64,000 nt of DNA. It comes from an uncultured Eubacteriales bacterium. GTDB taxonomy: Bacteria; Bacillota; Clostridia; Oscillospirales; CAG-272. The notes under the pieces are model-generated. The model did not search any database. It was not told where the DNA came from and worked only from the letters and a program-made list of their open reading frames with translations. This document shows positions 1 through 64,000 of this stretch, one piece after another. The first letter of the stretch is position 1, and the number at the start of each line of letters is the position of its first letter. Location: positions 3,533 through 67,532 of the forward strand of contig URHI01000001.1 of assembly GCA_900547565.1 (NCBI GenBank), written 5' to 3'. The position numbers were made by a program, and so were the translations under genes.

Positions 1-120
1 ACCGACACACTGCGCGTCTACCGCACGTCGGACGGCGGCAAGACATATACCTGCCAGACCTATGTATTCGCAGACCGCGCATTTTACAAGGCACGCCGTG
101 TATCGGCGCAATACACATAA
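1..120 (+). CDS. 3' end of an unidentified CDS that runs off the window start
   Basis: Frame 1 is open from the window edge to TAA at 118-120 (...TYTCQTYVFADRAFYKARRVSAQYT*). A strong hairpin follows. Confidence 0.4.
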   Translation, partial: TDTLRVYRTSDGGKTYTCQTYVFADRAFYKARRVSAQYT

Positions 121-135
121 ATATCAAACCAAAAA

Positions 136-194
136 CAGGGTAGAAAACTGATCTGATTAACAGCAGATAACCGATTTTCTACCCTGATTTTGCG
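136..194. terminator. Rho-independent terminator, possibly bidirectional
   Basis: Perfect 12-bp stem cagggtagaaaa (136-147) / ttttctaccctg (175-186). There is a T-run after the stem on both strands. Confidence 0.55.
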
Positions 195-398
195 TCTGCC
201 TGAACAGCTTACAGCTCATACTCCATCCGCAAGGTAGGCTGTTCTGGCAGGTGAAATATCTTCCCATTGAAAAAATCCGAAATTACCTGCTCCCGGGGTG
301 TGTAGCTCGTCCCGCAAGTATTCTGACGTTTGAAAGCATAACAAAGCAGACACGATAATTGAATTTTCAGTCGCCGCAGGTAAATGATACATCCATCT

Positions 399-436
399 GA
401 AATAACCGTCCTTTGGTGAAATAACCGTCCTTTGGT
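399..436. repeat. Perfect 19-bp tandem direct repeat (2 copies)
   Basis: gaaataaccgtcctttggt occurs at 399-417 and again at 418-436, about 70 bp upstream of the PadR promoter. Confidence 0.9.
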
Positions 437-508
437 GTTTATTTTACCACATACACCTTGTTGCCTGTAAAGTCGCCGAAAAATCTCAATAAAATTTTTA
501 AATACTAC

Positions 509-537
509 TTGACACGTAATACTATGTGTTGTATAAT
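509..537 (+). promoter_or_regulatory. Sigma-A type promoter of the PadR operon
   Basis: TTGACA (509-514), 17-nt spacer, TATAAT (532-537). It lies 23 nt upstream of the PadR ATG. Confidence 0.6.
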
Positions 538-559
538 ATTGTACGTAAGGAGGTGTTGT

Positions 560-871
560 ATGGACATTCAACTCAAACGAGGCCTGCTGGACGTCTGCGT
601 ACTGGCGGCAATAAAAGACGAAGACTCCTACGGCTACCGTATCGTCAAGGATATGGCACCGTACGTCGAAATCTCGGAGTCAACACTCTATCCCATACTG
701 CGGCGGCTGGAAGCGGCAGAGCTTCTTAGCGTGCGCACCGCCGAGCACAATGGCAGGCTGCGCAAATATTACCACATCACGCCGGCAGGACTTGAGCGCA
801 TCGAGCAGTTCAAAAACGAGTGGAGTGAAATCATGGCAATATATCAATACATCACAAGGGAGGAAAAGTGA
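560..871 (+). CDS. PadR family transcriptional regulator
   Basis: MDIQLKRGLLDVCVLAAIKDEDSYGYRIVK...STLYPILRRLE is a typical PadR winged helix. RBS aggagg precedes the ATG at 560. The 458 start in the ORF track is rejected because it overlaps the promoter. Confidence 0.9.
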   Translation: MDIQLKRGLLDVCVLAAIKDEDSYGYRIVKDMAPYVEISESTLYPILRRLEAAELLSVRTAEHNGRLRKYYHITPAGLERIEQFKNEWSEIMAIYQYITREEK

Positions 872-872
872 A

Positions 873-1475
873 ATGACAAAATCCGATTTTGTTTCCGCAC
901 TGCGCGAACATCTGTCGGGGCTGCCGGAAGCGGATATACGCAGATCAACGGATTACTACAGCGAGATCATAGAAGACCGCATGGAAGACGGAGTTGATGA
1001 ACAGCAGGCAGTAGCGGCGCTGGGCCCAATCGACGAAATTGCGTCGCAGATACTCATGGACACACCGCTGACCAAACTGGTAAAGGCCAGAGTAAAACCT
1101 TCACGCGCACTACGCGCATGGGAAATAATATTTCTGATATTAGGCTCGCCGATCTGGCTTTCACTGCTGATAGCGGCAGTCTGTGTCATACTCGCAGTGT
1201 ACACCGTGCTTTGGGCCGTGATAGTGGTGTTTTACGCCGTGGTTCTGAGCTTTGCTGCCGCAACGATAGCCGGGGCGGGCGGTGCATTCATGTTTGCCAT
1301 CATGGGTAATGCATTGTCGGCACTGGGGATTTTCGGCGTTGGACTGGTCTGCGCCGGGCTTGCAATACTGCTGTTTTTCGGCGTAAATGCACTTACGGTG
1401 CTTTTCGTACGTCTGAGCCGCATAATATTGCACGGCATTAAATCATGCTTTATCAACAAGGGGGACAAACAATGA
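873..1475 (+). CDS. DUF1700-like (PadR-associated) membrane protein
   Basis: The N-terminus MTKSDFVSALREHLSGLPEADIRRSTDYYSEIIEDRMEDG is followed by several TM helices. Its ATG lies 1 nt after the PadR stop. Confidence 0.75.
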   Translation: MTKSDFVSALREHLSGLPEADIRRSTDYYSEIIEDRMEDGVDEQQAVAALGPIDEIASQILMDTPLTKLVKARVKPSRALRAWEIIFLILGSPIWLSLLIAAVCVILAVYTVLWAVIVVFYAVVLSFAAATIAGAGGAFMFAIMGNALSALGIFGVGLVCAGLAILLFFGVNALTVLFVRLSRIILHGIKSCFINKGDKQ

Positions 1476-2383
1476 AAAGATCCATTAAAGTTGCAATAAT
1501 CGTGGCTGTCGCGCTGATAGCGGCAGGACTGCTCACTGTACTGGCCGCGTTTGCCGTCGGCGGTTTCGATATAAGATCATTCAACACCGTCACATACATC
1601 GAGAACTCAGTCCCGATAGACATACCGTTTGACAGCGTGTCAGTCGACTGCACAACTGCAGACGTGCGCATCATACGCTCTCCGGACGGCCGTGCACGTG
1701 TCGTATTCTCCGACTGTGATGACCACGCGATCTCCCATTCGGCAACCGTCCGTGACGGAGAACTGACCGTCACGCGCACCGACAACCGCACTGTGCACAT
1801 ATACGCAGAGGTCAACATCGGACAGGGCGGCCCAACAATTACTGTCTATCTGCCGCAGGACCAATACAGCGAGCTTGACATCAGTACAACCAGCGGAAAC
1901 GTTGACATTTCAGCGGGATTCCGATTTGATGAAGCTGAAATTCACACCACCAGCGGCTCAATCCACGCAGTCGGATGCACCGGTCAAAAGCTTGAGGGAC
2001 GTTCGTCAAGCGGGACTGTACGGCTTGAAAATGTGCAGTGTGAGGAAATAAAAGCACAAAGCAGCAGCGGCGGCATACAGCTTGAAGCCGTCCGTTGTCT
2101 GAATACAGAAGCGCAAAGCAGCAGCGGCACCATCCGCCTCACCGACGTCATAGCGACCGGCTTTATCAAAATTCACAACAGCAGCGGAGGCGTGCGTCTG
2201 GCCCAAAGCGACGCTCCAAAACTGCAAATTGAGACCTCAAGCGGCAGTGTCACCGGTTCCCTGCTGACATCAAAATTATTTGATATCACAACATCAAGCG
2301 GCACCGTACGACTGCCCGAGCAGGGCGACGGAGGTGTGTGTGAGATCAGAACCTCCAGCGGAAATATAAACTTAACCCAATAA
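1472..2383 (+). CDS. DUF4097-like beta-helical repeat protein with an N-terminal TM anchor
   Basis: ATGA overlap with the upstream gene. There is one TM helix, then about 9 repeats of [ST]SSG.[IV].[LG] (TTSGNVDI, SSSGTVRL, SSSGGIQL and others). Confidence 0.7.
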   Translation: MKRSIKVAIIVAVALIAAGLLTVLAAFAVGGFDIRSFNTVTYIENSVPIDIPFDSVSVDCTTADVRIIRSPDGRARVVFSDCDDHAISHSATVRDGELTVTRTDNRTVHIYAEVNIGQGGPTITVYLPQDQYSELDISTTSGNVDISAGFRFDEAEIHTTSGSIHAVGCTGQKLEGRSSSGTVRLENVQCEEIKAQSSSGGIQLEAVRCLNTEAQSSSGTIRLTDVIATGFIKIHNSSGGVRLAQSDAPKLQIETSSGSVTGSLLTSKLFDITTSSGTVRLPEQGDGGVCEIRTSSGNINLTQ

Positions 2384-2389
2384 CGGACA

Positions 2390-2431
2390 AAAAGCTCTGA
2401 CGGACGATCTTTATCCGCCAGAGCTTTTATC
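2390..2431. terminator. Bidirectional rho-independent terminator
   Basis: 15-bp stem aaaagctctgacgga / tccgccagagctttt with 1 mismatch. T-runs are present on both strands. It lies between convergent genes. Confidence 0.65.
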
Positions 2432-2480
2432 ATATCCTAAGGATGGCTGATTAAATCCCCTTCCCTGTCACAGCCTTCGC

Positions 2481-3632
2481 TCAGAGCTTGCTTGCAAACT
2501 CCGCCGCCTGCTCCTCGGTCATATCCGGGTCTACATTTATGTAAACCGTACGGCTGAGTATGTCAAGCGTGCGAGGGCACATATCTGTGGTATAGTCGGT
2601 TCTCAGCCCCTGATTTTCCTTCATCAGGAAGGGATCCATAGCCGGGTGCGACGCTCCCTTTTTATTCAGTATGAAAGTCCAGTTGGAATATACGTGCTTT
2701 CCGGTGTCGATAGGCAGCTTGGTGTGGCAGGGTGCATTCTCCGCAAAGCGGCGTGCCTCAGCCTCACTATCAAACTGAAGCGCCAGCGTAGTTCCGCAGT
2801 CACCATCAATATCATTGGAGGGAATACATTTGTACTTGGCGCCGATAGTCTGCATCATTATGCGCTTGTTGCGGCGCAGATCTGCAAGTATGCCGTCAAG
2901 ACGGTCAAGCTGAACCGACAGTATTGCACCGCTGAACTCGTTGGCACGGTACTCGGTACCGGCAAACACCGGCTCGGAAATGTCATCGAGCTGATTGCCG
3001 AAATATGCTATAGCACAGCTGTCATGATATATCAGCGCCCGTTCGTAGATGCGGCGGTCAGAGGTTATGAGAGCACCTCCCTCTCCGGCAGAAACAATCT
3101 TGTAATAGTTGAAGCTGAACGCGCCGACATCGCCGATAGTGGCAAGTCTGCGGCCATGATAAGCACCGCCGTCTGCCTGGCAGGCGTCCTCAATAACGTG
3201 TATTCCATGCCTCCGGGCGATATCGCAAATTGCATCCATATTGCAGGGGAAGCCCTGAATGTGCACCGGCATGACCGCACGGGTGGCGGGGCCGATCTTT
3301 TTTTCAAAATCAGCGGGATCAAGCGTGCAGGATTCGTCTATCTCGGCCAGCACGGGAATAGCGCCTACTGCCAGTACAGCCATAGCGGAGGCTATATATG
3401 TATACGCCGGAACTATGACCTCATCGCCGGGGCCTATGCCAAGACCGACCAACCCGCTTATAAGTGCGCCCATACCGGACGTCATCATAACAGCATAATC
3501 GGCGCCGGTTATTTTCTTCATCTTCTCCTCACATGTATAGACCGTCTTAAGTATAGTATCGGTCTTGAAGAACTTTCTGCTGTTTACCACCGCCTCAACG
3601 GCAGCGACTTCTTCCTTGCCTATTCTGTACAT
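2481..3632 (-). CDS. DegT/DnrJ/EryC1/StrS family PLP-dependent aminotransferase
   Basis: Family-typical layout with ...FSFNYYKIVSAGEGGALIT (PLP-lysine region) and ...MPVHIQGFPCNMDAI...IEDACQA. Confidence 0.85.
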   Translation of the reverse strand: MYRIGKEEVAAVEAVVNSRKFFKTDTILKTVYTCEEKMKKITGADYAVMMTSGMGALISGLVGLGIGPGDEVIVPAYTYIASAMAVLAVGAIPVLAEIDESCTLDPADFEKKIGPATRAVMPVHIQGFPCNMDAICDIARRHGIHVIEDACQADGGAYHGRRLATIGDVGAFSFNYYKIVSAGEGGALITSDRRIYERALIYHDSCAIAYFGNQLDDISEPVFAGTEYRANEFSGAILSVQLDRLDGILADLRRNKRIMMQTIGAKYKCIPSNDIDGDCGTTLALQFDSEAEARRFAENAPCHTKLPIDTGKHVYSNWTFILNKKGASHPAMDPFLMKENQGLRTDYTTDMCPRTLDILSRTVYINVDPDMTEEQAAEFASKL

Positions 3633-3646
3633 AGCTGATTTCTCCT

Positions 3647-4477
3647 TTACCAGTTTTCGTTGAGATACTTGAGGCTGATAGCTGCACTCTCTTTGTTTGT
3701 ATATCTTGTCTTGTCAAGCTCGGCACAGAGATAGCCGCCGTAGTTAACGCTCTTGAGCACGCGGAACACGCCCGGGAAATCTACAATACCCTCTCCCAGC
3801 TCGCGGAAGTTGCTGTACACCTCAACACCTATAGTCTGATCAATACCTCTGACGTCCATGTCGCCGGTTATATCCTTGAGATGCACAAACTTTATGCGCT
3901 CTTTGTACCTGTCGAACATGGTAACGGGGTCGCACTTGCCGGCAACCAGATGGGCAGTGTCGGGACCGAAGCCGACCAGCTCGGGATCTGTATTCTGCAT
4001 AATAAAATCGATCTCATTTTCGTACATTATCGACGAATTGAAGTGCGGGTGCACACAGGGCGTGATGCCGTACTCGCGGCAGATTTTGGCCACCTCAATT
4101 GTGGTGTTCAGAGCGTAGCGCATGTGCTCGTTGTCGGCGAGGTTGGTGTACGGCTCGGGGCGGCTCGGGAACATGGCACTCTGCAGGCTTATGGTCTTTA
4201 TTCCGTTCTTGGCAACAAAGCCTATGCGATCCTTAAGCCCTATAACGTCGTTTTCGTAGTTGCCCTTAAGATGAAAGTAAAAGCTGACCGGGTGTACGTC
4301 ATACTCGTCTGTTATGGCCTTGAAGTCGGCAAAATCGTTTATAAATGTGTCTATAAAAGCGCGCACGCTTTCAAAATATTTAAAGCCCACTGCGCTCATA
4401 TCGGCACAGGACTGTATAAATTCTTCGCGTGTTTTGGTACCCCATGGCCACTGGGCGTATGCGAACTGATTTGACAT
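3647..4477 (-). CDS. Sugar phosphate isomerase/epimerase (xylose-isomerase-like TIM barrel)
   Basis: 276 aa with family-like motifs (HPHFNS, DTAHL, VHLKD). Confidence 0.8.
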   Translation of the reverse strand: MSNQFAYAQWPWGTKTREEFIQSCADMSAVGFKYFESVRAFIDTFINDFADFKAITDEYDVHPVSFYFHLKGNYENDVIGLKDRIGFVAKNGIKTISLQSAMFPSRPEPYTNLADNEHMRYALNTTIEVAKICREYGITPCVHPHFNSSIMYENEIDFIMQNTDPELVGFGPDTAHLVAGKCDPVTMFDRYKERIKFVHLKDITGDMDVRGIDQTIGVEVYSNFRELGEGIVDFPGVFRVLKSVNYGGYLCAELDKTRYTNKESAAISLKYLNENW

Positions 4478-4482
4478 GATGT

Positions 4483-5799
4483 TTATTTTCTCCTTTTGAA
4501 TAATTCGATAAGCAATGAAAGATTTTGTTTAATAAGCAGACTGTCCGAATCGTCTGTAAGTCCGAAGGCCTTGCCAAAGCGGAAGGTGCCTATCTCATAT
4601 CCGCCGCGGCATATTTCTTCCTTATTGGGCAGATAGACGTTGGAGCCGTTTGTATTGCAAATGCACAGCGTATCGTCAAAGGGGCTGTAATGGCGAAGCC
4701 GCATGGCAATGACCGAAAACAGCTCAAACGGGAACGGCACTATGGCGATACCTCCAACTGCGACTATTACCTGCTCGTAGCTATACTCAGTTTCAGGCTT
4801 TTTGCCTTGCTTGTATATATCCAGCATATCCAGCACGTGACGGTATTCAAGATATTTGAGATTTGTCAGCTTGGACGGGTCGGGATACCGTGCGAGGATA
4901 TCGGACAGCTCATTCTCGAGATACTCACGTGAGGGAAGCGGGCAATATGGCAGCGTTACGGTACCGGTAATGACATCTATCACGGCATCGTCACGATAAT
5001 CGGATATTCCCTGCCGGGCCCGCAGTGCATCGGCCGCGGCAACAGCTCCCACCTCGGCGACATATGTGATATCGGCCGTGGTTTTTCCGTTGCTCAGGCG
5101 CGGCCCGACATCACCCGACGCGGCGTTAAAAAACATAGCAAGCCCGCCGTATTCGCGCTCCAGTGCATCAGTCATAGGACCGGGCCAGTCGCGCGTGACC
5201 TCGTGGTTACAGCCGGCACAGGTTCCGTGGCAACCGTAATGAACTATATTGACCAGCTGTGATCCGTCATCGCGTACCAACGACAGCACCGTCAGCCTCG
5301 GGTCAAAAGGTCCCCATGGGTTTTGTCCCAGGTGAACGTTGGACTCGGGATCTATCTCACGGCGGTTGATACCCAGGCGGCTCTCGGTCTGTCCGACACC
5401 AAGCCTTACCCTGCAGAGTGAGCCTGCAGCTGCGGCAACCGCTTTGAGAGTTTGAGGCATAAGTATTTCGTCGACAAACTTGTAGTCAATACCGCCCCAG
5501 CCCTCCATATCGGAAGCATTGGGTGCCGAGTGCGTGTGCGTGGCAGACGCCACAATGCGCGATTTTGACAGTCCGGTCAATGCGGCTGCTTCGCTTCTCA
5601 TACGGTCGGCAACCTCGTTGGCCAAAAGCCCCATATCGCAGTCTATGAACACAACGCTCTCATGACTGTCCGTCAGATAGAGCACATTCACGTTTATATC
5701 ATCGTTGACAGAAGTTGCCTCGACGCCCGGCTTATAGCCGAACAGGCATGTGCCCAGCGGCGGGGTTATTTTTTCTCTTGCCACACCGGCAAATAACAT
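4483..5799 (-). CDS. Neutral/alkaline ceramidase N-terminal-domain-like hydrolase, no signal peptide
   Basis: The N-terminus AGVAREKITPPLGTCLFGY...SATHTHSAPN...HYGCHGT resembles the neutral ceramidase fold. RBS aaagga precedes the ATG. Confidence 0.6.
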   Translation of the reverse strand: MLFAGVAREKITPPLGTCLFGYKPGVEATSVNDDINVNVLYLTDSHESVVFIDCDMGLLANEVADRMRSEAAALTGLSKSRIVASATHTHSAPNASDMEGWGGIDYKFVDEILMPQTLKAVAAAAGSLCRVRLGVGQTESRLGINRREIDPESNVHLGQNPWGPFDPRLTVLSLVRDDGSQLVNIVHYGCHGTCAGCNHEVTRDWPGPMTDALEREYGGLAMFFNAASGDVGPRLSNGKTTADITYVAEVGAVAAADALRARQGISDYRDDAVIDVITGTVTLPYCPLPSREYLENELSDILARYPDPSKLTNLKYLEYRHVLDMLDIYKQGKKPETEYSYEQVIVAVGGIAIVPFPFELFSVIAMRLRHYSPFDDTLCICNTNGSNVYLPNKEEICRGGYEIGTFRFGKAFGLTDDSDSLLIKQNLSLLIELFKRRK

Positions 5800-5826
5800 A
5801 TGATCAGATCCTTTCCGGACAAGCCG

Positions 5827-7629
5827 TCAGTTATATATTTCGTTGCCCCGGTTTGGGGTATACGGCAGCGACAACGTGACGTTTCTGCCGTCGGCATAGA
5901 ATATCTCAAGCACGTTCAGCTTGTTTACAAGATAATAATTCTGATAGTATTCAGACAGCGTACTGCTTGCCGAGGCCAGCTGTACGGCTTTTTCCTCGCT
6001 GTTCGGCCACAGTATTACCGAAGGATCGACATGCTTATAAAACTCCACCGATGCCGCAACATATCCGTGATGCGCCACCTGCATGATATCGCTCTTGAGA
6101 TAGTCTCCGAAGCGATCGATCATGATCTTGCAGCCTTCCTTGAGTATATCGCCGAGTATCATAACTGTCTGACCGCCGGCTTTGATGCGCGTCACCATAC
6201 TGGTGTTATTGAACTTGGCAATAGGGTCGGGATACATATCCTCCTGCGTATACAGCACCTCAAGTTCAAGTCCCTTGAGCCTGACCGGTTCTCCGGTGTG
6301 CAGCTTGACCAGCTTAAAGCCGCCAACCGCCTGACTTGCGGCCTGGTATTTTTCCGCCATAAAATAATGCGGTTCGTCCGAATTCATAACGGAGGTATAC
6401 GACGGAGTATTGCACAGGAAATATTTGACTTCAACCTTTGAACCGTATTTGCAGCAGAAGTCATACAAATTGGCATAATGGTCCCAGTGCTCGTGTGTCA
6501 ACAGCCACGCCGAGATGACTATTTTGCCGTCAGGACGCTCGTTAAGTGTGTTCAGCAGGTTGTACAGACGGTCAAAATCACCGTTTACGTTGCCGCCGCT
6601 GTCGTAGATCAGAAATGAACCGTCCTCCAGCGTGACAATATAGCACATTCCTATGTTTTTTCCGCCTGTGTAGTCCAATATCATCTGCGTGACCTTGATA
6701 TTGGTAATTGGCGTATATTCCTCGTCCTCAACAAAATTGGTTTCGGACAGCGGCGCCGATACCAACCGCGTCACACCGTTACACGGCGAGAACGACACGT
6801 AAATCACGGTGTCCTTTGCCGCGCTTTTGTAGCATATGAAGCGGTTATCGGTTATACTGTTTTCATACACCCGCTCGTACCCGGACGCGGCGAGCGTGCT
6901 CTCGTACGCCTCAAAGTCGGACAGCGAGGTATCAGTGTAGTACCATAACAGATTGTTATCGTTGCAGTCAGTGGTGCCTGTCAGCCGACCGGCTGTGAAG
7001 GCGGGAATATCAACTCTCCAGGTATACTCTTTTTTCAGCTGGACAAGGTCGCCTGCAAGCTCGAGAGCCTGCGATTTGGTTGAATAGTTAAGTTTGAAAT
7101 ATGTAGTAAAGCTGTCAATAGCCGACGACAGTGAGGTAAGGTTCCAGCCGAATATGACCAGCTTGTTCCCCCTGACACCGAAGCCGTACTGATTGATTGC
7201 CATATCCGCCATAAATTCGGCAGACTCGGCGCGGTTGGTTTCGCCGATCAGTATTTCGTGCTCGGAGGAGTGATCTTCCGATGCGCCCACAGCATCACTT
7301 TTGAGCTTGATCGACACATTTGAATAGTTCAGAAAGGTGTTGGCCATTTGCTGTGCCATAGTGCGGACGGTATCGTCACCTGAGCGGTATACTATGACAA
7401 AATCGGTCTTGCCGTCCTTGACAAAGGATAGCGGCTCGGCCGCCGGCACCGTGGTATCATCCGTCGGTGCGGTGGTGTTCTCAACGGACGCCGTTGTGCT
7501 GCCCGACACTTCCGGAGTTGTATCTCCGGACGTTGTGTCGGCAGGGACATTATTGTTATTGCACCCAGCAGCCAGCATTGACAGTGTAAGCAGCGCTGCT
7601 ATCAGGGTGGAAAATCTGATTTTTTTCAT
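5827..7629 (-). CDS. Surface lipoprotein: Thr-rich linker, shared N-module and MBL-fold metallo-hydrolase domain
   Basis: Signal peptide plus Cys (LSMLAAGC). The HxHxDH motif LLTHEHWDHYANL is present. The N-module is FVIVYRSGDD...EILIGETNRAES. Confidence 0.7.
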   Translation of the reverse strand: MKKIRFSTLIAALLTLSMLAAGCNNNNVPADTTSGDTTPEVSGSTTASVENTTAPTDDTTVPAAEPLSFVKDGKTDFVIVYRSGDDTVRTMAQQMANTFLNYSNVSIKLKSDAVGASEDHSSEHEILIGETNRAESAEFMADMAINQYGFGVRGNKLVIFGWNLTSLSSAIDSFTTYFKLNYSTKSQALELAGDLVQLKKEYTWRVDIPAFTAGRLTGTTDCNDNNLLWYYTDTSLSDFEAYESTLAASGYERVYENSITDNRFICYKSAAKDTVIYVSFSPCNGVTRLVSAPLSETNFVEDEEYTPITNIKVTQMILDYTGGKNIGMCYIVTLEDGSFLIYDSGGNVNGDFDRLYNLLNTLNERPDGKIVISAWLLTHEHWDHYANLYDFCCKYGSKVEVKYFLCNTPSYTSVMNSDEPHYFMAEKYQAASQAVGGFKLVKLHTGEPVRLKGLELEVLYTQEDMYPDPIAKFNNTSMVTRIKAGGQTVMILGDILKEGCKIMIDRFGDYLKSDIMQVAHHGYVAASVEFYKHVDPSVILWPNSEEKAVQLASASSTLSEYYQNYYLVNKLNVLEIFYADGRNVTLSLPYTPNRGNEIYN

Positions 7630-7637
7630 TTAATACC

Positions 7638-9143
7638 TTAGCTTATTTTTTTGAATGCTTCTACAAACTGGTCGAGCTTGTTGCTCCACAGCTTGCTTGA
7701 GGTTTTATAATATGATGCAAAGTTTGACGACTGCTGGGTAGCGCAAAGCTCGGTCAGACGCGGCCCACAGTTATATATCAACCCGAAATCATATCTGATG
7801 CCTGCACGTATGATCTCCAGCATCTCGGCCTGCTCGGCATCCTCGGCATATTTGTACTTGAGCGCCTTGTCGAAGGTTTCGGGTGTCACATATCGCCAGC
7901 TTTCGGCACACAGCGCCTCGGCTATCATGCCCGACATAGCAGGGTCGCGCGCGGTCTTCATGACCTCGACTGCCGATGCGGCATTGTCGCTGAGCGTGTA
8001 ATAATCCGGCTGAGCCTCGTTATACTTGGGCAGAGGAATTATGCCGTAGGTATCGTCCATATCGGTGAACACGCCCATAAGCGCTGTAACAAGCTGACCT
8101 GGCATCATGAGCGCCTGTCCGTTCTTGAACATGGTGTAGTAGCCCTGCTTCCAGTCAAAGAATGAATAACAGCCGGGGGTATTGTACATGAGGTCGTATA
8201 TCTTGGCGCTTATGTCTATCCACTTTTCCTGATCAGGATCAAGTATAGGCATACCGTCAGCATTGTGCTTGACTGAAATGGCATCAAACGACGCCTGGAA
8301 TGCCATGGGATAACCGGTACACTGAAGCGCACAGCCATATGTATCGCTCTCGTCACGGATACCGTTTCCGTCGTCAATGTAGACGTTGCTGAGCACCGTC
8401 AGAAACTTTTCATAAGTCCACTCACCACGGGACACTGTGGCATAAATGCCGTCAAGCCCATACTCCTTAGCCATGGCACGGTTGAAATAAATGCCGTACA
8501 TGGACTCAATATATGACTGTACGATATCTCCGACAATGAAATACGTCTCTCCGCCTATGCTGAGCTCATCATAAGCAACATTATTCCACCATTCGCGTGA
8601 AATATCAATGTTATCCACCTGGGAGAAGGGCAAAAAGCAGTCCTGTGTGATGAGCAGTGCCGACCATGAAGCACGCTGCGCAATAAGGTCAAAGCTGTCC
8701 TCTGTAGCTCCGGACGTCACTATGTTTTTGATCTTGTTATTGAGATCCTGATTGGTGTCGGTGGAAAAGTCAAATCGCACACCGAAGCGGTCCTCAACTG
8801 CAAGTTGTGCGGCGTGAATGGCACTTTGAATAGCGTCACCGCCGTGTGATTCCACAATAAAGTCGTCTACCGCAGGGCTGTAATTCTGAATCAGAATACG
8901 GTAGATTGCATTGTTGTAATTGGCTTCGGGGAGGTTATCCTGAACATCGGCGCGGTTGGTAACGGCAGTGGTTGTATCGGCCGGCGTGGTTGTATCGTTC
9001 TGAGTTTCCGACGAATCCGGCGAGACGCTCTGGCTGTCACCCGGAGTGGTGGTATCGTCGTTGGGATTAACCGTGGGCTTTGTACATGCTGCAAAGCAAA
9101 TCAGCATACAGCACATGATCAGTAGAGTAATAGTGCGTTTCAT
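7638..9143 (-). CDS. Orphan extracellular solute-binding-protein-like lipoprotein (paralog of 20189..21667)
   Basis: The start is chosen at MKRTITLLIMCCMLICFAAC (RBS ggagag). A Thr-rich linker follows. Family-1 SBP-like. There is no adjacent permease or ATPase. Confidence 0.65.
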   Translation of the reverse strand: MKRTITLLIMCCMLICFAACTKPTVNPNDDTTTPGDSQSVSPDSSETQNDTTTPADTTTAVTNRADVQDNLPEANYNNAIYRILIQNYSPAVDDFIVESHGGDAIQSAIHAAQLAVEDRFGVRFDFSTDTNQDLNNKIKNIVTSGATEDSFDLIAQRASWSALLITQDCFLPFSQVDNIDISREWWNNVAYDELSIGGETYFIVGDIVQSYIESMYGIYFNRAMAKEYGLDGIYATVSRGEWTYEKFLTVLSNVYIDDGNGIRDESDTYGCALQCTGYPMAFQASFDAISVKHNADGMPILDPDQEKWIDISAKIYDLMYNTPGCYSFFDWKQGYYTMFKNGQALMMPGQLVTALMGVFTDMDDTYGIIPLPKYNEAQPDYYTLSDNAASAVEVMKTARDPAMSGMIAEALCAESWRYVTPETFDKALKYKYAEDAEQAEMLEIIRAGIRYDFGLIYNCGPRLTELCATQQSSNFASYYKTSSKLWSNKLDQFVEAFKKIS

Positions 9144-9289
9144 AAAATCCTCTCCTAAAAATAATTTGAACGGATTTGACAGCGTCTTTTCGGACGACAC
9201 CGTGCCGCTCTGACATCCGGAGCTTAAGACGCCGGCGCTCCTGACGTATTGGCGGCCGCCGCAAGCGGCACGGTATGGCCCTATTACAG

Positions 9290-10138
9290 TTATGCTTCTC
9301 GACCGTATTGTCTTGACTCGCTTCGATATTCTGACGGCGTCATGCCGCAGTATTGCTTGAATATCCTGCTGAATTTCTTGCCTTGACTCATACCGCAGGC
9401 ATCACCCACTTCGCGTATGGTCAGCGGTGAGCCTTCAAGCAGATATTTTGCCTCATCAATACGGCAATTATTGAGATACTGAAGAAATGTAAGTCCGGTC
9501 GATGCCTTGAACACACGGCAGAAGCTGGTGCGTTCATAGCCTGCGACCGAGGCTACCGAGGAAATGGAAATGTCCTCGGCAAAATGCTGATCGATGTAGT
9601 TAAGCGCCACCTGCACGTTCTGCAGATACTGCAGGTGACCCTTGCGCTTGCGCGTTACCGTGCCTATTGTAGGCAGGCTGCGGCACAGAAGTGATGCCAT
9701 AAGCATGACATAACCCTGGAGCGCCCAGCTGGTATCCGGCGACTGTTGTTCCTTGAGTTTTTCCTCAAGTATGAGTCCAAGCAAGCGGGCAAGCTCGGCC
9801 GTCCAGCGTTGGCCGTCGTTAAGACGTATTACATGCTCAGGGCAGCAATGCGTCAGAAACCAGCTGAATTCCTCGCCGAGCATATGCTCTCCGACGATTA
9901 TCAGCATTTTTTCGGCATCTGCATGCGGCTGCTCCAGCCGATGCTCTTCCGCGCTGTTGACAAATATGACCTCTCCGGGGTTGGCAGTTACCTTTTCACC
10001 TTCCACTTCCATGTGTACCCGTCCGCTTATGCACCAATTCAGCTCGATCTCCTTGTGCCAGTGGTACGGAAATGACGGACCGGCGGCAATGGATACCTGA
10101 TACTTTTTTTCTTTTCTGAGTGGTGGCTGATACATCAT
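9290..10138 (-). CDS. AraC family transcriptional regulator (cupin plus HTH)
   Basis: The C-terminal AraC HTH reads ISISSVASVAGYERTSFCRVFKASTGLTFLQYLNNCRIDEAKYLL. The N-terminal part is cupin-like. Confidence 0.9.
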   Translation of the reverse strand: MMYQPPLRKEKKYQVSIAAGPSFPYHWHKEIELNWCISGRVHMEVEGEKVTANPGEVIFVNSAEEHRLEQPHADAEKMLIIVGEHMLGEEFSWFLTHCCPEHVIRLNDGQRWTAELARLLGLILEEKLKEQQSPDTSWALQGYVMLMASLLCRSLPTIGTVTRKRKGHLQYLQNVQVALNYIDQHFAEDISISSVASVAGYERTSFCRVFKASTGLTFLQYLNNCRIDEAKYLLEGSPLTIREVGDACGMSQGKKFSRIFKQYCGMTPSEYRSESRQYGREA

Positions 10139-10161
10139 AGCGTGTTTACCTCCGTTGCGGT

Positions 10162-11190
10162 TTACAGTGAAATTTTACCGACTCGGATCTCGGGCTGCGA
10201 CCATGCGGCCGCCTGCTTTTCCATTTCGGCAATTTCACTGATGCCGTCCGATGCTCCCGCAGTGAGCAGTGAGCAATTCGCGGCCAGCGTTCCCAGCTTC
10301 ATTGCCGCGTCGAGCGTGTATCCGCGGAACGCGCCCAAAAGGACTCCGGAACAGAAGGCGTCACCTGCACCGGTGGTGGAGGCAATTGCCTCGCGCGGCA
10401 CGCCGTAGACCGTTGCTTTGACGTAATTGCCCTGCGCGTCCACGCCGTAGCTTGCCAACTTGGAGTGAATTACCACCCACTCGCTGACTCCACACTCACG
10501 CAGAGCGCGGAAAACTGACGGCAGATTATCTTCGATTATACCACTGTCCCCCGACAGCTGTATACCCGTCGTACGTTCAGCTTCAAGCTCATTGATAATG
10601 CAGTAATCCGTGTATTTGAGTGCCGGCATGACTATGCCGCGAAAGCGCGTGCTGTTCTCACTGACGATATCAACCGAGGTTTTGAGTCCGCGCTCCTTTG
10701 CGCCTGCCAGCAGGCGGGCCAGTTTTGTTCCGTATTCGGCATCCGGGGCATCCAGCGCCTTAAGCAGAAGTATGTAGCCTATGTGAAGCAGTCCTTCATA
10801 GTCGTCAAGCTCAAGACAGCTCTCGTCAAAGTTTTCGTTTGCCCCCGCAAACTGGAAGAACGTGCGTGTATTGTTCTGCTTTTCGTACATAACGTCGGTA
10901 AATGACGTCTGACCGCTGATCTTTATTCCGCTGACATCGATGTTTTCATACGCGCTCAACACGTCCAATATAAAGCGTCCCTGCTGATCGTCGCCTACAA
11001 GCCCCGCGGCGTATAACGGAAGCTCGGGATCCATTCTGGCAAGATCCTGTATGCAGTTGCAGACAAGTCCGCCAGGAGCCAAAGACAGCTCGCTGATGTT
11101 GGCCAGTGTAGAAGGTGCGGGGTATGCGTCCAGCCGTTTGAGCTGATCTGCTATAATGCTTCCTGCACAGATTATCCCTCTTTTTTTCAT
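10162..11190 (-). CDS. PfkB family carbohydrate kinase
   Basis: C-terminal TTGAGDAFCSGVLLG and N-terminal GGLVCN motifs. The ATG at 11190 lies 1 nt after the upstream stop. Confidence 0.85.
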   Translation of the reverse strand: MKKRGIICAGSIIADQLKRLDAYPAPSTLANISELSLAPGGLVCNCIQDLARMDPELPLYAAGLVGDDQQGRFILDVLSAYENIDVSGIKISGQTSFTDVMYEKQNNTRTFFQFAGANENFDESCLELDDYEGLLHIGYILLLKALDAPDAEYGTKLARLLAGAKERGLKTSVDIVSENSTRFRGIVMPALKYTDYCIINELEAERTTGIQLSGDSGIIEDNLPSVFRALRECGVSEWVVIHSKLASYGVDAQGNYVKATVYGVPREAIASTTGAGDAFCSGVLLGAFRGYTLDAAMKLGTLAANCSLLTAGASDGISEIAEMEKQAAAWSQPEIRVGKISL

Positions 11191-11191
11191 T

Positions 11192-12226
11192 TTATCTCTC
11201 ACCCATAAGATGTGCCAGAACGTATGCTTCCAGCTTTTCGTAGTTACGCTCCGCTATGCACTTATTTTTATAATCGTTGTCAAAGGTTTCAACCTTTTTC
11301 TCCAGCATTTTGACCATTTCCATGCTGTTGATGATGTGGCGGTAACAGTCATCGGCCTTTTGCGTACGCATAACCTTTACATCAAGCCCGACATACTCGC
11401 CGCCGGCACCGTAGTTATTGTCACACAGCACCTTGATCTGGTTGAAGGCCGAACGGATATTCTCGGAGCCAAAAGATTTATCCTGATCGTATCTCATTCC
11501 GTTCTGGTCGTTGAGATGCACGCTTCCCAGCTTGCCGAAGGACAGCGCAAACGCCATTTCAATAGCGGGATCAAGTCCTGCAAGTATGGCATGTGCGCTC
11601 TCAAGCACGGCGCCTACACGGGCGGGATCAACCGTTGAGGCAGACACAGCCATAACATGACCGACCGTCGGACAAAAGCTGCGGTCAATAGGCTCATTGG
11701 GCTTAGGCTCGATAAGCACACGGATATTATCGTCATATTTCAGCATTTTGTTTATGCTTTCGATAAGCTTATGCGTCTTCTCGACCGGATCTTTTGTCTC
11801 GGCGCAAAGTGTACCCTCGCGGGCAAGCCACAGTACTATGTTGCGTGCTCCCAGCTCGCGGGCAATGTCAATGGAGCGGAAGGCTCTCCACATTGCGAAT
11901 TCATAGTCCTCGTCCGAGTTGGAAGTAAAGCCGCCGTCGGTCGTGTGGGGATCCATCCAAAGACGGGGCGCTACAAATTCGGCGGCCAATCCGTATTTAT
12001 CCAGCTTTTTCTTTACCTCGCGGGCGGCCGCCTTGATTTCGGCCTCGTTGAGATTGTTCATATCCGGGACAGCATCATCGTCGTGGAATTGCACGGCGGA
12101 CAGGCCTATCTCGGCAAATTTCCTGAATTTTTCTTCGATATCAATAGTCGGACGCACCTCGGGACCGAACGCATCCGCGCCCTCGTGAACATTCCAGGGA
12201 CCTGCTGTAAACTTGAATCTTGACAT
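11192..12226 (-). CDS. Class-I xylose-isomerase-like sugar isomerase (short, 344 aa)
   Basis: Motifs align by eye to actinobacterial XylA: FHDDD, LAREG, EPKPNEP, ESAHAILAGL, HLNDQNG, YDQD. Confidence 0.75.
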   Translation of the reverse strand: MSRFKFTAGPWNVHEGADAFGPEVRPTIDIEEKFRKFAEIGLSAVQFHDDDAVPDMNNLNEAEIKAAAREVKKKLDKYGLAAEFVAPRLWMDPHTTDGGFTSNSDEDYEFAMWRAFRSIDIARELGARNIVLWLAREGTLCAETKDPVEKTHKLIESINKMLKYDDNIRVLIEPKPNEPIDRSFCPTVGHVMAVSASTVDPARVGAVLESAHAILAGLDPAIEMAFALSFGKLGSVHLNDQNGMRYDQDKSFGSENIRSAFNQIKVLCDNNYGAGGEYVGLDVKVMRTQKADDCYRHIINSMEMVKMLEKKVETFDNDYKNKCIAERNYEKLEAYVLAHLMGER

Positions 12227-12256
12227 GACTTTCTCCTTTTTATGTATATTATTAAT

Positions 12257-13405
12257 TTACTGTTCAATGCTTATCCATCTGCGCTCCCGGCTGCTATGCA
12301 CAATGGCCTCTGTCAAGCGGACTATGTATGCAGCATCTTCAAAGGTGGCAAAATCGGGCTTATCGGTGCGGTCGGAGGCGAGATAGCGGTAAAACGCCCG
12401 GATATTTCCGCAAAAGGCGTCGTTCCAGCCCTCGGGATGACCCATAGCCAGCGAGGTATACTGTCTGACCTCGGGCGCCATAGTGTTGGGATTGCGGATT
12501 ATGTAGTGGTTGTCACCATCGCGGTGCCCTTCCCACAGACGGTCATTCTCCTCCTGATTCCAGCGCAATGATGCTTTGCTGCCATTGACCTCAATACCAA
12601 AGCAACAACCGTGTCCGGCGCTTATTTCCGAAACGTGAAACGAACCGTGCGCACCGTTGTCCATGCGGAACAGCACTGCGGCGTATTCTTCATTTTCAAT
12701 TTTGCGGAGCTCGTATTCAAAATCTTTGCGGCTGGTAAACGTTTCGGTCGCTTTGACCGGCTTTTTACGGTATGGAATGAATGTGTTGAGATCGCCCATC
12801 ACCTCGGTTATACGGGCGCCGGTTATGTGCTGTACGGCATCCATCCAGTGCGAGCCGATATCGGCCACACAACATGAAATACCGCAGATGTCGGGCTCAA
12901 GCCGCCACGAATAATCAGTATCGTACAGCAGCCAGTCCTGCTGGTACGCTCCCGACAGCACTCTTACCTCGCCTATGCTGCCGTTTGCAATGCGGTATCG
13001 CATTTCCTGAACCATGGGATTCATGCGGTAATTAAAGTTTACTGCCGCAACGACCTCAGGGTGGCGCGCCTTTATCTCAAGCAATTCACACGCCTCGGAA
13101 TAATTGCGCGCCAGAGGCTTTTCACTGAGCAGATGCTTACCCGACTCGATTATTTTTTTGTTGATCTCCAGATGAAGATGATTAGGCGTACAGTTGTGTA
13201 TTACGTCTATGTCCGGGTCAGCCAACAGCTGCTCCACCGAGGCATAGCATTTGGGAATACCGTACACCCCGGCCTTTTTGGCGGCCAGCTCGGCATTTGT
13301 GTCGGCAACCGCCTCAAGTCGGCAACCGGCAACGCGTCGCACGGCATCGATGTGGCTTTCACCTATGTAACCCATCCCTATGATACCCACTCTGAATTGT
13401 TTCAT
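12257..13405 (-). CDS. Gfo/Idh/MocA family oxidoreductase
   Basis: Rossmann-type N-terminus MKQFRVGIIGMGYIGESHIDA. RBS aggaga precedes the ATG at 13405. Confidence 0.85.
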   Translation of the reverse strand: MKQFRVGIIGMGYIGESHIDAVRRVAGCRLEAVADTNAELAAKKAGVYGIPKCYASVEQLLADPDIDVIHNCTPNHLHLEINKKIIESGKHLLSEKPLARNYSEACELLEIKARHPEVVAAVNFNYRMNPMVQEMRYRIANGSIGEVRVLSGAYQQDWLLYDTDYSWRLEPDICGISCCVADIGSHWMDAVQHITGARITEVMGDLNTFIPYRKKPVKATETFTSRKDFEYELRKIENEEYAAVLFRMDNGAHGSFHVSEISAGHGCCFGIEVNGSKASLRWNQEENDRLWEGHRDGDNHYIIRNPNTMAPEVRQYTSLAMGHPEGWNDAFCGNIRAFYRYLASDRTDKPDFATFEDAAYIVRLTEAIVHSSRERRWISIEQ

Positions 13406-13440
13406 TGGTTCTCTCCTGTTATGATATTTTGACTGTCGTA

Positions 13441-14382
13441 TCAGTCTTCGAACAGACCGTACTGCTCCAGGGCATATTTTCCTATACTGTAAAGCAGACT
13501 CTCGGCCTGAATACAAATCTCACGTGACGCATTGAAAAGCCGCGGTGCCTCACCTCCGGGACCGACAAACTCATTGCGCTTGTGCGGCCATGCTCCGGCA
13601 GGCATTATCATATTGCTCGCCTCAAAAGTAAACGGTCCCCCGAAGCCTACGGCAATCAGCCCCTGAATCACGGCATCAAGATTGAGTGTACCCATAAACG
13701 GTGCTATATGCTCGTCATACTTGCCGTAGTTGTCCTGAATGTGCACCGCCCGTAGCAGGTCGCCCAGCGCGACTATGTCGTCGTACTGGTTCACCCCGCG
13801 CATGTTGGCGTGTCCGGTATCCCAACAGGCGAAAAGTCTGTCAAAGTCGGTGTATTCTATAAATTCACGTATGTCTGCCCCGGTAAAAAAGAAGTATTTA
13901 CTTCCCATATTGCCCTCAGCGCTGTTTTCGGTCAGCACATTGACGCCGTAGTGCTCGGCGTCGTCCATCAGGCGGGCATAAAACTCACGGTTTTCGGCAT
14001 AATAGCGCTCACGTCCGCCGTCCGCAGGAATATCGCGGCTAAAACCCGCGTGCGTTACCAAATTTGGTATACCGAGAATGCCGCATGCTTCTATAGTTCG
14101 GCGCATGGCAAGCATACCTGTCTCGTGGTCGGCGGCGGGATCAAACGGATTGTAGCCCGGCGCATGCGCCTGCACATATGTAACTCCGTATTTTGCCGCA
14201 GCACCGGCATATTCGTCTATATAACGCTGGTAGTCATCTCCGACCAGCCGTGATCCCGGGCGATGATCGGTGTAAAAGCTTACGTCAAGATATTTAAACC
14301 CGGTTGTCCGGAAATTTCCTATTATACGGTCGGGTGTGTCTCCGCTCCAGAACAGGTCCCCTGTTGTTGTTGCAAGCTTCAT
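13441..14382 (-). CDS. Sugar phosphate isomerase/epimerase (xylose-isomerase-like TIM barrel)
   Basis: MKLATTTGDLF...; HAP, TEN, WDTGHAN and HIQDN motifs. RBS aaaggag precedes the ATG at 14382. Confidence 0.8.
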   Translation of the reverse strand: MKLATTTGDLFWSGDTPDRIIGNFRTTGFKYLDVSFYTDHRPGSRLVGDDYQRYIDEYAGAAAKYGVTYVQAHAPGYNPFDPAADHETGMLAMRRTIEACGILGIPNLVTHAGFSRDIPADGGRERYYAENREFYARLMDDAEHYGVNVLTENSAEGNMGSKYFFFTGADIREFIEYTDFDRLFACWDTGHANMRGVNQYDDIVALGDLLRAVHIQDNYGKYDEHIAPFMGTLNLDAVIQGLIAVGFGGPFTFEASNMIMPAGAWPHKRNEFVGPGGEAPRLFNASREICIQAESLLYSIGKYALEQYGLFED

Positions 14383-14419
14383 TGGCACATACTCCTTTCG
14401 CGCATTATCTGACAAATTC

Positions 14420-14448
14420 ATTATAACACAAAGAAGTGCTTATTTCAA
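14420..14448 (-). promoter_or_regulatory. Sigma-A type promoter of the 14382->2481 operon
   Basis: On the minus strand: TTGAAA (14448-14443), 17-nt spacer, TATAAT (14425-14420) with an upstream TGt extended -10. Confidence 0.55.
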
Positions 14449-14932
14449 CATTCCTTCACCCCCGTTAGTGACTGTTTTTTCTTAAATATTTGCCCATTTT
14501 TTTGCCTATCCAGTATTATTGACTTGCTTTTCGACTAAATAATATTTTTATCAGTCCAGGACAAGCCTATTTTCCCATTTTTTAGGAGATTTTGAGATGC
14601 AAAGGTCAGCCTGGCCGGCAAATAAATGAGACATGCCGCTCATCTCGGTTACAATTCAGGCAAAAAAATGATACCGCTTGCCGTATCCGTGCAAATTCAA
14701 GACAAAAGCCGTAAATATTTTAGTATAAAATCACCTGTCCCGAGGTGATTAAGAATTGTTCCGTTTGTTGTGCCGCTGCGGTATTTTCCTTCCGTTTCGA
14801 CACGTTGCGACTGTTCGCGCAATATCATATTAGTGGAACAAAATTCCACCCGGCAAAAGCACCGGACACTGACTAAATCCGGTGCCGGACAGGTAAAAAT
14901 ATACCTGAAACTAAAAGACAGGGGACATGATC

Positions 14933-15517
14933 ATGAACATTCGACGCGGAGATATTTATTACGCCGACCTGAGTCCGGTCGTTGGCTCGGAGCAGGGGGG
15001 GCTGCGCCCGGTACTTATCATTCAGAACGACGTCGGCAACCGCTATAGCCCAACCGTCATAGCAGCCGCCATAACCTCCCGCATGGGCAAAACACGTCTG
15101 CCCACACATATAGATATTTACGCCGAGCGGGCGGGCCTGGCCAAGGACTCGGTCATATTACTTGAGCAAATACGTACACTGGACAAACGCCGTCTCAAGG
15201 AACGCATGGGCCATCTTGATGACCACATAATGAATGAGGTCAACAACGCAATTGCCGTCAGCTTCGGACTCGGAGGAATACTGACTCCTCCTGAATCGTC
15301 AGGCAGTGAGCCGTTGCACGAAACTGCGGAGCCGGTACCGGCCTATGCCGCTATGGACGATCACGCACCTGCAGTTGCGGTGTCCGGAACGCACGGAGGC
15401 ACAATAGCACCTTCGGGCATTCCCACGGCCTCACTTACCGCCGAGCAAAACACTTCGGCAAACGGTGTCGGGCATTCCCCGGACACGTCCGGAACCACAA
15501 CGCCAGGCGCAACCTGA
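14933..15517 (+). CDS. mazF: MazF/EndoA-type endoribonuclease toxin with a ~80-aa low-complexity C-terminal extension
   Basis: [47 protein letters not shown]...[16 protein letters not shown] is near-collinear with B. subtilis EndoA. RBS gggga lies 7 nt before the ATG at 14933. Confidence 0.85.
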
Positions 15518-15578
15518 CGAAAAAGCGGCCCTGCTTATGCAAAACAGCAATAATTATATGCTTTTTTCGCCTAACCTC

Positions 15579-15607
15579 TTGATTTTTAGGCGGAAAATGA
15601 TTAAAAT
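15579..15607 (+). promoter_or_regulatory. Sigma-A type promoter of fba
   Basis: TTGATT (15579-15584), 17-nt spacer, TAAAAT (15602-15607). Confidence 0.55.
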
Positions 15608-15644
15608 ATAGAGTGATATATTTTGTATTCAAAGGAGATTCAAA

Positions 15645-16610
15645 ATGGCACTCGTAACAACAACCGAGATGTTCAAAAAGGCTTATGCCGGCGGTTACGC
15701 CGTAGGCGCCTTCAACATCAACAACATGGAAATAATCCAGGCTATCACCGAAGCCGCAGCCGAGCAGAAATCCCCCGTTATACTTCAGGTTTCTGCAGGT
15801 GCGCGCAAGTATGCAAGACACTCCTACCTCATGGCACTGGCACGCGCGGCCGCCGAGGACAGCGGTGTGGATTTTGCACTTCACCTTGACCACGGTGCAG
15901 ACTTTGATATCTGCAAATCCTGCATTGACGGCGGCTTTACCTCCGTTATGATCGACGGCTCCAAGTACTCCTTCGAGGACAACATAGCACTCACCAAAAA
16001 AGTTGTTGAATATGCTCACGCACACGGTGTTGTGGTCGAAGGCGAGCTGGGCAAGCTGGCCGGCATTGAGGACGACGTTCATGTCGCCGCAGAGGATTCC
16101 TCCTACACCCGCCCGGAAGAGGTTGAGGAGTTCGTTTCCAGAACCGGTGTTGACTCGCTGGCTATCGCTATAGGCACCTCCCATGGTGCTTACAAATTCA
16201 CTCCCGCTCAGTGCACCCGCAATGCAGACGGTATACTTGTTCCGCCTCCCCTCCGCTTTGACATTCTTGAGGAGATCTCCAAGAGACTGCCCGGGTTCCC
16301 GATCGTTCTTCACGGTGCTTCTTCGGTTCCTCAGCAGTACGTCAAGGAGATCAATGAGCTCGGCGGCAAAATGCCTGACGCTATCGGTATTCCCGAGGAC
16401 GAGCTGCGTCACGCCGCCAAGCTGTCGGTCTGCAAGATCAATATCGACTCCGATATCCGTCTGGCAATGACAGCGGCGATCCGTCGCGTCCTGCACGACG
16501 ATCCCTCTGTTTTCGATCCCCGCGGATATCTGTCCGTGGCCCGTGACGAGGTCAAAAAGATGGTTACTCACAAGATCGTTGAGGTTCTCGGCTCCAACGG
16601 CAAGGCCTGA
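15645..16610 (+). CDS. fba: Class II fructose-1,6-bisphosphate aldolase
   Basis: GGYAVGAFNINNME...PVILQVS...LHLDHG...GELG...IAIGTSHGAYKF are hallmark class II FBA motifs. Confidence 0.92.
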   Translation: MALVTTTEMFKKAYAGGYAVGAFNINNMEIIQAITEAAAEQKSPVILQVSAGARKYARHSYLMALARAAAEDSGVDFALHLDHGADFDICKSCIDGGFTSVMIDGSKYSFEDNIALTKKVVEYAHAHGVVVEGELGKLAGIEDDVHVAAEDSSYTRPEEVEEFVSRTGVDSLAIAIGTSHGAYKFTPAQCTRNADGILVPPPLRFDILEEISKRLPGFPIVLHGASSVPQQYVKEINELGGKMPDAIGIPEDELRHAAKLSVCKINIDSDIRLAMTAAIRRVLHDDPSVFDPRGYLSVARDEVKKMVTHKIVEVLGSNGKA

Positions 16611-16631
16611 TTTAAATAAAAGTACAAAATT

Positions 16632-16665
16632 ATCCGGTGGGTGTATGATGCCCACCGGATTTTTA
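16632..16665 (+). terminator. Rho-independent terminator of fba
   Basis: Stem atccggtggg / cccaccggat followed by TTTT. Confidence 0.8.
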
Positions 16666-16801
16666 TTGCCTCCCGGCTGTGCATATAAACAATATTATGA
16701 CTGAATACGCCGGGATTTTTTATTATTTTGTTCAAAATGCCCTTTGAAGCAAATGTAAAAAAGTAGTATAATATATATAATAAATCTTCGGAGGTAAGTG
16801 T

Positions 16802-17146
16802 ATGCAGTACCGGGTTGAACACATAATATGGGGAGCTGGTTACATAGAATACCGTGACGAGCGCTATGTACGCATCGTATTTGACAATACCGATATTGGC
16901 AAACGCACGTTTGTATGGCCTGACGCCTTCGGAAAATTCTTGCGCTATGAGGATAACGATCTGCAGTCTGCGGTCGAATCAGAGTTGCGCGAAAGAGAGC
17001 GTGCGGCATATGAAGCAAACGAAAAGGAACGACAGAAACAGCTTGAGGCCGCAGCAGCGCGCGATAAAGAACAGAACGAAAGAGCAGTCAAGCGTAAGCG
17101 CGCACTTGCATATGCCCACGCACGCAATAAAAATCTTCGTCATTGA
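16802..17146 (+). CDS. Hypothetical protein with a charged coiled-coil-like C-terminus
   Basis: RBS ggaggt lies 7 nt upstream and the gene has its own terminator. I recognise no family. Confidence 0.5.
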   Translation: MQYRVEHIIWGAGYIEYRDERYVRIVFDNTDIGKRTFVWPDAFGKFLRYEDNDLQSAVESELRERERAAYEANEKERQKQLEAAAARDKEQNERAVKRKRALAYAHARNKNLRH

Positions 17147-17159
17147 AGCGCCGAAATAT

Positions 17160-17212
17160 AAACTACCCGTGACAGGACGGTAAACACCGACTTAATCACG
17201 GGTAGTTTTATA
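17160..17212 (+). terminator. Rho-independent terminator
   Basis: Perfect 13-bp stem aaactacccgtga / tcacgggtagttt followed by a T-rich tail. Confidence 0.75.
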
Positions 17213-17270
17213 TTTACTTCATAACGGTAAGAAACACATACTATATCACGCTGTTGCAGCCATGTTAATC

Positions 17271-17382
17271 TCCATTCTGCCGCTTTGCGGCAGCACAAAT
17301 AGTAATCAATGAATTTTGCCTCGGCAAAATTCGTGCGTGAAAAAGTACATTTAACTTTTAGGCGAAAGCAACTTTCACGCTA
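17271..17382 (-). repeat. Copy A of a ~110-nt three-hairpin element (inverted relative to copy B at 60247..60358)
   Basis: The reverse complement matches 60249-60355 with 8 substitutions by hand alignment. All 8 fall outside the three predicted stems. Confidence 0.85.
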
Positions 17383-17392
17383 TTAACCGAAC

Positions 17393-18097
17393 TTATTTCC
17401 CGGACTGACGCAGACACACGGGGTTGATAGCCGCAATCGGTGCATTGCCCTCTCCGATGACAATGCATTTCCACTGCGACTCGTTCCCCTCAAACATTAT
17501 TTTGCCCAAAGATCCGCAGCCCTCGCTGGCACGCGGCGCTATTTTGCGCAGTTGTAGCGTAACATTAAGCGTCGTCATACTGCTTCCTGCCGGAATACAA
17601 ATGAGCTGCGTGTGATCGGCCGTGTAAAGCACGCCTCCCATTTCGCAATATGCAGTATTTTCTGCGTCAACGGATATGTATGCCAGCGCTGGGCAGGCGG
17701 CAAATGCACCGTCACCTATCTCGGTCACGCTGTCAGGTATCTGGACCGCACTTACGGTGGTGTTTCCCGCAAATGCACCTGACGAGATGGCTGTTACCGT
17801 CTCGCCCGATTCATTCACATCGGGAATAATAAGACAGCTGTCGCGGCAGTCACCTATTCCGGTCAGTGTACAGCTGCCGTCTCCGTTTGACTTGTAGCTC
17901 AGCCCGTGTGAATAAACGTCACCAACTGCAACCGGAACCGATTCTGTTGTTGTCTCGGGCGTGGTTTCGGGCGATGCCGTTGTTGTTTCGACGGTTGTGG
18001 TGTCATCAGCACCGCGACGCGACATGCCGCAGGCGGCGCACCCCAATGCGCACAAAAGCATAAGCGTCACCGCAAGAATTACTTTGAAATCCTTCAT
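17393..18097 (-). CDS. Lipoprotein with BspA-type leucine-rich repeats
   Basis: MKDFKVILAVTLMLLCALGCAAC signal, then a Thr-rich linker. The repeats contain IPDSVTEIGDGAFAACPAL and similar. Confidence 0.7.
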   Translation of the reverse strand: MKDFKVILAVTLMLLCALGCAACGMSRRGADDTTTVETTTASPETTPETTTESVPVAVGDVYSHGLSYKSNGDGSCTLTGIGDCRDSCLIIPDVNESGETVTAISSGAFAGNTTVSAVQIPDSVTEIGDGAFAACPALAYISVDAENTAYCEMGGVLYTADHTQLICIPAGSSMTTLNVTLQLRKIAPRASEGCGSLGKIMFEGNESQWKCIVIGEGNAPIAAINPVCLRQSGK

Positions 18098-18324
18098 TTT
18101 TTGTCCTTTCCCGGTGGGCTGTGATTTTGCCGTTACCCGGCACAGCCGCACCGTCACTCCGCTGTCCGCAGAGCTTGTCCACATTTTACCATTTGTTCGT
18201 TTGGTAGTCAATAAAAAAACATCGACCTCATTCCTCACATACTGTCCGGAAACGACAAAGCTCCCTGCCGACAACCGCGCGGATTGCCGACAGGGAGCCT
18301 GTTTTATGAAATTATGTCGTAATT

Positions 18325-20169
18325 TTATTCACCAAACGTCTGTGCACCGTATATTTTTGCGATGAACTTGGAGATATCGGTGTTATCTACCGTTGTATTG
18401 TTGAAACATTCTGTTCCGTAACCAAGTGCATAAACAGGAACATCAGCGTTGGTGTGTGTGGTGACTGTGTACTTATACTCACCGTTGTCGTTTTTGGTGA
18501 TACCGCCTGTCTCATGGTCGGCGGTTATGATAAGCACACTGCTGGGGTGACACAGCGTAAACTCTATGCAGTAGGCAATGATCGAGTTATACCTCACCAC
18601 ACGATTAGTCGTTCCGTTCAGGTCATTCTGATGTGAACGCTTATCATTGTCTGCCTCCTCTATCATGGAGAAGTAGCCCTTATCCCCCTGCGCAATTCCC
18701 CACAGTGCCTCGGGAATGTCGTTGATAATGTCATCGCTGTCTTTGTTGCTTATAGCATAATCGACCTGCTTGTTGGCAATCAGTGCGTCAATCTGTGACT
18801 GGATGACACTGGTGGAATTACGGTCGTTTACATGGGCCAGAAATGCGGCGGGAGTAGCGCCCGTAATGTAGTCGGTGGTAAGTATCGCAGTGCGTGCTCC
18901 GACCGAATGAGCCAGTTCACGGACATTGAGTATGGACTTACCCCTGTAGTTAAGCCCGAGATAGCTGTTGAATGTTTTGCACCCGGTTGCAAGTGCCGTG
19001 CCGGCTGCGGCACTGTCGGTATAACCGGCCTTGCCTATCTTGACTGAATACGAAAACGTCTTGGCGCTTCCCTTGTTCGGCAGCAGCCGGGCTACAAATT
19101 CCTGCAGCTTGCCCGATGCCAGCGTTGCCTCCACGTGATTGTAACCCATACCGTCACCTATAAGCAGAATGGCGCTATCCGGAGTTTCAAACTTGAAGGT
19201 CTTGGCAGTATACGCGGTTGGAAGGGCGGTCACGTCAATTGCCTGATTCGCTGTATGAGGCTTTGCGTAATTGTTAATAAAGTCACTGACAGCTCCGCCG
19301 ACCATATATGACTTACCGTACATAACTATTTTGCTTGCCGTCTGCGCCAGCACGTACTGGTCATCGGCCAGTTTTACGCCGGCAGCCTGTACCGACTCGG
19401 GACGGTTTGTTGCACCGACGAGTATTTCGCAGTCGGTCCGCTCGGCGGTGTCGGCAGCTGTATCCAGCCGCACGCCTGCGTAATAATACAGATAATCGGA
19501 CAGATTCTGCGCGGCGGCAGCTGCAAGTATGTCGCCGTCGGGAATGATGATTTTATAATCCATTATGCTGACGCCGCTCACCGACAGACTTCCCAGCGGA
19601 TAGCTGTAGCTCTGAAGGTAATTCAGGTCGTCCATAATGGCAACGCGCTTGTTGGAGGGATCCACATAATGGCTGACAAAATAATCCACTCCCCACCCGG
19701 TGGCCTCGTCATCACCGCCGATTATGTAAATACGCTCGTTGGCGTATACAATGGCGAAATCCTTTTCGCGCAGCCGTGATCTTATACTCTGCGCCTCGGG
19801 ACGGTCACACACGCCGACTACGATTTCCTTGGCCTTTTGCGGGACAGGTTCGGTTCTTTTATGCCAGTCGGTATCGATCTTGACATTGATCCCAGTTGCA
19901 TCTGCCAGCGTGGTGCGCAGACCTGATGCAATATTTGTCAGTCCCTTGCTGCAGGTTTCGGGACGTATGACCTTGTACTGCATTTCACCGTTCTCGGCAA
20001 CGATCACCGGCTGAGCGGGTGCTTGGGTCGTATTAGCCGGCATTGTGGTCGTTATCTCAGCCGGTGTGGTATCCGGAGTGATCTGTCCGGGATCCCGGGT
20101 GTCGGCACAGGCAGCCAGCGTCGCACATGTAAGCAATACCAGTATAAGCGCGGTAATTTTTTTCAGCAT
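18325..20169 (-). CDS. Surface lipoprotein: 2 copies of the shared N-module plus an alkaline phosphatase domain
   Basis: Lipobox TLAAC. Alkaline phosphatase motifs are LIGDGMGYNH, TDSAAAGTALATG and ITADHETGG. N-modules are YKVIRPE...EIVVGVCDRPEA and YKIIIPD...EILVGATNRPES. Confidence 0.8.
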   Translation of the reverse strand: MLKKITALILVLLTCATLAACADTRDPGQITPDTTPAEITTTMPANTTQAPAQPVIVAENGEMQYKVIRPETCSKGLTNIASGLRTTLADATGINVKIDTDWHKRTEPVPQKAKEIVVGVCDRPEAQSIRSRLREKDFAIVYANERIYIIGGDDEATGWGVDYFVSHYVDPSNKRVAIMDDLNYLQSYSYPLGSLSVSGVSIMDYKIIIPDGDILAAAAAQNLSDYLYYYAGVRLDTAADTAERTDCEILVGATNRPESVQAAGVKLADDQYVLAQTASKIVMYGKSYMVGGAVSDFINNYAKPHTANQAIDVTALPTAYTAKTFKFETPDSAILLIGDGMGYNHVEATLASGKLQEFVARLLPNKGSAKTFSYSVKIGKAGYTDSAAAGTALATGCKTFNSYLGLNYRGKSILNVRELAHSVGARTAILTTDYITGATPAAFLAHVNDRNSTSVIQSQIDALIANKQVDYAISNKDSDDIINDIPEALWGIAQGDKGYFSMIEEADNDKRSHQNDLNGTTNRVVRYNSIIAYCIEFTLCHPSSVLIITADHETGGITKNDNGEYKYTVTTHTNADVPVYALGYGTECFNNTTVDNTDISKFIAKIYGAQTFGE

Positions 20170-20188
20170 GGGAAAATGTTATCCTTTC

Positions 20189-21667
20189 TCAGTGTTCCAG
20201 GCCGTTTATCTGTTCAAGCGTTTTTGAAAGCAGCTTGCGCTGATTGGTCTCCTGCCCCTTGAGCAGTGAGTTGATGTCCATTTTGCCTGCGGCAAAGAAG
20301 GAGTATATCTGACTGCTGAAGGTTGTGCCTACAATTTTGTTGACATAGGAAATGTTGTCGTGAATAATGGTCAGCATTTCGGCAGACTCAACGTCGGTTG
20401 AGGACTTGTATTTGAGCGCCGTCTCATAATATGCGGGAATCAGCGCCGAGTCGGAATAATATGCGCTGGAATAATAGGACAGTGCCTCAAGCAAAACACC
20501 TGTGCGCTCAACGTTTTGGGTAGGGCTGGGTATCATGATCGAGTGTGGGTTGGGGCTGACCTGTATGTAGTTTTCCTGTGCCTCGTCCCACTTGGCCACG
20601 GGCAAAATGCCGAAGTTGACATCGGAAGCACGTGATTTTGAAGCCATGTACAGCGTATCGATAGTAAACAAGGTATTGTTGTTTATGAACATGCTGCGCC
20701 CGTCATCGGTATTGGTGATAAGGTAAAAATCTCCCTCAGAGAATGTGCTCAGCAGTTTTTGGTATACATTAACGAAAAATTCCTTCTCGTCAAAGCAACA
20801 GAAATACGGAATACCGTCACTTCCCTGCTTGATTATCTCGGCGTTGCAACCGGTGAGCATTGCCTCGTAGAAGGTAGTGGCGTTATTAGCAATACCGACA
20901 CGGTCGCTGATGTTATATATGCTATTGCCGTCGCGGTCGTTAAGCGCCGTTTTTGCCATAGTCTGCATCTTTTCTATAGTCCACTTATTTTGATTGACAA
21001 GAGTATACGGATCCTCAAGGTTCAGGTCGCGAATAAGATCCTTGTTGAAATAGGTTGCCCGGGCATTGTCGAGTGCCGTGATAAGAAAGTCGCTGAAGGT
21101 ATAGTACAGTTTACCGTTGATTGACAGCTTCTGCTGAGCATTCTGATCCCACCATGGCATGGACAGATCAATAGTCTCAATGTTTCTCATATCAAGCGAA
21201 TAACCTGCATTAACCATGCTCATTATGTTGGAAAGGTCAATGGTTGCGATTGCATAAAGGTCATCACCCGACTGAATGGCGGTCTTGATAGGGCCGATAT
21301 CGACATCCGCATCTACAATTTCCACGCCGAACATGCTCTCGATAAGCACAGTGCGGTCGTACAGTGCATCATTGATGGACTCCCCCTGCTGTATGTCGGA
21401 GCGAATAGCGTTGGTGGTATACTTGGTGGAGTCGGCAAAATCGTTAGCAACGACAAAAGAATATCCCTGGTACTTGACATCAGGCAAATCGGGGGTCAGC
21501 TTTTCCAATGTAGTATCGGTGGTGTTAGTATCTTCGGCGACATTGGTGGCAGATGTACTTTGTTGTTCCGGGGTAGTATCCTCACCGTCGCCGGTCTGAT
21601 TGGCACAGGCGGCCACCATAGGTAACAACATAAGCAAAACCAGTATCATAAGTAAACTTTTTTTCAT
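20189..21667 (-). CDS. Orphan SBP-like lipoprotein (paralog of 7638..9143)
   Basis: Lipobox MVAAC followed by a Thr-rich linker. It shares the motifs INGKLYY, FGILPVAKW and SAEMLTII with its paralogs. Its stop lies 19 nt before the alkaline phosphatase lipoprotein start. Confidence 0.65.
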   Translation of the reverse strand: MKKSLLMILVLLMLLPMVAACANQTGDGEDTTPEQQSTSATNVAEDTNTTDTTLEKLTPDLPDVKYQGYSFVVANDFADSTKYTTNAIRSDIQQGESINDALYDRTVLIESMFGVEIVDADVDIGPIKTAIQSGDDLYAIATIDLSNIMSMVNAGYSLDMRNIETIDLSMPWWDQNAQQKLSINGKLYYTFSDFLITALDNARATYFNKDLIRDLNLEDPYTLVNQNKWTIEKMQTMAKTALNDRDGNSIYNISDRVGIANNATTFYEAMLTGCNAEIIKQGSDGIPYFCCFDEKEFFVNVYQKLLSTFSEGDFYLITNTDDGRSMFINNNTLFTIDTLYMASKSRASDVNFGILPVAKWDEAQENYIQVSPNPHSIMIPSPTQNVERTGVLLEALSYYSSAYYSDSALIPAYYETALKYKSSTDVESAEMLTIIHDNISYVNKIVGTTFSSQIYSFFAAGKMDINSLLKGQETNQRKLLSKTLEQINGLEH

Positions 21668-21708
21668 GATGGAATACCGTTCCTTTCCCCTTTATGGGCG
21701 TTTTTTTA

Positions 21709-21737
21709 ATTTTAACATATTTTAAAGTGTATGTCAA
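21709..21737 (-). promoter_or_regulatory. Sigma-A type promoter of the SBP-like / alkaline phosphatase / LRR operon
   Basis: On the minus strand: TTGACA (21737-21732), 17-nt spacer, TAAAAT (21714-21709). Confidence 0.55.
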
Positions 21738-21775
21738 TGAAAACCTCTGCTTTTTCCATAACGTACCGTTCGGTG

Positions 21776-21804
21776 TTGACAGCAGGATGCTTTTGTGGTA
21801 TCAT
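21776..21804 (+). promoter_or_regulatory. Sigma-A type promoter of dus
   Basis: TTGACA (21776-21781), 17-nt spacer, TATCAT (21799-21804) with an upstream TGg. Confidence 0.55.
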
Positions 21805-21892
21805 ATTTTCGAAAAAAACAGAAAGGCTGTCCAATGGAGCAAAAGACCGAAAGCTTCATTAATGCAGTATCGGCTGGGCAGGCGTGGGAAAT

Positions 21893-22900
21893 ATGAAAAT
21901 CGGTAATATTACGCTGCCTCACGGCTTGATACTTGCTCCCATGGCCGGTGTTGCCGACACAACACTTCGGCGCATTTGCCGCAGTATGGGTGCGGACTAC
22001 ACTGTCAGCGAAATGCTGTCAGCCAAAGCGCTGTGCTATGAACAGCTCAGCCGTAAATCCGATCCCCATATTTTCAAAACAGCCTCACTGGCGCTCATCT
22101 CGCCCGGTGAAGTGCCTTGTGCAGTACAGATTTTCGGCTCCGAGCCGGAATATATGGCTCGCGCAGCGGAGATGCTTGAGAGCGGCGAATACAACGGTGC
22201 AGGACAGCTTCGTCCCGCAGCAATTGATATTAATATGGGGTGCCCGGTGCACAAGGTGGTGTCGTGCGGTGAAGGAAGTGCGCTTATGCGCGACCCTCAT
22301 CTCGTATCTGAAATAATCACCGCTGTCCGCCGTAAAATAAGCATACCGCTGACCGTCAAATTCCGTGCCGGGTGGGATGAGCACAGTATAAACGCCCCCG
22401 AGCTGTCGCGCATTGCCGAAGCCTGTGGGGCAGACGCCGTGTGCATACATGCCCGTACCCGAGCACAGTTCTACTCGCCGCGGGCTGATTGGAACGTAAT
22501 CGGCCGTGTCAAGCAGGCTGTGTCGATTCCCGTCATAGGCAACGGTGACATAAACTCCCCGGAGGACGCCGATGCCATGCTGTCACAGACCGGATGTGAC
22601 GGCATCGCAATCGCGCGCGGAGCACTTGGAAATCCATGGCTGTTCGCCGCTATTGCCGCCCATATGGACGGCAGTGAATATATACCGCCAACGCCCGCCG
22701 AACGGCTTGAAGTGGCCATGGCGCATGGAACCGCTCTGATCGAGCGCAAGGGAGAGAGAGCGGGCCTGGCTGAAGCTCGTGTCCGGCTGGCACAGTACAC
22801 ACGCGGGTTTCGCGGAGGTGCGGCCGCACGGGACGAAATAATGCGAGCTGACGATCTTGATGCCGTGCGCGTCATACTTGAGCGCGTCATGACAGACTGA
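21893..22900 (+). CDS. dus: tRNA-dihydrouridine synthase
   Basis: ILAPMAGVADTTLRRICRSMGADYTVSEM...DINMGCP...HARTR are typical Dus motifs. The start could instead be the GTG at 21884. Confidence 0.85.
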   Translation: MKIGNITLPHGLILAPMAGVADTTLRRICRSMGADYTVSEMLSAKALCYEQLSRKSDPHIFKTASLALISPGEVPCAVQIFGSEPEYMARAAEMLESGEYNGAGQLRPAAIDINMGCPVHKVVSCGEGSALMRDPHLVSEIITAVRRKISIPLTVKFRAGWDEHSINAPELSRIAEACGADAVCIHARTRAQFYSPRADWNVIGRVKQAVSIPVIGNGDINSPEDADAMLSQTGCDGIAIARGALGNPWLFAAIAAHMDGSEYIPPTPAERLEVAMAHGTALIERKGERAGLAEARVRLAQYTRGFRGGAAARDEIMRADDLDAVRVILERVMTD

Positions 22901-22950
22901 ATACGCGTCCGATCTTTAATTCCGATAAAATCTTCATTAGGGAGGCGATC

Positions 22951-23532
22951 ATGATTACCGACAATGAAATATTGCTTACTCTCATGAAGCGCACTGCCTC
23001 CGGTGATGAGGCTGCGTTCGAACAGCTGGTGTCGGCGTTTGAGAGCGCGGTGTACAACCTCGCATACTCAAGTCTGCGCCAGCGTCAGGACGCCGAGGAC
23101 GTCACGCAAGAGGTATTTTTGCGGCTGTGGCGTAACCGCAGCAGCTTCCGAGGCGAATGTGCAGTTAAAACATATATTATGCATATTGCCCACAATGCAG
23201 TCACCGATTCACTGAGGCGGCGAAACAGCCATGCTGTCACCGCTTTGCCTGATGACACCGACGATGAAGACGCTCCCCGCCGTGAGTTGGCCGACTCTAC
23301 CGACCTTCAGGCTGAATATATCAGAAAAGAGCGACAGGCGGCAGTTCATCAGGCCATCTCGGAACTGGATCCAAACAGCCGCGAGCTTATAATAATGCGG
23401 GATATAAACGGACTAAGCTATGCCGAAATTGCAGATGCGACCGACATTCCGCTGGGAACGGTCAAGAGCCGGCTGTCCCGTGCGAGAGACCAATTAAAAG
23501 AATTTTTAAAAAAGGGGAACTTTTTCAACTGA
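22951..23532 (+). CDS. ECF-type RNA polymerase sigma factor
   Basis: Region 2 reads DAEDVTQEVFLRLWRN. Region 4 reads LSYAEIADATDIPLGTVKSRLSRARDQL. Confidence 0.88.
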   Translation: MITDNEILLTLMKRTASGDEAAFEQLVSAFESAVYNLAYSSLRQRQDAEDVTQEVFLRLWRNRSSFRGECAVKTYIMHIAHNAVTDSLRRRNSHAVTALPDDTDDEDAPRRELADSTDLQAEYIRKERQAAVHQAISELDPNSRELIIMRDINGLSYAEIADATDIPLGTVKSRLSRARDQLKEFLKKGNFFN

Positions 23533-23573
23533 CGTTCGTCAGTAAATATAAATACACCGGAAAGGAGAGTTCC

Positions 23574-24437
23574 ATGGATAATAAAATCACATCCGACCTG
23601 GACTGTGAGCAGGCGGAATTGTTGATAAATGAATACCTGGACGGTGAACTTGACGCCGAAACGAAAGCTGCCGTGGAGGCGCATCTTAACCGATGTGACA
23701 GTTGCCGTCAGACATACAGTCAGCTGCGCGACATATGCGAAGCCGTCAGCGACTGCCGCGAAGAAGTCCCCGCGGGACTGCACAAAAGCATCATGTCGGC
23801 TGTAAAAGCCGAGTCAAGAGCCGCACGTCGCCGCCGCTTTGCCAGTCGCTTCGGTGTCGGAATTGCTGCTATTCTCTGCTTCGGACTTATTGCAACCGTC
23901 ACTGTGCGACAAATGGGCAAGTTCAATACCGGTGACACCACAGACGATTTTGCCATCAATTCCGCCCTTCGGCAGGACAAGGTAGACCATGCAAAATACG
24001 ATGATGTTGATAATAATGAAGGTATCGCCGCTGCTCCGGCAGAAACTTCCGGAGTCAAATCGGATACCCATGAGATGGCTGAAGCGGAGATAGCGAACCC
24101 GGCTTTGACCAAGAAAGTTACGGATGCCGTCGCTGACTGCACCATGGCACCCGTACCAGCCGATGCGCCTGTGCAGGAGAGCGATAACTCTGATGCCAGC
24201 CTGCGTGCTGACATTTGCGGCAACTGGGTAACCGATGACTGGACTTTGGTACTGAGTACCGACGGAACCTTCACATTTACCGGTAAATCAACCGCTGACA
24301 AGATACAGGGCAGCTACACCTACAGCGGCGGACTGTTGAGCTTAAAATACAACGGCGTCGCCTCGGTCTACACCGTCTCGGTCAGTGACAATATACTGAC
24401 CTTCTCTCACTGCTCAGGCGATAAACTGTTGCCATGA
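23574..24437 (+). CDS. Anti-sigma factor (zf-HC2, single TM, extracytoplasmic domain)
   Basis: HLNRCDSCRQTYSQL zinc-finger anti-sigma motif. The TM helix is FGVGIAAILCFGLIATVTV. Confidence 0.75.
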   Translation: MDNKITSDLDCEQAELLINEYLDGELDAETKAAVEAHLNRCDSCRQTYSQLRDICEAVSDCREEVPAGLHKSIMSAVKAESRAARRRRFASRFGVGIAAILCFGLIATVTVRQMGKFNTGDTTDDFAINSALRQDKVDHAKYDDVDNNEGIAAAPAETSGVKSDTHEMAEAEIANPALTKKVTDAVADCTMAPVPADAPVQESDNSDASLRADICGNWVTDDWTLVLSTDGTFTFTGKSTADKIQGSYTYSGGLLSLKYNGVASVYTVSVSDNILTFSHCSGDKLLP

Positions 24438-25018
24438 GTAAAATATGTATACTGACTGCAGACAAGCAACTGTACGATCTCACCGCACTTTTGCTTGAAA
24501 TGCACGGCCACTCTGCCACTACATCCGCCGGCGACTACCCGGTGGTGTGGGATGCTGATTCTGTATCACTTCCCCGCCTGACACATGCTCAGGCTGTCAT
24601 AGCCATCAGCCGCACCCCCGGACACATACCTGATTCAGCTGCACGGCGCTGCTGTGTAACACTCGGGCGTCCGTTTGAATTCGAATGCTTTACAGCTACA
24701 GTCGAGAAAGCGCTGTCATGGCAGGGAGAGCAGGTCAGCCCGCCGTCCCGCGGACAACGCCAGGCCATCACGCTTGACCGTCCGCGCAGGCGTCTTGTCT
24801 GCGGGCACAAAAGTGTCACATTGACGCCGGCAGAGTTGGCAATTTTTACGGCACTTTACGAGCAACGCGGACAGGCCGTGAGCCGCACTGTTCTGGAGCA
24901 GGCACTGCAAGGTGAAAGTCTGCCTGTGCATATGTGCTCACTGCGAAAAAAGCTGTCGGCACTCAACCGCCTGCCGCTGATAACCACTGTGCGGGGACAG
25001 GGCTACAAATTCGAATAA
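24434..25018 (+). CDS. OmpR/PhoB-type winged-helix regulator with a degenerate receiver domain
   Basis: The C-terminus LTPAELAIFTALYEQRGQAVSRTVL...LRKKL...TVRGQGYKFE matches Trans_reg_C. The N-terminal receiver-like part lacks the DD pair and has RPF instead of KPF. There is an ATGA overlap with the anti-sigma gene. Confidence 0.7.
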   Translation: MSKICILTADKQLYDLTALLLEMHGHSATTSAGDYPVVWDADSVSLPRLTHAQAVIAISRTPGHIPDSAARRCCVTLGRPFEFECFTATVEKALSWQGEQVSPPSRGQRQAITLDRPRRRLVCGHKSVTLTPAELAIFTALYEQRGQAVSRTVLEQALQGESLPVHMCSLRKKLSALNRLPLITTVRGQGYKFE

Positions 25019-25021
25019 ATT

Positions 25022-25053
25022 ATCCCGGAGAGCCGATCGGTCTCCGGGATTTT
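25022..25053. terminator. Rho-independent terminator between convergent genes
   Basis: Stem atcccggaga / tctccgggat followed by TTT. Confidence 0.7.
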
Positions 25054-25067
25054 GCTAATGCGGACGC

Positions 25068-25511
25068 TCAGAACAACCCAACAATATAATAAATAATCCC
25101 GTAAACCGCGCCCGCCAGTGTGCCGTAGAGCAGTACCGGCCCGGCAACGGTAAATATTTTTGCACCGATTCCCAACACAAGACCTTCGCGATAGCTGTCC
25201 ATGGCAGGCGAAACCACGGCGTTTGCAAAACCGGTTATGGGAACCAGCGTACCGGCACCGGCAAAGCGCGCAATACGGTCAAATACGCCGAGGCCTGTCA
25301 GCAGCACAGCGGCAAACACCAACGTTACCGAGCAGAGCAGCCCCGCCATATCCCGCTCAAGCCCGGCGTAAACATACAGCTTGTTCAATCCTTCTCCGAT
25401 CGCGCATATTATGCCTCCGCACACAAACGCGCGCAGACAATCGCGGACAAGTGCCGACTTAGGCGCACGCGCGTCGGCATAGCGCGGATAATTTGCTTTT
25501 GATATATTCAT
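25068..25511 (-). CDS. spoVAC: Stage V sporulation protein AC
   Basis: CLRAFVCGGIICAIGEG...FAGAGTLVPITGFANAV...EGLVLG is collinear with B. subtilis SpoVAC. Confidence 0.85.
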   Translation of the reverse strand: MNISKANYPRYADARAPKSALVRDCLRAFVCGGIICAIGEGLNKLYVYAGLERDMAGLLCSVTLVFAAVLLTGLGVFDRIARFAGAGTLVPITGFANAVVSPAMDSYREGLVLGIGAKIFTVAGPVLLYGTLAGAVYGIIYYIVGLF

Positions 25512-25587
25512 ACGATCTCTCCGTTTTTTATGTTATTATGCCCTTCCCGGCGTAATTTATAATTTTTTTTGATTTTTCCGTCACGAA

Positions 25588-25613
25588 TGAAACTTTTTCA
25601 GGCTTTTCTCGGT
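25588..25613 (+). promoter_or_regulatory. Candidate ECF-type (SigW-like) promoter upstream of the sigma-fusion gene
   Basis: TGAAAC (25588-25593), 16-nt spacer, CGGT (25610-25613). The -10 is imperfect relative to CGTA. It lies 44 nt before the ATG. Confidence 0.3.
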
Positions 25614-25656
25614 TGTATATGGCAGACGCGTCCAAGTTCAGAAAGGCGGTGAACCG

Positions 25657-26985
25657 ATGACAGAAAAGAATACCGTTGCCCTCGCCCGGGAAGGCAACAT
25701 TGACGCCCGCGAACTGCTTTACCGCAAATATTACGGCGACGTATACCGTTATTGTGTCTATCGCTGCGGTGACATTCACACCGGAGAGGATCTGACACAG
25801 GAGGTATTTCTGCGCTTTTTCCGTTACGCGGCCGAGTCGCGTGCATTTGACAACGCCAAAGCGTATATTATCAAGATCGCATGTCATGTCTGCACAGACT
25901 ACATGGCCTCACATACGCCTGTGTCACCACTTGCCGACGACTTCACAGACCGCACCGCTGAGCGCCTTACCGAAGGACAAATGGCTGTGCGGCGTGCAAT
26001 AGCAGCCCTCGGCGACGACCAGCGGCAGGTGATAATTCTCTACTACTATAACAATATTCGTATCAACCGTATAGCGGAAATACTCGAGACTCCGTGCTCA
26101 ACCGTCAAGAGTCGCTTAAGACGCGGACGTGAGCGGCTCAAACAAATTCTCATTCAGGAGGTGGAGATCGGCGGAAAGCTGTATTTTGCCACCGGAGACA
26201 TATCCATCAATACTGTATTATCAGCCCAGTTCATACTTAGCAATACCGGCATGCTTGCCGCCGCCGGCATAACCGACCCTTACGCGCTGGTGCGTGAAGG
26301 CAAGTGGACGCTTGAGACCGTACTGGCATTGGCCAAAAACGGCAACGGCCTGTACCTCGGCCCAGGAAACGGGTGCATAGCGCTTATAAACGCCGCCGGA
26401 GCACGGCTTACCGGAAACGATCTCGGGCTCTCGTCCGACTGGGACAACGGCAGGCTCTCCTCACTGTGCGGACTGCTCGCATGGACTGATGCTGTGTCGA
26501 CAGCTACCCCCGACAGCGTGTCAAGCATGCTGTCAGTACGCAGCCTGGGATACCTTATAAGTCTTACGAGCGATCAGAGTATCTCTGACAGTTATGATAT
26601 CTTGCCGCTTCCCAAGGCCGATGAAACAGACAGGAATTATCGTGCACCGCTGTCAGGCAGCGCGATGTATTACTCAATTCCCATGCTGAACGGCGCTGAG
26701 GATGCCGCATGCGTTATGCAGTGTACGGCAAGCGCAATGAACAACGACATCTACGATACACTCGCTATGCGCTTCTGCCTGAATACCCGCTCGGCCGAAA
26801 TGCTTGAGCTGATAATGGATAACATGTGTTACTGCCTCGACACGGCGCTGTCACTCAGCTCCGCCGGCGGTGTTTCCTTGACCAACGTCATCGGCGCGGG
26901 AAAAGAGCTTAACACGGCACTGGCTGTCAATCGCAAGTTGCTGGAAGTCCGACTTGCCACTTTGGTTGCAAGTATATCCGAATAA
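25657..26985 (+). CDS. Chimeric protein: complete ECF sigma factor (aa 1-168) fused to the C-terminal half of an SBP-like protein (aa 169-442)
   Basis: Sigma region 2 reads GEDLTQEVFLRFFRY and region 4 reads INRIAEILETPCSTVKSRLRRGRERL. The protein then continues IGGKLYFATGD...YDILPLPKADE...SAEMLELIM, homologous to residues from about 205 onward of 7638..9143 and 20189..21667. Confidence 0.75.
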   Translation: MTEKNTVALAREGNIDARELLYRKYYGDVYRYCVYRCGDIHTGEDLTQEVFLRFFRYAAESRAFDNAKAYIIKIACHVCTDYMASHTPVSPLADDFTDRTAERLTEGQMAVRRAIAALGDDQRQVIILYYYNNIRINRIAEILETPCSTVKSRLRRGRERLKQILIQEVEIGGKLYFATGDISINTVLSAQFILSNTGMLAAAGITDPYALVREGKWTLETVLALAKNGNGLYLGPGNGCIALINAAGARLTGNDLGLSSDWDNGRLSSLCGLLAWTDAVSTATPDSVSSMLSVRSLGYLISLTSDQSISDSYDILPLPKADETDRNYRAPLSGSAMYYSIPMLNGAEDAACVMQCTASAMNNDIYDTLAMRFCLNTRSAEMLELIMDNMCYCLDTALSLSSAGGVSLTNVIGAGKELNTALAVNRKLLEVRLATLVASISE

Positions 26986-27010
26986 GCACAAAATTTGATT
27001 ATTCAGCATT

Positions 27011-27057
27011 GCATACCGGCTTTATTGCACGCTAAACAAAGCCGGCATGCTTTTTTT
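27011..27057 (+). terminator. Rho-independent terminator after the sigma-fusion gene
   Basis: 13-bp stem gcataccggcttt / aaagccggcatgc (1 mismatch) followed by TTTTTTT. Confidence 0.75.
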
Positions 27058-27087
27058 GGCAAATATGCTGAATATACTGCATCATTC

Positions 27088-27116
27088 TTGACATTTTACA
27101 TGTATTTTGATATAAT
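27088..27116 (+). promoter_or_regulatory. Consensus sigma-A promoter with an extended -10
   Basis: TTGACA (27088-27093), 17-nt spacer, TGaTATAAT (27108-27116). Confidence 0.65.
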
Positions 27117-27153
27117 TACCGTAAACAATTAAATAGGAGGCATTCGATATTAT

Positions 27154-28086
27154 ATGAAAATCAAGTCTTTAATTGCACTGGCGCTGATATTTGTAATGAT
27201 GTTTGTAATGGTCGCCTGCAATAACGGTGACCAAAATCCTGCAGACACAACAACAGCTCCCAAGGCTGACACAACTCCGACACCGGTCACAACATCTGCA
27301 AAGCCCGCTGACACCACCACCCCCGCAGATTCCACAACAGCCGCACCTTCCGACACCACAACAGCCACACCTTCCGACACCACAACAGCTTCGTCCGGCG
27401 AATTAACGCCTGTCGATTTTTCCGAGTTGTCCGACGCTGAGAAGGCCGCGCTCAAATCAGTCATGCCCGCCACTCTGCCTAACGACGAGAAATATGACAT
27501 TGCTTGCCGTACCTTCTGCATGGACAGAGCAGATGAGGACTATCTCATAGAAGGCAACTCCAAAGGCAGCGCTTCATTCGTAGGAACTGATGACGGCGCT
27601 ATATACGGTAAAGCAGTAAAGTTTGCAGGAAAATCCGACTCCAAGGACAGCCGCGGTGAAATTCAGCTTACCTGCTACGGAGACGCTCCCATTGCGGGCT
27701 GCAAGGGCATACTGTTCTATGTCGACTTCTCCAACGTCGAAATAAACCCAGAAAAAACCAACGCAATGTGTGGTTCGGTAACTATCAACACCAATGATGT
27801 CCGCTCGCAAGGACCTGAAAACGCAGTCGGCTCAGCAGTCGCCTACTACTATGAAAACAACACTTGGGTTAAAACGACCAATATAACGACCTGCCGCATA
27901 TCCATTCCCGATAACTTCGCAGGCTGGATCTACGTTCCCGCATCTTCATACTATGATAAGAACGCAGGTGCGATCGGCGATACCTTCCCTGATATCTTTA
28001 TCATCAATATGCGTTGCTATACCGACGGCTACACCTACTCGGCCGATTCTTACATTATTTTTGACGAAATAACCTTCGTAAAATAA
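27154..28086 (+). CDS. Lipoprotein with a long Thr/Pro-rich linker and an uncharacterised ~200-aa C-terminal domain
   Basis: The signal peptide ends in MVAC. A ~70-aa TTTAP/ADTTTP linker follows. RBS aggagg. I recognise no family for the globular part. Confidence 0.6.
   Translation: MKIKSLIALALIFVMMFVMVACNNGDQNPADTTTAPKADTTPTPVTTSAKPADTTTPADSTTAAPSDTTTATPSDTTTASSGELTPVDFSELSDAEKAALKSVMPATLPNDEKYDIACRTFCMDRADEDYLIEGNSKGSASFVGTDDGAIYGKAVKFAGKSDSKDSRGEIQLTCYGDAPIAGCKGILFYVDFSNVEINPEKTNAMCGSVTINTNDVRSQGPENAVGSAVAYYYENNTWVKTTNITTCRISIPDNFAGWIYVPASSYYDKNAGAIGDTFPDIFIINMRCYTDGYTYSADSYIIFDEITFVK
27343..27390 (+). repeat. 24-bp tandem repeat (2 copies) inside the Thr-rich linker
   Basis: gcaccttccgacaccacaacagcc / acaccttccgacaccacaacagct, 22 of 24 identical. 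It encodes APSDTTTA and TPSDTTTA. Confidence 0.85.
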
Positions 28087-28151
28087 AAAAATATAAGTTC
28101 ATAAGACTACGCGGCACCGGCTGTGCCGCGTTTGTCATTAAAAGGAGCTAT

Positions 28152-30065
28152 ATGAAAAAAATACTGCTTATATTCGCCGCGGCTCTTGCTGTACTGCTCT
28201 GCTTCACTGCCTGTGACAGAGAAAATCCGCAGGATCTTCCCGACTGCAGCAGTGTGTCTGACAGCACGTCAGACACTACCGGCTCTTTGCCTGAAGCGCT
28301 GAATATTGTCACCGGCGGTGCGACAAAATATAAGGTCATACGCCCGGAAAACTGCTCAAAGCAGGTGACAGATGCCGCAGTTGCACTGCGCCTCGGCATA
28401 ATGAAAAAATATGACCTGTCCGAAATGACAATAACCACCGACTTTGAATCGCGTGATGCCGACCCGGCTGACCGGTATGAGTATGAGATCCTGGTAGGCA
28501 GCACCAACCGTGAACAGAGCATACTTGCACTCGGTTCGATAAAATACAATGATTTCGTAATATGCGTAGACGGTACACGTGTGGTCATCGCCGGCAACAA
28601 CGATGAAAAAACCGCCGAAGCGGTTGATTATTTCCTATCCAATTATTTGGGCGACAATACGCTTTCACTGCCGGCTGACCTGTCATATGTCAGCACTGCC
28701 GAATACCCCGCCGCCGGAGTTACTCTGCTCGGGCAGCCTGTTTCCGCTTATCGCGTAGTCTACAAAAGCTCATATAAATCCATGGCGGAAACGGTCGTGA
28801 GTACACTGGGAGCTTCATGCGGTGACGTCATGTCCATGAACAGCGACGCAGCAAACTCCACCTCCAATGAAATTGTCATCGGTACGACCCGCCGCGGCTC
28901 ATCTGGCAAGACCTTTGGTGCGGATGACTTTGCACTTACGGTAAAGGATGGCAGTATATTCATTGAAGGCGGCTCGGATTACGCCGTCGGCTCCGGCTGC
29001 CGCTACCTTTTGAATTTGGTCTCGTCTTCCTCAGGGGACCTGAGCCAGTCCGCTCTGAGCTACAGCTATACCCTGCCCGACCGTCAGGTATACATTGACG
29101 ACATATCCAAGCTGGCCATGCACTGGGACATTGAATTCGATACCCCCGACTGGATGACCGACTTTGAGGAAAAAGTCGCCTCAATGAACGATCCCGATGG
29201 CCGGCTTATGTCCTGCCTGCACCGCGGAGACATGCTGTACTACCCCGAAAACTCTATCGAAGGCATCATAAGCGCCATTCGCATGGGTGCCGATATGGTG
29301 GAGATCGACGTACGGGCAACCAAAGACGGCATACTGGTCCTCATGCACGACGACTCGCTGTCCCGCATGACAAATGCCGAACAGTTCGCCGGCAAAAACG
29401 GATTTCCGTCATCGCTTCTTATCAGCAACTGGACGTACGATCAACTGTGTCAGCTGTCGCTTAAGGAACGCAACGGCGGCACGTCAGCCGCGCTTACAAG
29501 CTATAAGATCCCGACACTTGATGAGGCAATGAAGGTGTGCGCCGAGCGCGTTTTCGTCCGTCTTGACAAGCTGGATCAGTGGAATTACGCGCAGGATATC
29601 TGGCCGCTGATACAAAAGTATAAGGCATATACCACCGTTATTTTCACTTGGCACAGCGCCTTCACCTCGTCAAATTACGCACTGGTCAAAAACTACAAAA
29701 AGAAAATGGAGACCGCCGCAGGGCGCTCATCGTTCTGCTTTGTGGGTATTAATTCAAGCGGCTCGGCGGCAGCCGCGCTGAACACTATAAATACCAACGA
29801 TCTGGACAGGTGCGTACGTTTGACCGACTGCGATTTTTCCAAATTCACGCTTGACGAATATCTCAGTAAGGTCAGCACGATTTTATCTGGCCTGAGTGGC
29901 CGTGCGAGATGCTACATAGACGCGCACGGCAATAACTCGCGTTACGAAACACCCGAGTGCTATGCTAAACTGTACGACGCAGGCATCAATATACTGCTGG
30001 TCAACAAAGGGCTTTCACTCTGCCAGTACATCGAACAAAATTACTCGGCAGGTACGACTGACTGA
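28152..30065 (+). CDS. Surface lipoprotein: 2 copies of the shared N-module plus a glycerophosphodiester phosphodiesterase (GDPD) domain
   Basis: GDPD signature HRGDMLYYPENSIEGIISAIRMGADMVEIDVRATKDGILVLMHDDSLSRMTN. N-modules are YKVIRPEN...EILVGSTNREQS and YRVVYKSS...EIVIGTTRRGSS. Confidence 0.8.
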   Translation: MKKILLIFAAALAVLLCFTACDRENPQDLPDCSSVSDSTSDTTGSLPEALNIVTGGATKYKVIRPENCSKQVTDAAVALRLGIMKKYDLSEMTITTDFESRDADPADRYEYEILVGSTNREQSILALGSIKYNDFVICVDGTRVVIAGNNDEKTAEAVDYFLSNYLGDNTLSLPADLSYVSTAEYPAAGVTLLGQPVSAYRVVYKSSYKSMAETVVSTLGASCGDVMSMNSDAANSTSNEIVIGTTRRGSSGKTFGADDFALTVKDGSIFIEGGSDYAVGSGCRYLLNLVSSSSGDLSQSALSYSYTLPDRQVYIDDISKLAMHWDIEFDTPDWMTDFEEKVASMNDPDGRLMSCLHRGDMLYYPENSIEGIISAIRMGADMVEIDVRATKDGILVLMHDDSLSRMTNAEQFAGKNGFPSSLLISNWTYDQLCQLSLKERNGGTSAALTSYKIPTLDEAMKVCAERVFVRLDKLDQWNYAQDIWPLIQKYKAYTTVIFTWHSAFTSSNYALVKNYKKKMETAAGRSSFCFVGINSSGSAAAALNTINTNDLDRCVRLTDCDFSKFTLDEYLSKVSTILSGLSGRARCYIDAHGNNSRYETPECYAKLYDAGINILLVNKGLSLCQYIEQNYSAGTTD

Positions 30066-30088
30066 AGCAACAGCTGCTGACCGAAAAG

Positions 30089-30122
30089 AATCCGGAGTCA
30101 TAATGACGCCGGATTTTTTTAT
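30089..30122 (+). terminator. Rho-independent terminator
   Basis: Stem aatccggagtca / tgacgccggatt (1 mismatch) followed by a T8 run. Confidence 0.7.
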
Positions 30123-30131
30123 TCTACCCTC

Positions 30132-30182
30132 TTGACACAGGCTGTATCCGGAGATATAATATAATTGTTCTAATACGATTAG
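30132..30182 (+). promoter_or_regulatory. Consensus promoter plus palindromic candidate GntR operator
   Basis: TTGACA (30132-30137), 17-nt spacer, TATAAT (30155-30160). The palindrome ctaat-acg-attag at 30170-30182 lies just downstream of the -10. Confidence 0.6.
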
Positions 30183-30220
30183 TACAGTTGCCGTATTAAA
30201 TCACAGAAAGGAGTTAGACT

Positions 30221-30598
30221 ATGCTTACGCTGGATAAGCTGTCGAGGACACCAATATATGAGCAAATAATCAATAATGTACGACGTGAAATCAGCGCCGG
30301 GACGATGGCCGAACAGTCACAGTTGCCGTCAGTACGCGAGTTGTCGGCATTTTTGGGTGTAAACCCCAATACTGTTCAACGCGCCTACAACGAGCTGTGC
30401 TTGCGCGGCTATATAGTAACCGTTGCTGCGCGCGGCGCTTTTGTAGCCGAGGGGGCGCGCGAAAAAATTCTGTCCGAGGGGCGCGATAAACTAAAGCAAC
30501 TGTCTGAATTGGCCGCAGAGCTCAGACACGCCGGTGTGACACAGGACGATATTATTGCGGCCGTGACCGAAAATCTTTCAGGAGGTAGCGAACAATGA
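30221..30598 (+). CDS. GntR family (YtrA-subfamily-like, short) transcriptional regulator
   Basis: PIYEQIINNVRREISAGTM...LPSVRELSAFLGVNPNTVQRAYNEL. At 125 aa it has no large effector domain. Confidence 0.88.
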   Translation: MLTLDKLSRTPIYEQIINNVRREISAGTMAEQSQLPSVRELSAFLGVNPNTVQRAYNELCLRGYIVTVAARGAFVAEGAREKILSEGRDKLKQLSELAAELRHAGVTQDDIIAAVTENLSGGSEQ

Positions 30599-31518
30599 TC
30601 AAAACCAACCGTCTCGACATGTATTTCGGTGATTTCTGCGCCATAAAGCAGCTGACGGTAAGCATACCGGAAGGGTGTGTTTACGGGTTGGTCGGAAGCA
30701 ACGGCGCAGGTAAATCAACGCTGTTGCGTATACTGTCCGGTATTTATCGCCAGACAAACGGCGATGTTACTATTGACAACTGCCGGGTATACGAAAATCC
30801 TTTAATCAAAGAGCAACTCGTGTTTGTGCCGGATGAGTTGTTTTTCATGCCGCAGGCAAATCTGAGGGAAATGGGGCGTATGTGGCAGCGGCTTTACCGG
30901 TCGTTTGATATGTCCCGGCTGTGCGTCCTTGCCGAACATTTTGAGCTTGACATGAACGCCAACATAAACACATTTTCCAAAGGTATGAAACGTCAGGCTG
31001 CAATCATTCTGGCGCTGTCAGCCAAACCAAAATACCTGTTTCTTGATGAGACATTTGACGGGCTCGATCCTATAAAACGAAACATGGTGCGCAATCTTAT
31101 TTACGACGACATAATACAGCGCCATGCGACTGCCATTCTGTCATCTCACTCACTGCGCGAGCTTGAGGACACCTGCGATCAGCTGGCTCTGCTGCACCGC
31201 GGAGGGCTGGTGCTTGAGAGCGACATCCAAAATCTCAAGACCTCACTGTTCAAGGTTCAGGTAGGCTACACACAGCCGTTCGGACGTGACATGTTTTACG
31301 GTGTGAATATGACATCATACCGTCAGTCAGGATCAGTGGCAACGCTCATCGTCCGCGGCGACCGAGATGCACTCCGGCATGAACTTATGAATCGCTCACC
31401 TGCCCCGGCTATACTGGATATCCTGCCGCTTAGCCTTGAAGAAGTCTTCATTTACGAACTGGACGCACTGGGATATTCCGACGGGCTGGATGAATTAAAG
31501 GAGGTACGCCATGAATAA
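30595..31518 (+). CDS. ABC transporter ATP-binding protein
   Basis: Walker A is GSNGAGKSTLL, the signature is FSKGMKRQ and Walker B is LFLDETFDGLD. There is an ATGA overlap with the GntR gene. Confidence 0.88.
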   Translation: MIKTNRLDMYFGDFCAIKQLTVSIPEGCVYGLVGSNGAGKSTLLRILSGIYRQTNGDVTIDNCRVYENPLIKEQLVFVPDELFFMPQANLREMGRMWQRLYRSFDMSRLCVLAEHFELDMNANINTFSKGMKRQAAIILALSAKPKYLFLDETFDGLDPIKRNMVRNLIYDDIIQRHATAILSSHSLRELEDTCDQLALLHRGGLVLESDIQNLKTSLFKVQVGYTQPFGRDMFYGVNMTSYRQSGSVATLIVRGDRDALRHELMNRSPAPAILDILPLSLEEVFIYELDALGYSDGLDELKEVRHE

Positions 31519-32932
31519 AGTATTCGACTTCGGACTTTACCGCGTAGGACTTCGCCGAGTCAAGGTGATCGGACTGTTCTCGGCGCTGGTATGCGTTGTC
31601 GGTTCAGCCATACTTCCCGTGGCCGAAATGTTCACAAAAATAAACTCCACTTATACGTACAGGGTCTCGCCGGGCACATATGCCGTAATGCTCTGGGCAC
31701 TGATCGTTCTCGCGCCGCTTATCATGTATCACATGTTTTCATTTCTGACAAACCGACGCGATTCTGACTTTTATCACTCGCTCCCCTACACCCGCACAAC
31801 CATGTATTTCAGCTTTTTTGCCGCCGCTATGACCTGGATATGGGGGATACTGCTGGCAAGCGTCGCGGTCTGCGGTTTGTTGTGGGTCGTACTGCCTTTC
31901 AATACGATAATCAGCATAAAAGTAGTGTATACCGCGCTTATCAACTTTGCAGTGGCAACACTGTGCACAGCCGCCTTTGTACCGGCCGCGCTGTCAGCGA
32001 CCGGAACAGTCACCTCGGCTTTCCTGCTGTACATCAGCGTCATGTTCACTCCGAAATTCACGGTGTGGATGTTCACAGAATGCCTGCTTATTCACACTCC
32101 CATTCTCTACATCCCGGATAAGTGGCTGAATTACCTGCAATTCGGGCTGTTTGAGCCGTATGCCATGATGCGAAACAACAGCGTCTGCGATTGGGCTTCC
32201 ATTATTTACACCACCGTACTGTCGCTGATATTCGTGGCGGCAGGTTGGATAATATTCCGCAAGCGCCGCAGTGAGACCGCAAGCGTCCCTGCTCCGTCCA
32301 AGGGCTTGCAGGTGCTGTACCGTTGCTGTATCACAATTCCGCTGCTTATGTGCATGATGTACTCGGTATTTGCGGACTCTGTAAACACTCTGACCATCGT
32401 CTTAGCAGTCACGTCAGTCCTGGCATACTATCTGTATGAGCTGATTACCACCAAAAAGATCCGCAAAATGCTTGCCGCTACCAAGTTTGTATGGTTGCTG
32501 CCGGTATTCTGCGCGGTATTTGCCGGAGGTGTACTGCTGACATCGTCGCTCATATATGCCGACACTCCCGACGCTGACAAAATCGACCATATCCGTATTG
32601 CGGCATACAACAACAATGACGCAATCTTGTACCACAAGTATGCCGAAACACCGATTGATGACCCGGAAATCATTGCGTCGACCGTGAAGCTACTGAAAGA
32701 CAAAAGCATAAAATCCTGGGGACGGCAAGCAATGGTGGAAATAACCACCACCTCAGGCCGCAAGCTGATGCGCCAGGTACGCTGCCTTGAAGCACTTATC
32801 TACCTCGAAGATTCGGATAAATATACGGACTTTATGAACCGGCTCTACACATATTACAAATCCAAAAATATTGACCACAGCATCTCCAAGGAATATTTCG
32901 ACTTTGAACAAACAAACTTTATTCAGCAGTAA
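31511..32932 (+). CDS. Multi-pass membrane protein (putative ABC-2-type permease partner) with a C-terminal soluble domain
   Basis: It overlaps the ATPase gene by 8 nt. About 9 hydrophobic segments are followed by a ~120-aa hydrophilic tail. Confidence 0.6.
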   Translation: MNKVFDFGLYRVGLRRVKVIGLFSALVCVVGSAILPVAEMFTKINSTYTYRVSPGTYAVMLWALIVLAPLIMYHMFSFLTNRRDSDFYHSLPYTRTTMYFSFFAAAMTWIWGILLASVAVCGLLWVVLPFNTIISIKVVYTALINFAVATLCTAAFVPAALSATGTVTSAFLLYISVMFTPKFTVWMFTECLLIHTPILYIPDKWLNYLQFGLFEPYAMMRNNSVCDWASIIYTTVLSLIFVAAGWIIFRKRRSETASVPAPSKGLQVLYRCCITIPLLMCMMYSVFADSVNTLTIVLAVTSVLAYYLYELITTKKIRKMLAATKFVWLLPVFCAVFAGGVLLTSSLIYADTPDADKIDHIRIAAYNNNDAILYHKYAETPIDDPEIIASTVKLLKDKSIKSWGRQAMVEITTTSGRKLMRQVRCLEALIYLEDSDKYTDFMNRLYTYYKSKNIDHSISKEYFDFEQTNFIQQ

Positions 32933-32944
32933 CACCGCCTTTCG

Positions 32945-33250
32945 ATGAATTATAAAGAATACTCAGAGGAACTGAAGCCGCTCATGGATTCACTGCTTGA
33001 AACCTATATCAACGAGTTCAACTCACTGACCGAAGACGAGCGGTCGTTGTTGATGGGATACTTTGAAATTGGCAGTGATGTCGATTATATTTACACCTGT
33101 TTTAGCTTTCCTGCCGATTGGCCATATTATCAATACAACGACAATACGACGTTTTACGTTATAAAGAAGTATACTCCCGAAAGCTATGAGCTGCTTCAGG
33201 AGCTATTTAAGCACTATAAACATTCTGAATATATAAAAAGCCATTCCTGA
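32945..33250 (+). CDS. Hypothetical small protein
   Basis: 101-aa ORF 12 nt after the permease stop, followed by a terminator. I recognise no family. Confidence 0.45.
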   Translation: MNYKEYSEELKPLMDSLLETYINEFNSLTEDERSLLMGYFEIGSDVDYIYTCFSFPADWPYYQYNDNTTFYVIKKYTPESYELLQELFKHYKHSEYIKSHS

Positions 33251-33261
33251 AGAATAAAAGC

Positions 33262-33298
33262 TTCCCCCTGTGTAACAAATCACACAGGGGGAAATTTT
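33262..33298 (+). terminator. Rho-independent terminator
   Basis: Perfect 12-bp stem ttccccctgtgt / acacagggggaa followed by ATTTT. Confidence 0.75.
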
Positions 33299-33304
33299 CC
33301 AGTA

Positions 33305-33345
33305 TACAAAACATAACCTCCGGCAGAAAATTTGCCGGAGGTTAT
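33305..33345 (-). terminator. Rho-independent terminator of the opp operon
   Basis: Perfect 13-bp stem ataacctccggca / tgccggaggttat. On the minus strand it is followed by GTTTTGT. Confidence 0.75.
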
Positions 33346-33347
33346 AT

Positions 33348-33767
33348 TCAATATAAGTTGTAAAATCTGATTATAAAAAACACAGCCACTGCCATGTAAG
33401 CCAATCCAGTGAAGAAAATAAAACCGTAGCCCTTCACTCCGCCCGTGCTGCGTTTGCGCTGTACATAATCAGCATAGGTTTCGTGCTTTTCAAGTGTACT
33501 GCCCAGTGGGATAAATGCCCGTGCCGCGCGCGACACCACATAAGACAGTCCGTAGAACATGCCTTCGTTTGAGATCCACACCAATGCCGCACACAAAATG
33601 AGCACTACTCCGGGAATGGTGAAAGCATCCGCAAGTATACGGCAACGCTCCAGCTCGGTCGCGGCCTCGGCGTAGCCGTGAAGGGCAATGACTGCAAAGG
33701 CCATAAGTCCCCCCACGGCAATGGTTACACCGTATTTTATCAGAGTCTTGGTTATTTTTTGCTTCAC
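33348..33767 (-). CDS. Small membrane protein (DUF3899-like), translationally coupled to oppF
   Basis: ATGA overlap with oppF. It has 4 hydrophobic helices. The family assignment is from memory only. Confidence 0.55.
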   Translation of the reverse strand: MKQKITKTLIKYGVTIAVGGLMAFAVIALHGYAEAATELERCRILADAFTIPGVVLILCAALVWISNEGMFYGLSYVVSRAARAFIPLGSTLEKHETYADYVQRKRSTGGVKGYGFIFFTGLAYMAVAVFFIIRFYNLY

Positions 33768-35038
33768 AGCCCCAGCTCCTTGCGGTAGCGCGCCTCCTCC
33801 TGGTCATTGCACCGGACAAAGTGACCGGGAGTGATCTCACGCATTGAAGGCTTATCAACGCTGTAGTCATGCTCGGCTATTGCGTTGTATATTATACGGG
33901 TGCGCTTTTTTTCGGCACGCGGGTCCGGCAGAGGTATGGCCGACAGTAGCGAACGCGTATACGGATGCAATGGATGTGCAAAAAGCTCATCAGAGCTTGC
34001 CAGCTCAACCATTTTACCGTAATACATAACACCTATGCGGTCTGAGAAATACTTGACTACCGAAAGGTCATGCGCAATAAACAAAATAGTCAAGTTCAGC
34101 TTGGAACGCAGCTCGTTAAGCAAATTAATAACCTGTGCCTGTATAGACACGTCGAGCGCCGACACCGGCTCGTCTGCAATCAGCATATCCGGATTCATAA
34201 TCACAGAACGCGCGATGCCTACTCTCTGTTTTTGGCCGCCCGAAAACTCGTGCGGATAACGTCCTGCATGCTCACGTACCAAACCGACCAGCTCAAGTAT
34301 CTCATACACCTTTTCGTCGATATACTTCTTATCCTTGATACCGTTTATAACCAGCCCCTCGGAAATTATTTCACTAACCGTCATACGCGGATTAAGCGAC
34401 GCAACAGGATCCTGGAATATCATTTGAATCTGCGTGATGAGTTTAGTCTTTTTGGCTACTCTCAGCTTTTCACGGTACTCCTTCTTCAGTGCGGCCTCCT
34501 CGGGCTTGCTGGCAACCGCGGCCAACTTGGGACGATACTCTTCCTCCAGCTTTTTGACAAGTGTGTCGGAATACTCTCGGTCGGAGTTCTTGTGATCATA
34601 TTTTGCCGAACGTATCTCGGCACGGTCTTTTGCAACAGACTGCTTGAGCGACTTCTGGAGCTCGGCGATCCTGGCATCATTAGCCGCCTTATTACCGGGA
34701 TTCTCAGACGAATCCTTCTGTAACTCACGTATTTGAGCGGCAGTTTGCTTCTTGCTGGCCTTTATGTGGTCATAGTAAGACCGAGTACCGGCACATATAC
34801 GCTGCCCCTTGAAATAAATGCTTCCCGATGTTATATCGTATATTTTGAGTATTGAACGGCCGGTCGTTGTCTTACCACAGCCTGACTCGCCGACAAGTCC
34901 GAACACCTCACCCTTTTTGATATCAAAGCTGACATCGTCAACCGCGCGGGTTTCGTGCCCCTTGACTTTGAAATACTGACAGAGATGCTCTACTCTCAGC
35001 AACACTTCCTGCTGTTCATTGTTGTTATTGCTGTTCAT
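33764..35038 (-). CDS. oppF: Oligopeptide/dipeptide ABC transporter ATP-binding protein (OppF-like) with a ~100-aa insertion
   Basis: [40 protein letters not shown] and [13 protein letters not shown]. The charged insertion lies between Walker A and the Q-loop. Confidence 0.85.
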
Positions 35039-37208
35039 TTGCTTCTCCTTCCGTCAGTGATTTTTTCATTCTGGCGATACGGTCGGTTATGATTTTGGGA
35101 ACCTCAACCTTAGGAGCATCGGGATGCAACAGCCATGTTGCCGCAGTATGAGTCGGGGACACCCGGAACATGGGAGGCTGCTTTTCAAAGTCTATCTTCA
35201 TAGCATACCTGTTTCGCTCTGCAAATGCGTCGCCCTCGGGAGGGTAGATCATATTTGGGGGTGTGCCGGGGATAGCATCCAGCTTTTCGTTTGTATCAAG
35301 GTCCGGCATGGAGGATAGCAGCGCCCAGGTGTAAGGGTGACGCGGATCGTAGAAAATATCCTCTGCAGTGCCATATTCCACAATTTTGCCTGCGTACATA
35401 ACAGCAATATTATCCGCCATGTTGGCCACAACACCCAGGTCATGCGTGATGAATATAACCGACAGGTTGCGCTCACGCTTGAGATTATTGATAAGCTCAA
35501 GAATTTGAGCCTGTATAGTAACATCCAATGCCGTTGTCGGCTCATCACAGATGAGGATATCTGGGTTGGCGGACAGCGCAATGGCAATGACTATACGCTG
35601 ACGCATACCGCCCGAGAACTCAAACGGATACTGATAGAAACGGATACGTGGCTCAGGTATGCCGACCTCCTCCATGAGCTTAATGGCCTTTTCCTTGGCC
35701 ATAGCCTTGGTGACCTTATACACCACCGCGGACGCTTTTTCCTTAAGATAGTCGATTAGCGCCACGGCTCGCTGCTGAACATCCTCAGTGCCTGACTCAA
35801 GATAATTCTTGTAATGTTTTTCAAGACGATCGATGATGTCTATGATGTTCTGTCTGAGCATATCAAGGTCGCACACAGACTTCGGAACGACCTTCCAGTC
35901 GACCTGCTTGCCGCGGGCTATCAGCGCATCGCGTTTTGCCGTCTGTCGTGCGAATCTTGCTTCCTCACGCGGGTTATTTGCCTTGTAGTAAAAATATTTG
36001 TCAATGGCATTATCCATACTGGAGCGGAAGGTATATGCTATGCTGTCCTTTACGGTTTCCAGACGATCGATGGAGGTTTCCACAACGTCAGCCAGCTCAC
36101 GGACCAACTTTTTTGCCTCTGCCTTGTCAAAATCTGCGCTGAACAAGCCTTTGATCTGATCAAGGCGCTCGACAACCGTCTCCTTACCTTTAGAGGCATG
36201 GTGTACAGAATACTCGATGCCGCATTTTTCATACTCTATGAACTCATCCATAAATTCGCGGTTAAGCAGTTCAAGTGCACGCGAATTAGCCTCGTCAGCC
36301 GGAACGACCGACAGATCATCGTCAGGATTTTTCATAGTCCAGTATCCGATACGGAAAAAGTTGGGACGTGTAGCCGTCAACAGCTTATCAAGCAGCTCCG
36401 ACACCGCATCAAGCGAAGAACGTATCTCGGCAGGCAGAACCAGCGGCTGATTTTTGGGACGGTTTTTGTCCTCCTTATAGTGGGACACCTGCGTTTTAAG
36501 TTGCTGAGTCAACCCCGTCAGCTCCTCGCCGTGACCTGCCAGCAGATATTTGTCGTTTATCTGTACCAGCTTGGCGCACAAGCTCTTGAGATTGGCGGCT
36601 ACGTCAAGATTTTGCTTACGCTCTATTAAGAACAGCAGCTCGGAAATTTCGCCCTGACATTCCTCGGCACGGTTTCTTGACTCATTGTATACGTTTTCCA
36701 GTTTGATAGCTTCAATATTGAATTTATCAAACGTGCTGATGAGACGTTCAGTCTCATCGGTAGGCTTACCGGATGCTATAATGCACTCCTTGAGCTTGGC
36801 CAGCATCGAATTGAACTCTGCTCTTGCCTCGCGGCGATTGACCTTGTTTTTAAGCAGCATGGCCTCGGTGATCTGCTTGCCGATCTTGACTATGGGGTTA
36901 AGGGAGGACAGCGGATCCTGGAATATCATGGATATTTTATCGCCCCTGATCTTGTACATATCCGTCTCCGGCAGCTTGAGCAGATCTTTGCCGTCGTAGA
37001 GGATTTCACCGCTCTCCACAATGGAGTTACCGGCCAGTATCCCCAGAATGGCCTTGGAGGTGACCGATTTACCCGAACCCGATTCTCCGACTATAGCCAG
37101 TGTTTTGCCGCGTTCGAGATCGAAGGATATGTCTCGCACCGCCTTAAGCGTTCCACCGGGGGTACGGAATGATATTGTCAGTCTTTTGACCTGAAGTATA
37201 TTATCCAT
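35025..37208 (-). CDS. oppD: Oligopeptide ABC transporter ATP-binding protein (OppD-like) with a ~360-aa insertion
   Basis: GESGSGKSVT, ISMIFQDPLSSLNP, then an insertion, then FSGGMRQRIVIAIAL, ICDEPTTALDVT and the C-terminal oligopeptide-type tail HPYTWALL. Confidence 0.85.
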   Translation of the reverse strand: MDNILQVKRLTISFRTPGGTLKAVRDISFDLERGKTLAIVGESGSGKSVTSKAILGILAGNSIVESGEILYDGKDLLKLPETDMYKIRGDKISMIFQDPLSSLNPIVKIGKQITEAMLLKNKVNRREARAEFNSMLAKLKECIIASGKPTDETERLISTFDKFNIEAIKLENVYNESRNRAEECQGEISELLFLIERKQNLDVAANLKSLCAKLVQINDKYLLAGHGEELTGLTQQLKTQVSHYKEDKNRPKNQPLVLPAEIRSSLDAVSELLDKLLTATRPNFFRIGYWTMKNPDDDLSVVPADEANSRALELLNREFMDEFIEYEKCGIEYSVHHASKGKETVVERLDQIKGLFSADFDKAEAKKLVRELADVVETSIDRLETVKDSIAYTFRSSMDNAIDKYFYYKANNPREEARFARQTAKRDALIARGKQVDWKVVPKSVCDLDMLRQNIIDIIDRLEKHYKNYLESGTEDVQQRAVALIDYLKEKASAVVYKVTKAMAKEKAIKLMEEVGIPEPRIRFYQYPFEFSGGMRQRIVIAIALSANPDILICDEPTTALDVTIQAQILELINNLKRERNLSVIFITHDLGVVANMADNIAVMYAGKIVEYGTAEDIFYDPRHPYTWALLSSMPDLDTNEKLDAIPGTPPNMIYPPEGDAFAERNRYAMKIDFEKQPPMFRVSPTHTAATWLLHPDAPKVEVPKIITDRIARMKKSLTEGEANEQQ

Positions 37209-37211
37209 ATC

Positions 37212-38786
37212 TTATTCCTCCACTCCGCGCAGTGACGGGTTGAACGCGTCACGCAGACCGTTGCCGAACAGGTTGAAGCTGATTTCCAGCAGTGAAATTA
37301 TGAGTGCCGGGAACAGCATAAGGTGTGGGTAATTTGTCCAGATACTGCTGGCATCGGACAGCAAGGTACCCAGTGAGGTTGTTGTCGAGCCGCCCAGCTT
37401 AATAATACCGAGGAAGCTCAACATACTCTCGCTGAAGATAACACCCGGGATAACCAACACAGATGACGTAATGATAGTACCCAGCGAGTTGGGGAATATA
37501 TGCTTCATAATAATACGTCTGTCGCTGGCTCCGAGCGTGCGGGCTGCCATGACGTATTCCGAATTTTTAAAGCGATAGAACTGCTTACGCACAAGTGCCG
37601 AGGTACCTATCCAGCCTGTCAGCACAAATGCAAACAGCAGACTCGGAATTGCGCCCACCTTTGCCGCCAGATGTATCTGGAACAGCGTTGCCACGACAAT
37701 GAACGGCACACCCGACAAAACATCGGATATACGGTCCAGAACAAGGTCAATGGTTCCGCCGTAATAGCCCTGGACTGCGCCGTAAACCGCACCTATCACA
37801 AAGTTGATGACTGATACGCATACCGACACCAGCAAGCTCAGTCGAACGCCGTTTGCAAGGCGGAGAGACATATCATAGCCCTGTGAATCTGTGCCGAAAA
37901 TGTACTCCGGCTCAAACCCGTTTTTGAACTGATAGTAGTTGTAGTACAGCACCCTTACCTTGTACATTGCTGTTTCGGTAGTACCTCCACCGGTATACTC
38001 GTAATATTTAAGGCTGCCGTCTGCGTTGCGCTTGTAGTTGTCTTCCAGTATCATGTTGTCGGACAACTTGATCTTTTTAACGCTGCCGTCCTCAAGAACC
38101 CGGACCGGCTCGTATTTGGAGTTGGCCTTGTACCAGTAATTTCCCTTTGTACTTGTGGGATCGGGGTTGTACTCGTTGATCTCAACCAGCGGATAGAGCA
38201 CGTGCTTGCCGGTCTGTTTTTCCCACTCGACAATACGATCGTATTCCTCTCGCTCAATGCTGAGATAGAGAAAACCCACCTCAAGATAAGTGTCTACTCT
38301 GACCTCATAACGCGACTGCGGGTTATTTGCATCACCGTTAAGTCCGTTATTTTTGATAACCGGCTGATATTCGCTGTCAAGCGACTCGGCAAGCGTAACG
38401 CCTTTGCCGTCGTAATCCAGCGCACCCATACCGATGGCGTATATTGAAATAAGCCCCTTTTCGGAAAACTTACGTTCAATTCCGCCGTCTGCCATACCGA
38501 TTTTTTTGAGTGTCAGGTTTCTCGGCCCCATCTTCTGATAGTAAGTATCCAAAAAAGTGGCGTCGTATTTGACAGTCAGCAACGGTGTCAGAAAGGCAAA
38601 CAGCACTATTATCAAAATGATGATCGCCGCTACGATTGATGCTTTGTTACGGCAAAAACGCATCCAGGCGTCTTTGAAATAACCTATAGGCTTGTCTACA
38701 AATTTATGGTCGGTTATGCGTTCGCCATGATTGGCAAACTCAAACTTCTCGCGGGGGATATTGACGTACTGATTGTTGTCCTGCAT
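37212..38786 (-). CDS. oppC: Oligopeptide ABC permease (OppC-like) with a ~200-aa extracytoplasmic insertion after TM1
   Basis: The C-terminal half is a typical BPD_transp_1 core. At 524 aa it is well above the usual ~300. Confidence 0.8.
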   Translation of the reverse strand: MQDNNQYVNIPREKFEFANHGERITDHKFVDKPIGYFKDAWMRFCRNKASIVAAIIILIIVLFAFLTPLLTVKYDATFLDTYYQKMGPRNLTLKKIGMADGGIERKFSEKGLISIYAIGMGALDYDGKGVTLAESLDSEYQPVIKNNGLNGDANNPQSRYEVRVDTYLEVGFLYLSIEREEYDRIVEWEKQTGKHVLYPLVEINEYNPDPTSTKGNYWYKANSKYEPVRVLEDGSVKKIKLSDNMILEDNYKRNADGSLKYYEYTGGGTTETAMYKVRVLYYNYYQFKNGFEPEYIFGTDSQGYDMSLRLANGVRLSLLVSVCVSVINFVIGAVYGAVQGYYGGTIDLVLDRISDVLSGVPFIVVATLFQIHLAAKVGAIPSLLFAFVLTGWIGTSALVRKQFYRFKNSEYVMAARTLGASDRRIIMKHIFPNSLGTIITSSVLVIPGVIFSESMLSFLGIIKLGGSTTTSLGTLLSDASSIWTNYPHLMLFPALIISLLEISFNLFGNGLRDAFNPSLRGVEE

Positions 38787-38787
38787 C

Positions 38788-39747
38788 TTACTTCTCCCCC
38801 ATTCTTATTCTCGGATCGATAAATCCGTAGCTGATGTCGACCACGATACCTGCCAGCAGACCGACAAAGGTATAGAACACGGTGTCCATCATAAATACAT
38901 CGTAGTCCAGCAGGTTAATTGATTTTATATAAAGCTGTCCCACTCCGGGTATGGAGAAAATCTCCTCGATTATCATCGAGCCACCAAGAATACCGATAAA
39001 GCTGGAGATAATCATAGGCAGAATCGGGACCATGGCGTTCTTAAGAGCATGGCGTGTGGTTGCCTGCGTACGCGTCAAACCCTTTGTACGAGCCAAAAGC
39101 ATGTAGTCAGATGTTAGTGTTTCGGTTAGTTCGGCACGGGTAAATCGGCATAGTCTCGCAATTTCCGCAAAGGAAAGTGCCAGAATAGCCGGGATCATAC
39201 TGTAAAACATTTTGCCGGTAAACCATGAGCCGCCCGCATCGGCAAGCGAATAAACAGTAAGCGGGAACAAATTCCATTTAAGATACAGAAAATACTGCAC
39301 CAAGAACGCATAAACATAACTCGGCACGGAAACAAACACCATAACCATGGTGCTGATAACATGATCCTGCCACTTGTTCTTTCTGATTGCAGCATAAATT
39401 CCGAAACCGATACCGAGCGGTATCGAAAACAGAAGTGAATAAAGATTGACCAGCACTGTAGGCAAAAGCCGGCTGGTAAGCACTTCCCAGGCGGGCGTGC
39501 GGAAAGATATGTTCCAAGAGGTACCGAAATCCCAGCTTGTAACTATGTTTTTGAGATAAATGCCATATTGTATAAGCAACGGCTTGTTGTAGCCGAGCGC
39601 TTCGAATCTTGCGAGGATAACTGCCCGCTGGTTTTTATCAATAGGCAGCTCACGCGGAAGAATTCTGATCAGCATAAAGCAGATCGTGGTTATCACGAAA
39701 AGTGTGAACAGCATCAACAGAACTCTTTTGATAACATATTTCGTCAT
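38788..39747 (-). CDS. oppB: Oligopeptide ABC permease (OppB-like)
   Basis: The N-terminus MTKYVIKRVLLMLFTLFVITTICFMLI and the EAA-like region LARTKGLTRTQATTRHALKNA are typical. Confidence 0.88.
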   Translation of the reverse strand: MTKYVIKRVLLMLFTLFVITTICFMLIRILPRELPIDKNQRAVILARFEALGYNKPLLIQYGIYLKNIVTSWDFGTSWNISFRTPAWEVLTSRLLPTVLVNLYSLLFSIPLGIGFGIYAAIRKNKWQDHVISTMVMVFVSVPSYVYAFLVQYFLYLKWNLFPLTVYSLADAGGSWFTGKMFYSMIPAILALSFAEIARLCRFTRAELTETLTSDYMLLARTKGLTRTQATTRHALKNAMVPILPMIISSFIGILGGSMIIEEIFSIPGVGQLYIKSINLLDYDVFMMDTVFYTFVGLLAGIVVDISYGFIDPRIRMGEK

Positions 39748-39811
39748 CGGTTATCTCCTTGATAATATCGGTTAACGCCCGAAGGGCTTTTTTACCCGCC
39801 GGGCGCATGCC

Positions 39812-39852
39812 GAAAAATCGTAGACAGGCGGAGGTAAATTAATACCTCCGCC
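39812..39852 (-). terminator. Intercistronic hairpin or partial terminator between oppA and oppB
   Basis: On the minus strand: ggcggaggta-ttaatt-tacctccgcc, followed by ...GATTTTT. Confidence 0.5.
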
Positions 39853-39891
39853 CACCCTCATAGGGATATTCAAATCCCGGTTGCTACGTTA

Positions 39892-42381
39892 TTATTCGTA
39901 GTTAAGAGTTCCGTTCTGGCTTGCAACGTACTCAGCCCATGCAGCGTCATCATAGTTGAAGCTCATCAGACGTAGGCCGCCGAAGTCATACATGATGTTG
40001 TAGTCCTCGGTGTAGTACTTAACCTGGTAGGAAAGCATGGAGCAAGCGGTGGTGCCGCAGAGCGGGATACGATAGTACAGCTTGAGGTACATTTCCTCGA
40101 GCTGAGCCGTGATGGACAACTTTACATCGAAGCCCGCATTAGCGTACTTACCGTTACCGATAAGGCAGTTAGACCACTCATAGCAAGTCATGGTAACATC
40201 CTCGCCTTTGACCTTGAGAGTCCATTTCGTCGAGGTGGGATCCCAGCAGGCAGCCTCATTGATGTCGTAAGTAACGGGATCCATGTAGACCTGGAAGTTA
40301 CGGAACGGGTAGAAGGCAGCGCCGCCCCATGCGCCGTAACCGATAGCGAACTCGCCCTTCGGAACATCGGCGTAACGGTCGGAAATATTGCCGATAGCCT
40401 CAAAGGTCACCTTGCCGAAGCCGGAGCCTTCGATAGCAGCGTTGACAAACTCGTTGAGCAGTGTGACCTGCTTCTGGTCAGCGGAATCAAGCGCACCCTT
40501 CTTCCAGCCTATACGGATCTTGATCTCTTCACCGGCTTTGTACAGACCGTCTTTAACAAGCTGTTCGCAAGCAGCCTTCATCAGAGCCTTTGCCTCAGTG
40601 AGGTTGTAACCGTTGATGGAATCATATGCTTCCTTAAGAGTAGCATAAGCCTTGCCTGCACCGTATTCAACACCGTAAAGGTTGCAGACAGCCTGCATAG
40701 CCTCGTCGGAGTTACGGTAAGAGGAGGTAGGATCGTTGTAAACATCGTAGAAGTACAGATTGTTCATCAGCGCATATGCGGGCTTGTAGCCGGCGGTAGC
40801 GGTGACGTACTTAGCTCTGTCGATACTGAGCGACATAGCCTTACGGAAATCTGTGCTGGAAAGAACAACAGAGTTGGTGTTGCCCTTGGAGGTATCCATA
40901 GCCTTGAGCGCTTCAACATTGGTGTTGAAGAAGAAGGACTGTGTATAGGTTTCGTCAACCTTGTACAGCTGGTCGGAGGTAGAGTAGGTCAACAGATCGT
41001 CGGCAGAAGGCGTCCACTCGGTCAGCTCGCCCTTCATGAAGGCCAGCTTAGCGGCCTCGTCCTTCATGACGTCAATGACTATCTTGGTTGCCTGATACTG
41101 CTGACGCTTTTCACCGTCAACCTCAAAGTTTGTGTAGGAAATGAGAGAGCCGTCTTTCTGCTTCTCAAAGCCGTACCAGTTTTCGTTCTGGACAAAGACC
41201 ATCTGCTTGTCTTTTTCAAGAGACTCAATCTTGTAGACGCCATAGGACATGGTAGTCTCGGGAGAAGTACCGTAGTTGGTGGTAACCAGCTCACCGGTCG
41301 TATCCTTGCCGGCCTCGTACAGATCCTTGTAAACAAGCCATGTGGAGGTGCAGGAGGTGAGGAAGTAGTTCAGCTCGATGCTGGTCTGGCAGACGTAACG
41401 AATGGTGTAGTCGTCAACCTTGTAGCAACCGACGTTGCCGTCGTACTCAACCTTTTCACCGACCTTGCCGGTATTTATAAACAGAGCTTCCTTAAGAACA
41501 TTCGCCTGCTCAGTTGCATCGGTAATACCGAACAGATTTGCCAGCAGGTCATTGACCAGCTTTATGGCAGTATCCTTGTTCTCGGCTGTGAGCTTGGTGT
41601 AGCCATAAACGTTGGCAGCATCACCGATAGCCTTGTAATCGGCATCGTCACCTACACCGTAGGTGGAGTGCAACTCGTTGAGGCTCATGCTGTAAAGAGT
41701 AATGTCAGAGCTGGACAGGTTGATATAGACCTCGCCCTTGGCGATACCGGCTTCGAGATCATAGGAGTAATCAGGTGTATCTTTTTCACCGTAAGCGGGA
41801 ACCATCGGCTCGTAAATAGGAGCCTCGGAGTTGTAGTATGCGAGACCGCCTGCAACGGCAGACTCACCGCCCCAATAGAGGTTCGAACGGTAGTTTCTCA
41901 TCTTGGAGTCGAGCAACTGCTGCATGGAGTAGATATAGTCGTCAGCGGTGATCTTGACGCCATTTTCCCACATTGCATTGGGATTCAGCTTGATTTCGAA
42001 AACATAACCGGAATCAACGGAATCAACAGTTACGCCCTCGGGAAGAGTGACCTTATACTTGGTCAGATCATCCTTGTGATCCTTGGTAACGTCGGTGATG
42101 GAGGTAGCCATCTCGTATACCCACTGATACACGCCGTTCTCAGAGTCCAGAATTGACATCGTGCAGAACGGGGATGAGAGGTAGCCGAGGATAGCATCAT
42201 CAGCATTGGTTTCCCAGGTGTGAGGGTTCCAGTTGTTACCCAGGGCAGTGGAATAAGATTTGTAAGTGTAGGATTTCGCGTTAGCCTTAGTGTTTTTGCA
42301 GCTGGAGAAAAGAACTGCCATAGACAACAGCATGCAAACGGCCAGAGCTATACTGAGAATCCTTCTCATTGTCTTACTCAT
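39892..42381 (-). CDS. oppA: Family-5 (OppA-like) solute-binding lipoprotein, unusually large (829 aa)
   Basis: The signal peptide ends in LFSSC. It is the first gene of the opp operon. RBS aaggag is present. The call rests mainly on SBP_bac_5-like context. Confidence 0.75.
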   Translation of the reverse strand: MSKTMRRILSIALAVCMLLSMAVLFSSCKNTKANAKSYTYKSYSTALGNNWNPHTWETNADDAILGYLSSPFCTMSILDSENGVYQWVYEMATSITDVTKDHKDDLTKYKVTLPEGVTVDSVDSGYVFEIKLNPNAMWENGVKITADDYIYSMQQLLDSKMRNYRSNLYWGGESAVAGGLAYYNSEAPIYEPMVPAYGEKDTPDYSYDLEAGIAKGEVYINLSSSDITLYSMSLNELHSTYGVGDDADYKAIGDAANVYGYTKLTAENKDTAIKLVNDLLANLFGITDATEQANVLKEALFINTGKVGEKVEYDGNVGCYKVDDYTIRYVCQTSIELNYFLTSCTSTWLVYKDLYEAGKDTTGELVTTNYGTSPETTMSYGVYKIESLEKDKQMVFVQNENWYGFEKQKDGSLISYTNFEVDGEKRQQYQATKIVIDVMKDEAAKLAFMKGELTEWTPSADDLLTYSTSDQLYKVDETYTQSFFFNTNVEALKAMDTSKGNTNSVVLSSTDFRKAMSLSIDRAKYVTATAGYKPAYALMNNLYFYDVYNDPTSSYRNSDEAMQAVCNLYGVEYGAGKAYATLKEAYDSINGYNLTEAKALMKAACEQLVKDGLYKAGEEIKIRIGWKKGALDSADQKQVTLLNEFVNAAIEGSGFGKVTFEAIGNISDRYADVPKGEFAIGYGAWGGAAFYPFRNFQVYMDPVTYDINEAACWDPTSTKWTLKVKGEDVTMTCYEWSNCLIGNGKYANAGFDVKLSITAQLEEMYLKLYYRIPLCGTTACSMLSYQVKYYTEDYNIMYDFGGLRLMSFNYDDAAWAEYVASQNGTLNYE

Positions 42382-42809
42382 GGTTTTGAAATCTCCTTAT
42401 TTAAAAATTTTGTAACTGAATCTAACACAGGCTGTACCCCGGCACGGAACAGGTATCACCGTTCACCCGAACGACACCGATAATTCACCTTATGTTTTGA
42501 TTATTATATCAAAATGTTAATAAGTTGTCAATACTTTATTTAAATTATAAACATATTTATCCAAATAAGAGCATATAAAATGATTTTTTATCAAACCAAA
42601 TTATCATTTTTAGATAAATAGTCAACAATGACAAGTAAAAATGGCGGCTGCACAGCCGTCGGCAACACAAATTCACACGCAGCATAAGGCGATTCGCCTT
42701 TCCCTCCGGCTCACAAAAGCCACCCCGGCATTGCACTGTATATGAGCTTATATATAATTAGGAAGGTATTTGATTCCCGGGCACATATTGCGTCCGAAAC
42801 AAGCCGCCA

Positions 42810-42865
42810 CCACAAGATATAGGCAAAAACGCACAAAAAGCGCCTACAACATCTATATATTGTGT
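42810..42865. promoter_or_regulatory. Two candidate NrdR boxes
   Basis: ccacaagatataggca (42810-42825) matches the remembered consensus acacwatatatwgtgt at 11 of 16 positions. catctatatattgtgt (42850-42865) matches at 13 of 16. The centres are 40 bp apart. Confidence 0.35.
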
Positions 42866-42890
42866 CGAAATTTCAAAAAAGGGGTTGCAT

Positions 42891-42932
42891 TGTGACTTTG
42901 TCACAGAAAAGCAAATTATCTGATGCTATAAT
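42891..42932 (+). promoter_or_regulatory. nrdGD promoter: perfect palindrome TGTGAC-ttt-GTCACA plus an extended -10
   Basis: The palindrome is at 42891-42905. TGcTATAAT is at 42924-42932. There is no good -35. The palindrome centre lies about 41 nt upstream of the predicted TSS. Confidence 0.5.
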
Positions 42933-42967
42933 GACACTGCTGAGCTATTTTAGGGGGAGGTGTGCCG

Positions 42968-43666
42968 ATGCAACATACAATAAACGGGCTGGCAAAGCTG
43001 ACACTGCTGGATTTCCCGGGCAAAACGGCTGCAACCGTCTTTCTTGCCGGTTGCAACTTCAGGTGCCCCTTCTGCCATAATGCACCTCTTGTGACCGAGC
43101 TTGAGGGTGCACAGCACATCGGATATGACGAGCTTGAAGCCTTTCTGAAAAAGCGGGCAGGACTGCTGGACGGCATTGCAATAACCGGCGGTGAGCCTAC
43201 GCTGCGTCCGGAGCTTGATGAGCTGCTGAGTCTCATAAAGCGCTACGGCTACGCCACAAAGCTGGACACCAACGGCACAGATCCCGTCCGCCTTGGCCGT
43301 CTGATTGACGACGGACTGCTGGATTACGTCGCCATGGACATAAAAAATTCGCCCGCGAAATATGCGCTCACGGCCGGACTTGCCGATATCGACATGGACG
43401 CCATAAACGAAAGTATATCGCTGTTGCGCGGCGGCAGCGTGGAGCACGAATTCCGCACAACTGTGGTGTGCGGCCTGCACACGCCTGACGACATGGAACA
43501 GATAGGGCGCTGGCTGAGCGGTGAAACACGGTATTTTCTGCAGAATTTTGTTGATTCGGGAGCGCTCATCGTGCCGGGCACCAAAGGCGTCTCTCACGAT
43601 GAAATGCGGAAGTATCTTGAGATAGTCCGCAGGTATATCCCAACTGCAGAATTGCGCGGAATGTGA
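42968..43666 (+). CDS. nrdG: Anaerobic ribonucleoside-triphosphate reductase activating protein (radical SAM)
   Basis: CNFRCPFCHN cluster motif followed by GIAITGGEPTL. RBS gggggagg lies 7 nt before the ATG at 42968. Confidence 0.88.
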   Translation: MQHTINGLAKLTLLDFPGKTAATVFLAGCNFRCPFCHNAPLVTELEGAQHIGYDELEAFLKKRAGLLDGIAITGGEPTLRPELDELLSLIKRYGYATKLDTNGTDPVRLGRLIDDGLLDYVAMDIKNSPAKYALTAGLADIDMDAINESISLLRGGSVEHEFRTTVVCGLHTPDDMEQIGRWLSGETRYFLQNFVDSGALIVPGTKGVSHDEMRKYLEIVRRYIPTAELRGM

Positions 43667-43705
43667 AAAAATTATTAATATAATGACATATCGGAGGAAA
43701 AACTA

Positions 43706-46096
43706 ATGTACAGAGTCGTAAAAAGAGACGGCAAGATCGCAGACTTCAACATAGAGAAGATCAGCGAAGCCATTACCAAGGCGTTCGATGCCACCCAGAA
43801 GCCCTATACCCCCAACATCATTGACTTTCTCGCTCTTAAAGTAACCGCCGATTTTGCCCCTAAGGTAAAGGACGAGTTAATCGCTGTCGAGGACATTCAG
43901 GACAGCGTTGAGGAGGTCCTGAGTCAGGCGGGCTACGGCGATGTGGCAAAGGCCTATATTCTTTACCGCCGCAACCGCGAAAAGCTGCGTACCATGAGTA
44001 ACACAATACTTGACTACAAAAACGTCGTCGACAGCTACCTCAAGGCCGCAGACTGGCGCGTCAAGGAAAACTCCACCGTCACCTACTCGGTCGGCGGACT
44101 TATTCTCTCCAACTCGGGTGCAATCACCGCCAACTACTGGCTCAGCGAGGTGTACGACGATGAAATCGCCAACGCTCACCGCTCGGCCGATATCCATATT
44201 CACGACCTGTCCATGCTGACCGGTTACTGTGCCGGCTGGAGTCTGAAGCAGCTGATACAGGAGGGGCTCGGCGGAATTCCCGGCAAGATCTCGTCCTCTC
44301 CCGCCGCACATCTGTCCACGCTGTGCAATCAGATGGTCAACTTTCTCGGAATCATGCAGAATGAGTGGGCCGGTGCTCAGGCCTTCTCGTCGTTTGACAC
44401 CTATCTTGCCCCCTTCGTCAAGGTGGATAACCTGACCTACAAGGAAGTCAAGCAGTGCATACAGTCGTTTGTGTACGGTGTCAACACTCCGTCACGTTGG
44501 GGTACTCAGGCTCCCTTCACCAACATCACACTGGACTGGACGGTCCCGGCAGATCTCGCAGACCTCAACTGCATTGTCGGAGGCAAGGAATGTAACTTCA
44601 AATACCGTGACTGTGTGGCAGAGATGGCCATGGTCAACAAAGCATTCATCGAGATCATGATCGAGGGAGACGCCAACGGACGCGGCTTCCAGTACCCCAT
44701 TCCCACCTACTCGATCACGCGCAACTTCGACTGGTCGGAGACCGAAAACAACAAACTGCTGTTTGAAATGACCGCCAAGTACGGTACGCCCTATTTCTCA
44801 AACTATATCAACTCGGATATGGAGCCTTCGGACGTGCGTTCGATGTGCTGCCGCTTGCGGCTTGACCTGCGCGAACTGCGCAAAAAATCCGGCGGCTTCT
44901 TCGGCTCAGGCGAATCAACCGGTTCTATCGGTGTGGTTACTATCAATATGCCGCGTCTTGCATACCTTGCAGAAGACGAGGCTGACTTCTACCGCCGCCT
45001 TGACCGCATGATGGACATTTCGGCACGTTCGCTTAAGGTCAAGAGAACGGTCATTACACGTCTGCTTGAAGCCGGACTGTACCCCTACACCCGCCGCTAT
45101 CTCGGCAAATTTGACAATCACTTCTCAACCATCGGCCTTGTCGGCATGAACGAGGCCGGACTGAATGCCAACTGGCTCCGTGCCGATATGACACACAAGG
45201 AAACCCAGGAATTCACCAAAAACGTTCTCAATCACATGAGAGAGCGCCTGTCTGATTACCAGGAGAAATACGGTGACCTGTACAACCTCGAGGCCACTCC
45301 CGCCGAGTCAACATCATACCGCCTTGCCAAGCACGATGTTGCAAAATATCCCGACATCATCACCGCAGCACAGAACGGCGGAACACCCTATTATACCAAC
45401 AGCTCGCACCTCCCTGTCAGCTTTACCTCTGATATTTTCGAGGCTTTGGATATACAGGACGAGCTTCAGACACTGTACACCTCGGGCACAGTTTTCCACG
45501 CCTTCCTCGGTGAGAAGCTGCCTGACTGGCGCGCTGCAGCAAATCTTGTCCGTAAAATTGCCGAAAACTACAAGCTGCCCTACTACACACTTTCACCCAC
45601 ATATTCGGTCTGCCGGAACCACGGCTATCTGCCGGGTGAGCAGTTCAAGTGCCCCGAGTGCGGCTCCGAGGCTGAGGTCTACAGCCGCATAACCGGATAT
45701 TATCGTCCCGTACAGAACTGGAACAGCGGAAAAGCGCAGGAGTATAAGGAAAGACGCGTGTACGATCCTGCAGCATCCGCGCTGCACACCAACCAAGTGG
45801 CGGCCGAAGCTGTTCACGAAATGCAGGAGGGTTGCTGCTGTGGGCATCACCAGACAGGACACCGCGTGATACTTTTTGCGACAAAAACCTGCCCCAACTG
45901 CAAAATAGCCGCTGCCAAGCTGGACAAGGCCGGGCTGGCATATGAAAAGATATATGCCGATGAAAATCCCGAGGCCGCAACGCAGTTCGGTATCCGTCAG
46001 GCGCCCACGATCGTGGTTGTGGAAGGCGACAGTATCGAAAAATTCGCAGGTCCCGGTCCGGTTCAGAGATTCATAGACGAGGCCGTCAAGGCCTGA
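43706..46096 (+). CDS. nrdD: Class III anaerobic ribonucleoside-triphosphate reductase with a fused C-terminal glutaredoxin/NrdH-like domain
   Basis: An ATP-cone N-terminus, the finger-loop region RSMCCRLRL, the Zn-ribbon CPECG and the glycyl-radical motif SRITGYYRPV. A linker EGCCCGHHQTG follows, then VILFATKTCPNCKIAAAKL...QAPTIVV (Trx fold, CxxC). Confidence 0.9.
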   Translation: MYRVVKRDGKIADFNIEKISEAITKAFDATQKPYTPNIIDFLALKVTADFAPKVKDELIAVEDIQDSVEEVLSQAGYGDVAKAYILYRRNREKLRTMSNTILDYKNVVDSYLKAADWRVKENSTVTYSVGGLILSNSGAITANYWLSEVYDDEIANAHRSADIHIHDLSMLTGYCAGWSLKQLIQEGLGGIPGKISSSPAAHLSTLCNQMVNFLGIMQNEWAGAQAFSSFDTYLAPFVKVDNLTYKEVKQCIQSFVYGVNTPSRWGTQAPFTNITLDWTVPADLADLNCIVGGKECNFKYRDCVAEMAMVNKAFIEIMIEGDANGRGFQYPIPTYSITRNFDWSETENNKLLFEMTAKYGTPYFSNYINSDMEPSDVRSMCCRLRLDLRELRKKSGGFFGSGESTGSIGVVTINMPRLAYLAEDEADFYRRLDRMMDISARSLKVKRTVITRLLEAGLYPYTRRYLGKFDNHFSTIGLVGMNEAGLNANWLRADMTHKETQEFTKNVLNHMRERLSDYQEKYGDLYNLEATPAESTSYRLAKHDVAKYPDIITAAQNGGTPYYTNSSHLPVSFTSDIFEALDIQDELQTLYTSGTVFHAFLGEKLPDWRAAANLVRKIAENYKLPYYTLSPTYSVCRNHGYLPGEQFKCPECGSEAEVYSRITGYYRPVQNWNSGKAQEYKERRVYDPAASALHTNQVAAEAVHEMQEGCCCGHHQTGHRVILFATKTCPNCKIAAAKLDKAGLAYEKIYADENPEAATQFGIRQAPTIVVVEGDSIEKFAGPGPVQRFIDEAVKA

Positions 46097-46259
46097 ACGA
46101 GATGCTCCGAACAGGCATCATTAAGTCGTAGCAGAATTCACTGTCCGAAATATAATGGCCTCGGCGGCCTTACATAACAACACACAGCCGGGGACTGTCG
46201 TCCGGCGCACAATGCGCCAAAATCGCAGCAGCCCCCGGTCATTGCATGAGGATATTATA

Positions 46260-47165
46260 ATGTATGATATAATTGTAATCGGCGGTGGCCCTGCCGGGCT
46301 GACCTCCGCACTTTACGCACTCCGTGCAGGCAAGCGGGTGCTAATAGTCGAACGCAGTGCCTTCGGCGGCCAGATGACCTACTCACCTAAAATTGAAAAC
46401 TACCCCGGCATCGCGTCGGCCAGCGGAAGTGAGATAGCAGACGCAATGGTAGACCAGGTATTAGGTCAGGGGGCGGACACCGAGTTTGACAACATTACCG
46501 GTATCCGTCGCGCGGATGACGGTAGCTTCACCGTTACCGGGGAGGGCGCCTCATATACCGGCCGTACGGTTATTATTTCGGTTGGGTGTCGTCACCGCCG
46601 TCTGGGACTTGACCGTGAGGAGGAGTTTATCGGTGACGGTATATCCTTCTGCGCCGTCTGTGACGGAGCGTTTTACAAGGACAAAACCGTAGCGCTCATC
46701 GGCGGCGGCAATTCGGCGCTTCAGGAGGCCATACTGCTGTCTGAAACCAGCCGAAAAGTCATCATCGTTCAGAATCTTGACTTTCTCACGGGCGAAGCCA
46801 GGCTGGCCGAACAGGTCAAAGCCCGGCCTAACATCGAAATAATATATGGCCACACGGCCGATTCACTCATTGCCGACACATCGCTGACCGGGTTGCGAAT
46901 AAAGTCGGAGTCAGGGCAAACACGCGAGCTAACAGTTGACGGAATATTCGTGGCCATAGGCCTTCAGCCTGAAAACGAACCCTTCGCCGGCCTTGCCGCG
47001 CTCAACGATTACGGATATTTTGACTCAGCCGAAGACTGTCTTACATCAACGCCGGGACTGTTTGTCGCGGGTGACTGCCGCTCAAAGCGCATACGTCAGG
47101 TCACGACAGCAACGGCCGACGGTGCCGTAGCCGCTCTTGCCGCCTGCCGGTATCTGGATAATTGA
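46260..47165 (+). CDS. trxB: Thioredoxin-disulfide reductase
   Basis: MYDIIVIGGGPAGLTSALYA, the redox motif CAVCDG and GGGNSALQEA. RBS gagga precedes the ATG at 46260. Confidence 0.88.
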   Translation: MYDIIVIGGGPAGLTSALYALRAGKRVLIVERSAFGGQMTYSPKIENYPGIASASGSEIADAMVDQVLGQGADTEFDNITGIRRADDGSFTVTGEGASYTGRTVIISVGCRHRRLGLDREEEFIGDGISFCAVCDGAFYKDKTVALIGGGNSALQEAILLSETSRKVIIVQNLDFLTGEARLAEQVKARPNIEIIYGHTADSLIADTSLTGLRIKSESGQTRELTVDGIFVAIGLQPENEPFAGLAALNDYGYFDSAEDCLTSTPGLFVAGDCRSKRIRQVTTATADGAVAALAACRYLDN

Positions 47166-47177
47166 GCTACTATATAA

Positions 47178-47217
47178 AAAATTCCTGCAGGGATACACCT
47201 GCAGGAATTTTTATTTT
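47178..47217 (+). terminator. Rho-independent terminator
   Basis: Stem aaaattcctgcagg / cctgcaggaatttt followed by a T-run. Confidence 0.8.
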
Positions 47218-47304
47218 CTGACCGGCAATGTGTCGATCAGGCAGTTCGTACATCTCGTACACTCAGTACTCATTTGTGTATTGGCTGTCCATATCGCTTC
47301 GACA

Positions 47305-48465
47305 CTACCTGAAATAGCGGATTGCACGGTGATTATCACGTATCAGTGTGAATATCTGACGCAGTGAGTGGGTAGAACAAAAGTGTACAAAGTCATCAAG
47401 TCCGTACGGCGACGGAACCGAAGCATACATTCTGCTCATAAGATCAGCCATACGGTAACTTATATCCGACAGCTGGCCGTCCAACTCCTCAATATAAGCC
47501 TCAAGCGAATCATAGCCCGCAATTTCGGCAAGCAACTTCTCATAAGCGCTGTATTTTTCAGAATACAGTCCATCAAACCCGGTAATGTGAAAGCCGTACT
47601 CAGAGTGGGCGTCACGAAACCATTCAAGACAGATGCGCAGCTTTTGGAGAGAACAATCCAGCGCGTCATCGGCAGCCTCGTCTGTGACGCGACGCGTTGT
47701 AACCACCATAGCCCCGCCGTCAAGTCCCGCATAATACACTGACTCCTGAACCTTTGACTTGTTATTCTGAAGCGTTGCAGAACCGCAAAAAAACATACCG
47801 TGCCACCATTTTCCGGTATAGCGATACGACTGGAGCTCAGGCTGAAAGCCTTGAATTACAATACGTATTCCCTGCTCTGCAAGCACCTGCAGGCAGAGCT
47901 CTGCGGCGTCGGCCTGCTCAAGATAATAAACCTGCGGCGGTGCAAAGCCTTGCTGAGCAAGACTGAATTTCACATCGGTTATGTACCGCCTAAAATTCCC
48001 TGCTGCACTTTCATCTGACAGATCAGCTCCCCCGTCACCGCCAAGCACCACGCGCCAACCGGCAGAAATCAGTTTGCCGTAATCGGACAGAGACAGTCCT
48101 CCGGACGTCCCCGGCAGAGTATCTCCCGTAACCATAAATGAACCCGTATATCCGAACTGTTTTATCAGCGGATAGGCGTTTTGCATGAGCGCACTGTCGG
48201 GCTGACGCAAAAGCAAAGTCACCGCAGCGCGACCGCTTGAGCGGTCGGCCGCCAGATTTTTTATATTGTTGCGCAGGCCGAGCAGCTGAAATGATTCTTT
48301 ATAATATAAACGCATCTGTCCATTTTCCGAATTAAGACATTCATACATTTCAGCCAGCCGACACTCGCCCACAAACAGCAAAAAAGCGACAACGAACGCC
48401 ATAAGCACGCATATCGTAATACATGCGCGTCTGACCTGTATTAAATTGTCTCTTTTTGTTTTCAT
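47305..48465 (-). CDS. Membrane-anchored hypothetical protein (degenerate polysaccharide-deacetylase-like region)
   Basis: An N-terminal TM helix (ITICVLMAFVVAFLLFV) is followed by AVTLLLRQPDS...YPLIKQFGYTGSFMVTG. This resembles the NodB layout but lacks the DD catalytic motif. Confidence 0.5.
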   Translation of the reverse strand: MKTKRDNLIQVRRACITICVLMAFVVAFLLFVGECRLAEMYECLNSENGQMRLYYKESFQLLGLRNNIKNLAADRSSGRAAVTLLLRQPDSALMQNAYPLIKQFGYTGSFMVTGDTLPGTSGGLSLSDYGKLISAGWRVVLGGDGGADLSDESAAGNFRRYITDVKFSLAQQGFAPPQVYYLEQADAAELCLQVLAEQGIRIVIQGFQPELQSYRYTGKWWHGMFFCGSATLQNNKSKVQESVYYAGLDGGAMVVTTRRVTDEAADDALDCSLQKLRICLEWFRDAHSEYGFHITGFDGLYSEKYSAYEKLLAEIAGYDSLEAYIEELDGQLSDISYRMADLMSRMYASVPSPYGLDDFVHFCSTHSLRQIFTLIRDNHRAIRYFR

Positions 48466-48481
48466 GAGCATTCCTGAAATA

Positions 48482-49438
48482 TTAATATTGTTTTGATCTA
48501 TTTCCCGGGTATACACCTGTAAGGTCAAATATCGGGGTAAAGCCGGCGCTGTCCGAGCCACTCTGCTGGCAATAGCCATCAAAGCCTAACCTGTCCGCCA
48601 CATCAACTACAGACCTGTACTCAAACGTAGTCAGCCGCCGGCCAAGCTCCGGGTATCGATCCCGATCGACAAAATCGGGCGTATACTGCCGCATAAGGCT
48701 CAGGCGTATATTGCCGACCGGGACCGCTTCCGCCAGCAGCCTGAGCACCCTCTCCGAGTCGTGCCGACACCCCGGCAGAACAAGATGACGAACCATTACC
48801 CCTCGCTTCATCATTCCGTCGTCGTCAAAACCGACCGGTCCGCACTGGCGGTACATCTCACAAATGGCATCATATGCGCGTTCCGGATAATCCGGTGCAC
48901 CGGAATAGCGCCTGGCAAGCTCCGCTGACGCATACTTGAAATCAGGCAGGTAAATGTCTATCAGTCCATCGAGCATGCGGAGCGTTTCTACGCTTTCATA
49001 ACCCCCGCAGTTGTATATGACGGGAATTTTCAGCCGCGGACGCACGCAAGTCAGCACACGGGCAAGTGCTTCTGAATATTGCGTAGGTGTTACAAGGTCA
49101 ATATTGTGTACTCCTGTATCCTGAAGCTCTAAAAAAATTTCGCCCAACCGTTGCTCGCTTACGACCGCACCGAAGCCTTCTCTGCTGAGCCGGCGGTTCT
49201 GACAGAAAACGCACCCCAGCGGACACCCTGCAAAAAACACAGCTCCCGCACCGCTACGGCCGCTGATACACGGTTCCTCCCACATGTGAGGAGCAGCACG
49301 TGCGACCACAATATCAGCATCCATACCGCACCGGCCGCACTGTCCGGCAGCTCTGTCCGCCCCGCATCCGCGCGGGCACAGTTTGCAGCCATCTGATTTC
49401 AACCTCAACACCTCTCTTACACCGATATTATACACCAT
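48482..49438 (-). CDS. Radical SAM protein, PflX-like (PFL-activase homolog)
   Basis: The N-terminus has CKLCPRGCGADR...GQCG, then the CPLGCVFCQN radical SAM motif. The start is uncertain: ATG at 49438 or TTG at 49468. Confidence 0.8.
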   Translation of the reverse strand: MVYNIGVREVLRLKSDGCKLCPRGCGADRAAGQCGRCGMDADIVVARAAPHMWEEPCISGRSGAGAVFFAGCPLGCVFCQNRRLSREGFGAVVSEQRLGEIFLELQDTGVHNIDLVTPTQYSEALARVLTCVRPRLKIPVIYNCGGYESVETLRMLDGLIDIYLPDFKYASAELARRYSGAPDYPERAYDAICEMYRQCGPVGFDDDGMMKRGVMVRHLVLPGCRHDSERVLRLLAEAVPVGNIRLSLMRQYTPDFVDRDRYPELGRRLTTFEYRSVVDVADRLGFDGYCQQSGSDSAGFTPIFDLTGVYPGNRSKQY

Positions 49439-49532
49439 CGCCACACGATATGCAAGTAAAATTACCAATCCGCTTTACAATCAGCCACTTTTTTGATATA
49501 ATTACATATGAAAAAACACAAGAGGTGATATC

Positions 49533-50795
49533 ATGCTAAGCATTTCAAGTGCAGAAATACTGTGTGTCGGCACCGAGCTTTTGCTGGGCGATATAGTCAA
49601 CACAAACGCGGCATATCTTTCCCGTCGTATGGCTGAGCTGGGTATATCGGTATACCGGCAGGGAGTGGTAGGCGACAACCCGGAAAGACTGACCGAAGCC
49701 ATAACCGAGTCACTGCGCCGGGCAGAGCTGGTAATCATGAGCGGAGGACTCGGTCCCACCTGCGATGACCTTACAAAGGAAACAGTTGCCCGGCTTTTCG
49801 GCCGTACAATGCAACTGCATCAGCCCTCGCTCGAGCGCATAAAGACATATTTTTCGCAGTGCGCCAAGCACATGACCGACAACAACGTCAAGCAGGCCAT
49901 GATGCCCCAGGGAGCCATAATTTTCCCCAACGACTACGGCACTGCGCCGGCACTGGCCATCGAAGGCTGTATTGACGGCATAAACGGAGAGCGTACCGTA
50001 ATAATGCTGCCGGGACCGCCCCGGGAGCTTGAACCGCTGTTTGACACTCAGGTTATGCCCTATCTCATACGCCGCACAGGGTCTGTGCTGGTGAGCCGGA
50101 ATATAAACATTCTCGGTATGGGTGAGTCAGCTGTTGAGGAGGTACTGCGGCCGCTGATGAACGGTTCGGCCAATCCGACATTGGCGCCGTACTGCGGCAC
50201 TGGAGAGGTGAGGCTGCGCGTCACCTCGCGCGCGCATGACGCTGCCACGGCAGGCGCGATGTGCGACGACATGGTAGCTACAATACGAAATACAGCTGTC
50301 GCACCGTATATTTACGACATCGATTCCCCGTCGATCGAGGACACCGTTATACGCCGACTTCGGGAGCGCGGCATGACTGTCAGCTGTGCAGAGTCCTGCA
50401 CGGGCGGGCTTGTTGCAAAGCGACTGACGGATATTGCAGGATGCTCCGATGTATTTATGGGAGGTTGCGTAACCTACGCGAACTCAGCCAAGGTAAATCT
50501 GCTTGGTATCGAGCCTGACGTGCTTGAGAGGTTCGGTGCGGTTTCAGAGCAGGTCGCGCTTCAGATGGCGCGCGGCGTGCGTCAACGGTTGGGAACTACG
50601 ATCGGCATATCAACGACCGGAATCGCAGGTCCGGGAGGCGGTACTCCTGATAAGCCGGTCGGAACTGTTTGGATAGCTATAAGTACTCCGGAACGTGAAT
50701 TTGCCCGTCTTCTCCATTTGTCATCAAAACGTGAACGTGCATATTTGCGCACGCTGGCCGCAAATCAGGCGCTGGCACTGGTATTTGAACTCTGA
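49533..50795 (+). CDS. cinA: Competence/damage-inducible protein CinA (MoCF-like plus PncC deamidase domains)
   Basis: AEILCVGTELLLGDIVNTNAAYL...GGLGPTCDDLT...SCAESCTGGLVA...GISTTGIAGPGGG. Confidence 0.9.
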   Translation: MLSISSAEILCVGTELLLGDIVNTNAAYLSRRMAELGISVYRQGVVGDNPERLTEAITESLRRAELVIMSGGLGPTCDDLTKETVARLFGRTMQLHQPSLERIKTYFSQCAKHMTDNNVKQAMMPQGAIIFPNDYGTAPALAIEGCIDGINGERTVIMLPGPPRELEPLFDTQVMPYLIRRTGSVLVSRNINILGMGESAVEEVLRPLMNGSANPTLAPYCGTGEVRLRVTSRAHDAATAGAMCDDMVATIRNTAVAPYIYDIDSPSIEDTVIRRLRERGMTVSCAESCTGGLVAKRLTDIAGCSDVFMGGCVTYANSAKVNLLGIEPDVLERFGAVSEQVALQMARGVRQRLGTTIGISTTGIAGPGGGTPDKPVGTVWIAISTPEREFARLLHLSSKRERAYLRTLAANQALALVFEL

Positions 50796-50831
50796 ATTCT
50801 GAATACAACGGGCGTTGCAGGATGTGCATAT

Positions 50832-51125
50832 ATGTTTGAGGTTTATTGGGGAAATGTCAATCTTGCGGTACTTACACTGATTATTTCAGTTGTATTTGTT
50901 TTGCCGGCTCAGCTTTTACTCTGCTTCAAAGCAAAGCGCCTTACTGTTCGCCTATTGCCTGTTATCATACTTTCAGGGCTTATTATTGCCTTTATTGTTA
51001 TGAATTTTGCGGCCATTGGTTGGGACAGATTGTTATATATCTTTTTTACTGTATACACCGCTTTTATGCTTTTTATGTGCTGTATAGGCTGGGGGATCTG
51101 GGCCATCGCCTGCAAGAAGGAATAA
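50832..51125 (+). CDS. Small hydrophobic membrane protein (hypothetical)
   Basis: 97 aa with three hydrophobic segments. I recognise no family. Confidence 0.4.
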   Translation: MFEVYWGNVNLAVLTLIISVVFVLPAQLLLCFKAKRLTVRLLPVIILSGLIIAFIVMNFAAIGWDRLLYIFFTVYTAFMLFMCCIGWGIWAIACKKE

Positions 51126-51275
51126 GTTATTTGAATTTACCGAATCAACTTATCTTCGCAGTCAAGAACAGAATTGTCCGGGATCGGACATATATATGTA
51201 ACTATACCATACCACATATAAACAGCAATTCGTTCGCGATTGCTTAACGACCGAATACCGGAAGAACGGTCCGAC

Positions 51276-51309
51276 AGAAAAGCATCCGTATCATAACGAT
51301 ACGGATGCT
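51276..51309. terminator. Bidirectional rho-independent terminator
   Basis: Perfect 12-bp stem agcatccgtatc / gatacggatgct. T-runs are present on both strands. Confidence 0.7.
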
Positions 51310-51338
51310 GAACTTTTTCCGGACAACGCCGTGCCTGA

Positions 51339-51749
51339 TTACTGTATATACTTTTTAAGCGACTCCGGTTCCTGGCCCTTGGGAATGGACGAGGTAATTA
51401 TTATGTTTACATTGGTCTTGTTGGCCAGCTGCTCCATTTCGTTAACCGCAGTCTCGAAAGCTGGCATATCGTTTTGACAGATCTTAAGTGCGGAATCTAT
51501 GAAAATCTCGGTCACATCGTGATTGCTGGCGATAATGCCGGAAAGGAAGCCGAACAGCGACTGCGCATCGTCAATCAAATACTCGTCTGTATTGATAAGG
51601 CGCACATTGTAGTTGATATCAAAGCGCAGCTTAATGCCCTTTTCTATGCACACTACGTTTCCGTTTGTCGCCTTAACAGCCTCGTTGACCATGCCGATGA
51701 GCATTTTTGTTTTGCCTGTTCCGGGAACACCGGTAATAAGTTTGATCAT
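51339..51749 (-). CDS. Mini P-loop NTPase (136 aa), hypothetical
   Basis: Walker A is GVPGTGKT. A Walker-B-like EIFIDSA is present. RBS ggagga. It starts 21 nt after the pgi stop. Confidence 0.6.
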   Translation of the reverse strand: MIKLITGVPGTGKTKMLIGMVNEAVKATNGNVVCIEKGIKLRFDINYNVRLINTDEYLIDDAQSLFGFLSGIIASNHDVTEIFIDSALKICQNDMPAFETAVNEMEQLANKTNVNIIITSSIPKGQEPESLKKYIQ

Positions 51750-51770
51750 TTTGTTCCTCCAAAAATATTT

Positions 51771-53105
51771 TTATGCTAATCTGTTTTCAAGTGCGGCCCG
51801 CGCCTCTTCAAAGCCGGGCTTGCCAAGCAGTGCAAACATGTTGTTTTTATAAGCCTCGACGCCGGGCTGATTGAAGGGATTTACACCAAGCAGATATCCC
51901 GAGATTGCGCAGGCAAGCTCGAAAAAGTATATCATACTGCCAAGATTGCGCGCGTCTCTTGCCTCAAGCTCAAGCACTATGTTGGGCACACCGCCGTCAA
52001 CATGCGCCAGCAATGTTCCCTGCTGTGCCATGGTGTTGACATAATACACCGACTTACCGGACAGGAAATTCAGTCCGTCGATATCGGCCGGATCATCGGG
52101 AATTACAACGTCGGCGTCGGGCGTTTTTATGGATATGACGGTCTCAAACTGGTTGCGCATACCATCCTGAATATACTGACCAAGAGAGTGAAGATCAGTT
52201 GAGAAAATGACGGACGAAGGATAAATACCTCTCTTGTCCTTACCCTCGCTCTCACCGTACAGCTGCTTCCACCATTCGCAGAACATCTGCATGTACTGCT
52301 CATAGCCCACAAGTATCTCGGTGACTTTTCCCTTGCGATACAATATATTTCTCAGCGCGGCGTAGCGGTAGCAGTCATTTGTTTTAATATCGGGATTGCC
52401 AAAACGGACTCTTGCGTCATTGGCACCTGCCATAAGCTCGTCAATGTCAATACCGGCAACGGCAATAGGAAGCAGCCCCACCGGTGTCAGCACTGAAAAT
52501 CGGCCGCCCACGTCATCAGGGACCACAAAGGTGGTATATCCCATACTGTCGGCAAAATGCTTGAGGTTTCCGCGCTCGCGGTCGGTAGTAATGAATATAC
52601 GTTGCTTTGCGCCTTCAACTCCGTACTGTTCCTCAAGCAGATTGCGGAAAATGCGGAATGCAATTGCCGGCTCGGTTGTCTTACCCGATTTGGAAATAAC
52701 ATTAATGCAGAATCTGCGTCCGCGGCAGATATCAACCAGCTCCTTTATTGCCAGGGCGCTGATATTATTGCCCGCAAAATAAATTTCGGGCATATCGTCA
52801 CAGAACTTATTGCACATGTTTGACTTGAGAAACTCAATCACAGCACGCGCGCCGAGGTAGGAGCCTCCGATGCCGATAACTACAAACACGTCGCAAATCT
52901 CTCTGATTTTTTTCGCAGTTTGCTTTATTTTGTCGAATTCGACACGGTCATAATTCTCCGGCAGGTTGACCCAGCCGAGAAAGTCATGTCCGGCACCGGT
53001 GCCTTGGCGAACCATATTATCCGCCGTGTACACCATTTCACTGATATTTGCCAGTTCTTGTTCGCTGACAAAGGGCTTTACATATTTTTCATTTAAACTG
53101 ATCAT
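51771..53105 (-). CDS. pgi: Glucose-6-phosphate isomerase (short Firmicute type)
   Basis: [10 protein letters not shown]...[14 protein letters not shown]...SKSGKTTEP...GGRFSVLT...GESEGK. Confidence 0.92.
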
Positions 53106-53189
53106 ATTCCTTGCCTATTGTACCTTCTGTGGTTATCTTACTATAATAATACTATATTTCTGCTCTTTTTTCAAGGGCTTTTTAATTTT

Positions 53190-54398
53190 TTACATCACAA
53201 ATGCCGATAAAATCCGCAAAAACAGCTGTCCGAAGCTGATCTTTACCACATTGCCGCCCGCTCTGACTTCACACTCGCCCAGCACCTCGTCTCCGCAGAC
53301 ATACTTCACGCTCCCAACGCGGTCGCCCTTTGCGACCGGGGCCGAGACGGTGCTCTCAAGAGTCAGCTGTTTTTCCACGCGGTTCTCGCTTCCCTTTGGC
53401 ACCACGACACAAAAGCGCTCACATTCGGCCGTCACGCTGTCGTCCACACCTCCCGTAACGGCGACATTTCCGACCTCACCGGCATCGTCCGTATACAGTG
53501 CATAGTTGGCAAAACCCCAGTCAAGCAGCTGTGTCGCGGCAGAGTTGCGTATATCGCGCGTTTCGGCTCCCATTATAACGCAGATAAGATGCATTCCGTC
53601 ACGTTTGGCCGTAGCGCTCATGCAGAATTTTGCCTTGGACGTCGATCCGGTCTTAAGGCCGGTCGCGCCCGGGTAAAAACGTACCAGTCGGTTGGTGTTG
53701 GTCAGACCGAATGCGCCGTTGCGTATCGTATCCATCCAGATTCCGCTGTATTCGAGTATCTTGGGGTGCTTTATAAGCTCGCGCGACATAATAGCTATGT
53801 CCCGTGCAGACGTTACATGCCCGGTTGCGGTGTCGTCAAGTCCATTGGTGTTCTGGAACACGGTATTTTTCATGCCCAGCTCGGCTGCCCGTTTGTTCAT
53901 GCGGACTACGAACGCCTCCTCGCTTCCGGCTACGCCTTCAGCCAGCATGACCGCCGCGTCGTTGGCGGAGCTGATAACAACGCACTTTATCAGTTCCTCT
54001 ACCGACATCTGCTCTCCCGGCTCAAGATATACTTGCGAACCACCCATTGATGCTGCATTCGGACTGCAGCTGAGAATATCTGTCAGCTTCATAGCCCCTT
54101 GGTCAATTGCTTCCATTACCAGCAGCAATGTCATGATCTTGGTGACCGAAGCCGGCGGCAATGCTTCGTCGGCATTGTGCTCCATCAACACCTTGCCTGT
54201 TTCTGCCTCCATAAGTATGGCAGATATACAGTTTGGCGTGATATCAGCCGCAAGCGCATTATCACCTATTCCCGTGGTGCCGTTTACCGCTGTAATTACC
54301 GGGGTACTCTGACCCGCCTCCGCGTACGCAGGGATCCCCAAGATCAGTATTACAAACATCAAAAGGACAGCAATTATTTTTCTCGGACTCATAGTCAC
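53190..54398 (-). CDS. Serine-type D-Ala-D-Ala carboxypeptidase (peptidase S11, DacB/DacF-like)
   Basis: A signal peptide, SxxK (ASVTKIMT), SxN (SSANDAA) and KTG (LKTGST). Confidence 0.88.
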   Translation of the reverse strand: MTMSPRKIIAVLLMFVILILGIPAYAEAGQSTPVITAVNGTTGIGDNALAADITPNCISAILMEAETGKVLMEHNADEALPPASVTKIMTLLLVMEAIDQGAMKLTDILSCSPNAASMGGSQVYLEPGEQMSVEELIKCVVISSANDAAVMLAEGVAGSEEAFVVRMNKRAAELGMKNTVFQNTNGLDDTATGHVTSARDIAIMSRELIKHPKILEYSGIWMDTIRNGAFGLTNTNRLVRFYPGATGLKTGSTSKAKFCMSATAKRDGMHLICVIMGAETRDIRNSAATQLLDWGFANYALYTDDAGEVGNVAVTGGVDDSVTAECERFCVVVPKGSENRVEKQLTLESTVSAPVAKGDRVGSVKYVCGDEVLGECEVRAGGNVVKISFGQLFLRILSAFVM

Positions 54399-54466
54399 AT
54401 ACCTCTCATAAAATTTCTTCTAATCAAGAATATGTGAGCTATCCCCAGATTATTACGCCGCCGACC

Positions 54467-55537
54467 TCAGTAGCGTACCCCGAAGCGGTATTCGGTTACC
54501 GAATGGAACGGTTGCCCCGCCTCAAGCACTGCATCAGAAAAAACGAACTCCGGATGATGTATTGAATCGGGCGCGTTCTGTGTTTCGAGGCAAACAGCGT
54601 GCCGCCTCTGCTGCGGCACACCGCCCTTGAGCGGGAACTCAGCGTTATTCATAAAGTTTGCCGTGTAGCACTGAACGCACGGCCGATCGGTGAAGACCTC
54701 CATATGCCGTCCGGTACGCGGGCAATACAGCTCGCAACGCGCCACCGGCTCGCTCGTTCTCCCACCGTTGAACACAAAGCAGTGGTCATATCCGCCGGCA
54801 CTCCTGATATCGGGGTCGGATGAGTCAATGTCCCGTCCGATCGGGCGTTCAGTAAAGTCAAACGCACCTCGCGCCGCCTTTATCTCTCCGGTAGGGATGA
54901 GCGCATCGTCGGTAGGAAGATAGCTGTCTGCATCAATTGACAGGATATGGTCGTACACGTCTCCCGCGTCGTACCCACCGAGATTGAAGTATGTGTGATT
55001 TGTCAGATTTATCAATGTCTTTTTGTCACTGACAGCGAAATATTCGATCACAAGAGCCACGTCTTCGCCGCGCGTGACAAAGCTGTACTTCACCCGCACG
55101 TCCATACATCCGGGATAGCCCTCATCACCGTCCGGCGAGGTAAGCGTGAGCGTAAGTGAATCATCATTTTGCCCCATCTCTGTCTTCCACAGCCGGTGTG
55201 AAAACCCCACCTTGCCGCCATGCAGTGAATTTTCACCGTTGTTGCGGTACAGCGTATATTGCCGCCCGTCAAGCGTAAAACGTCCACCTGCAATGCGGTT
55301 GCCGACGCGCCCGACCAGCGCTCCCTGATATCCGTCCGCACGGACGTAGCTGTCCAAGCTGTCATAGCCGCACACCACATCGCCGAGGTGCCCCTCTCTG
55401 TCCGGAACGAACAGCCGCATCACCGCACCGCCATAGTCGGTTATATCCACACACGCCCCTGTGGCGGCCTGTATGCGATACACCGAAGCTATGCTGCCGT
55501 CCGGCAATGTGCCGAATTTATTAACTGTAATACTCAT
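54467..55537 (-). CDS. galM: Aldose 1-epimerase (galactose mutarotase)
   Basis: NSLHGG, LTNHTYFNL and GYDHCF motifs. There is an ATGA overlap with galE. Confidence 0.85.
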   Translation of the reverse strand: MSITVNKFGTLPDGSIASVYRIQAATGACVDITDYGGAVMRLFVPDREGHLGDVVCGYDSLDSYVRADGYQGALVGRVGNRIAGGRFTLDGRQYTLYRNNGENSLHGGKVGFSHRLWKTEMGQNDDSLTLTLTSPDGDEGYPGCMDVRVKYSFVTRGEDVALVIEYFAVSDKKTLINLTNHTYFNLGGYDAGDVYDHILSIDADSYLPTDDALIPTGEIKAARGAFDFTERPIGRDIDSSDPDIRSAGGYDHCFVFNGGRTSEPVARCELYCPRTGRHMEVFTDRPCVQCYTANFMNNAEFPLKGGVPQQRRHAVCLETQNAPDSIHHPEFVFSDAVLEAGQPFHSVTEYRFGVRY

Positions 55538-56550
55538 TCTTTATCATACCCCATAGGATTGAGCGTCTGCCAGCGGTCGGCGTCACGGCACATGTCGTCA
55601 AGTCCCAGCTCTGCGTGCCAGCCGAGCACGCGGTTGGCCTTGGTGGGATCGGCATAGCACTCGTCTATATCCCCCGGGCGGCGGGGTGCCAGGACATACG
55701 GCACACGCTTGCCGGTAACGCGCTCATACGCCTTAACCATTTCAAGCACAGAATAGCCCTTTCCGGTGCCGATATTGAAATAATCTACACCCTTGTGACT
55801 GTCGGCATAATCCAGTGCTTTGGTGTGAGCGCGGGCAAGATCGCTGATATGGATGTAATCACGCACGCCCGTTCCGTCGGGAGTGTTGTAATCGCTTCCG
55901 AAAATATTGAGGTGATCCAAACGCCCCTCGGCAACCTGTGTGATATAAGGCATAAGGTTATTGGGGATACCGCAGGGATCCTCACCTATCATGCCGCTTA
56001 TGTGCGCGCCCACAGGATTGAAATAGCGCAGTATAGTAACGCTCCAGTCGGGATCGGCCCGGTAAAGGTCAGAAAGTATGCGCTCGATCATGAGCTTGGT
56101 TTCGCCGTATGGATTTTCGGTCGAAAGCGGAAAATCCTCGCGTATCGGTACGCTCTTAGGACGTCCGTACACCGTTGCGGAGGAACTGAACACTATCTCC
56201 TTTGCACCGTATTTCTGCATCAGCTCACACAGATTAAGCGTACCGGTGATGTTATTGTGGTAATACAACAGCGGCTTTTGCACCGACTCGCCCACAGCCT
56301 TAAGCCCGGCGAAATGAATACATGACTCAATTTCGTTTTGCCTGAATATCGTCTCCATACTGTCGATGTCAAGCATATCGGCACGGTAAAAACGTATTTC
56401 CTTGCCGGTTATCTGACGAAGCCGCTCCAGTACAACAGGCTTGCTGTTGCAGAAGTTATCCATCACCACAATGTCGCGGCCGTCAGACAACAGCTCAACT
56501 ATAGTATGCGAGCCGATATAGCCGGTGCCGCCTGTAATAAGAACAGCCAT
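55534..56550 (-). CDS. galE: UDP-glucose 4-epimerase
   Basis: MAVLITGGTGYIGSHT...SSSATVYG...PYGETK...RYFNPVGAH. Confidence 0.92.
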   Translation of the reverse strand: MAVLITGGTGYIGSHTIVELLSDGRDIVVMDNFCNSKPVVLERLRQITGKEIRFYRADMLDIDSMETIFRQNEIESCIHFAGLKAVGESVQKPLLYYHNNITGTLNLCELMQKYGAKEIVFSSSATVYGRPKSVPIREDFPLSTENPYGETKLMIERILSDLYRADPDWSVTILRYFNPVGAHISGMIGEDPCGIPNNLMPYITQVAEGRLDHLNIFGSDYNTPDGTGVRDYIHISDLARAHTKALDYADSHKGVDYFNIGTGKGYSVLEMVKAYERVTGKRVPYVLAPRRPGDIDECYADPTKANRVLGWHAELGLDDMCRDADRWQTLNPMGYDKE

Positions 56551-56620
56551 TTTCCAAAGCCTTTCTTGGCGATTTACGCCACGGTGCGTTAAACTCAGTC
56601 GTTTCTCACGCAAATGTCCG

Positions 56621-57724
56621 TTAATTGAATTTTTTTATTATGTCCCGGAATTCATCCATGCGGCTCTCAATATCGTAAACCAGCTTGAACTGGTTGCGCG
56701 CGCGCACGAGATTATGGTCGGGATACGCAGTTTTGAAGTATACGTCGCCCTCAAGGTAGTCGGTAAGAAAACGCATGCCTGTTTCCAGCGTTATAATGTA
56801 AGCTCCCATGGGCAGATACTCGATTTCCTTTTCGGTCAGCGAGTGGCCGGAGCCTTCAATATAGCCCTTGGCAAACGCCTCAAACATATCGTTGCGGAAG
56901 AACACCTTATCGAGGTCGCGCTCGTCCTCCAGCGCACTTGAAGCGCCGAAGCGGATTGCGTCGCCGAAATCGTACAGTGCAGAGCCGGGCATAACGGTAT
57001 CAAGATCGATGATACATACGCTGTCGCCCGTTGCAGCGTCCATGAGTATGTTATTGAGCTTGGTGTCGTTATGCGTAACGCGCAGCGGGATCTCTCCCGT
57101 TCCCAGCTTATCGACGATAAAGGAGCACTGCTCGCCCCGGTCGCGCACAAACTTTATTTCATCCGAAGCGATGCTCCTGCGCTCGCTGCCACACCCATCG
57201 ACAACTTCACAAAAACGCTCATAGCGCCGCTTGGTATTGTGGAAATCGGGAATTGTTTCATTGAGCATTGAGGCATCGTATCCCGCCATGCGCTGCTGGA
57301 ACTGACCGAAGGCATATCCCGCCTTCATGAACATCTCCGGGCTGTCGGCCAGCGCATAAGACACCACATTGTCGATATAGCGATACATTCTCCAGCAACC
57401 GCCGTTTTCATCGCGATAATATGTGTGTCCGTCCCGGCTGAACACAAAATTGAGCGTTCCGCGACGCGGGTCCTCACCAATGGCGACAAGATAGCCGCGC
57501 AGGTAGTTGGTCACACCGAACATGTTGTTCATAAGAACGTCGGGGCGCTTGAAAACGTACGTGTTTATGCGCTGAAGCACATACTTATCGGTGTTGCCGC
57601 GATTGTAAAAATCCACGATATAGGTATTGTTTATATGCCCCATGGTACATTCCTCGACGCCGCACGGCTCTCCGGCTACATCAAAATTGCGGGAAATATT
57701 AAATATCTCGGTGTTCATTTCCAA
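56621..57724 (-). CDS. APH/NahK-family phosphotransferase (putative anomeric sugar-1-kinase)
   Basis: GHINNTYIV...YVLQRIN...VTHNDTKLNNIL...IDLDTV is the kinase catalytic loop HNDxxxNN plus DLD. It resembles N-acetylhexosamine 1-kinase. Confidence 0.65.
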   Translation of the reverse strand: MEMNTEIFNISRNFDVAGEPCGVEECTMGHINNTYIVDFYNRGNTDKYVLQRINTYVFKRPDVLMNNMFGVTNYLRGYLVAIGEDPRRGTLNFVFSRDGHTYYRDENGGCWRMYRYIDNVVSYALADSPEMFMKAGYAFGQFQQRMAGYDASMLNETIPDFHNTKRRYERFCEVVDGCGSERRSIASDEIKFVRDRGEQCSFIVDKLGTGEIPLRVTHNDTKLNNILMDAATGDSVCIIDLDTVMPGSALYDFGDAIRFGASSALEDERDLDKVFFRNDMFEAFAKGYIEGSGHSLTEKEIEYLPMGAYIITLETGMRFLTDYLEGDVYFKTAYPDHNLVRARNQFKLVYDIESRMDEFRDIIKKFN

Positions 57725-58620
57725 AGCCCCTTAGGGTATCTTACGCCGTCGGTCAGCGCGCCTATCTTGACAACCACATCGGCTCTGTCTTCATGATATG
57801 TAACGCCGAACCATACCGAATCGGTTGAATACGCGCGTACGGTGCAGGCATTATCCGCAAGCATCAGTCCTATGTCGTTGGGCAACAGACATTCCTTCTT
57901 GAGCGGATTTTCAACCAGCTCATTCTTGAGGAAAAGCTCAAACCTGTTCTGCAGCTGCGGAAACACTGCCGGAGTAAAGCCCCAGAAATTCATGGAGACG
58001 ATGGTATCGTTGGTCAGCGGGAAACGCTCACCGTTTTCCTCAAACACAGGGCCATCGGGAGTGCAATAAATCTTGGTGCGCTCGACAATGCTGTTAAGCA
58101 TTCCGTCCTTGGTAACACAAACTCCGCGGGAGACCGAGCCGTTGTCGGTCAGCGTATTATTGAGCACAAATCCGACCATGCAATACTGCGGTATTGCGGT
58201 ATTGATATCGTTTCTCACCAGATGCGCTGCCACCTTGCGAAAAGTGTCGGCACCGTAAAAGTCGTCGGCATTGCAGACGGCAAAGTTATCATCAATAATG
58301 TCGCGTGCGGCCAGCACTGCATGAGTGGTGCCCCACGGTTTGCTCCTCCCTTCGGGAACAGAGGCCCACTCGGGGATATCGTCCATCTTCTGGAAAGCAT
58401 ATTCAACCTTTATATGACCCTCGATACGGGAGCCGATGGTTTCACGGAAAGCCTCGTAGTTCTCCTCCTTGATAACGAAAACAACCCGATCAAAGCCGGC
58501 ACGTTTGGCATCAAAAACGGAATAGTCAATGATGAATTCGCCGTACTCATTGATCGGATCAAGCTGTTTCAGTCCACCATATCTGGAACCGAGACCGGCC
58601 GCAAGAATCAGAAGCGTCAT
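57715..58620 (-). CDS. Sugar-1-phosphate nucleotidyltransferase family protein
   Basis: The N-terminus LILAAGLGSRYGGLKQLDP is a G-rich NTP-transferase loop. It overlaps the kinase gene by 10 nt. Confidence 0.75.
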   Translation of the reverse strand: MTLLILAAGLGSRYGGLKQLDPINEYGEFIIDYSVFDAKRAGFDRVVFVIKEENYEAFRETIGSRIEGHIKVEYAFQKMDDIPEWASVPEGRSKPWGTTHAVLAARDIIDDNFAVCNADDFYGADTFRKVAAHLVRNDINTAIPQYCMVGFVLNNTLTDNGSVSRGVCVTKDGMLNSIVERTKIYCTPDGPVFEENGERFPLTNDTIVSMNFWGFTPAVFPQLQNRFELFLKNELVENPLKKECLLPNDIGLMLADNACTVRAYSTDSVWFGVTYHEDRADVVVKIGALTDGVRYPKGLWK

Positions 58621-58694
58621 AGTGGTATTCTCCTTTTATGTTGATTATAAATAAAAACTATGTACAGCCGCTGTGCGGCTGGCAATTCATATTA

Positions 58695-58723
58695 ATGATA
58701 CCTCATTTTTTCCCTTTTGTCAA
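58695..58723 (-). promoter_or_regulatory. Sigma-A type promoter of the NTase-kinase-galE-galM operon
   Basis: On the minus strand: TTGACA (58723-58718), 17-nt spacer, TATCAT (58700-58695). Confidence 0.55.
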
Positions 58724-58771
58724 CAGGAATACAATGTTTTTTCACAAGTCATTATTATATTGTAATAATCC

Positions 58772-59545
58772 TTATATTTGGGAACGCATCTTCTCAATCG
58801 CGCCTTTTTCCAATCTTGAGACCTGTGCCTGCGAAATGCCGATTTCCTCAGCTATCTCCATTTGCGTTTTATTTTTGTAAAATCTCATGTTGATGATCGA
58901 CCGTTCGCGTTCGGTCAGCTTTTTCATGGCATCGCGCAGGGCAATGTTCTCAAGCCAGCACTCGTCCGAGCTTCCTGCGTCGCTGACCTGATCGATGACG
59001 TAAATCGAATCGCCGTTTTCACTGTAAACAGGCTCATACAACGATATCGGCTCGACTATAGCCTCCATGGCACGCAGTACCGACTCTCGGCTCTCGCCCA
59101 GTCGCTCGGCAATTTCCTCGACAGTCGGCTCGCTCTCCTTTACCCGCGTCAACTCCTCGCGCGCTCCCAATGCCCGGTAGGCAAGATCTCTGACCGAACG
59201 GCTTATGCGTATGGCGTTGTTGTCGCGCAGATAGCGCCGTATCTCACCTATTATCATGGGAACGGCATAGGTAGAGAATTTTACATCAAGATCGGTATTG
59301 AAGTTGTCAACCGCCTTGATAAGTCCTACGCAACCGACCTGAAACAGGTCGTCCATGCTTTCGCGACGGTTGGTGAAGCGCTGTATTATACTGAGGACCA
59401 GCCGCAAATTTCCGTATATCAGCTCCTGCCGTGCGTCCATATCCCCCGCTTTGGTCCGTTGCAGGAGGTCGCGTTTTTGTTCGTCTGTAAGGGTTTTGAG
59501 TTTAGAGGTGTTTACACCGCATATTTCAACTTTATTATAATACAT
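58772..59545 (-). CDS. sigG: Sporulation sigma factor SigG
   Basis: NKVEICGVNTSKL...GNLRLVLSIIQRF...DDLFQVGCVGLIKAVDNF...KFSTYAVPMIIGEIRRYLRDNN...TQMEIAEEIGISQAQVSRLEK is near-collinear with B. subtilis SigG. Confidence 0.9.
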   Translation of the reverse strand: MYYNKVEICGVNTSKLKTLTDEQKRDLLQRTKAGDMDARQELIYGNLRLVLSIIQRFTNRRESMDDLFQVGCVGLIKAVDNFNTDLDVKFSTYAVPMIIGEIRRYLRDNNAIRISRSVRDLAYRALGAREELTRVKESEPTVEEIAERLGESRESVLRAMEAIVEPISLYEPVYSENGDSIYVIDQVSDAGSSDECWLENIALRDAMKKLTERERSIINMRFYKNKTQMEIAEEIGISQAQVSRLEKGAIEKMRSQI

Positions 59546-59548
59546 ATG

Positions 59549-59596
59549 AAATCTCCCGTTTGCTGGATACTCAAAGTATTGACAAACGGGAGATTT
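59549..59596 (-). promoter_or_regulatory. Perfect 14-bp hairpin sequestering the sigG Shine-Dalgarno
   Basis: In mRNA sense: AAAUCUCCCGUUUG, a 20-nt loop, CAAACGGGAGAUUU, then CAUAUG. The 3' arm contains the SD GGGAGA. Confidence 0.7.
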
Positions 59597-59640
59597 GATT
59601 ATTCATACATTGCCCTGCCTGTTTTTACCTGCACAGAACA

Positions 59641-59666
59641 AAAGGAAAAGGCCGCGCAGGGCGGCC
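59641..59666 (-). terminator. Short GC hairpin terminator after rplS
   Basis: On the minus strand: ggccgc-cctgc-gcggcc followed by TTTTCCTTTT. The stem is only 6 bp. Confidence 0.5.
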
Positions 59667-59679
59667 CTCTGAGCTATAT

Positions 59680-60021
59680 TCAGATTTTTTCCTTGACTTT
59701 GGAAGCCTTGCCGACTCTGTCACGCAGATAATAGAGCTTTGCACGTCTGATTTTACCGACGCGTATGATCTCTACCTTCTCAACGTTAGGAGAGTGGAGC
59801 GGGAACGTCTTTTCCACACCGCAGCCATAGGAAACACGTCTTACGGTGAAGGTTTCGGAAATACCGCCGCCATGCTTGGAGATGACAGTGCCTTCAAAAA
59901 GCTGGATTCTTTCCCGGTTGCCTTCCTTGATCCTGTTGTAAACGCGAACATTATCGCCTACACGTACAAGGGGCAGGTCCTTTTTCAATTGCTCATTTGT
60001 AAAAGCCTCGATTTTGTTCAT
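59680..60021 (-). CDS. rplS: 50S ribosomal protein L19
   Basis: [26 protein letters not shown]...[15 protein letters not shown]...TFTVRR. RBS aaggagg is present. Confidence 0.95.
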
Positions 60022-60107
60022 TTTGGCCCTCCTTAATAATGCGGACATTCATGCAGAGCTGCGCAGCGGACTGCCCGTGATAGCGCCATCGGCGCATAAC
60101 AAGTGAT

Positions 60108-60136
60108 ATTATACTACATATCCGGTATTTTTGCAA
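60108..60136 (-). promoter_or_regulatory. Sigma-A type promoter of rplS
   Basis: On the minus strand: TTGCAA (60136-60131), 17-nt spacer, TATAAT (60113-60108). This leaves a leader of about 80 nt. Confidence 0.6.
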
Positions 60137-60190
60137 TAGTTTTTCAAGAAAAAATTCAAATTAAATTTATTGTTCCCTCCTTATTTACCG

Positions 60191-60218
60191 TTGACAAAAC
60201 AACAAAACGTAGTATAAT
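60191..60218 (+). promoter_or_regulatory. Sigma-A type promoter driving the structured leader and GNAT gene
   Basis: TTGACA (60191-60196), 16-nt spacer, TATAAT (60213-60218). Confidence 0.6.
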
Positions 60219-60246
60219 GTGTGTAAAAATTCAAGAGAACAGGACT

Positions 60247-60358
60247 TAGCGTGAAAGTTGCTTCAATCTAAAAGTGAAATATACTTTTTCACGCACGAAT
60301 TTTGCCGAGGCAAAATTCACTGATTACTATTTGTGCTGCCGCACAGCGGCAGAATGAG
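60247..60358 (+). repeat. Copy B of the ~110-nt three-hairpin element, placed as the 5' UTR of the GNAT gene
   Basis: Hairpin 1 pairs 60249-60256 with 60287-60294. Hairpin 2 is 60297-60318. Hairpin 3 is 60336-60352. The RBS gagga and the ATG at 60368 follow. Confidence 0.85.
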
Positions 60359-60367
60359 GATTATTAT

Positions 60368-60823
60368 ATGATAGTCAGATGCTTTGAGCCGGGTGACCGG
60401 GACGATTTTCTGCGGCTTTGCCGTGATTTTTACGAATCACACGCAACTCTGCGCCCCTTCGACGCCGATATTTCTCAGCTTACATTCGAACACGCCATAA
60501 AACGCCATGCCAACCTTTCGGGATATCTTATGGTGGACAAACAGTCTACCGAACCTATTGGCTACGCACTGATCACTTCGTATTGGTGCAACGAGGAGGG
60601 CGGCAAGGTCGTTGTGCTCGATGAACTGTATATAAGCCCCCAAAACCGTCACAAGGGCTATGCCACCAAGTTTATGGAATGGCTTGAGAAGGAGTACCGG
60701 GGGCGTGCAGTATCGGTTTCGCTGGAGGTACTGAACGACAATGTCACCGCACGTCAGCTCTATGCCAAGGAAGGCTTTGCGCCGGACGGATTTATTACGT
60801 ACAGTAAGCGGATCCCGCAGTAG
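60368..60823 (+). CDS. GNAT family N-acetyltransferase
   Basis: MIVRCFEPGDRDDF...VVLDELYISPQNRHKGYATKFMEWLE contains the acetyl-CoA binding motif Q/RxxGxG/A-like. Confidence 0.85.
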   Translation: MIVRCFEPGDRDDFLRLCRDFYESHATLRPFDADISQLTFEHAIKRHANLSGYLMVDKQSTEPIGYALITSYWCNEEGGKVVVLDELYISPQNRHKGYATKFMEWLEKEYRGRAVSVSLEVLNDNVTARQLYAKEGFAPDGFITYSKRIPQ

Positions 60824-60853
60824 CCGGTCACTAAAGATCTGAGCGCGGACAGC

Positions 60854-61717
60854 CTATACCTCGCGGAAGCCGCGGCCGATTATTTTGTTCGAGTTGGTTA
60901 CGGTGATAAAGGCATTAGGGTCGGTGGCACGAAGCTTCTTCTCAAGCCTTGCGGCCTCAATGCGGCGGCATGATGTAATCAGCATTTTTTTGGGAGTTCC
61001 GGTATAAACGCCGACAGCATCTACCATCGTGACGCCGTGGTGCATCTCATTAAGAATATAGTCGCACAGCTCATCCGGCTTTTCGGTAACTATCGTGAAG
61101 GATTTGCACAGGTTGATATTTTCAATTATATTGTCCACCAGAAACGCCTTGATAAACAGTCCGAGCAGTGAGTAAAGCCCCGTTTTTATTCCGCTGACAA
61201 ATATCGATGATGCGGCTATCAGCGCGTCGACAATAAGCAACGCGGTCCCTATGTTTACAGATGTGTATTTTTTGAGTATCATGGCGGTTATGTCGGTACC
61301 GCCACTCGACGCCGAACGCGAGAACAGCAGCGATGAGCCGGCCGCAGTTATAAGTATGGCATAAATGAGTTCAAGCAGACTGTCATCGGTAAGCGGAGCA
61401 CCCAGCGGTATCAACTGTTCAAAAAGCCATGTCTCGGCCGAAAACGCCAGACTGCAATAAACAGTTTTGATGCCGACAGTGCGCCCGAGAAAAATGAATC
61501 CGATTACAAGCAGTGCTACGTTGAGTGCCAGCATAAGCGTTGAGGCCGAAACCTCCCCGCCTGTCAGTCGGCTGACAATTATCGAAATGCCGCTGACTCC
61601 CCCGGTTGAAAAGCCGTTGGTCATTTTGAAAAAATAAACACCGATGCTCATAAGCAGCACTCCGGCGTTCATTATCCCGAAGTCGGCCAGTGCTGACAAG
61701 AATTTTTTGTTTTTCAT
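60854..61717 (-). CDS. YitT family membrane protein (DUF2179 C-terminal domain)
   Basis: NAGVLLMSIGVYFF...GFSTGGVSGISIIV... followed by a C-terminal soluble domain. RBS ggagga is present. Confidence 0.85.
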   Translation of the reverse strand: MKNKKFLSALADFGIMNAGVLLMSIGVYFFKMTNGFSTGGVSGISIIVSRLTGGEVSASTLMLALNVALLVIGFIFLGRTVGIKTVYCSLAFSAETWLFEQLIPLGAPLTDDSLLELIYAILITAAGSSLLFSRSASSGGTDITAMILKKYTSVNIGTALLIVDALIAASSIFVSGIKTGLYSLLGLFIKAFLVDNIIENINLCKSFTIVTEKPDELCDYILNEMHHGVTMVDAVGVYTGTPKKMLITSCRRIEAARLEKKLRATDPNAFITVTNSNKIIGRGFREV

Positions 61718-61915
61718 GTGTATTATCCTCCACATGTTCGGTCAGAAATTATTGTAACACGTTATCCATCCGCCATCAACCGGCAAAGCGAGGAAAGCCG
61801 GATATTTGCGCTAAGAGTTGATAGATCCGGCTGTTTTATGCTAAGATATAATTACTGTTCAGGAGATAACACAGCATACTTTTCAAGCAGCGTCGTCCGC
61901 TCTGTTTTAACGGCA

Positions 61916-62707
61916 TTACCACTTTGCACCGCTGTTGTGGTAGGGCGTTCCGATAAAGCCTACCTGCGTGAAATCGTCCGGATTGTTGCGGATAATGTAA
62001 TCTATATATGACGATATAACACGTGACGCCATAAGATATCCCGCTGCATTGAGGTGCCCGCCAAGGTAGAAATTGCGTCTGAACTCGTCATCGCACCGCG
62101 GAACATACTTTTCAAGGTCAACAACATACGTCCACTCAAACAACGCGGCTATGTCGTGTATCAGCCCGGCCAGCTCGGTGACCTTGTCGTCCTTATCACG
62201 GTTGAAGCCGTGCGGCAGCGTAAGCAGGAAGAACCGTGCTTTGGGCTGAATCTGCTTGTAACGCTGAATGATCTGACCATAATATCCCGCAAACGTTGGC
62301 TTGCTCAGATGGTAATCCTCAACATTGATGTCGGACGCACTGCCAAGCTCTATGTGGTTGATGTCGTTGCAACCAAGCGCAATGGTATAGGCCTGACATG
62401 CAAGCTCGGGAGCCCAGAAGCCGCGCGACTCGGCAAAGCTCTCGCAGTAATTCTTGGCCGTCATTCCACCCTTGGAGAAGTTGTAAACCTTGATGCCGGC
62501 GGCACGGGCAATGTACTGCCCCCACGAATATTCGAAATAATCGTGATATCCCTTTTTGTTGTTGTCGTCCAACGACTCGAACTCGCCGGACGACAGGCTG
62601 TCCCCGATACACCCCATAGTGCGGAAAATGCCGCACAGTCCTCCATCCGGCAGTAAACGCTCGAGCGGCTTCTCGCCGGGAATAGCCATATACGATCTTA
62701 TATCCAT
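61916..62707 (-). CDS. SGNH/GDSL-type hydrolase
   Basis: Block I reads MGCIGDSLSSGE. Block III reads ALGCNDIN. GHLN near the C-terminus resembles block V. Confidence 0.8.
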   Translation of the reverse strand: MDIRSYMAIPGEKPLERLLPDGGLCGIFRTMGCIGDSLSSGEFESLDDNNKKGYHDYFEYSWGQYIARAAGIKVYNFSKGGMTAKNYCESFAESRGFWAPELACQAYTIALGCNDINHIELGSASDINVEDYHLSKPTFAGYYGQIIQRYKQIQPKARFFLLTLPHGFNRDKDDKVTELAGLIHDIAALFEWTYVVDLEKYVPRCDDEFRRNFYLGGHLNAAGYLMASRVISSYIDYIIRNNPDDFTQVGFIGTPYHNSGAKW

Positions 62708-62917
62708 AACATGTCCTTTCTGCGGGGATGTCCCCTATTATTTGCAGTCATTTTACCACATTCCTGCCGTTTTTTCAATAGTCATGCGCAATTTCGAACT
62801 CAGTTTGCAGTTCGTCTGCGTAAAAAAATCAGTCTTTCATCGTCCGTCCCACTATACGGACTTTCCGGGACGTGCAGATGTAAAACACAAAAATATCCGA
62901 CAAAGGAGAATATGCAC

Positions 62918-63427
62918 ATGAAAAATCTGATTTTTGTCAACGGAACCATGGGTGCCGGAAAGACCTCGGTATGCCGGGAGTTGAAAATGCTGCTGCCGCC
63001 GTCGGTTTTTCTGGACGGCGACTGGTGCTGGGATGCCTTTCCCTTCTCCGTTACAGACGGTACACGGCAAATGGTAGTAAACAATATCTGCTTTATGCTC
63101 AACAGCTTTTTGAAGTGCAGTGAATACCAAAACATCATTTTTTGCTGGGTAATGCACGAGCAGACAATAGTCGACAGTATTCTGTCACGCCTCTCGCTCG
63201 ACGGTGTGAAATTCCGTCTGTTCACGCTGACTCTGTCTGAGGAGGCTTTGCGGACACGTCTGGGCGCTGATGTTGCCGCCGGGATACGTCAGCCGGACGT
63301 GATTGAGCGTAGTGTTGCGCGTCTGCCGCTATACCGTGCTATGGACAGCACAAAAATCGATGTGACCTATATAAACGCACATCAAGCGGCCGCCGAAATA
63401 GCTGCAGAATACATAAAGGCGGATTGA
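62918..63427 (+). CDS. P-loop NTPase, small-molecule-kinase-like (AAA_33-like)
   Basis: MKNLIFVNGTMGAGKTSV is the Walker A. The RBS aaggag is better spaced for the ATG at 62918 than for the one at 62912. Confidence 0.6.
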   Translation: MKNLIFVNGTMGAGKTSVCRELKMLLPPSVFLDGDWCWDAFPFSVTDGTRQMVVNNICFMLNSFLKCSEYQNIIFCWVMHEQTIVDSILSRLSLDGVKFRLFTLTLSEEALRTRLGADVAAGIRQPDVIERSVARLPLYRAMDSTKIDVTYINAHQAAAEIAAEYIKAD

Positions 63428-63505
63428 CCTCTCCTTGCGCCGGAGAGTCGTGCAGCCGGCGTGAACAAATACAAAAAACACCCCGGTGATATAAATCATC
63501 GGGGT

Positions 63506-64000
63506 TCAGCTGTTGAAAAGTATAAATCCTATTGTATTTGTGGCAAAATTGGCGAACATGTGAGCAAGCCATGACAGGTAAATATTGTTGAATTTTTCGT
63601 CAAGCCAGTTGAAAATCACGCCGCCGGCGAACAAGCCGACCAGCGACAGCAAAACCACAGGCCAGCCGAACCAGCCTATCATCATGGCAATATGGTAAAG
63701 TGCAAACATTGCTGCGCTGAACAAATAAGCAATTGTGCGCCCGGCATGTTTTTTCAGTGTAAGGAAGGCAAATCCGCGGAAAAAGTATTCCTCCAGAAGC
63801 GAATTTACAAATGAAATATACAGCGCTACGTACAGAAAATTCTGCCGGTTTACGCCGGTGGTGGAGGTCAGGCTTTTGGTCAGTGCGGAGAAGTCGAACA
63901 CATCCTTGAACACGAAATACGCCGTCAGAACAACGGCATAGACCGCTATTCCGGTTGCCGCTGCAATCAAAATGCCTCTTTTATCCGGCACAAACACCCT
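63506..64000 (-). CDS. CPBP family intramembrane glutamic endopeptidase (CAAX protease/Abi); the 5' end probably lies beyond the window
   Basis: Motif 1 is LLEEYFFRGF, motif 2 is FALYHI and motif 3 is WLAHMFANF. The ORF remains open at the window edge. Confidence 0.8.
   Translation of the reverse strand, partial: RVFVPDKRGILIAAATGIAVYAVVLTAYFVFKDVFDFSALTKSLTSTTGVNRQNFLYVALYISFVNSLLEEYFFRGFAFLTLKKHAGRTIAYLFSAAMFALYHIAMMIGWFGWPVVLLSLVGLFAGGVIFNWLDEKFNNIYLSWLAHMFANFATNTIGFILFNS

Follow-up and report, generated by a model that had tools for sequence, protein, structure and literature searches.

What accounts for an oligopeptide-type ABC importer in which four of the five canonical subunits are oversized, and is the enlargement real? 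The question is raised by a locus in the window analyzed here, a stretch of 64,000 nucleotides from an uncultured Eubacteriales bacterium, where OppA, OppC, OppD, and OppF are enlarged and OppB is of normal size. An original prediction had described an Opp-type ABC importer operon, oppA-B-C-D-F, with products of 829, 319, 524, 727, and 424 aa, of which only OppB was normal; coordinates and sizes were confirmed, and the Pfam domains of all five subunits agree with this assignment (Table 1). Our explanation, to which we give a probability of roughly 0.6 as a whole, is that the locus is one transcription unit for a member of a Clostridia-wide enlarged subfamily of Opp/Dpp binding-protein-dependent ABC importers, with private modules, a sixth gene, and the predicted roles set out below.

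Operon Organization and Transcription Signals

The ORF list and translations place six co-directional genes, oppA-B-C-D-F and a DUF3899 gene, on the minus strand at 33348-42381, and all six ORFs were found with the expected coordinates and sizes. The operon is genuine and intact and encodes an oversized ABC importer of the oligopeptide type. No part of the importer core is missing: there are a receptor (a family-5 lipoprotein), two permeases, and a pair of motif-intact ATPases with an oligo_HPY C-terminal domain. Both ATPases are predicted from their motifs to be catalytically intact.

The proposed transcription unit comprises the promoter, oppA, a hairpin, the packed oppB-C-D-F and DUF3899 genes, and a terminator. 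The promoter precedes the oppA ATG by about 120 nt and is the only 12/12 consensus match in a 10-kb scan; no Rfam element was found in the oppA leader. The hairpin that had been predicted after oppA at 39827-39852 is real, with a perfect 10-bp stem that extends to 15 pairs at 39822-39857. A GC-rich hairpin is present in the oppA-oppB gap of 66 of 67 orthologous loci, where this gap is roughly 236 nt, in contrast to 2, 3, and -11 nt for the remaining junctions. The oppF stop overlaps the start of the DUF3899 gene at 33764-33767, and AAGGAG lies 8 nt upstream of the GTG start. Coupling of a small membrane protein gene at this position had been proposed and holds, although the overlap reads GTGA and not ATGA.

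Table 1. Features of the enlarged opp locus, with positions in the window.
Feature	Position	Strand	Evidence or detail
Promoter, TTGACA, 17-nt spacer, TG-extended TATAAT	42503..42531	-	Consensus scan
oppA, 829-aa family-5 substrate-binding lipoprotein	39892..42381	-	SBP_bac_5, E=9e-28
GC-rich intercistronic hairpin 3' of oppA, then ACGATTTTTC	39822..39857	-	-23.1 kcal/mol
oppB, 319-aa permease, normal size	38788..39747	-	BPD_transp_1 + BPD_transp_1_N
oppC, 524-aa permease	37212..38786	-	OppC_N aa 36-80, BPD_transp_1 aa 334-520
OppC extracytoplasmic insertion, aa 78-292, 215 aa, TM1-TM2	37911..38555	-	Alignment
oppD, 727-aa ATPase	35025..37208	-	ABC_tran + oligo_HPY
OppD insertion, aa 127-497, all-helical, in helical subdomain, splits NBD	35718..36830	-	Alignment + AF2
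oppF, 424-aa ATPase, intact motifs	33764..35038	-	ABC_tran + oligo_HPY
OppF insertion, aa 82-192, highly charged basic segment before Q-loop	34463..34795	-	Alignment
Sixth gene, 139-aa DUF3899 membrane protein, GTG start	33348..33767	-	Pfam, GTGA overlap
Terminator-like hairpin, 11-bp stem, T-rich tail	33306..33343	-	Directly 3' of DUF3899 gene
Second hairpin past DUF3899 gene	33261-33294		Hairpin scan

The Enlarged Subunits

Insertion limits were set by alignment to solved Opp/Dpp structures (for OppF, to the second NBD of M. tuberculosis OppD). This comparison, which the original prediction had called for, delimited the insertions in OppC, OppD, and OppF and mapped the additions in OppA. Each of the three insertions lies within a single domain, with both flanks in frame. 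No extra segment of the four enlarged subunits matched Pfam, NCBIfam, or PDB sequences, and the extra domains are private to the enlarged Opp family. OppB aligns end to end with Opp3B/OppB profiles.

OppA, as translated, has an N-terminal signal peptide with a lipobox-like LFSSC (Cys28). Its enlargement of about 290 aa is dispersed, with some 120 residues between positions 163 and 305 and the rest in smaller additions. A profile of 26 orthologues found its best matches in peptide-binding proteins (5kzt, 6npo, PrgZ, and StOppA), and its weaker PDB matches include sugar receptors of family 5 (1vr5, 4pft, and 1zty). The canonical W-x-x-D motif is W685-G-G-A688 in this protein, and each of the 26 aligned orthologues has Ala or Ser in place of the Asp. 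In StOppA, where the motif is W-C-A-D, we take D419 to be the aspartate that anchors the peptide alpha-amino group. Judged by these alignments, the aspartate to which classical OppA/DppA anchor the peptide amino terminus is missing from the enlarged family. OppA is also the fastest-evolving subunit, and its two subgroups are only 26-35% identical; together with the missing anchor, this suggests that the substrate may not be ordinary peptides.

OppC residues 292-518 can be aligned with residues 79-300 of the E. coli protein, at 36% identity in the transmembrane domain (TMD), and homologues of 515-532 aa are abundant. The extracytoplasmic insertion after TM1, expected at about 200 aa, measures 215 aa and was predicted by AF2 to be an alpha/beta domain (pLDDT 85-92). 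When the model was compared with the PDB by Foldseek, the TMD alone was matched and the insertion had no structural counterpart; it likewise had no Pfam, NCBIfam, or PDB sequence match. The only long alignment, to MalF (471 columns, rmsd 19.5), is not meaningful. Conservation of the insertion is 31%, vs. 64% for the TMD, and many positions in the domain hold conserved aromatic, Asn, or Gly residues.

OppD keeps every ATPase motif intact, from Walker A and the Q-loop through the signature and Walker B to the H-loop. Structurally it is most similar to E. coli OppD (8z21_C), on which its core and C-terminal domain can be superposed with a target-normalized TM of 0.77. Its orthologues form more than 120 clusters of 713-740 aa with 64-99% identity. 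The 371-aa insertion follows the Q-loop helix and was modeled with helices of up to 54 residues at pLDDT of about 90, from shallow AF2 alignments (40-58 sequences, at least 64% identity) in which the OppD and OppC cores were modeled less confidently than the insertions. A search with this segment, which has no Pfam, NCBIfam, or PDB match, returned only 146 matches among 1.84 billion representative proteins; the full-length matches inspected (about 700-900 aa) were all OppDs with the insertion at the identical position. The insertion hardly changes in length (2% gaps) over loci that span 35-62% GC, with 35% identity compared to 75-87% for the core. The best-conserved block is aa 379-445; the segment has invariant residues and a basic block that is 55% conserved.

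The 111-aa OppF insertion is 40% charged, with a net charge of +6, and complements that of OppD (basic vs. acidic). It is variable (29% identity, 15% gaps), and given this variation in length and sequence it could be largely a passive linker. The enlarged-family ATPases lack the four-Cys [4Fe-4S] site of characterized Opp/Dpp ATPases. The cluster is reported to be essential to the stability of the E. coli Dpp and M. tuberculosis Opp complexes (PMC12136057).

The 139-aa product of the sixth gene matches DUF3899 at 34.2 bits (cut-off 23.4) and has three hydrophobic segments. In all sampled loci with sequence beyond oppF, that gene is followed by a DUF3899 homologue or look-alike.

Distribution in Clostridia

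By motif scan, the same six-gene module with the same sizes is present in at least 592 species genomes, of which the best 80 are nearly all labeled Clostridia; the phyletic survey proposed earlier thus found a form that is not rare. Across 80 loci, OppA spans 788-1016 aa, OppC 506-641, OppD about 700-790, and OppF 351-580. One relative, with an OppD 65% identical to that described here, has an identical six-gene layout (855/321/524/733/418/139 aa). No conserved neighbor points to a substrate, as any given neighbor gene is shared by at most 6 of about 80 loci; PepF lies directly upstream in one relative, and a TldD/PmbA-like pair lies downstream in about five loci. The original prediction had named an already characterized, common Clostridial subtype as an outcome that would count against it. 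With at least 592 species genomes the enlarged form is a common Clostridial subtype, frequent among Clostridia of the gut, but no describing paper was found in the open-access literature searched and no domain model in Pfam or NCBIfam.

Relationship to Known Systems

The five-component architecture and operon logic are shared with E. coli OppABCDF/DppABCDF and M. tuberculosis OppABCD/DppABCD (8z21, 8z1v-8z1z, 8j5q-t, and 8wd9). Compared to canonical Opp/Dpp, the Clostridial system has about 215 extra residues in OppC, 371 in OppD, 111 in OppF, and about 290 in OppA, lacks the four [4Fe-4S] Cys and the N-terminus-anchoring Asp, and has the DUF3899 gene in addition.

The best functional analogy for the OppC insertion is S. 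pneumoniae AmiC (498 aa, with ECD1 and ECD2), which likewise has a large extracytoplasmic region after TM1. AmiC is an OppB-type subunit, whereas here the domain is carried by the OppC-type subunit (OppC_N). In AlphaFold-Multimer models of Ami, the AmiC region is predicted to be wedged between the lobes of the binding protein, clamping it (PMC11192437). The same paper gives AmiC no OppB/OppC assignment and reports neither enlargement of AmiE/AmiF nor a sixth gene.

Helical insertions between NBD halves, as in OppD, also occur in SMC/Rad50 coiled coils, the ABC-F arm, and UvrA insertion domains. OppD shares the SMC-type topology, in which a long helical stretch separates Walker A and the Q-loop from the signature and Walker B. 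The likeness does not go beyond topology, and the locus has no DNA- or ribosome-related context. An SMC_N match to OppD residues 36-605 was sub-threshold (25.6 bits vs. a cut-off of 40) and was rejected; the core is that of an Opp importer NBD. MalFGK2 is a type I importer whose permease MalF has a folded periplasmic domain, the P2 loop, in contact with the binding protein. However, this loop is placed between TM3 and TM4, is of another family, and has no structural match to the OppC domain, which follows TM1.

A DUF3899 gene of about 100 aa, reported as antisense, is embedded in the oppA_T-oppBCDF-tldR operon of E. faecalis (bioRxiv 10.64898/2026.09.22.753285), which extends the association of DUF3899 with Opp beyond Clostridia. 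The Clostridial locus differs from that operon in having no TnpB-like gene and no guide RNA.

Alternative Explanations

Spurious oversizing could arise in a metagenome-assembled genome from fused neighboring ORFs, from frameshifts, or from wrongly called starts, and public records do hold bad versions: several NCBI MAG proteins of 400-407 aa begin at Met320 of OppD, and in the chimeric representative P0197 an OppA-like N-terminus is joined to the C-terminus of an OppD. Such records shorten or scramble OppD, however, and none lengthens it; at locus L084 an intact 734-aa OppD ORF underlies a 406-aa gene call. Same-length OppD and OppC orthologues recur in hundreds of genomes, in hundreds of full-length clusters with 98-100% coverage, and the insertions lie inside single domains and, for OppD and OppC, are predicted to be folded. 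The OppD clusters, the six-gene relative, the 80 loci, and the L084 ORF refute an artifact, which we regard as extremely improbable. It is unlikely, with more to be said for it, that this is the enlarged Opp of Mollicutes, with insertions that go back to a shared Firmicutes ancestor and have simply diverged since. The expansions had been likened to those of Mollicutes, and the parallel holds in part: among the M. mycoides (JCVI-syn) models MMSYN1_0165 to MMSYN1_0168, whose ATPases are enlarged too, MMSYN1_0167 and MMSYN1_0168 are the best NCBIfam matches of OppD and OppF, the C-terminal half of OppD scores 373.6 bits against the Mycoplasma profile vs. 230.9 against enterobacterial OppD, and the pre-Q-loop insertion site of OppF coincides with about 320 extra positions of the Mycoplasma OppF profile. 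However, scores fall far under the equivalog cut-offs (468 vs. 740 and 407 vs. 800), and no insertion matches Mycoplasma profiles even at E<=1. The roughly 225 extra positions of Mycoplasma OppD precede the Q-loop (profile 72-298), with none at the 371-aa site after the Q-loop helix, and the size pattern is reversed, since by profile length M. mycoides enlarges OppB (388) and not OppC (307).

That the cytoplasmic insertions are near-neutral structural bloat with no specific role seems quite unlikely. Their rate of evolution is indeed two to three times that of the cores, and they carry no recognizable motifs of known families; the OppD insertion, on the other hand, is in every sampled family member, with its length, basic block, and invariant residues retained and its fold predicted with high confidence. 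A further, doubtful possibility concerns the cargo, which might be something other than ordinary free peptides (e.g., N-blocked or glycosylated peptides, muropeptides, or oligosaccharides), with the big receptor and the OppC domain serving to handle a bulkier ligand. The lost Asp anchor, the rapid divergence of OppA, the conserved aromatic, Asn, and Gly positions of OppC, and the weaker matches to sugar receptors point this way. Against it, every one of the strongest OppA matches binds peptides, Opp/Dpp models come nearest to the translocator and ATPases, the occasional neighbors are peptidases and not glycosidases, and there are bona fide OppA proteins that bind peptides but leave the N-terminus unfixed.

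Proposed Function

For the enlarged Opp importer as we interpret it, the likeliest substrates are oligopeptides, which would be bound in the absence of the classical N-terminal anchor. The hairpin after oppA may attenuate or stabilize, leaving the receptor in excess over the translocator. The OppC domain would dock and clamp the large OppA, as the extracellular domains of AmiC have been proposed to do and the MalF P2 loop is known to do. In the cytoplasm, the OppD module, which is acidic, may join with the basic segment of OppF in an appendage on the NBD heterodimer that stabilizes or regulates the complex, possibly replacing the lost function of the Fe-S domain, and the DUF3899 protein would be a sixth, membrane-embedded subunit of the importer. 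The locus thus represents a common, apparently uncharacterized variant of the Opp importer, whose add-on modules would have extra functions.

Operon Organization and Genomic Context

ORF calling recovered six co-directional minus-strand genes spanning 33348-42381 (see table), and their sizes match the original prediction exactly. oppD and oppF overlap by 14 nt, and oppF and the small gene by 4 nt. The latter overlap had been described as ATGA, the sole error found in that prediction; it is GTGA, the small gene having a GTG start with AAGGAG 8 nt upstream. The hairpin reported after oppA proved to be strong, and across homologous loci the oppA-oppB gap has a median length of 236 nt and contains a hairpin in 66 of 67 cases, the remaining junctions measuring 2, 3, and -11 nt. 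Such a hairpin would lead to expression of more receptor than translocator. An Rfam scan of the oppA leader returned no element, neither a riboswitch nor a T-box. Two sub-threshold His_leader matches and one IsrM match, located on or beside the terminator hairpins, were attributed to chance. The GC content of the window is 50%, and a protein from a MAG labelled Eubacteriales bacterium matches OppC at 100% identity.

Coordinates of the opp operon, its expression signals, and the divergent ribonucleotide reductase genes
Feature	Position	Strand	Description
oppA	39892-42381	minus	829 aa; SBP_bac_5 (Pfam)
oppB	38788-39747	minus	319 aa; BPD_transp_1 and N-terminal domain (Pfam)
oppC	37212-38786	minus	524 aa; OppC_N and BPD_transp_1 (Pfam)
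oppD	35025-37208	minus	727 aa; ABC_tran and oligo_HPY (Pfam)
oppF	33764-35038	minus	424 aa; ABC_tran and oligo_HPY (Pfam)
Small gene	33348-33767	minus	139 aa; DUF3899, over Pfam threshold
Promoter, TG-extended sigma-70, perfect	42531-42503	minus	Sole 12/12 consensus match in the region scanned
Hairpin 3' of oppA	39857-39822	minus	-23.1 kcal/mol
Terminator-like hairpins	directly 3' of small gene	minus	From sequence
Radical-SAM activase (nrdG-like)	42962-43666	plus	
NrdD	43706-46096	plus	796 aa; ATP-cone and fused C-terminal glutaredoxin/thioredoxin-like domain
Thioredoxin-reductase-like flavoprotein	46155-47165	plus	

Divergent from oppA on the plus strand is an anaerobic ribonucleotide reductase (RNR) cluster (42962-47165). 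The redoxin domain fused to NrdD, together with the adjoining reductase, suggests that this class III RNR is thiol-dependent rather than formate-dependent. About 100 nt before the nrdG-like gene, in the 580-nt spacer separating that gene from oppA, is an NrdR-box-like sequence, CATCTATATATTGTGT (42850-42865; 3 mismatches to the consensus used); with one match against 0.69 expected by chance, it is not significant alone. Convergent with the opp operon on the plus strand (30595-33250) are genes for an ABC ATPase (307 aa) followed by 473-aa and 101-aa ORFs; the latter two have no Pfam match, and none of the three genes belongs to the opp unit. The minus strand at 7638-14421 carries a catabolic cluster of sugar or inositol-like type that encodes an SBP_bac_8 binding protein, an AraC regulator, a PfkB kinase, two xylose-isomerase-like TIM barrels, and a GFO/IDH/MocA oxidoreductase. 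No second, canonical Opp system was found in the window, the cluster at 5.8-14.4 kb being sugar-related.

A Complete Opp-Type Importer Lacking the Fe-S Cysteines

All components of an Opp-type importer are encoded at the locus, together with conserved add-ons. OppA, which has a signal peptide with LFSSC, matches SBP_bac_5 at 97.8 bits (E=9e-28; cut-off 32.4), as do family-5 (cluster C) receptors, which Gram-positives anchor by a lipid, and the profile of its orthologues matches structures of OppA, PrgZ, and AliC. The two permeases are distinct BPD_transp_1 proteins, one of them with OppC_N, as in importers of the Opp/Dpp type (peptide/opine/nickel; TC 3.A.1.5), and the top Foldseek matches of OppC are the E. 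coli and M. tuberculosis OppC proteins. Two ATPases are likewise present, OppD and OppF, each combining ABC_tran with oligo_HPY; Walker A, Q-loop, signature, Walker B, and H-loop are all intact in both, as read in translation and aligned.

A four-Cys [4Fe-4S] site is a trait of the structurally characterised Opp/Dpp members rather than part of the family definition. In E. coli DppD and DppF and in M. tuberculosis OppD, four Cys in the C-terminal domain bind the cluster, and its loss disassembles the complex (PMC12136057). The C-terminal domain of OppD from the window has no Cys and OppF has one, with Asp, Asn, and Thr at the OppD positions aligned to the cluster ligands. The same counts hold for 76 of 81 OppD orthologues (no Cys) and 70 of 79 OppF orthologues (one Cys). 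With the site missing in both sets of orthologues, the enlarged Opp family is predicted to be Fe-S-free.

Location and Properties of the Extra Residues

Aligning every subunit to solved Opp/Dpp transporters delimited the enlargements, as the original prediction had proposed. OppC residues 36-77 and 292-518 align to E. coli OppC 25-67 and 79-300, leaving about 215 aa extra between TM1 and TM2, which the known OppC topology would place on the extracytoplasmic side. OppD residues 2-126 and 498-690 align to M. tuberculosis OppD 2-126 and 122-316, so the 371 extra aa begin past the helix that follows the Q-loop, within the helical subdomain. For OppF, residues 12-81 and 193-374 align to segments that directly adjoin each other in the second NBD of M. 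tuberculosis OppD, with 111 aa extra directly before the Q-loop. The additional residues of OppA are dispersed; relative to Listeria OppA (PDB 5kzt), a profile of 26 orthologues located about 50 aa at the N-terminus, about 120 aa within the 163-305 stretch, and three further expansions of 30-37 aa.

Searched alone against Pfam and NCBIfam, the insertions gave no match at E<=1, bar one of the OppD insertion to Apolipoprotein that was far below threshold (17 bits; cut-off 90), and neither the OppD nor the OppC insertion matched any PDB sequence. Among 1.84 billion representative proteins the OppD insertion has only 146 matches; each full-length one inspected (~700-900 aa) is an OppD with the insertion at the same position, the others being fragments. 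No plasmid copies of the insertion were found in a search for them. In Foldseek comparisons to the PDB, only the conserved cores found partners: OppD matched the E. coli OppD structure (target-normalised TM 0.77), and OppC its E. coli and M. tuberculosis counterparts. The AlphaFold2 model of the OppD insertion is all-helical, with helices of 37, 47, 54, and 38 residues (pLDDT about 90), and that of the OppC insertion is a compact alpha/beta domain (pLDDT 85-92) with many invariant aromatic, Asn, and Gly positions. Across 76 orthologues, the OppD insertion is stable in length (2% gaps) and 35% identical, compared with 75-87% identity for the NBD core. It is acidic overall (net -9), and its best-conserved block, residues 379-445, is net basic (55% identity). 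The OppF insertion is variable, 40% charged, and net +6. A distant low-GC family member (P0179; 897 aa) carries the insertion plus a C-terminal low-complexity tail of ~190 aa rich in Q, E, N, and K.

The sixth gene product matches DUF3899 (PF13038) at 34.2 bits (gathering score 23.4) over profile positions 2-85 of 88, and the motifs L.D.F..pG, G.fd, and Y.dY.erK are kept in 68 orthologues. Among the best 80 homologous loci, all that extend far enough have a small hydrophobic, DUF3899-like ORF after oppF, 68 identified by BLAST and the other 12 by inspection. The opp operon of Enterococcus faecalis also contains a DUF3899 gene (bioRxiv 10.64898/2026.09.22.753285), which supports a general link between DUF3899 and Opp.

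Distribution and Alternative Explanations

The survey of the enlarged form suggested at the outset showed it to be abundant. More than 120 protein-database clusters contain OppD proteins of 713-740 aa (64-99% identity, 98-100% coverage), some named from Lachnospiraceae, Oscillospiraceae, and Ruminococcaceae, and OppC proteins of 515-532 aa are as abundant as full-length OppD. Scanning one genome per species for the OppD C-terminal motifs HPYTWALL and M[IL]xPP[KVR]GDAF yielded at least 592 confirmed loci. The best 80 of these bear Clostridia labels nearly throughout, including Oscillospiraceae, Acutalibacteraceae, Lachnospiraceae, Christensenellaceae, Butyrivibrio crossotus, and Acetatifactor, and they span 35-62% GC, with OppA of 788-1016 aa, OppC of 506-641 aa, OppD of about 700-790 aa, and OppF of 351-580 aa. 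Labels such as Bacilli, Coriobacteriaceae, and Bacteroides on a few MAGs look like products of binning and were not trusted.

That the oversizing is an annotation artefact is ruled out by the abundance of same-size orthologues, by the same six-gene layout elsewhere, and by an intact ORF in another genome (locus L084). In one genome whose OppD is 65% identical, the products of the six genes measure 855/321/524/733/418/139 aa and the neighbourhood differs. OppD calls of 400-407 aa could be taken for a split or intermediate variant; however, one of them (P0446, at L084 8017-10221) proved to be called from Met320 of an ORF that is complete in the contig, and corresponds to the C-terminal 406 residues of an intact OppD of 727-734 aa. 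Five further NCBI MAG proteins named 'ATP-binding cassette domain-containing protein' (P0450, P0453, P0456, P0462, and P0463) have the same length and query coverage as P0446, and the Met320 start looks like a recurring truncation in the annotation of this family, which is under-represented in protein catalogues because some public MAG annotations start OppD there. In a 707-aa representative protein (P0197), an OppA-like N-terminus (signal peptide, family-5 signature) is followed by the latter half of the OppD insertion and the C-terminal part of OppD; an error of assembly or gene calling is the most likely origin of this chimera.

Assignment of OppD to the SMC/Rad50-type ATPases was rejected, as SMC_N reached 25.6 bits against a cut-off of 40 and the best structural matches were Opp/Dpp NBDs. 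The parallel drawn originally with Mollicutes Opp systems held for the related cores and for the OppF insertion site, but not for the OppD site, the insertion sequences, or the enlarged permease. In NCBIfam, OppD and OppF are best matched by the Mycoplasma mycoides equivalogs MMSYN1_0167 and MMSYN1_0168, although both scores fall far below the cut-offs (468.5 against 740 and 407.5 against 800). The C-terminal half of OppD scores 373.6 bits against the Mycoplasma model and 230.9 bits against enterobacterial OppD. Fragment scans placed OppD 4-75, 82-129, and 498-712 at MMSYN1_0167 positions 1-72, 298-345, and 338-553, and OppF 10-81 and 195-229 at MMSYN1_0168 positions 1-72 and 395-429. The surplus of the Mycoplasma OppF model thus amounts to about 320 positions ahead of the Q-loop, at the same site as in OppF here, and about 30 at the post-helix site. 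In the Mycoplasma OppD model, a surplus of about 225 positions precedes the Q-loop, and there is none at the 127/498 site. Because the OppD sites differ, the 371-aa domain is not the Mollicutes insertion. The insertions alone gave no match to Mollicutes Opp profiles at E<=1, and the enlarged permease is not the same one in the two groups. Judged from these alignments, the ATPase cores of the two systems are related, with the pre-Q-loop position a hot spot common to both. As to whether this is already a common, characterised Clostridial subtype, it is common, but no description of the insertions was found in the literature searched. The enlarged Opp is a common variant of a well-known kind of transporter, undescribed as far as that literature shows.

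Receptor and Substrate

The W-x-x-D-Y-x-D-P motif of peptide-binding OppA and DppA proteins, seen as WGPDYQDP in 5kzt and WSADYADP in 3o6p, corresponds in the alignments to W685-G-G-A688-A-F-Y-P692 of OppA here. The Asp of this motif (D419 in StOppA), which forms a salt bridge to the ligand alpha-amino group in classical OppA and DppA, is replaced by Ala or Ser in all 26 OppA orthologues; the two independent alignments to PDB proteins are locally weak and agree with each other. With this anchor missing, the substrate, or at least the mode of binding, may differ from the textbook case. Oligopeptide transport is hinted at indirectly by the matches to peptide binders and by neighbours in a few loci, the oligoendopeptidase PepF directly upstream in one relative and a TldD/PmbA-like pair downstream in about five. 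No neighbouring gene is conserved, any one being common to at most 6 of about 80 loci. The receptor divides the family into two subgroups: identity to the OppA of the window is 48-67% in one and 26-35% in the other, compared with 50-74% for OppD and OppF. In one relative (locus L018), the best OppA-like ORF (10993-13419; 808 aa) is downstream of the small gene and not upstream of oppB. Diversification of the receptor on a conserved translocator looks likely.

Possible Roles of the Add-Ons

Overall, the original observation stands, and its interpretation does so in part: an Opp importer with conserved add-ons is borne out, and the functions of those add-ons are ones we infer. By analogy, the extracytoplasmic domain of OppC could clamp the large OppA. 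In the maltose system, the MalF P2 loop clamps the binding protein. AlphaFold-Multimer models of pneumococcal AmiC predict a clamping role for its two extracellular domains (PMC11192437). The oppositely charged insertions of OppD and OppF may form a cytoplasmic appendage that stabilises or regulates the NBD dimer, perhaps making up for the loss of the Fe-S domain. We propose the DUF3899 protein as a sixth importer subunit, its conserved K/R-rich loop predicted to be cytoplasmic by the positive-inside rule. It is conceivable, if rather unlikely in our estimation, that the acidic OppD domain, the basic OppF segment, and the DUF3899 loop together constitute an undescribed cytoplasmic/membrane module on a type I importer, replacing the Fe-S-stabilised C-terminal scaffold and coupling transport to a cellular signal or partner, e.g., by gating, trans-inhibition, or docking of a peptidase or regulator. 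Were this so, gut Clostridia would widely possess a six-subunit importer that works by a new regulatory principle.

In Firmicutes, peptide nutrition and peptide signalling run mainly through Opp-family importers, whose structural picture has been built on the compact, Fe-S-containing systems of E. coli and M. tuberculosis. Hundreds of species of gut Clostridia carry a differently built Opp, with no Fe-S cysteines, a 371-aa helical domain in one NBD, a folded extracellular domain on one permease, a receptor without the classical N-terminal anchor, and a sixth gene that is always encoded. Such a build is uncommon among type I importers and widespread in gut anaerobes, and it gives DUF3899 a concrete functional context. 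If the add-ons govern assembly, gating, or substrate range, they would have a bearing on nitrogen acquisition by dominant gut anaerobes.

Follow-up and report, generated by a model that had tools for sequence, protein, structure and literature searches.

The window, a stretch of 64,000 nucleotides, carries an opp operon on its reverse strand in the order oppA, oppB, oppC, oppD, oppF and a gene for a small DUF3899 membrane protein (Table 1). All five Opp subunits are assigned as such by both Pfam and NCBIfam. The reading frames of oppD and oppF overlap by 14 nt, and the start of the DUF3899 gene overlaps the stop of oppF by 4 nt. The product of this last gene belongs to PF13038 (34.2 bits against a gathering cutoff of 23.4). 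It is encoded directly 3' of oppF in 65 of 82 related loci and is also present in two distant ones (L081 and L083). OppC contains ~200 additional residues between its OppC_N helix and the permease core, and the large sizes of OppC (523-544 aa) and OppA (825-857 aa) are kept among related loci. Gene order is conserved in the listed related loci, where two BPD_transp_1 permeases and a family-5 solute-binding protein stand with both ATPases. Outside the operon, no conserved neighbour gene was found across the related loci; in one of them (L084), a Peptidase_M3 gene adjoins the operon. As read from the sequence, oppA-B-C-D-F-duf3899 is a complete operon for an oligopeptide (Opp/PepT-type) ABC importer and is probably functional.

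Table 1. Genes, inserts and putative signals of the opp operon, in window coordinates.
Feature	Position	Strand	Basis or remark
Terminator-like hairpin after the DUF3899 gene	33261..33294	(-)	Likely operon end
DUF3899 small membrane protein, 139 aa	33348..33767	(-)	Pfam PF13038
oppF, ABC ATPase, 424 aa	33764..35038	(-)	ORF, Pfam, NCBIfam, PDB alignment
OppF insert, helical hairpins between Walker A region and Q-loop, aa ~82-192 (~110 residues)	34463..34795	(-)	PDB alignment borders; AlphaFold2 helices
oppD, ABC ATPase, 727 aa	35025..37208	(-)	ABC_tran in two stretches and oligo_HPY; best PDB matches Mtb OppD (Rv1281c) and E. coli OppD
OppD insert, all-alpha domain in helical subdomain, aa ~127-497	35718..36830	(-)	PDB alignment borders; AlphaFold2 helices
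oppC, permease, 524 aa	37212..38786	(-)	ORF, Pfam, NCBIfam
oppB, permease, 319 aa	38788..39747	(-)	ORF, Pfam, NCBIfam
15-bp hairpin with T-rich tail between oppA and oppB	39822..39857	(-)	Candidate partial terminator, putative function
oppA, family-5 solute-binding lipoprotein, 829 aa	39892..42381	(-)	SBP_bac_5; signal peptide and lipobox LFSSC at N-terminus
Promoter-like site upstream of oppA, TTGACA-17-TATAAT with TG	42503..42531	(-)	12/12 matches; consensus match only

Both ATPases retain what is expected of Opp importer subunits. Walker A, Q-loop, signature, Walker B and H-loop are found flanking a large insert in OppD (GESGSGKS, FQDP, FSGGMRQR, ILICDEPTTALD, ITHDLG) as well as in OppF, whose set is likewise intact and includes IAHDLS; a first, sequence-only reading of this DNA had described the catalytic motifs as preserved on both sides. 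The C-terminal oligo_HPY domain (PF08352) scores 55.1 bits in OppD and 34.9 bits in OppF, above the cutoff of 27.1, and the two BPD_transp_1 permeases and the family-5 binding protein are encoded alongside. Among PDB entries, Mtb OppABCD and E. coli OppBCDF/DppBCDF come closest. The scores of both proteins fall under the curated NCBIfam cutoffs, for OppD with 468.5 against 740 (NF043079) and 361.8 against 575 (PRK09473), and for OppF with 407.5 against 800 (NF043078) and 307.6 against 540 (PRK15079). This shortfall is expected, because the proteins are split by the inserts and diverge from those of model organisms. By their motifs and domains, OppD and OppF are bona fide Opp importer ATPases with uncharacterised accessory domains.

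The borders of the inserts follow from alignment with Rv1281c, found by phmmer against PDB sequences. OppD residues 2-126 and 498-690 align with Rv1281c residues 2-126 and 122-316, and ~371 residues between them therefore have no counterpart. Similarly, OppF residues 12-81 and 193-374 align with Rv1281c residues 348-425 and 429-609, which leaves ~110 residues extra. The earlier estimates of aa 140-503 (nt 35700-36790) for OppD and aa 85-203 (nt 34450-34790) for OppF agree well with these borders. In both proteins, Pfam splits ABC_tran into two stretches. The OppD insert is located in the helical subdomain, between the first and the second helix.

AlphaFold2 predicts the OppD insert to be helical with pLDDT mostly 80-95, composed of many helices of 10-54 residues and not of two very long ones. 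In the OppF insert, helices are predicted at residues 86-112, 114-174 and 180-197 with pLDDT 84-97. The proportion of charged residues is 33% in the OppD insert, compared with 26% in the OppD core, and reaches about 40% in the OppF insert. Thus the inserts are indeed charged and, by prediction, helical and structured rather than disordered. The heptad-like coiled coil that had also been proposed did not emerge, since a crude home-made score for heptad periodicity was not above that of shuffled controls. Conservation within the OppD insert peaks in a stretch containing a loop, GKxVDWKVVPK, in which residues 438-441 have pLDDT < 50; the other invariant motifs are PNFFRIGYY, KDSxAYTF and NPKEEARF.

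The inserts are widespread and kept. The OppD insert occurs in at least 369 GTDB species representatives, mostly gut Clostridia, a count of the genomes that match two strict OppD-insert motifs. The patterns were taken from a closer insert alignment (A5), as a diverse one (A4) was too divergent for pattern design. Thousands of homologs have equal lengths, and insert-bearing Opp systems are found in Oscillospiraceae, Lachnospiraceae, Acutalibacteraceae and other taxa; some versions are present on hundreds of contigs. The OppF insert is also kept in homologs, with a length of 42-117 aa among related operons. Conservation in orthologs, on which the sequence-only reading had staked its proposal, is thereby borne out.

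When the OppD insert alone was searched against 1.84 billion representative sequences with phmmer, 146 matches were obtained. Those long enough to judge have the matched region where OppD has it (~127-500 of ~700-aa proteins), and the shorter ones are fragment-like. The insert was found only within OppD-like proteins, and this search, which had been suggested earlier, revealed no other protein family as its source. The inserts gave no match in NCBIfam or in a profile search of PDB sequences, and in Pfam none apart from a sub-threshold one to Apolipoprotein. Full-text literature searches turned up neither a paper nor an experiment on such insertions in OppD or OppF. No solved structure, Pfam family or, as far as these searches reached, published description of the insert architecture was thus found. 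The inserts are conserved accessory domains whose role is probably regulatory.

We favour, with reasonable but far from complete confidence, the view that both ATPases of this Opp clade, found mainly in gut Clostridia, carry folded, all-helical and lineage-specific accessory domains which act on the NBD dimer, probably jointly. The ~370-residue domain of OppD sprouts from the loop joining the first two helices of the helical subdomain, and the helical hairpin of OppF, 40 to 115 residues long in the clade, interrupts the beta subdomain after Walker A and before the Q-loop. In an ABC dimer, the ATP held by the Walker A of one subunit, here OppF, is closed by the signature motif of the other, here OppD. 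By general ABC architecture, both appendages would thus border one nucleotide site, and the other would be bare. Most likely, the inserts serve as a cytoplasmic regulatory or structural module that influences closure of the NBD dimer and hence the gating of ATPase activity and peptide uptake. The OppD and OppF inserts probably work together, possibly through physical contact.

A stronger version of this cooperation, in which the two inserts pair obligately into a joint coiled-coil arm and neither functions alone, is possible but doubtful. Several observations speak for a coupling of the inserts, in this form or in the looser one favoured above. Among related loci with downstream DNA, the OppD insert and an enlarged OppF occur together in all 71 scorable operon pairs, and in the OppF of OppD-insert operons Walker A and Q-loop are 82-157 residues apart, compared with 47 in OppD itself. 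Insert lengths correlate (r = 0.59). The divergence of the inserts also co-varies, with partial correlations of their distance matrices, controlling for the cores, of 0.39, 0.26 and 0.20 in three variants (permutation p <= 0.002), whereas the equally divergent extracellular region of OppC, used as a control, gave -0.03 to -0.30. This co-variation is modest and could also stem from rate effects common to cytoplasmic parts. In addition, the GKxVDWKVVPK loop is missing from two OppD variants (P0372 and P0269), both of which pair with a short OppF of 348-349 aa, and by general ABC architecture both inserts would border the same ATP site.

However, other observations speak against obligate pairing. 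Three operons with short OppF inserts retain the full OppD loop, and OppF insert length varies widely while OppD changes little. Natural OppD-OppF fusions were found (P0391 and P0392, of a K/E-rich type, and P0387). In those of the P0387 type (P0387-P0390), the OppD insert is missing and a ~45-residue OppF hairpin is retained; OppA and OppC are again large in their loci, and a small ORF follows the ATPase gene. The hairpin can thus exist alone, the clade can do without the OppD insert for its basic transport, and pairing is not obligatory. Moreover, heptad signal is lacking by the crude score, and charge complementarity between the two inserts was not found (mean net charge -0.9 for OppD and +3.9 for OppF).

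Alternatively, the inserts may be independent modules, the OppF hairpin being an old structural feature of the clade, whereas the OppD insert would have been acquired later and on its own as a platform on which some other partner docks. This partner might be the DUF3899 membrane protein, OppC with its cytoplasmic N-terminus, a peptidase or a regulator. We regard this, too, as a tentative explanation that is probably not the right one. Insert-less OppD alongside a short OppF hairpin would fit such a history, and the low-pLDDT loop GKxVDWKVVPK, lying where the OppD insert is most conserved, has a character typical of partner-binding sites. Candidate partners are suggested by the translational coupling of the DUF3899 gene to oppF in most loci and by the peptidase gene beside operon L084. 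On the other hand, DUF3899 is present also where the OppD insert is missing and absent from one insert-bearing subclade, no neighbour is conserved outside the operon, and the co-variation argues for some coupling between the inserts.

Returning to inserts that act jointly on the NBD dimer, a more specific mechanism can be proposed. The two inserts might form an asymmetric cytoplasmic gate on a single ATP site, the one to which OppF contributes Walker A and OppD the signature motif, coupling peptide import to a cytoplasmic cue or partner. We offer this mechanism as speculation, with the odds clearly against it. If true, it would be a regulatory principle without a described example among type I ABC importers, widespread in gut Clostridia, that arose at the insertion site of the SMC/Rad50 coiled coil.

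It is very improbable that the inserts signal work on DNA or ribosomes like that of SMC/Rad50, UvrA or ABC-F proteins, as the sequence-only reading had hinted. The OppD insert does lie at the topological position of the SMC coiled coil, and a weak Pfam SMC_N match (E = 9.5e-6) spans it; as a matter of topology, the likeness to SMC/Rad50 stands for OppD. Nevertheless, the SMC_N score of 25.6 bits is below the cutoff of 40, and each protein has a single NBD and the Opp-specific oligo_HPY tail. The genes lie in a conserved, complete oppABCDF operon that also encodes permeases and a binding protein, and Opp/Dpp ATPases rank first among the matches to protein families and to PDB.

An origin as junk, intein, mobile element or assembly or annotation artefact, for which only the faster evolution of the inserts could speak (mean pairwise distance 0.55-0.60, compared with 0.14-0.17 for the cores), is hardly credible. 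Conservation, composition and dN/dS led to its rejection: each reading frame runs through without interruption, GC across the inserts equals that of the flanks, the sites are fixed across hundreds of species, dN/dS is well below 1 (0.07 for the OppD and 0.17 for the OppF insert; 0.003-0.035 for the cores) and shows purifying selection, motifs are invariant, the predicted fold is confident and no internal repeats were found.

In ABC importer ATPases, an accessory domain is usually found at the C-terminus; MalK, MetN, ModC and the CBS domains of OpuA are examples. Here, a 370-residue domain predicted to be folded lies within the helical subdomain of OppD, and its partner OppF has an insert in the beta subdomain. 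This form is the standard Opp system of hundreds of gut Clostridia species and not the curiosity of a single strain. Should the inserts prove to gate one ATP site or to dock a partner, they would represent a new regulation of peptide uptake in abundant gut commensals and a natural system in which to test whether ABC dimers are controlled asymmetrically. Even with a purely structural role, they would still define a new domain family and a six-gene type of opp operon with DUF3899.

Canonical Opp/Dpp systems (8j5q, Mtb OppABCD; 8z21, E. coli OppBCDF; 8z1v, DppBCDF; 4fwi, DppD NBD) share with the window the ATPase motifs, oligo_HPY, a heterodimeric D/F pair, two permeases and a family-5 binding protein. 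Their solved NBD chains, in contrast, are ~325-335 aa long and have neither insert; both inserts were absent from every solved importer NBD compared, in line with the earlier remark that coiled-coil insertions are unusual in importer NBDs. Canonical OppA and OppC are also much smaller than those described here. In Rv1281c, the C-terminal domain has Cys residues that bind a 4Fe-4S cluster, and the aligned positions of OppD here have no Cys.

Enlarged Opp ATPases are already on record, because the models of mollicute OppD and OppF (NF043079 and NF043078; Mycoplasma mycoides JCVI-syn1 MMSYN1_0167/0168), the best-scoring NCBIfam families for the window proteins, are oversized (561 and 649 positions). 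The scores, however, are far under the curated cutoffs (468 vs 740 and 407 vs 800), and the window inserts alone give no match to these models at E <= 10. The extra positions of the mollicute OppD model appear to precede the Q-loop, at another site, judging from the alignment of P0387 residues 84-336 with profile positions 297-550. Mollicute-like OppDF fusions have K/E-rich inserts at the site of the window OppD insert, but these are not detectably homologous to it (hhalign probability 0.2%).

In SMC, Rad50 and RecN, a long helical insertion splits the Walker A/Q-loop lobe from the signature/Walker B lobe, as in OppD, and the SMC_N model aligns across the OppD insert, with a score below its cutoff. 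There, however, the insertion is a two-stranded coiled coil of 600-900 aa, whereas the OppD insert appears as a multi-helix domain of 370 aa without hinge, zinc hook or clear heptads, in a protein with an Opp tail and a place in a transporter operon. ABC-F proteins, with an arm in NBD1 and an inter-NBD linker, and UvrA, with its insertion domains, likewise have helical or other modules inserted into the ABC helical subdomain, where they serve partner contact. These proteins are soluble and have two tandem NBDs, in ABC-F joined by a linker, whereas OppD and OppF have one insert-split NBD each and work with permeases.

The helix-turn-helix in the NBD of OpuA is a lineage-specific helical motif that senses ionic strength and gates transport accordingly (PMC7673798). 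Its two short, cationic helices lie beside the membrane, at an NBD site that is probably different, and it has no sequence relation to the inserts, which are 5 to 20 times larger and not strongly cationic. As a helical element that regulates transport from within an importer NBD, it is nonetheless a functional precedent for the inserts of OppD and OppF.

The two ATPases of the opp operon each contain a long stretch of extra residues, inserted at a different position in the ABC fold. The borders were set by alignment with Rv1281c, the M. tuberculosis Opp ATPase of solved structure. OppD 2–126 aligned with Rv1281c 2–126, and the alignment resumed only at OppD 498 (498–690 with Rv1281c 122–316); therefore, OppD ~127–497 is an insertion, which separates the first helix downstream of the Q-loop from the helix preceding the signature motif. 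OppF 12–81 aligned with Rv1281c 348–425 and OppF 193–374 with Rv1281c 429–609, and the break marks OppF ~82–192 as an insertion, which separates the strand that comes after the Walker A helix from the one leading into the Q-loop. The complete set of catalytic motifs is intact in both proteins. The sequence-only reading had described this placement, the intact motifs on either side and a charged composition, and all three descriptions hold; in the OppD insert 33% of the residues are charged, vs 26% in the OppD core, and the OppF insert reaches about 40%. In OppD aa ~655–690 (about nt 35140–35245), D, N and F align where Rv1281c has Cys, and OppF has a single Cys in the region corresponding to the Rv1281c Cys positions. 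An Fe-S cluster is reported for the M. tuberculosis and E. coli Opp/Dpp ATPases; judging from these residues, the Opp clade of the window probably lacks it.

Features of the opp operon (window positions; aa, amino acids)
Feature	Position	Strand	Remarks
Consensus promoter	42503–42531	minus	5' of oppA; perfect TTGACA-17-TATAAT; consensus match only
oppA	39892–42381	minus	829 aa; signal peptide and lipobox LFSSC
Strong 15-bp GC-rich hairpin and T-rich tail	39822–39857	minus	oppA/oppB gap; consensus match only
oppB	38788–39747	minus	319 aa
oppC	37212–38786	minus	524 aa
oppD	35025–37208	minus	727 aa
OppD insert	35718–36830	minus
oppF	33764–35038	minus	424 aa
OppF insert	34463–34795	minus
DUF3899 ORF	33348–33767	minus	139 aa; 4-nt overlap of its start with the oppF stop
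Terminator-like hairpin	33261–33294	minus	3' of the DUF3899 gene; consensus match only

AlphaFold2 predicts an all-alpha OppD insert with pLDDT mostly 80–95, whose helices include 109–145, 150–196, 304–357, 394–431, 448–471 and 477–496. In the OppF insert, helices 86–112, 114–174 and 180–197 are predicted with pLDDT 84–97, and the short inserts of natural OppF proteins read as a simple helix-turn-helix hairpin. Of the helical, heptad-like coiled coils that had been proposed, the helices are borne out, and in terms of structure the predictions speak against unstructured low-complexity sequence. The heptads are not: a crude, home-made score of heptad periodicity did not rise above shuffled controls, and we therefore call the inserts helical domains and not demonstrated coiled coils.

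Homologs of like length number in the thousands for both OppD (about 708–763 aa) and OppF (about 347–431 aa). Two strict OppD-insert motifs, VDWKV[VI]PK and NP[KR]EE[AK]R[FY], were matched in 369 GTDB species-representative genomes, and the OppD insert is thus conserved in orthologs. According to record titles, the 80 loci listed belong mostly to gut Oscillospiraceae, Lachnospiraceae, Acutalibacteraceae and other Clostridia, plus a few labelled as Erysipelotrichaceae or other taxa. The mean top-residue frequency is 0.61 in the OppD insert vs 0.91–0.93 in the core, and the motifs PNFFRIGYY, KDSxAYTF, NPKEEARF and GKxVDWKVVPK are invariant. Measured against the ortholog at the related locus L002, the OppD insert has a dN/dS of 0.07 and the OppF insert one of 0.17, compared with 0.003–0.035 in the cores; these values are rough because dS is saturated. 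An origin of the inserts as junk or as a mobile element is refuted by these ratios, by the 369-genome spread and by the GC content, which is unchanged across both inserts.

A source protein family, for which the inserts were searched alone, did not emerge. With phmmer, the OppD insert matched only 146 proteins among 1.84 billion cluster representatives, none of them pointing to a free-standing family. Matches long enough to judge carry it at the same site, about residues 127–500 of ~700-aa proteins; ten that were scanned are OppD-like, and the shorter ones are fragment-like. One of the 146, P0312 (601 aa), is OppD-like and bears the insert; its Walker A (GEQNSGKS) and signature (FSREMLQR) are both degenerate, and it may be a paralog that has lost catalysis, or else a fragment. 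A profile of 16 diverse OppD inserts had no match in the PDB, Pfam and NCBIfam matched neither insert, and no internal repeats were found in the inserts. Foldseek with the full OppD and OppF models returned canonical NBDs only, and therefore neither insert is present in any solved structure.

The two inserts appear to be linked. We scored 71 operon pairs, comprising the window and related loci, two of which came from the divergent P0372. In all 71, the OppF that follows an insert-bearing OppD has Walker A and the Q-loop set farther apart (82–157 residues vs 47 in OppD); from the Q-loop to the signature, the spacing is 423–462 in OppD vs 58 in OppF. The insert lengths correlate with r = 0.59, without phylogenetic correction. 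In a mirror-tree test on insert distance matrices, with ATPase and permease cores regressed out, the partial r between the inserts was 0.39 with a linear control, 0.26 with log-corrected distances and a quadratic control, and 0.20 with long OppF inserts only (permutation p ≤ 0.002). The extracytoplasmic region of OppC, which evolves at the same rate as the ATPase inserts, does not co-vary with either (-0.03 to -0.30), and the two halves of the OppD insert gave 0.55. In the ABC architecture, the ATP held by the OppF Walker A and beta subdomain is capped by the signature in the OppD helical subdomain, so that both inserts would flank the same nucleotide site; by this general architecture the other site would be bare.

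An obligatory link would go further than these data allow. The OppF insert varies in length with OppD changing little, and charge complementarity between the inserts is absent, which counts against such a link. Both OppD variants without the GKxVDWKVVPK loop come with a short OppF, but the loop is kept in three of the five short-OppF operons examined, and the correlation is incomplete. In addition, an OppF hairpin occurs without an OppD insert. P0372, the most divergent insert-bearing OppD, retrieved as a query two kinds of natural OppD-OppF fusion. In P0391, P0392 and P0405 (1126–1192 aa) this OppD site is occupied by a K/E-rich insert with no detectable homology to the Clostridial OppD insert (hhalign probability 0.2%); these fusions (locus L085) come from low-GC organisms and also have an OppF insert. 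P0387–P0390 (712–714 aa), of the same clade, lack the OppD insert and have only the OppF hairpin, of ~45 residues. In the operon of P0387, OppA and OppC are both large and a small ORF comes last, and at L084 the opp operon of a P0387-type fusion adjoins a Peptidase_M3 gene, possibly oligoendopeptidase F. In P0132 (486 aa) and P0392, the OppF helical subdomain is itself interrupted at the OppD-type site, by another ~60 residues. From these fusions and variants we conclude that two NBD loops are insertion hot spots in the Opp clade, and that the OppD insert was added later and can be dispensed with.

The compact minus-strand operon consists of oppA-oppB-oppC-oppD-oppF and a sixth ORF. Pfam and NCBIfam identify the first five genes as an oligopeptide-type ABC importer, with SBP_bac_5, two BPD_transp_1 permeases (OppC_N in one) and two ATPases with ABC_tran and oligo_HPY. 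The putative oppA promoter and oppA/oppB hairpin are consistent with an excess of binding protein through partial termination. A typical OppA has roughly 540 aa; that of the window (829 aa) matched SBP_bac_5 in two stretches and no NCBIfam family, and a length of 825–857 aa is kept across related loci. In OppC, ~200 extra, presumably extracytoplasmic, residues (aa ~85–290) separate the OppC_N helix from the permease core, and the enlarged size of the protein (523–544 aa) is kept in related operons. The sixth ORF encodes a DUF3899 membrane protein (Pfam) with ~3 hydrophobic segments, judged by eye. It is translationally coupled to oppF and lies directly after it in 65 of 82 related loci; the insert-less OppDF fusion, too, is trailed by a small ORF at this position. 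The Enterococcus faecalis oppA-oppBCDF-tldR operon contains a DUF3899 gene (2026 bioRxiv paper). Opp systems may have in this protein a sixth subunit, uncharacterised so far. On the plus strand (30221–32932), an unrelated neighbouring unit, read from translations, putatively encodes a GntR-like regulator (125 aa), an ABC ATPase (307 aa) and a 473-aa multi-pass membrane protein.

Judging from its genes, the operon would encode a working Opp importer, in which the two inserts would together build an accessory module in the cytoplasm, flanking the NBD dimer on one side. This module would most likely modulate NBD closure and ATPase gating or dock a partner, with the OppD and OppF inserts most likely cooperating. 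That they act as an asymmetric gate on one ATP site seems rather doubtful. A non-transport, SMC-like or ABC-F-like function, evoked because coiled-coil insertions were taken as a hallmark of non-transport ABC proteins, is very unlikely, since SMC_N matched below its threshold, the two proteins have one NBD each together with an Opp tail, and the genes sit in a conserved operon.

Databases already list enlarged forms of OppD and OppF under ordinary names, and searches of Pfam, the PDB and the literature found no domain family, structure or paper describing the inserts. The best NCBIfam families for both ATPases are Mycoplasma mycoides syn1 models, which are oversized too (561 and 649 positions). 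The scores of the window proteins stay far under the cutoffs of these models, and the inserts alone do not match them. A precedent is the importer OpuA, in which transport is gated by a helical element that is specific to the lineage and lies within the NBD (PMC7673798), although this element is small compared with the window inserts and probably occupies another NBD site.

Follow-up and report, generated by a model that had tools for sequence, protein, structure and literature searches.

How might a class III ribonucleotide reductase (RNR) be supplied with electrons when a redoxin is built into the enzyme itself and a thioredoxin-reductase-like gene lies directly downstream? The question is raised by a locus in a 64,000-nt stretch of DNA (the window) from an uncultured Eubacteriales bacterium of the gut Clostridia, in which the gene order is nrdG - nrdD::trx - trxB-like. 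All coordinates given here refer to the + strand of the window, except for one strandless palindrome. Every element described in a first-pass annotation is present, at most 2 nt from where it had been placed. Judged from sequence, we put at roughly 70% the probability that these genes form a self-contained, thiol-driven class III RNR operon.

The fusion gene (43706..46096) is a single uninterrupted ORF, stop codon included, that encodes 796 aa. NF006126 matches aa 2-687 with 1126 bits, while Pfam recognizes an ATP-cone, the allosteric activity domain (43712..43981; aa 3-92; PF03477, 76.4 bits), an NRDD domain (aa 121-686, 631 bits) and C-terminal Glutaredoxin and Thioredoxin matches, in agreement with the earlier description of a complete NrdD joined in one reading frame to a Trx-fold redoxin. 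The identical protein is encoded by 7 contigs of NCBI and ENA assemblies (at NCBI as MDD7675920.1 and MDY4898682.1, labeled "ribonucleoside triphosphate reductase"), and the fusion frame is open in 80/80 related genomes. No stop codon separates nrdD from an nrdH-like gene, and the fusion is neither an assembly nor a sequencing error.

The redoxin domain (45860..46093; aa 719-796, about 77 aa) is matched by both PF00462 (Glutaredoxin, aa 721-771, 27.7 bits, cut-off 22.9) and PF00085 (Thioredoxin, aa 719-788, 27.2 bits, cut-off 23.5). An AF2 model of aa 712-796 (pLDDT 92.3) has the beta-alpha-beta-alpha-beta-beta-alpha topology of the Trx fold, and thioredoxins are its top Foldseek hits in the PDB (E ~1e-5); the matches include 1f6m_C, the Trx chain of a TrxR-Trx complex. 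NrdH and Grx equivalog models scored far under their cut-offs on this domain, and with a predicted fold nearest to thioredoxins the former label "glutaredoxin/NrdH-like" is better dropped. The active site is CPNC (C729/C732; 45890-45901) and the cis-Pro motif is A766-P767-T768 (46001-46009, within QAPTIVV at 45998-46018). T-C-P-N-C and A-P-T are invariant in a 30-sequence alignment of the domain; CPxC and cis-Pro are found together in 80/80 related loci, as CPNC in 74 and CPKC in 6. The variable linker ahead of this domain (45767..45859; ~aa 688-718, ~30 aa) includes a Cys/His cluster, EGCCCGHHQTGH (45827-45862). Across 150 distinct linkers, which share no conserved sequence, length ranges from 13 to 47 aa (median 29); Cys accounts for 5.0% of their residues vs 1.5% in the core, and CC/CxC/CxxC clusters occur in 74/150. 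The CCCGHH motif is not conserved among relatives and Cys is absent from 53/150 linkers, which speaks against the suggestion that it binds a metal.

The catalytic core carries the residues expected of a thiol-using enzyme. C175, the beta-A active-site cysteine (44228..44230), aligns with C125 of T. maritima NrdD and is invariant in 44/44 aligned homologs. The finger loop M380-C381-C382-R383 (44843..44854), in which two adjacent cysteines had already been seen, is of the double-Cys "MCCR" type and aligns with T. maritima SCCR 328-331, C381/C382 corresponding to C329/C330; RSMCCRL is present in 81/81 sequences and M380 is invariant among homologs. E529 (45290..45292), a putative active-site proton donor, aligns with T. 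maritima E495, the reference residue for the active-site Glu (PMC9669993), and [YF]NLEATPAE around it is likewise present in 81/81. Within the glycyl-radical domain, C636, H639, C649 and C652 (45611..45661), all invariant in 44/44 homologs, form a putative Zn site whose position fits the class III RNR Zn ribbon, followed by the glycyl-radical motif RITGY (45686..45700; SRITGYY at 45683-45703), with G664 at 45695-45697 inside the PF13597 match.

NrdD2 is defined by a third Cys plus Glu (PMC4493059; also PMC9669993), and among the finger-loop motif classes that have been described the double-Cys loop correlates with thioredoxin use (PMC9669993). The Met of the finger-loop motif is tied to formate-dependent chemistry; it is kept in 83% of double-Cys enzymes, and MCCR enzymes appear equipped for either reductant (PMC9669993). 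Residue by residue, the active site fits the thiol-dependent NrdD2 pattern with the formate-linked Met retained. The earlier typing of this active site is thus borne out for the Cys and Glu residues but incomplete with respect to the Met, and since the Met of MCCR is retained and M380 is invariant, formate use by the fusion NrdD is compatible with the sequence and may occur.

The third gene (46260..47165, 301 aa) is a low-Mr thioredoxin-reductase homolog. Its ORF opens at 46155; alignment with homologs begins only at M36 (nt 46260), preceded at a distance of 7 nt by a GAGGA ribosome-binding site, and this start yields exactly the 163-nt gap to nrdD that had been noted. Because most relatives have a shorter gap, a separate trxB promoter is possible. 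Along the protein follow the FAD motif GGGPAG (46281-46298), the redox CAVC reported earlier (46650-46661), the pyrophosphate motif GGGNSALQE (46701-46727) and QNLDFLTGE (46770-46796) in place of HRRDGFRAE. Because CAVC/CAxC is found in all 65 aligned reductases (64 neighbor genes plus the one of the window) and true TrxRs are the nearest solved structures (4gcm, 221 bits), we identify the product from its sequence as a disulfide reductase; its score against the TIGR01292 equivalog (302.5 bits) is under the cut-off of 343.45, and PGAP names it only "FAD-dependent oxidoreductase".

The electron donor of this reductase is probably not the one first proposed. With QNLDFLT instead of the HRRDGFR of E. 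coli TrxR, all three 2'-phosphate-binding Arg are gone, and the pyrophosphate motif GGGxxAxE is kept (the roles of HRRxxxR and GGGxxAxE-type motifs are described in PMC5627308), so that the donor is most likely NADH and less likely a non-pyridine compound. The idea of a hard-wired NADPH path survives as far as the adjacent reductase gene is concerned, but with these Arg replaced, NADPH is a less likely donor than NADH or some other compound. In the alignment, 48 sequences share QNLxx[LF]TGE (that of the window and 47/64 neighbor genes), and it occurs together with GGGNSALQ in all 120 best database homologs; the motif VQNLxx[LF]TGE was not found in the papers examined. A canonical, NADPH-type HRR reductase is encoded by 17 neighbor genes, so donors differ within the family. 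Changes from canonical Trx-contact residues in the reductase family (GRG to GDG/GNG/GEG, FF to AF) suggest a specialized partner.

Upstream, nrdG (42968..43666) encodes the radical-SAM activase of class III RNR, 232 aa from the ATG at 42968 (alternative start GTG at 42962), with a Cx3Cx2C cluster motif (43052-43075) and matches to PF04055 and to TIGR02495 NrdG2 (192 bits, cut-off 131). The first-pass annotation did not mention nrdG, yet its start coordinate, 42968, is the nrdG ATG. About 100 nt 5' of nrdG lies an NrdR-box-like palindrome, CATCTATATATTGTGT (42850..42865), which agrees at 13/16 positions with the NrdR consensus reportedly given by Rodionov and Gelfand in 2005 (ACACWATATATWGTGT) and is the best match to it in the whole 64-kb window. 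Boxes of at least 13/16 within 300 nt 5' of nrdG were found in 34/65 related loci, as against 0/455 control windows, and the operon is probably served by an NrdR-controlled promoter region of its own. Terminator prediction returned no + strand sites between nrdG and the trxB stop codon; 12 nt past that stop is an intrinsic-terminator-like hairpin with a 15-bp stem and a T-run (47177..47222), at which the predicted transcript of all three genes would close.

This architecture is no exception in the databases. When species-representative genomes were scanned, each of the 80 best loci carried the fusion, among them loci of Lachnospiraceae, for example L053 (Anaerocolumna aminovalerica DSM 1283), and so did 120/120 best database protein clusters; gut anaerobes very commonly have the layout, and it is the norm among close relatives. 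Directly 5' of nrdD, nrdG is co-directional in 67/75 related loci. The reductase gene is adjacent and co-directional in 62/72 loci and absent nearby in 10/72, a conservation that supports a dedicated electron path. The literature has barely noticed this layout; a Grx:NrdD fusion appears there as a single supplementary-table entry from 2018, and our search found no biochemical study of Grx:NrdD fusions.

Based on these observations, we propose that NrdG would place the glycyl radical on G664, and that the C175/C381 dithiol would supply two reducing equivalents with E529 as proton donor. The resulting C175-C381 disulfide would be re-reduced by the CPNC dithiol of the redoxin domain, tethered by its ~30-aa flexible linker to the end of the glycyl-radical domain, and the oxidized redoxin would be recycled by the presumably co-transcribed FAD/CAVC reductase, drawing most likely on NADH. 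The active-site disulfide is buried, and access to it by a redoxin poses a problem even for characterized NrdD2 enzymes (PMC4493059); the AF2 model of the full-length fusion was poor (pLDDT 62.6) and uninformative on docking.

Formate could instead be the catalytic reductant, through Met380/Cys175 thiosulfuranyl chemistry as in E. coli NrdD, the redoxin and reductase being auxiliaries that re-reduce active-site or Zn-site Cys after oxidative episodes or gate activity by redox state. The invariance of M380 and the apparent fitness of Met-containing double-Cys enzymes for either reductant (PMC9669993) are consistent with this, as is the fact that the characterized thioredoxin-only RNRs, those of N. 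bacilliformis and T. maritima, are SCCR and not MCCR. Formate-independent reduction is linked to E529 and the additional Cys, however, which are likewise invariant, and a covalent 1:1 redoxin with a widely conserved dedicated reductase resembles a stoichiometric catalytic reductant and would be excessive for occasional repair; we therefore regard the formate reading as unlikely.

It is still less probable that the redoxin domain and reductase form a general, or second, thioredoxin system acting mainly on other targets in trans. Small Trx-fold proteins are promiscuous, and a canonical NADPH-type TrxB adjoins in some relatives (the 17 neighbor genes above), but a domain tethered to an 80-kDa enzyme would be a poor diffusible reductant, and the Trx-contact residues of the reductase are non-canonical. 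Sampled from its own side, moreover, the reductase family (homologs of 61-64% identity) directly follows nrdG-nrdD in 3/3 cases although flanking genes vary, and tail-like domains in a search of 1.84 billion proteins were mostly fragments of the same fusions (of 2 checked, one clearly so and the other ambiguous). We consider it very improbable that the flavoprotein supplies electrons to NrdG, in the manner of YumC/TrxB2-type ferredoxin/flavodoxin reductases annotated as thioredoxin reductase, for which the bare PGAP label and, as far as the account in PMC4626851 goes, the part taken by a TrxB-annotated flavoprotein in Lactococcus lactis ribonucleotide reduction might be cited. True TrxRs outscore the FNR 5xhu (221 vs 78 bits), and the operon contains no flavodoxin or ferredoxin gene. 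TrxR-like FNRs are not known to have a redox-active CxxC disulfide, whereas CAVC/CAxC is conserved throughout the aligned reductases.

The proposed thiol-driven path has partial counterparts in known systems. The Neisseria bacilliformis NrdD2 with TrxA/TrxB/NADPH (Wei et al. 2014 PNAS), as outlined in PMC4493059 and PMC9669993, shares the double-Cys finger loop, the beta-A Cys and the Glu, and a thioredoxin, itself recycled by a flavin TrxR, reduces its turnover disulfide; there, however, thioredoxin and reductase are housekeeping proteins in their own right and the motif, SCCR, has no Met, whereas the window has a fused redoxin, MCCR and an operon-encoded reductase without the NADPH 2'-phosphate motif. 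A second counterpart is a Glutaredoxin:NrdD fusion from another Clostridia genome, Lachnospiraceae bacterium TWA4 (WP_082039398.1, subclass NrdDd), which Rozman Grinberg et al. 2018 list in their Table S1 (PMC6187632). That RefSeq survey listed this one case, by table entry alone and with no description of operon context, reductase or biochemistry, while in the present data it is the rule, with at least 80 species representatives carrying the fusion; given that Lachnospiraceae loci such as L053 carry the window's fusion, TWA4 very likely has the same architecture. In Facklamia ignava a redoxin is also fused to an RNR component (Grx-ATP-cone-NrdB) and is an efficient RNR reductant, but the enzyme is class I, the fusion is N-terminal to the radical-generating subunit, the redoxin is a true glutathione-dependent glutaredoxin and the operon has no dedicated flavin reductase (PMC6187632). 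Its activity nonetheless means that the principle of building the reductant in has a precedent.

In Methanosarcina barkeri, Wei et al. are said to have found in 2015 that NrdD3, an NrdH-like redoxin and a ferredoxin:disulfide reductase share one operon. As tabulated in PMC9176816 (Table 1), that system resembles the window in that a small redoxin and a non-NADPH disulfide reductase are both dedicated to a class III RNR, and differs in having no Glu, a QCCR/A motif, a separate redoxin and an Fe-S ferredoxin:disulfide reductase in place of a flavin TrxR homolog. Low-Mr TrxRs that do not use NADPH are known, namely the NADH-preferring T. maritima TR and D. vulgaris TR3, the NAD(P)H-independent DvTRi and the clostridial ferredoxin-dependent FFTR (PMC5627308; PDB 5nii, 6gna), and like the window's reductase they combine the TrxR fold and CxxC with a replaced HRRDxxR 2'-phosphate motif (PMC5627308). 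The window's reductase has GGGxxAxE as in the NADH-type TR3 and not TRi, is without the TQ/NGK motif of TRi, and in sequence is much nearer to canonical TrxRs (221 bits to 4gcm), with FFTR (110 bits) and DvTRi (98 bits) scoring lower.

Here we report that the class III ribonucleotide reductase (RNR) encoded in the window ends in a fused redoxin domain, and that its gene stands in the middle of three co-directional plus-strand genes within 42968-47222. The first, nrdG (42968-43666, +), is the radical-SAM activase gene, encoded directly upstream of nrdD; its product scores 192 bits against the NrdG2 model TIGR02495 (cut-off 131) and has a Cx3Cx2C motif. The nrdD fusion follows as a single 796-aa ORF (43706-46096, +), and then a trxB-like gene (+) whose start we place at 46260, at Met36 of an ORF opening at 46155. 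Homologue alignments and a GAGGA ribosome-binding site 7 nt upstream favour the resulting 301-aa form; many database entries use a 336-aa form, in which a 35-codon upstream extension reaches the ATG at 46155, and further entries run to other lengths (317-343 aa). With the start at 46260, the 163-nt gap between nrdD and trxB reported in the first-pass annotation is reproduced, and the motifs quoted there were all found, either exactly in place or at most 2 nt away. A terminator-like 15-bp hairpin with a T-run lies 3' of the trxB-like gene (47177-47222, +), and no plus-strand terminator-like site is predicted inside the operon.

A scan of species-representative genomes returned at least 598 stretches encoding NrdD relatives, and in all 80 of the best that were kept (75-80% identity) the ORF stays open through the C-terminal redoxin, giving proteins of 780-813 aa. 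The best 120 protein clusters in a collection of 5.8 billion sequences are all about 790 aa at 99-100% coverage, and seven contigs, drawn from independent assemblies at NCBI and ENA, encode exactly the same 796-aa protein. Deposited copies (MDD7675920.1, MDY4898682.1) are named ‘ribonucleoside triphosphate reductase [Eubacteriales bacterium]’, a public name that conceals the fused redoxin. On the evidence of the open frame in 80/80 relatives, the full-length clusters and the identical deposited proteins we rejected artefactual read-through of a stop codon; a stop between nrdD and a separate nrdH-like gene, which the first-pass annotation had named as the finding that would overturn its reading, is excluded, the fusion being present in 80/80 loci and 120/120 clusters. 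Most of the 80 kept relatives are Clostridia MAGs from gut and rumen (Oscillospiraceae, Acutalibacteraceae, Ruminococcaceae, Christensenellaceae, Lachnospiraceae), and one, Anaerocolumna aminovalerica DSM 1283 (L053), is a cultured strain; the few records that carry the labels Bacteroidaceae, Phascolarctobacterium or Lentisphaeria are probably bins with the wrong label. One close relative of the fusion, the 950-aa database protein P0011, carries about 150 extra internal residues between N- and C-terminal regions that look normal; an insertion (perhaps an intein) or an error of gene calling could account for them.

The core of the protein is that of a class III RNR: PF13597 matches at 631 bits across all 562 model positions, the NrdD family models TIGR02487 and NF006126 score 512 and 1126 bits (cut-offs 326 and 548), and Pfam places an ATP-cone at aa 3-92 and NRDD at aa 121-686, followed by the C-terminal redoxin matches. 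The glycyl-radical motif RITGY lies at aa 661-665, and a putative Zn-site (C636/H639/C649/C652) is invariant among the aligned homologues. When the protein is aligned with T. maritima NrdD (4coi) by HMMER, C175 corresponds to C125, the finger loop M380-C381-C382-R383 to S328-C329-C330-R331, and E529 to E495, the reference residue for the proton-donor Glu (PMC9669993); the C175, MCCR and E529 positions are unchanged in 81/81 and 44/44 homologues. The NrdD2 subtype is defined by a third active-site Cys and a Glu (PMC4493059), and both its sequence marks, the double-Cys finger loop and the Glu equivalent to E495, are present here; the NrdD1 pattern of a single-Cys MGCR loop without an active-site Glu is absent, with only the Met in common. 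The double-Cys loop together with E529 therefore makes the window enzyme NrdD2-type, not NrdD1, with the caveat that it belongs to the MCCR group, whereas SCCR is found in both protein-reductant cases, N. bacilliformis (the one biochemically characterised thioredoxin-dependent class III RNR) and T. maritima (cell-extract data). Typing by alignment had been called for at the outset, and a formate-type site is not what it gave. The full-length AlphaFold2 model of the fusion has a mean pLDDT of 62.6, low because its alignment contains only sequences with a mutual identity of about 80%; neither docking nor the conformation of the finger loop can be read from it, and its agreement is limited to a folded aa 720-795 and a low-confidence aa 695-717.

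The C-terminal stretch scores above the Pfam gathering thresholds of both Glutaredoxin (PF00462, 27.7 bits against 22.9, just above threshold) and Thioredoxin (PF00085, 27.2 bits against 23.5), and none of the small-redoxin equivalog models (NrdH, Grx3, thioredoxin and related families) comes near its cut-off: TIGR02194 and NF007657 for NrdH give 21.7 and 17.8 bits (85.75 and 131), TIGR02181 for glutaredoxin 19 bits (90) and TIGR01068 for thioredoxin 21.3 bits (96.8). NrdH proteins are marked by a CVQC active site and a WSGFRP motif, and glutathione-dependent glutaredoxins by a CPYC-type site together with residues that bind glutathione; the domain has CPNC at its active site, and WSGFRP is absent from its sequence. 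CPNC is found in 74 of the 80 related loci and CPKC in 6, and a 30-sequence redoxin alignment is invariant only at T-C-P-N-C, one Leu and the A-P-T of the cis-Pro loop. AlphaFold2 models aa 712-796 confidently (pLDDT 92.3) as beta-alpha-beta-alpha-beta-beta-alpha, with four strands only and without an N-terminal beta-alpha unit; a canonical thioredoxin has a WCGPC motif, its CxxC standing at the start of helix 1, a cis-Pro loop and a five-stranded sheet with the N-terminal beta-alpha. Foldseek against the PDB puts thioredoxins, not glutaredoxins, on top (E ~1e-5, TM 0.65-0.77), among them the thioredoxin chain from the E. coli TrxR-Trx complex. Since the small-redoxin equivalog scores are so far under their cut-offs, we prefer to call the domain a minimal thioredoxin-like redoxin rather than NrdH or glutaredoxin, and the initial label ‘glutaredoxin/NrdH-like’ is replaced accordingly: the NrdH and Grx models fail and the best structural matches are thioredoxins.

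A word-indexed search with the 110-aa tail was too insensitive, with 7 matches only, and an exhaustive HMMER search with a 90-aa tail gave 718 matches, mostly of 75-170 aa. We do not take these short matches as stand-alone redoxins; the two checked come from contigs of 564-666 nt, and one of them (L082) belongs to the fusion, the C-terminus of NrdD preceding it in frame. The other, L081 (666-nt contig), encodes a 75-aa CPNC redoxin with a stop 8 codons upstream and a trxB homologue 66 nt downstream; it may be a genuinely split version, on a contig too short to show an upstream nrdD. A 309-aa metagenomic fragment, P0128, has a tandem arrangement, two copies of the CPNC redoxin with repeated ‘DACDGTRILGTAKAEP’ units between them.

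The closest solved relatives of the trxB-like reductase are true thioredoxin reductases (canonical 4gcm, 221 bits; 98-142 bits against 5nii, 6gna and 5j60). It has the FAD motif GGGPAG, the redox-active CAVC and the pyrophosphate motif GGGNSALQE, and scores 302.5 bits against the TrxB equivalog TIGR01292, under the cut-off of 343.45. In thioredoxin reductases (TRs), the three Arg of V-x3-HRRDxxR bind the 2'-phosphate of NADPH; the NADH-preferring TR3 keeps GGGxxAxE with a changed 2'-phosphate motif, and in the NAD(P)H-independent TRi both motifs are lost (PMC5627308). Here VIIVQNLDFLT aligns with VTIVHRRDELR of 4gcm and HRRDGFR of E. coli, so that the 2'-phosphate motif is missing; the features of NAD(P)H-independent TRs (DvTRi, FFTR, DTR) are absent as well, the pyrophosphate motif being intact and TQ/NGK not found. 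An alignment of the window protein with 64 neighbour genes from related loci has a QNL-like motif in 48 sequences (the window and 47 neighbours) and the canonical HRR in 17 neighbours, and the best 120 database homologues all have GGGNSALQ, VQNLxx[LF]TGE and CA[VI]CDG (118 CAVCDG, 2 CAICDG). Sequences in which VQNLxx[LF]TGE replaces the 2'-phosphate motif form a coherent clade of TrxR homologues (46770-46796 in the window; loci L083-L087; database proteins P0308-P0426).

From these motifs we infer a dinucleotide-dependent disulfide reductase that has lost its NADPH specificity, and NADH is most likely the donor; the comparison with NADH-dependent TRs draws on PMC5627308 and on motif logic. The first-pass annotation had put NADPH at the head of the electron path, a choice that the replacement of the Arg-rich motif by QNLDFLT argues against. 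Database records name the protein either ‘FAD-dependent oxidoreductase’ (PGAP) or ‘thioredoxin reductase (NADPH)’ (JGI); the former is generic because the TIGR01292 cut-off is missed, and the latter is probably wrong on the cofactor.

The gene order is conserved from both sides. Among related loci with enough flank, 62 of 72 have a co-directional trxB within 1.2 kb downstream of nrdD, most gaps being under 110 nt, and in 67 of 75 the gene directly before nrdD is nrdG. From the reductase side, 3/3 homologues on long contigs (61-64% identity) stand immediately after an nrdG-nrdD pair (NrdD of 788-801 aa), and the genes beyond differ at each of the three loci. With neighbourhoods conserved in both directions and flanks that change, the three genes thus behave as a conserved, movable cassette.

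We suggest, with a probability of about 0.7, that the best-supported reading is a hard-wired thiol path, of which we infer every electron-transfer step: electrons would pass from the reductase (FAD, CAVC) to the tethered CPNC domain and on to a C175/C381 disulfide, with E529 as putative proton donor and G664 and C382 as putative radical carriers. Support for redoxin-supported turnover is genomic and comes from the redoxin fused to NrdD and from the disulfide reductase conserved next to it; it is set beside an active site whose MCCR loop is not that of the two protein-reductant enzymes, and formate might still be the catalytic reductant, leaving the redoxin a repair or regulatory role. With both NrdD2 marks in place we regard this as unlikely. 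The genes could also be a general thioredoxin system merely travelling with nrdD, a decidedly improbable reading of reductases that have non-canonical Trx-contact residues (GDG, GNG or GEG for GRG; AF for FF). That a YumC-like reductase feeds NrdG is very hard to credit, as the CxxC is conserved and similarity to FNRs is much weaker.

The thiol path may be extended, as a speculative and rather doubtful proposal, to a hitherto undescribed NADPH-independent chain supplying anaerobic dNTP synthesis, in which the VQNLxx[LF]TGE clade uses NADH or another donor solely for the thioredoxin tethered to MCCR/Glu NrdD, with the linker Cys as an intermediate shuttle dithiol. If this were true, class III RNRs of the large MCCR group would run on redoxins in vivo, and the family would be a natural covalent complex showing how a redoxin gets to the buried active site.

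The linker between core and redoxin is 13-47 aa long (median 29) and without conserved sequence. Cys makes up 5.0% of its residues against 1.5% in the NrdD core, a 3.3-fold enrichment, and of 150 distinct linkers 74 have a CC, CxC or CxxC cluster, usually some 16 residues ahead of CPNC, and 53 are Cys-free. The window motif EGCCCGHHQTGH is common only to the closest relatives, and there in altered form, e.g. SCGCGCTHHH at 93% identity. The clusters (45827-45862 in the window; L001-L080, the related loci) also take forms such as CGCGC and CCCC, and are not associated with reductase type (Fisher p = 0.26). The CCC-G-HH stretch had been thought a possible metal site; with 53/150 linkers lacking Cys and no association of clusters with reductase type, there is no support for a conserved metal site, and metal binding as a general feature was dismissed, the CCCGHH motif being restricted to close relatives. 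The clusters may have a facultative role, for example as a shuttle dithiol resembling the C-terminal Cys pair found in class I/II RNRs or as a metal site in some members, or may have no role at all.

The NrdD-redoxin system is no surprise in principle. The NrdD2/Trx/TrxR system of N. bacilliformis follows the same logic, as does, in the form of a fusion, the Grx-NrdB of Facklamia ignava (PMC6187632). The majority of enzymes with a double Cys carry MCCR, and PMC9669993 explicitly leaves the reductant of these undecided. A RefSeq survey lists a single ‘Glutaredoxin:NrdD’ (Lachnospiraceae bacterium TWA4, NrdDd; Table S1 of PMC6187632), and beyond that entry our literature searches returned no mention and no biochemistry of an NrdD-redoxin fusion. 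The window thus belongs to a large family whose sequences are publicly deposited but which is essentially undescribed. The marks of this family are a redoxin covalently attached to an MCCR/Glu NrdD, a reductase dedicated to it within the operon and the loss of the NADPH motif in that reductase. An MCCR/Glu NrdD fused to a redoxin, with a disulfide reductase almost always next in line, gives strong genomic evidence for the use of protein thiols by the group, and from the lost motif it would seem that abundant gut Clostridia couple their dNTP synthesis to NADH or another donor. The value of the family is that it opens the reductant of MCCR-type class III RNRs and the access of the redoxin to their active site to direct test: as a natural 1:1 tethered complex it would allow the redoxin-to-active-site step to be trapped or imaged, and A. 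aminovalerica DSM 1283 is a cultured source organism.

Upstream of nrdG, a NrdR-box-like palindrome at 42850-42865, about 100 nt 5' of the gene, agrees at 13 of 16 positions with the NrdR-box consensus and is the best in the 64-kb window. Boxes of at least 13/16 occur within 300 nt 5' of nrdG in 34/65 related loci versus 0/455 control windows. A weaker candidate lies at 42810-42825, spaced about 40 nt from the main box; canonical NrdR boxes are spaced 31-32 nt apart. An Rfam scan of the whole window gave no matches, and hence no known riboswitch or leader upstream. A consensus promoter scan found no plus-strand promoter upstream of nrdG; by eye, TGcTATAAT can be read at about 42924-42932.

The flanking genes are unrelated. 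Downstream and convergent are a hypothetical protein, a radical-SAM protein and then cinA; the stretch 47305-48582 encodes a 425-aa protein without a Pfam match, and the radical-SAM protein (328 aa, 48482-49468, minus strand; PF04055, 32 bits), about 1.3 kb past the operon, has no visible connection to the RNR genes. Upstream, on the opposite strand, lies an Opp-type ABC transporter, and a perfect sigma-70 consensus promoter on the minus strand (42503-42531; TTGACA, 17 nt, TATAAT, with an upstream TG) is directed at its divergent solute-binding-protein gene (39892-42381).
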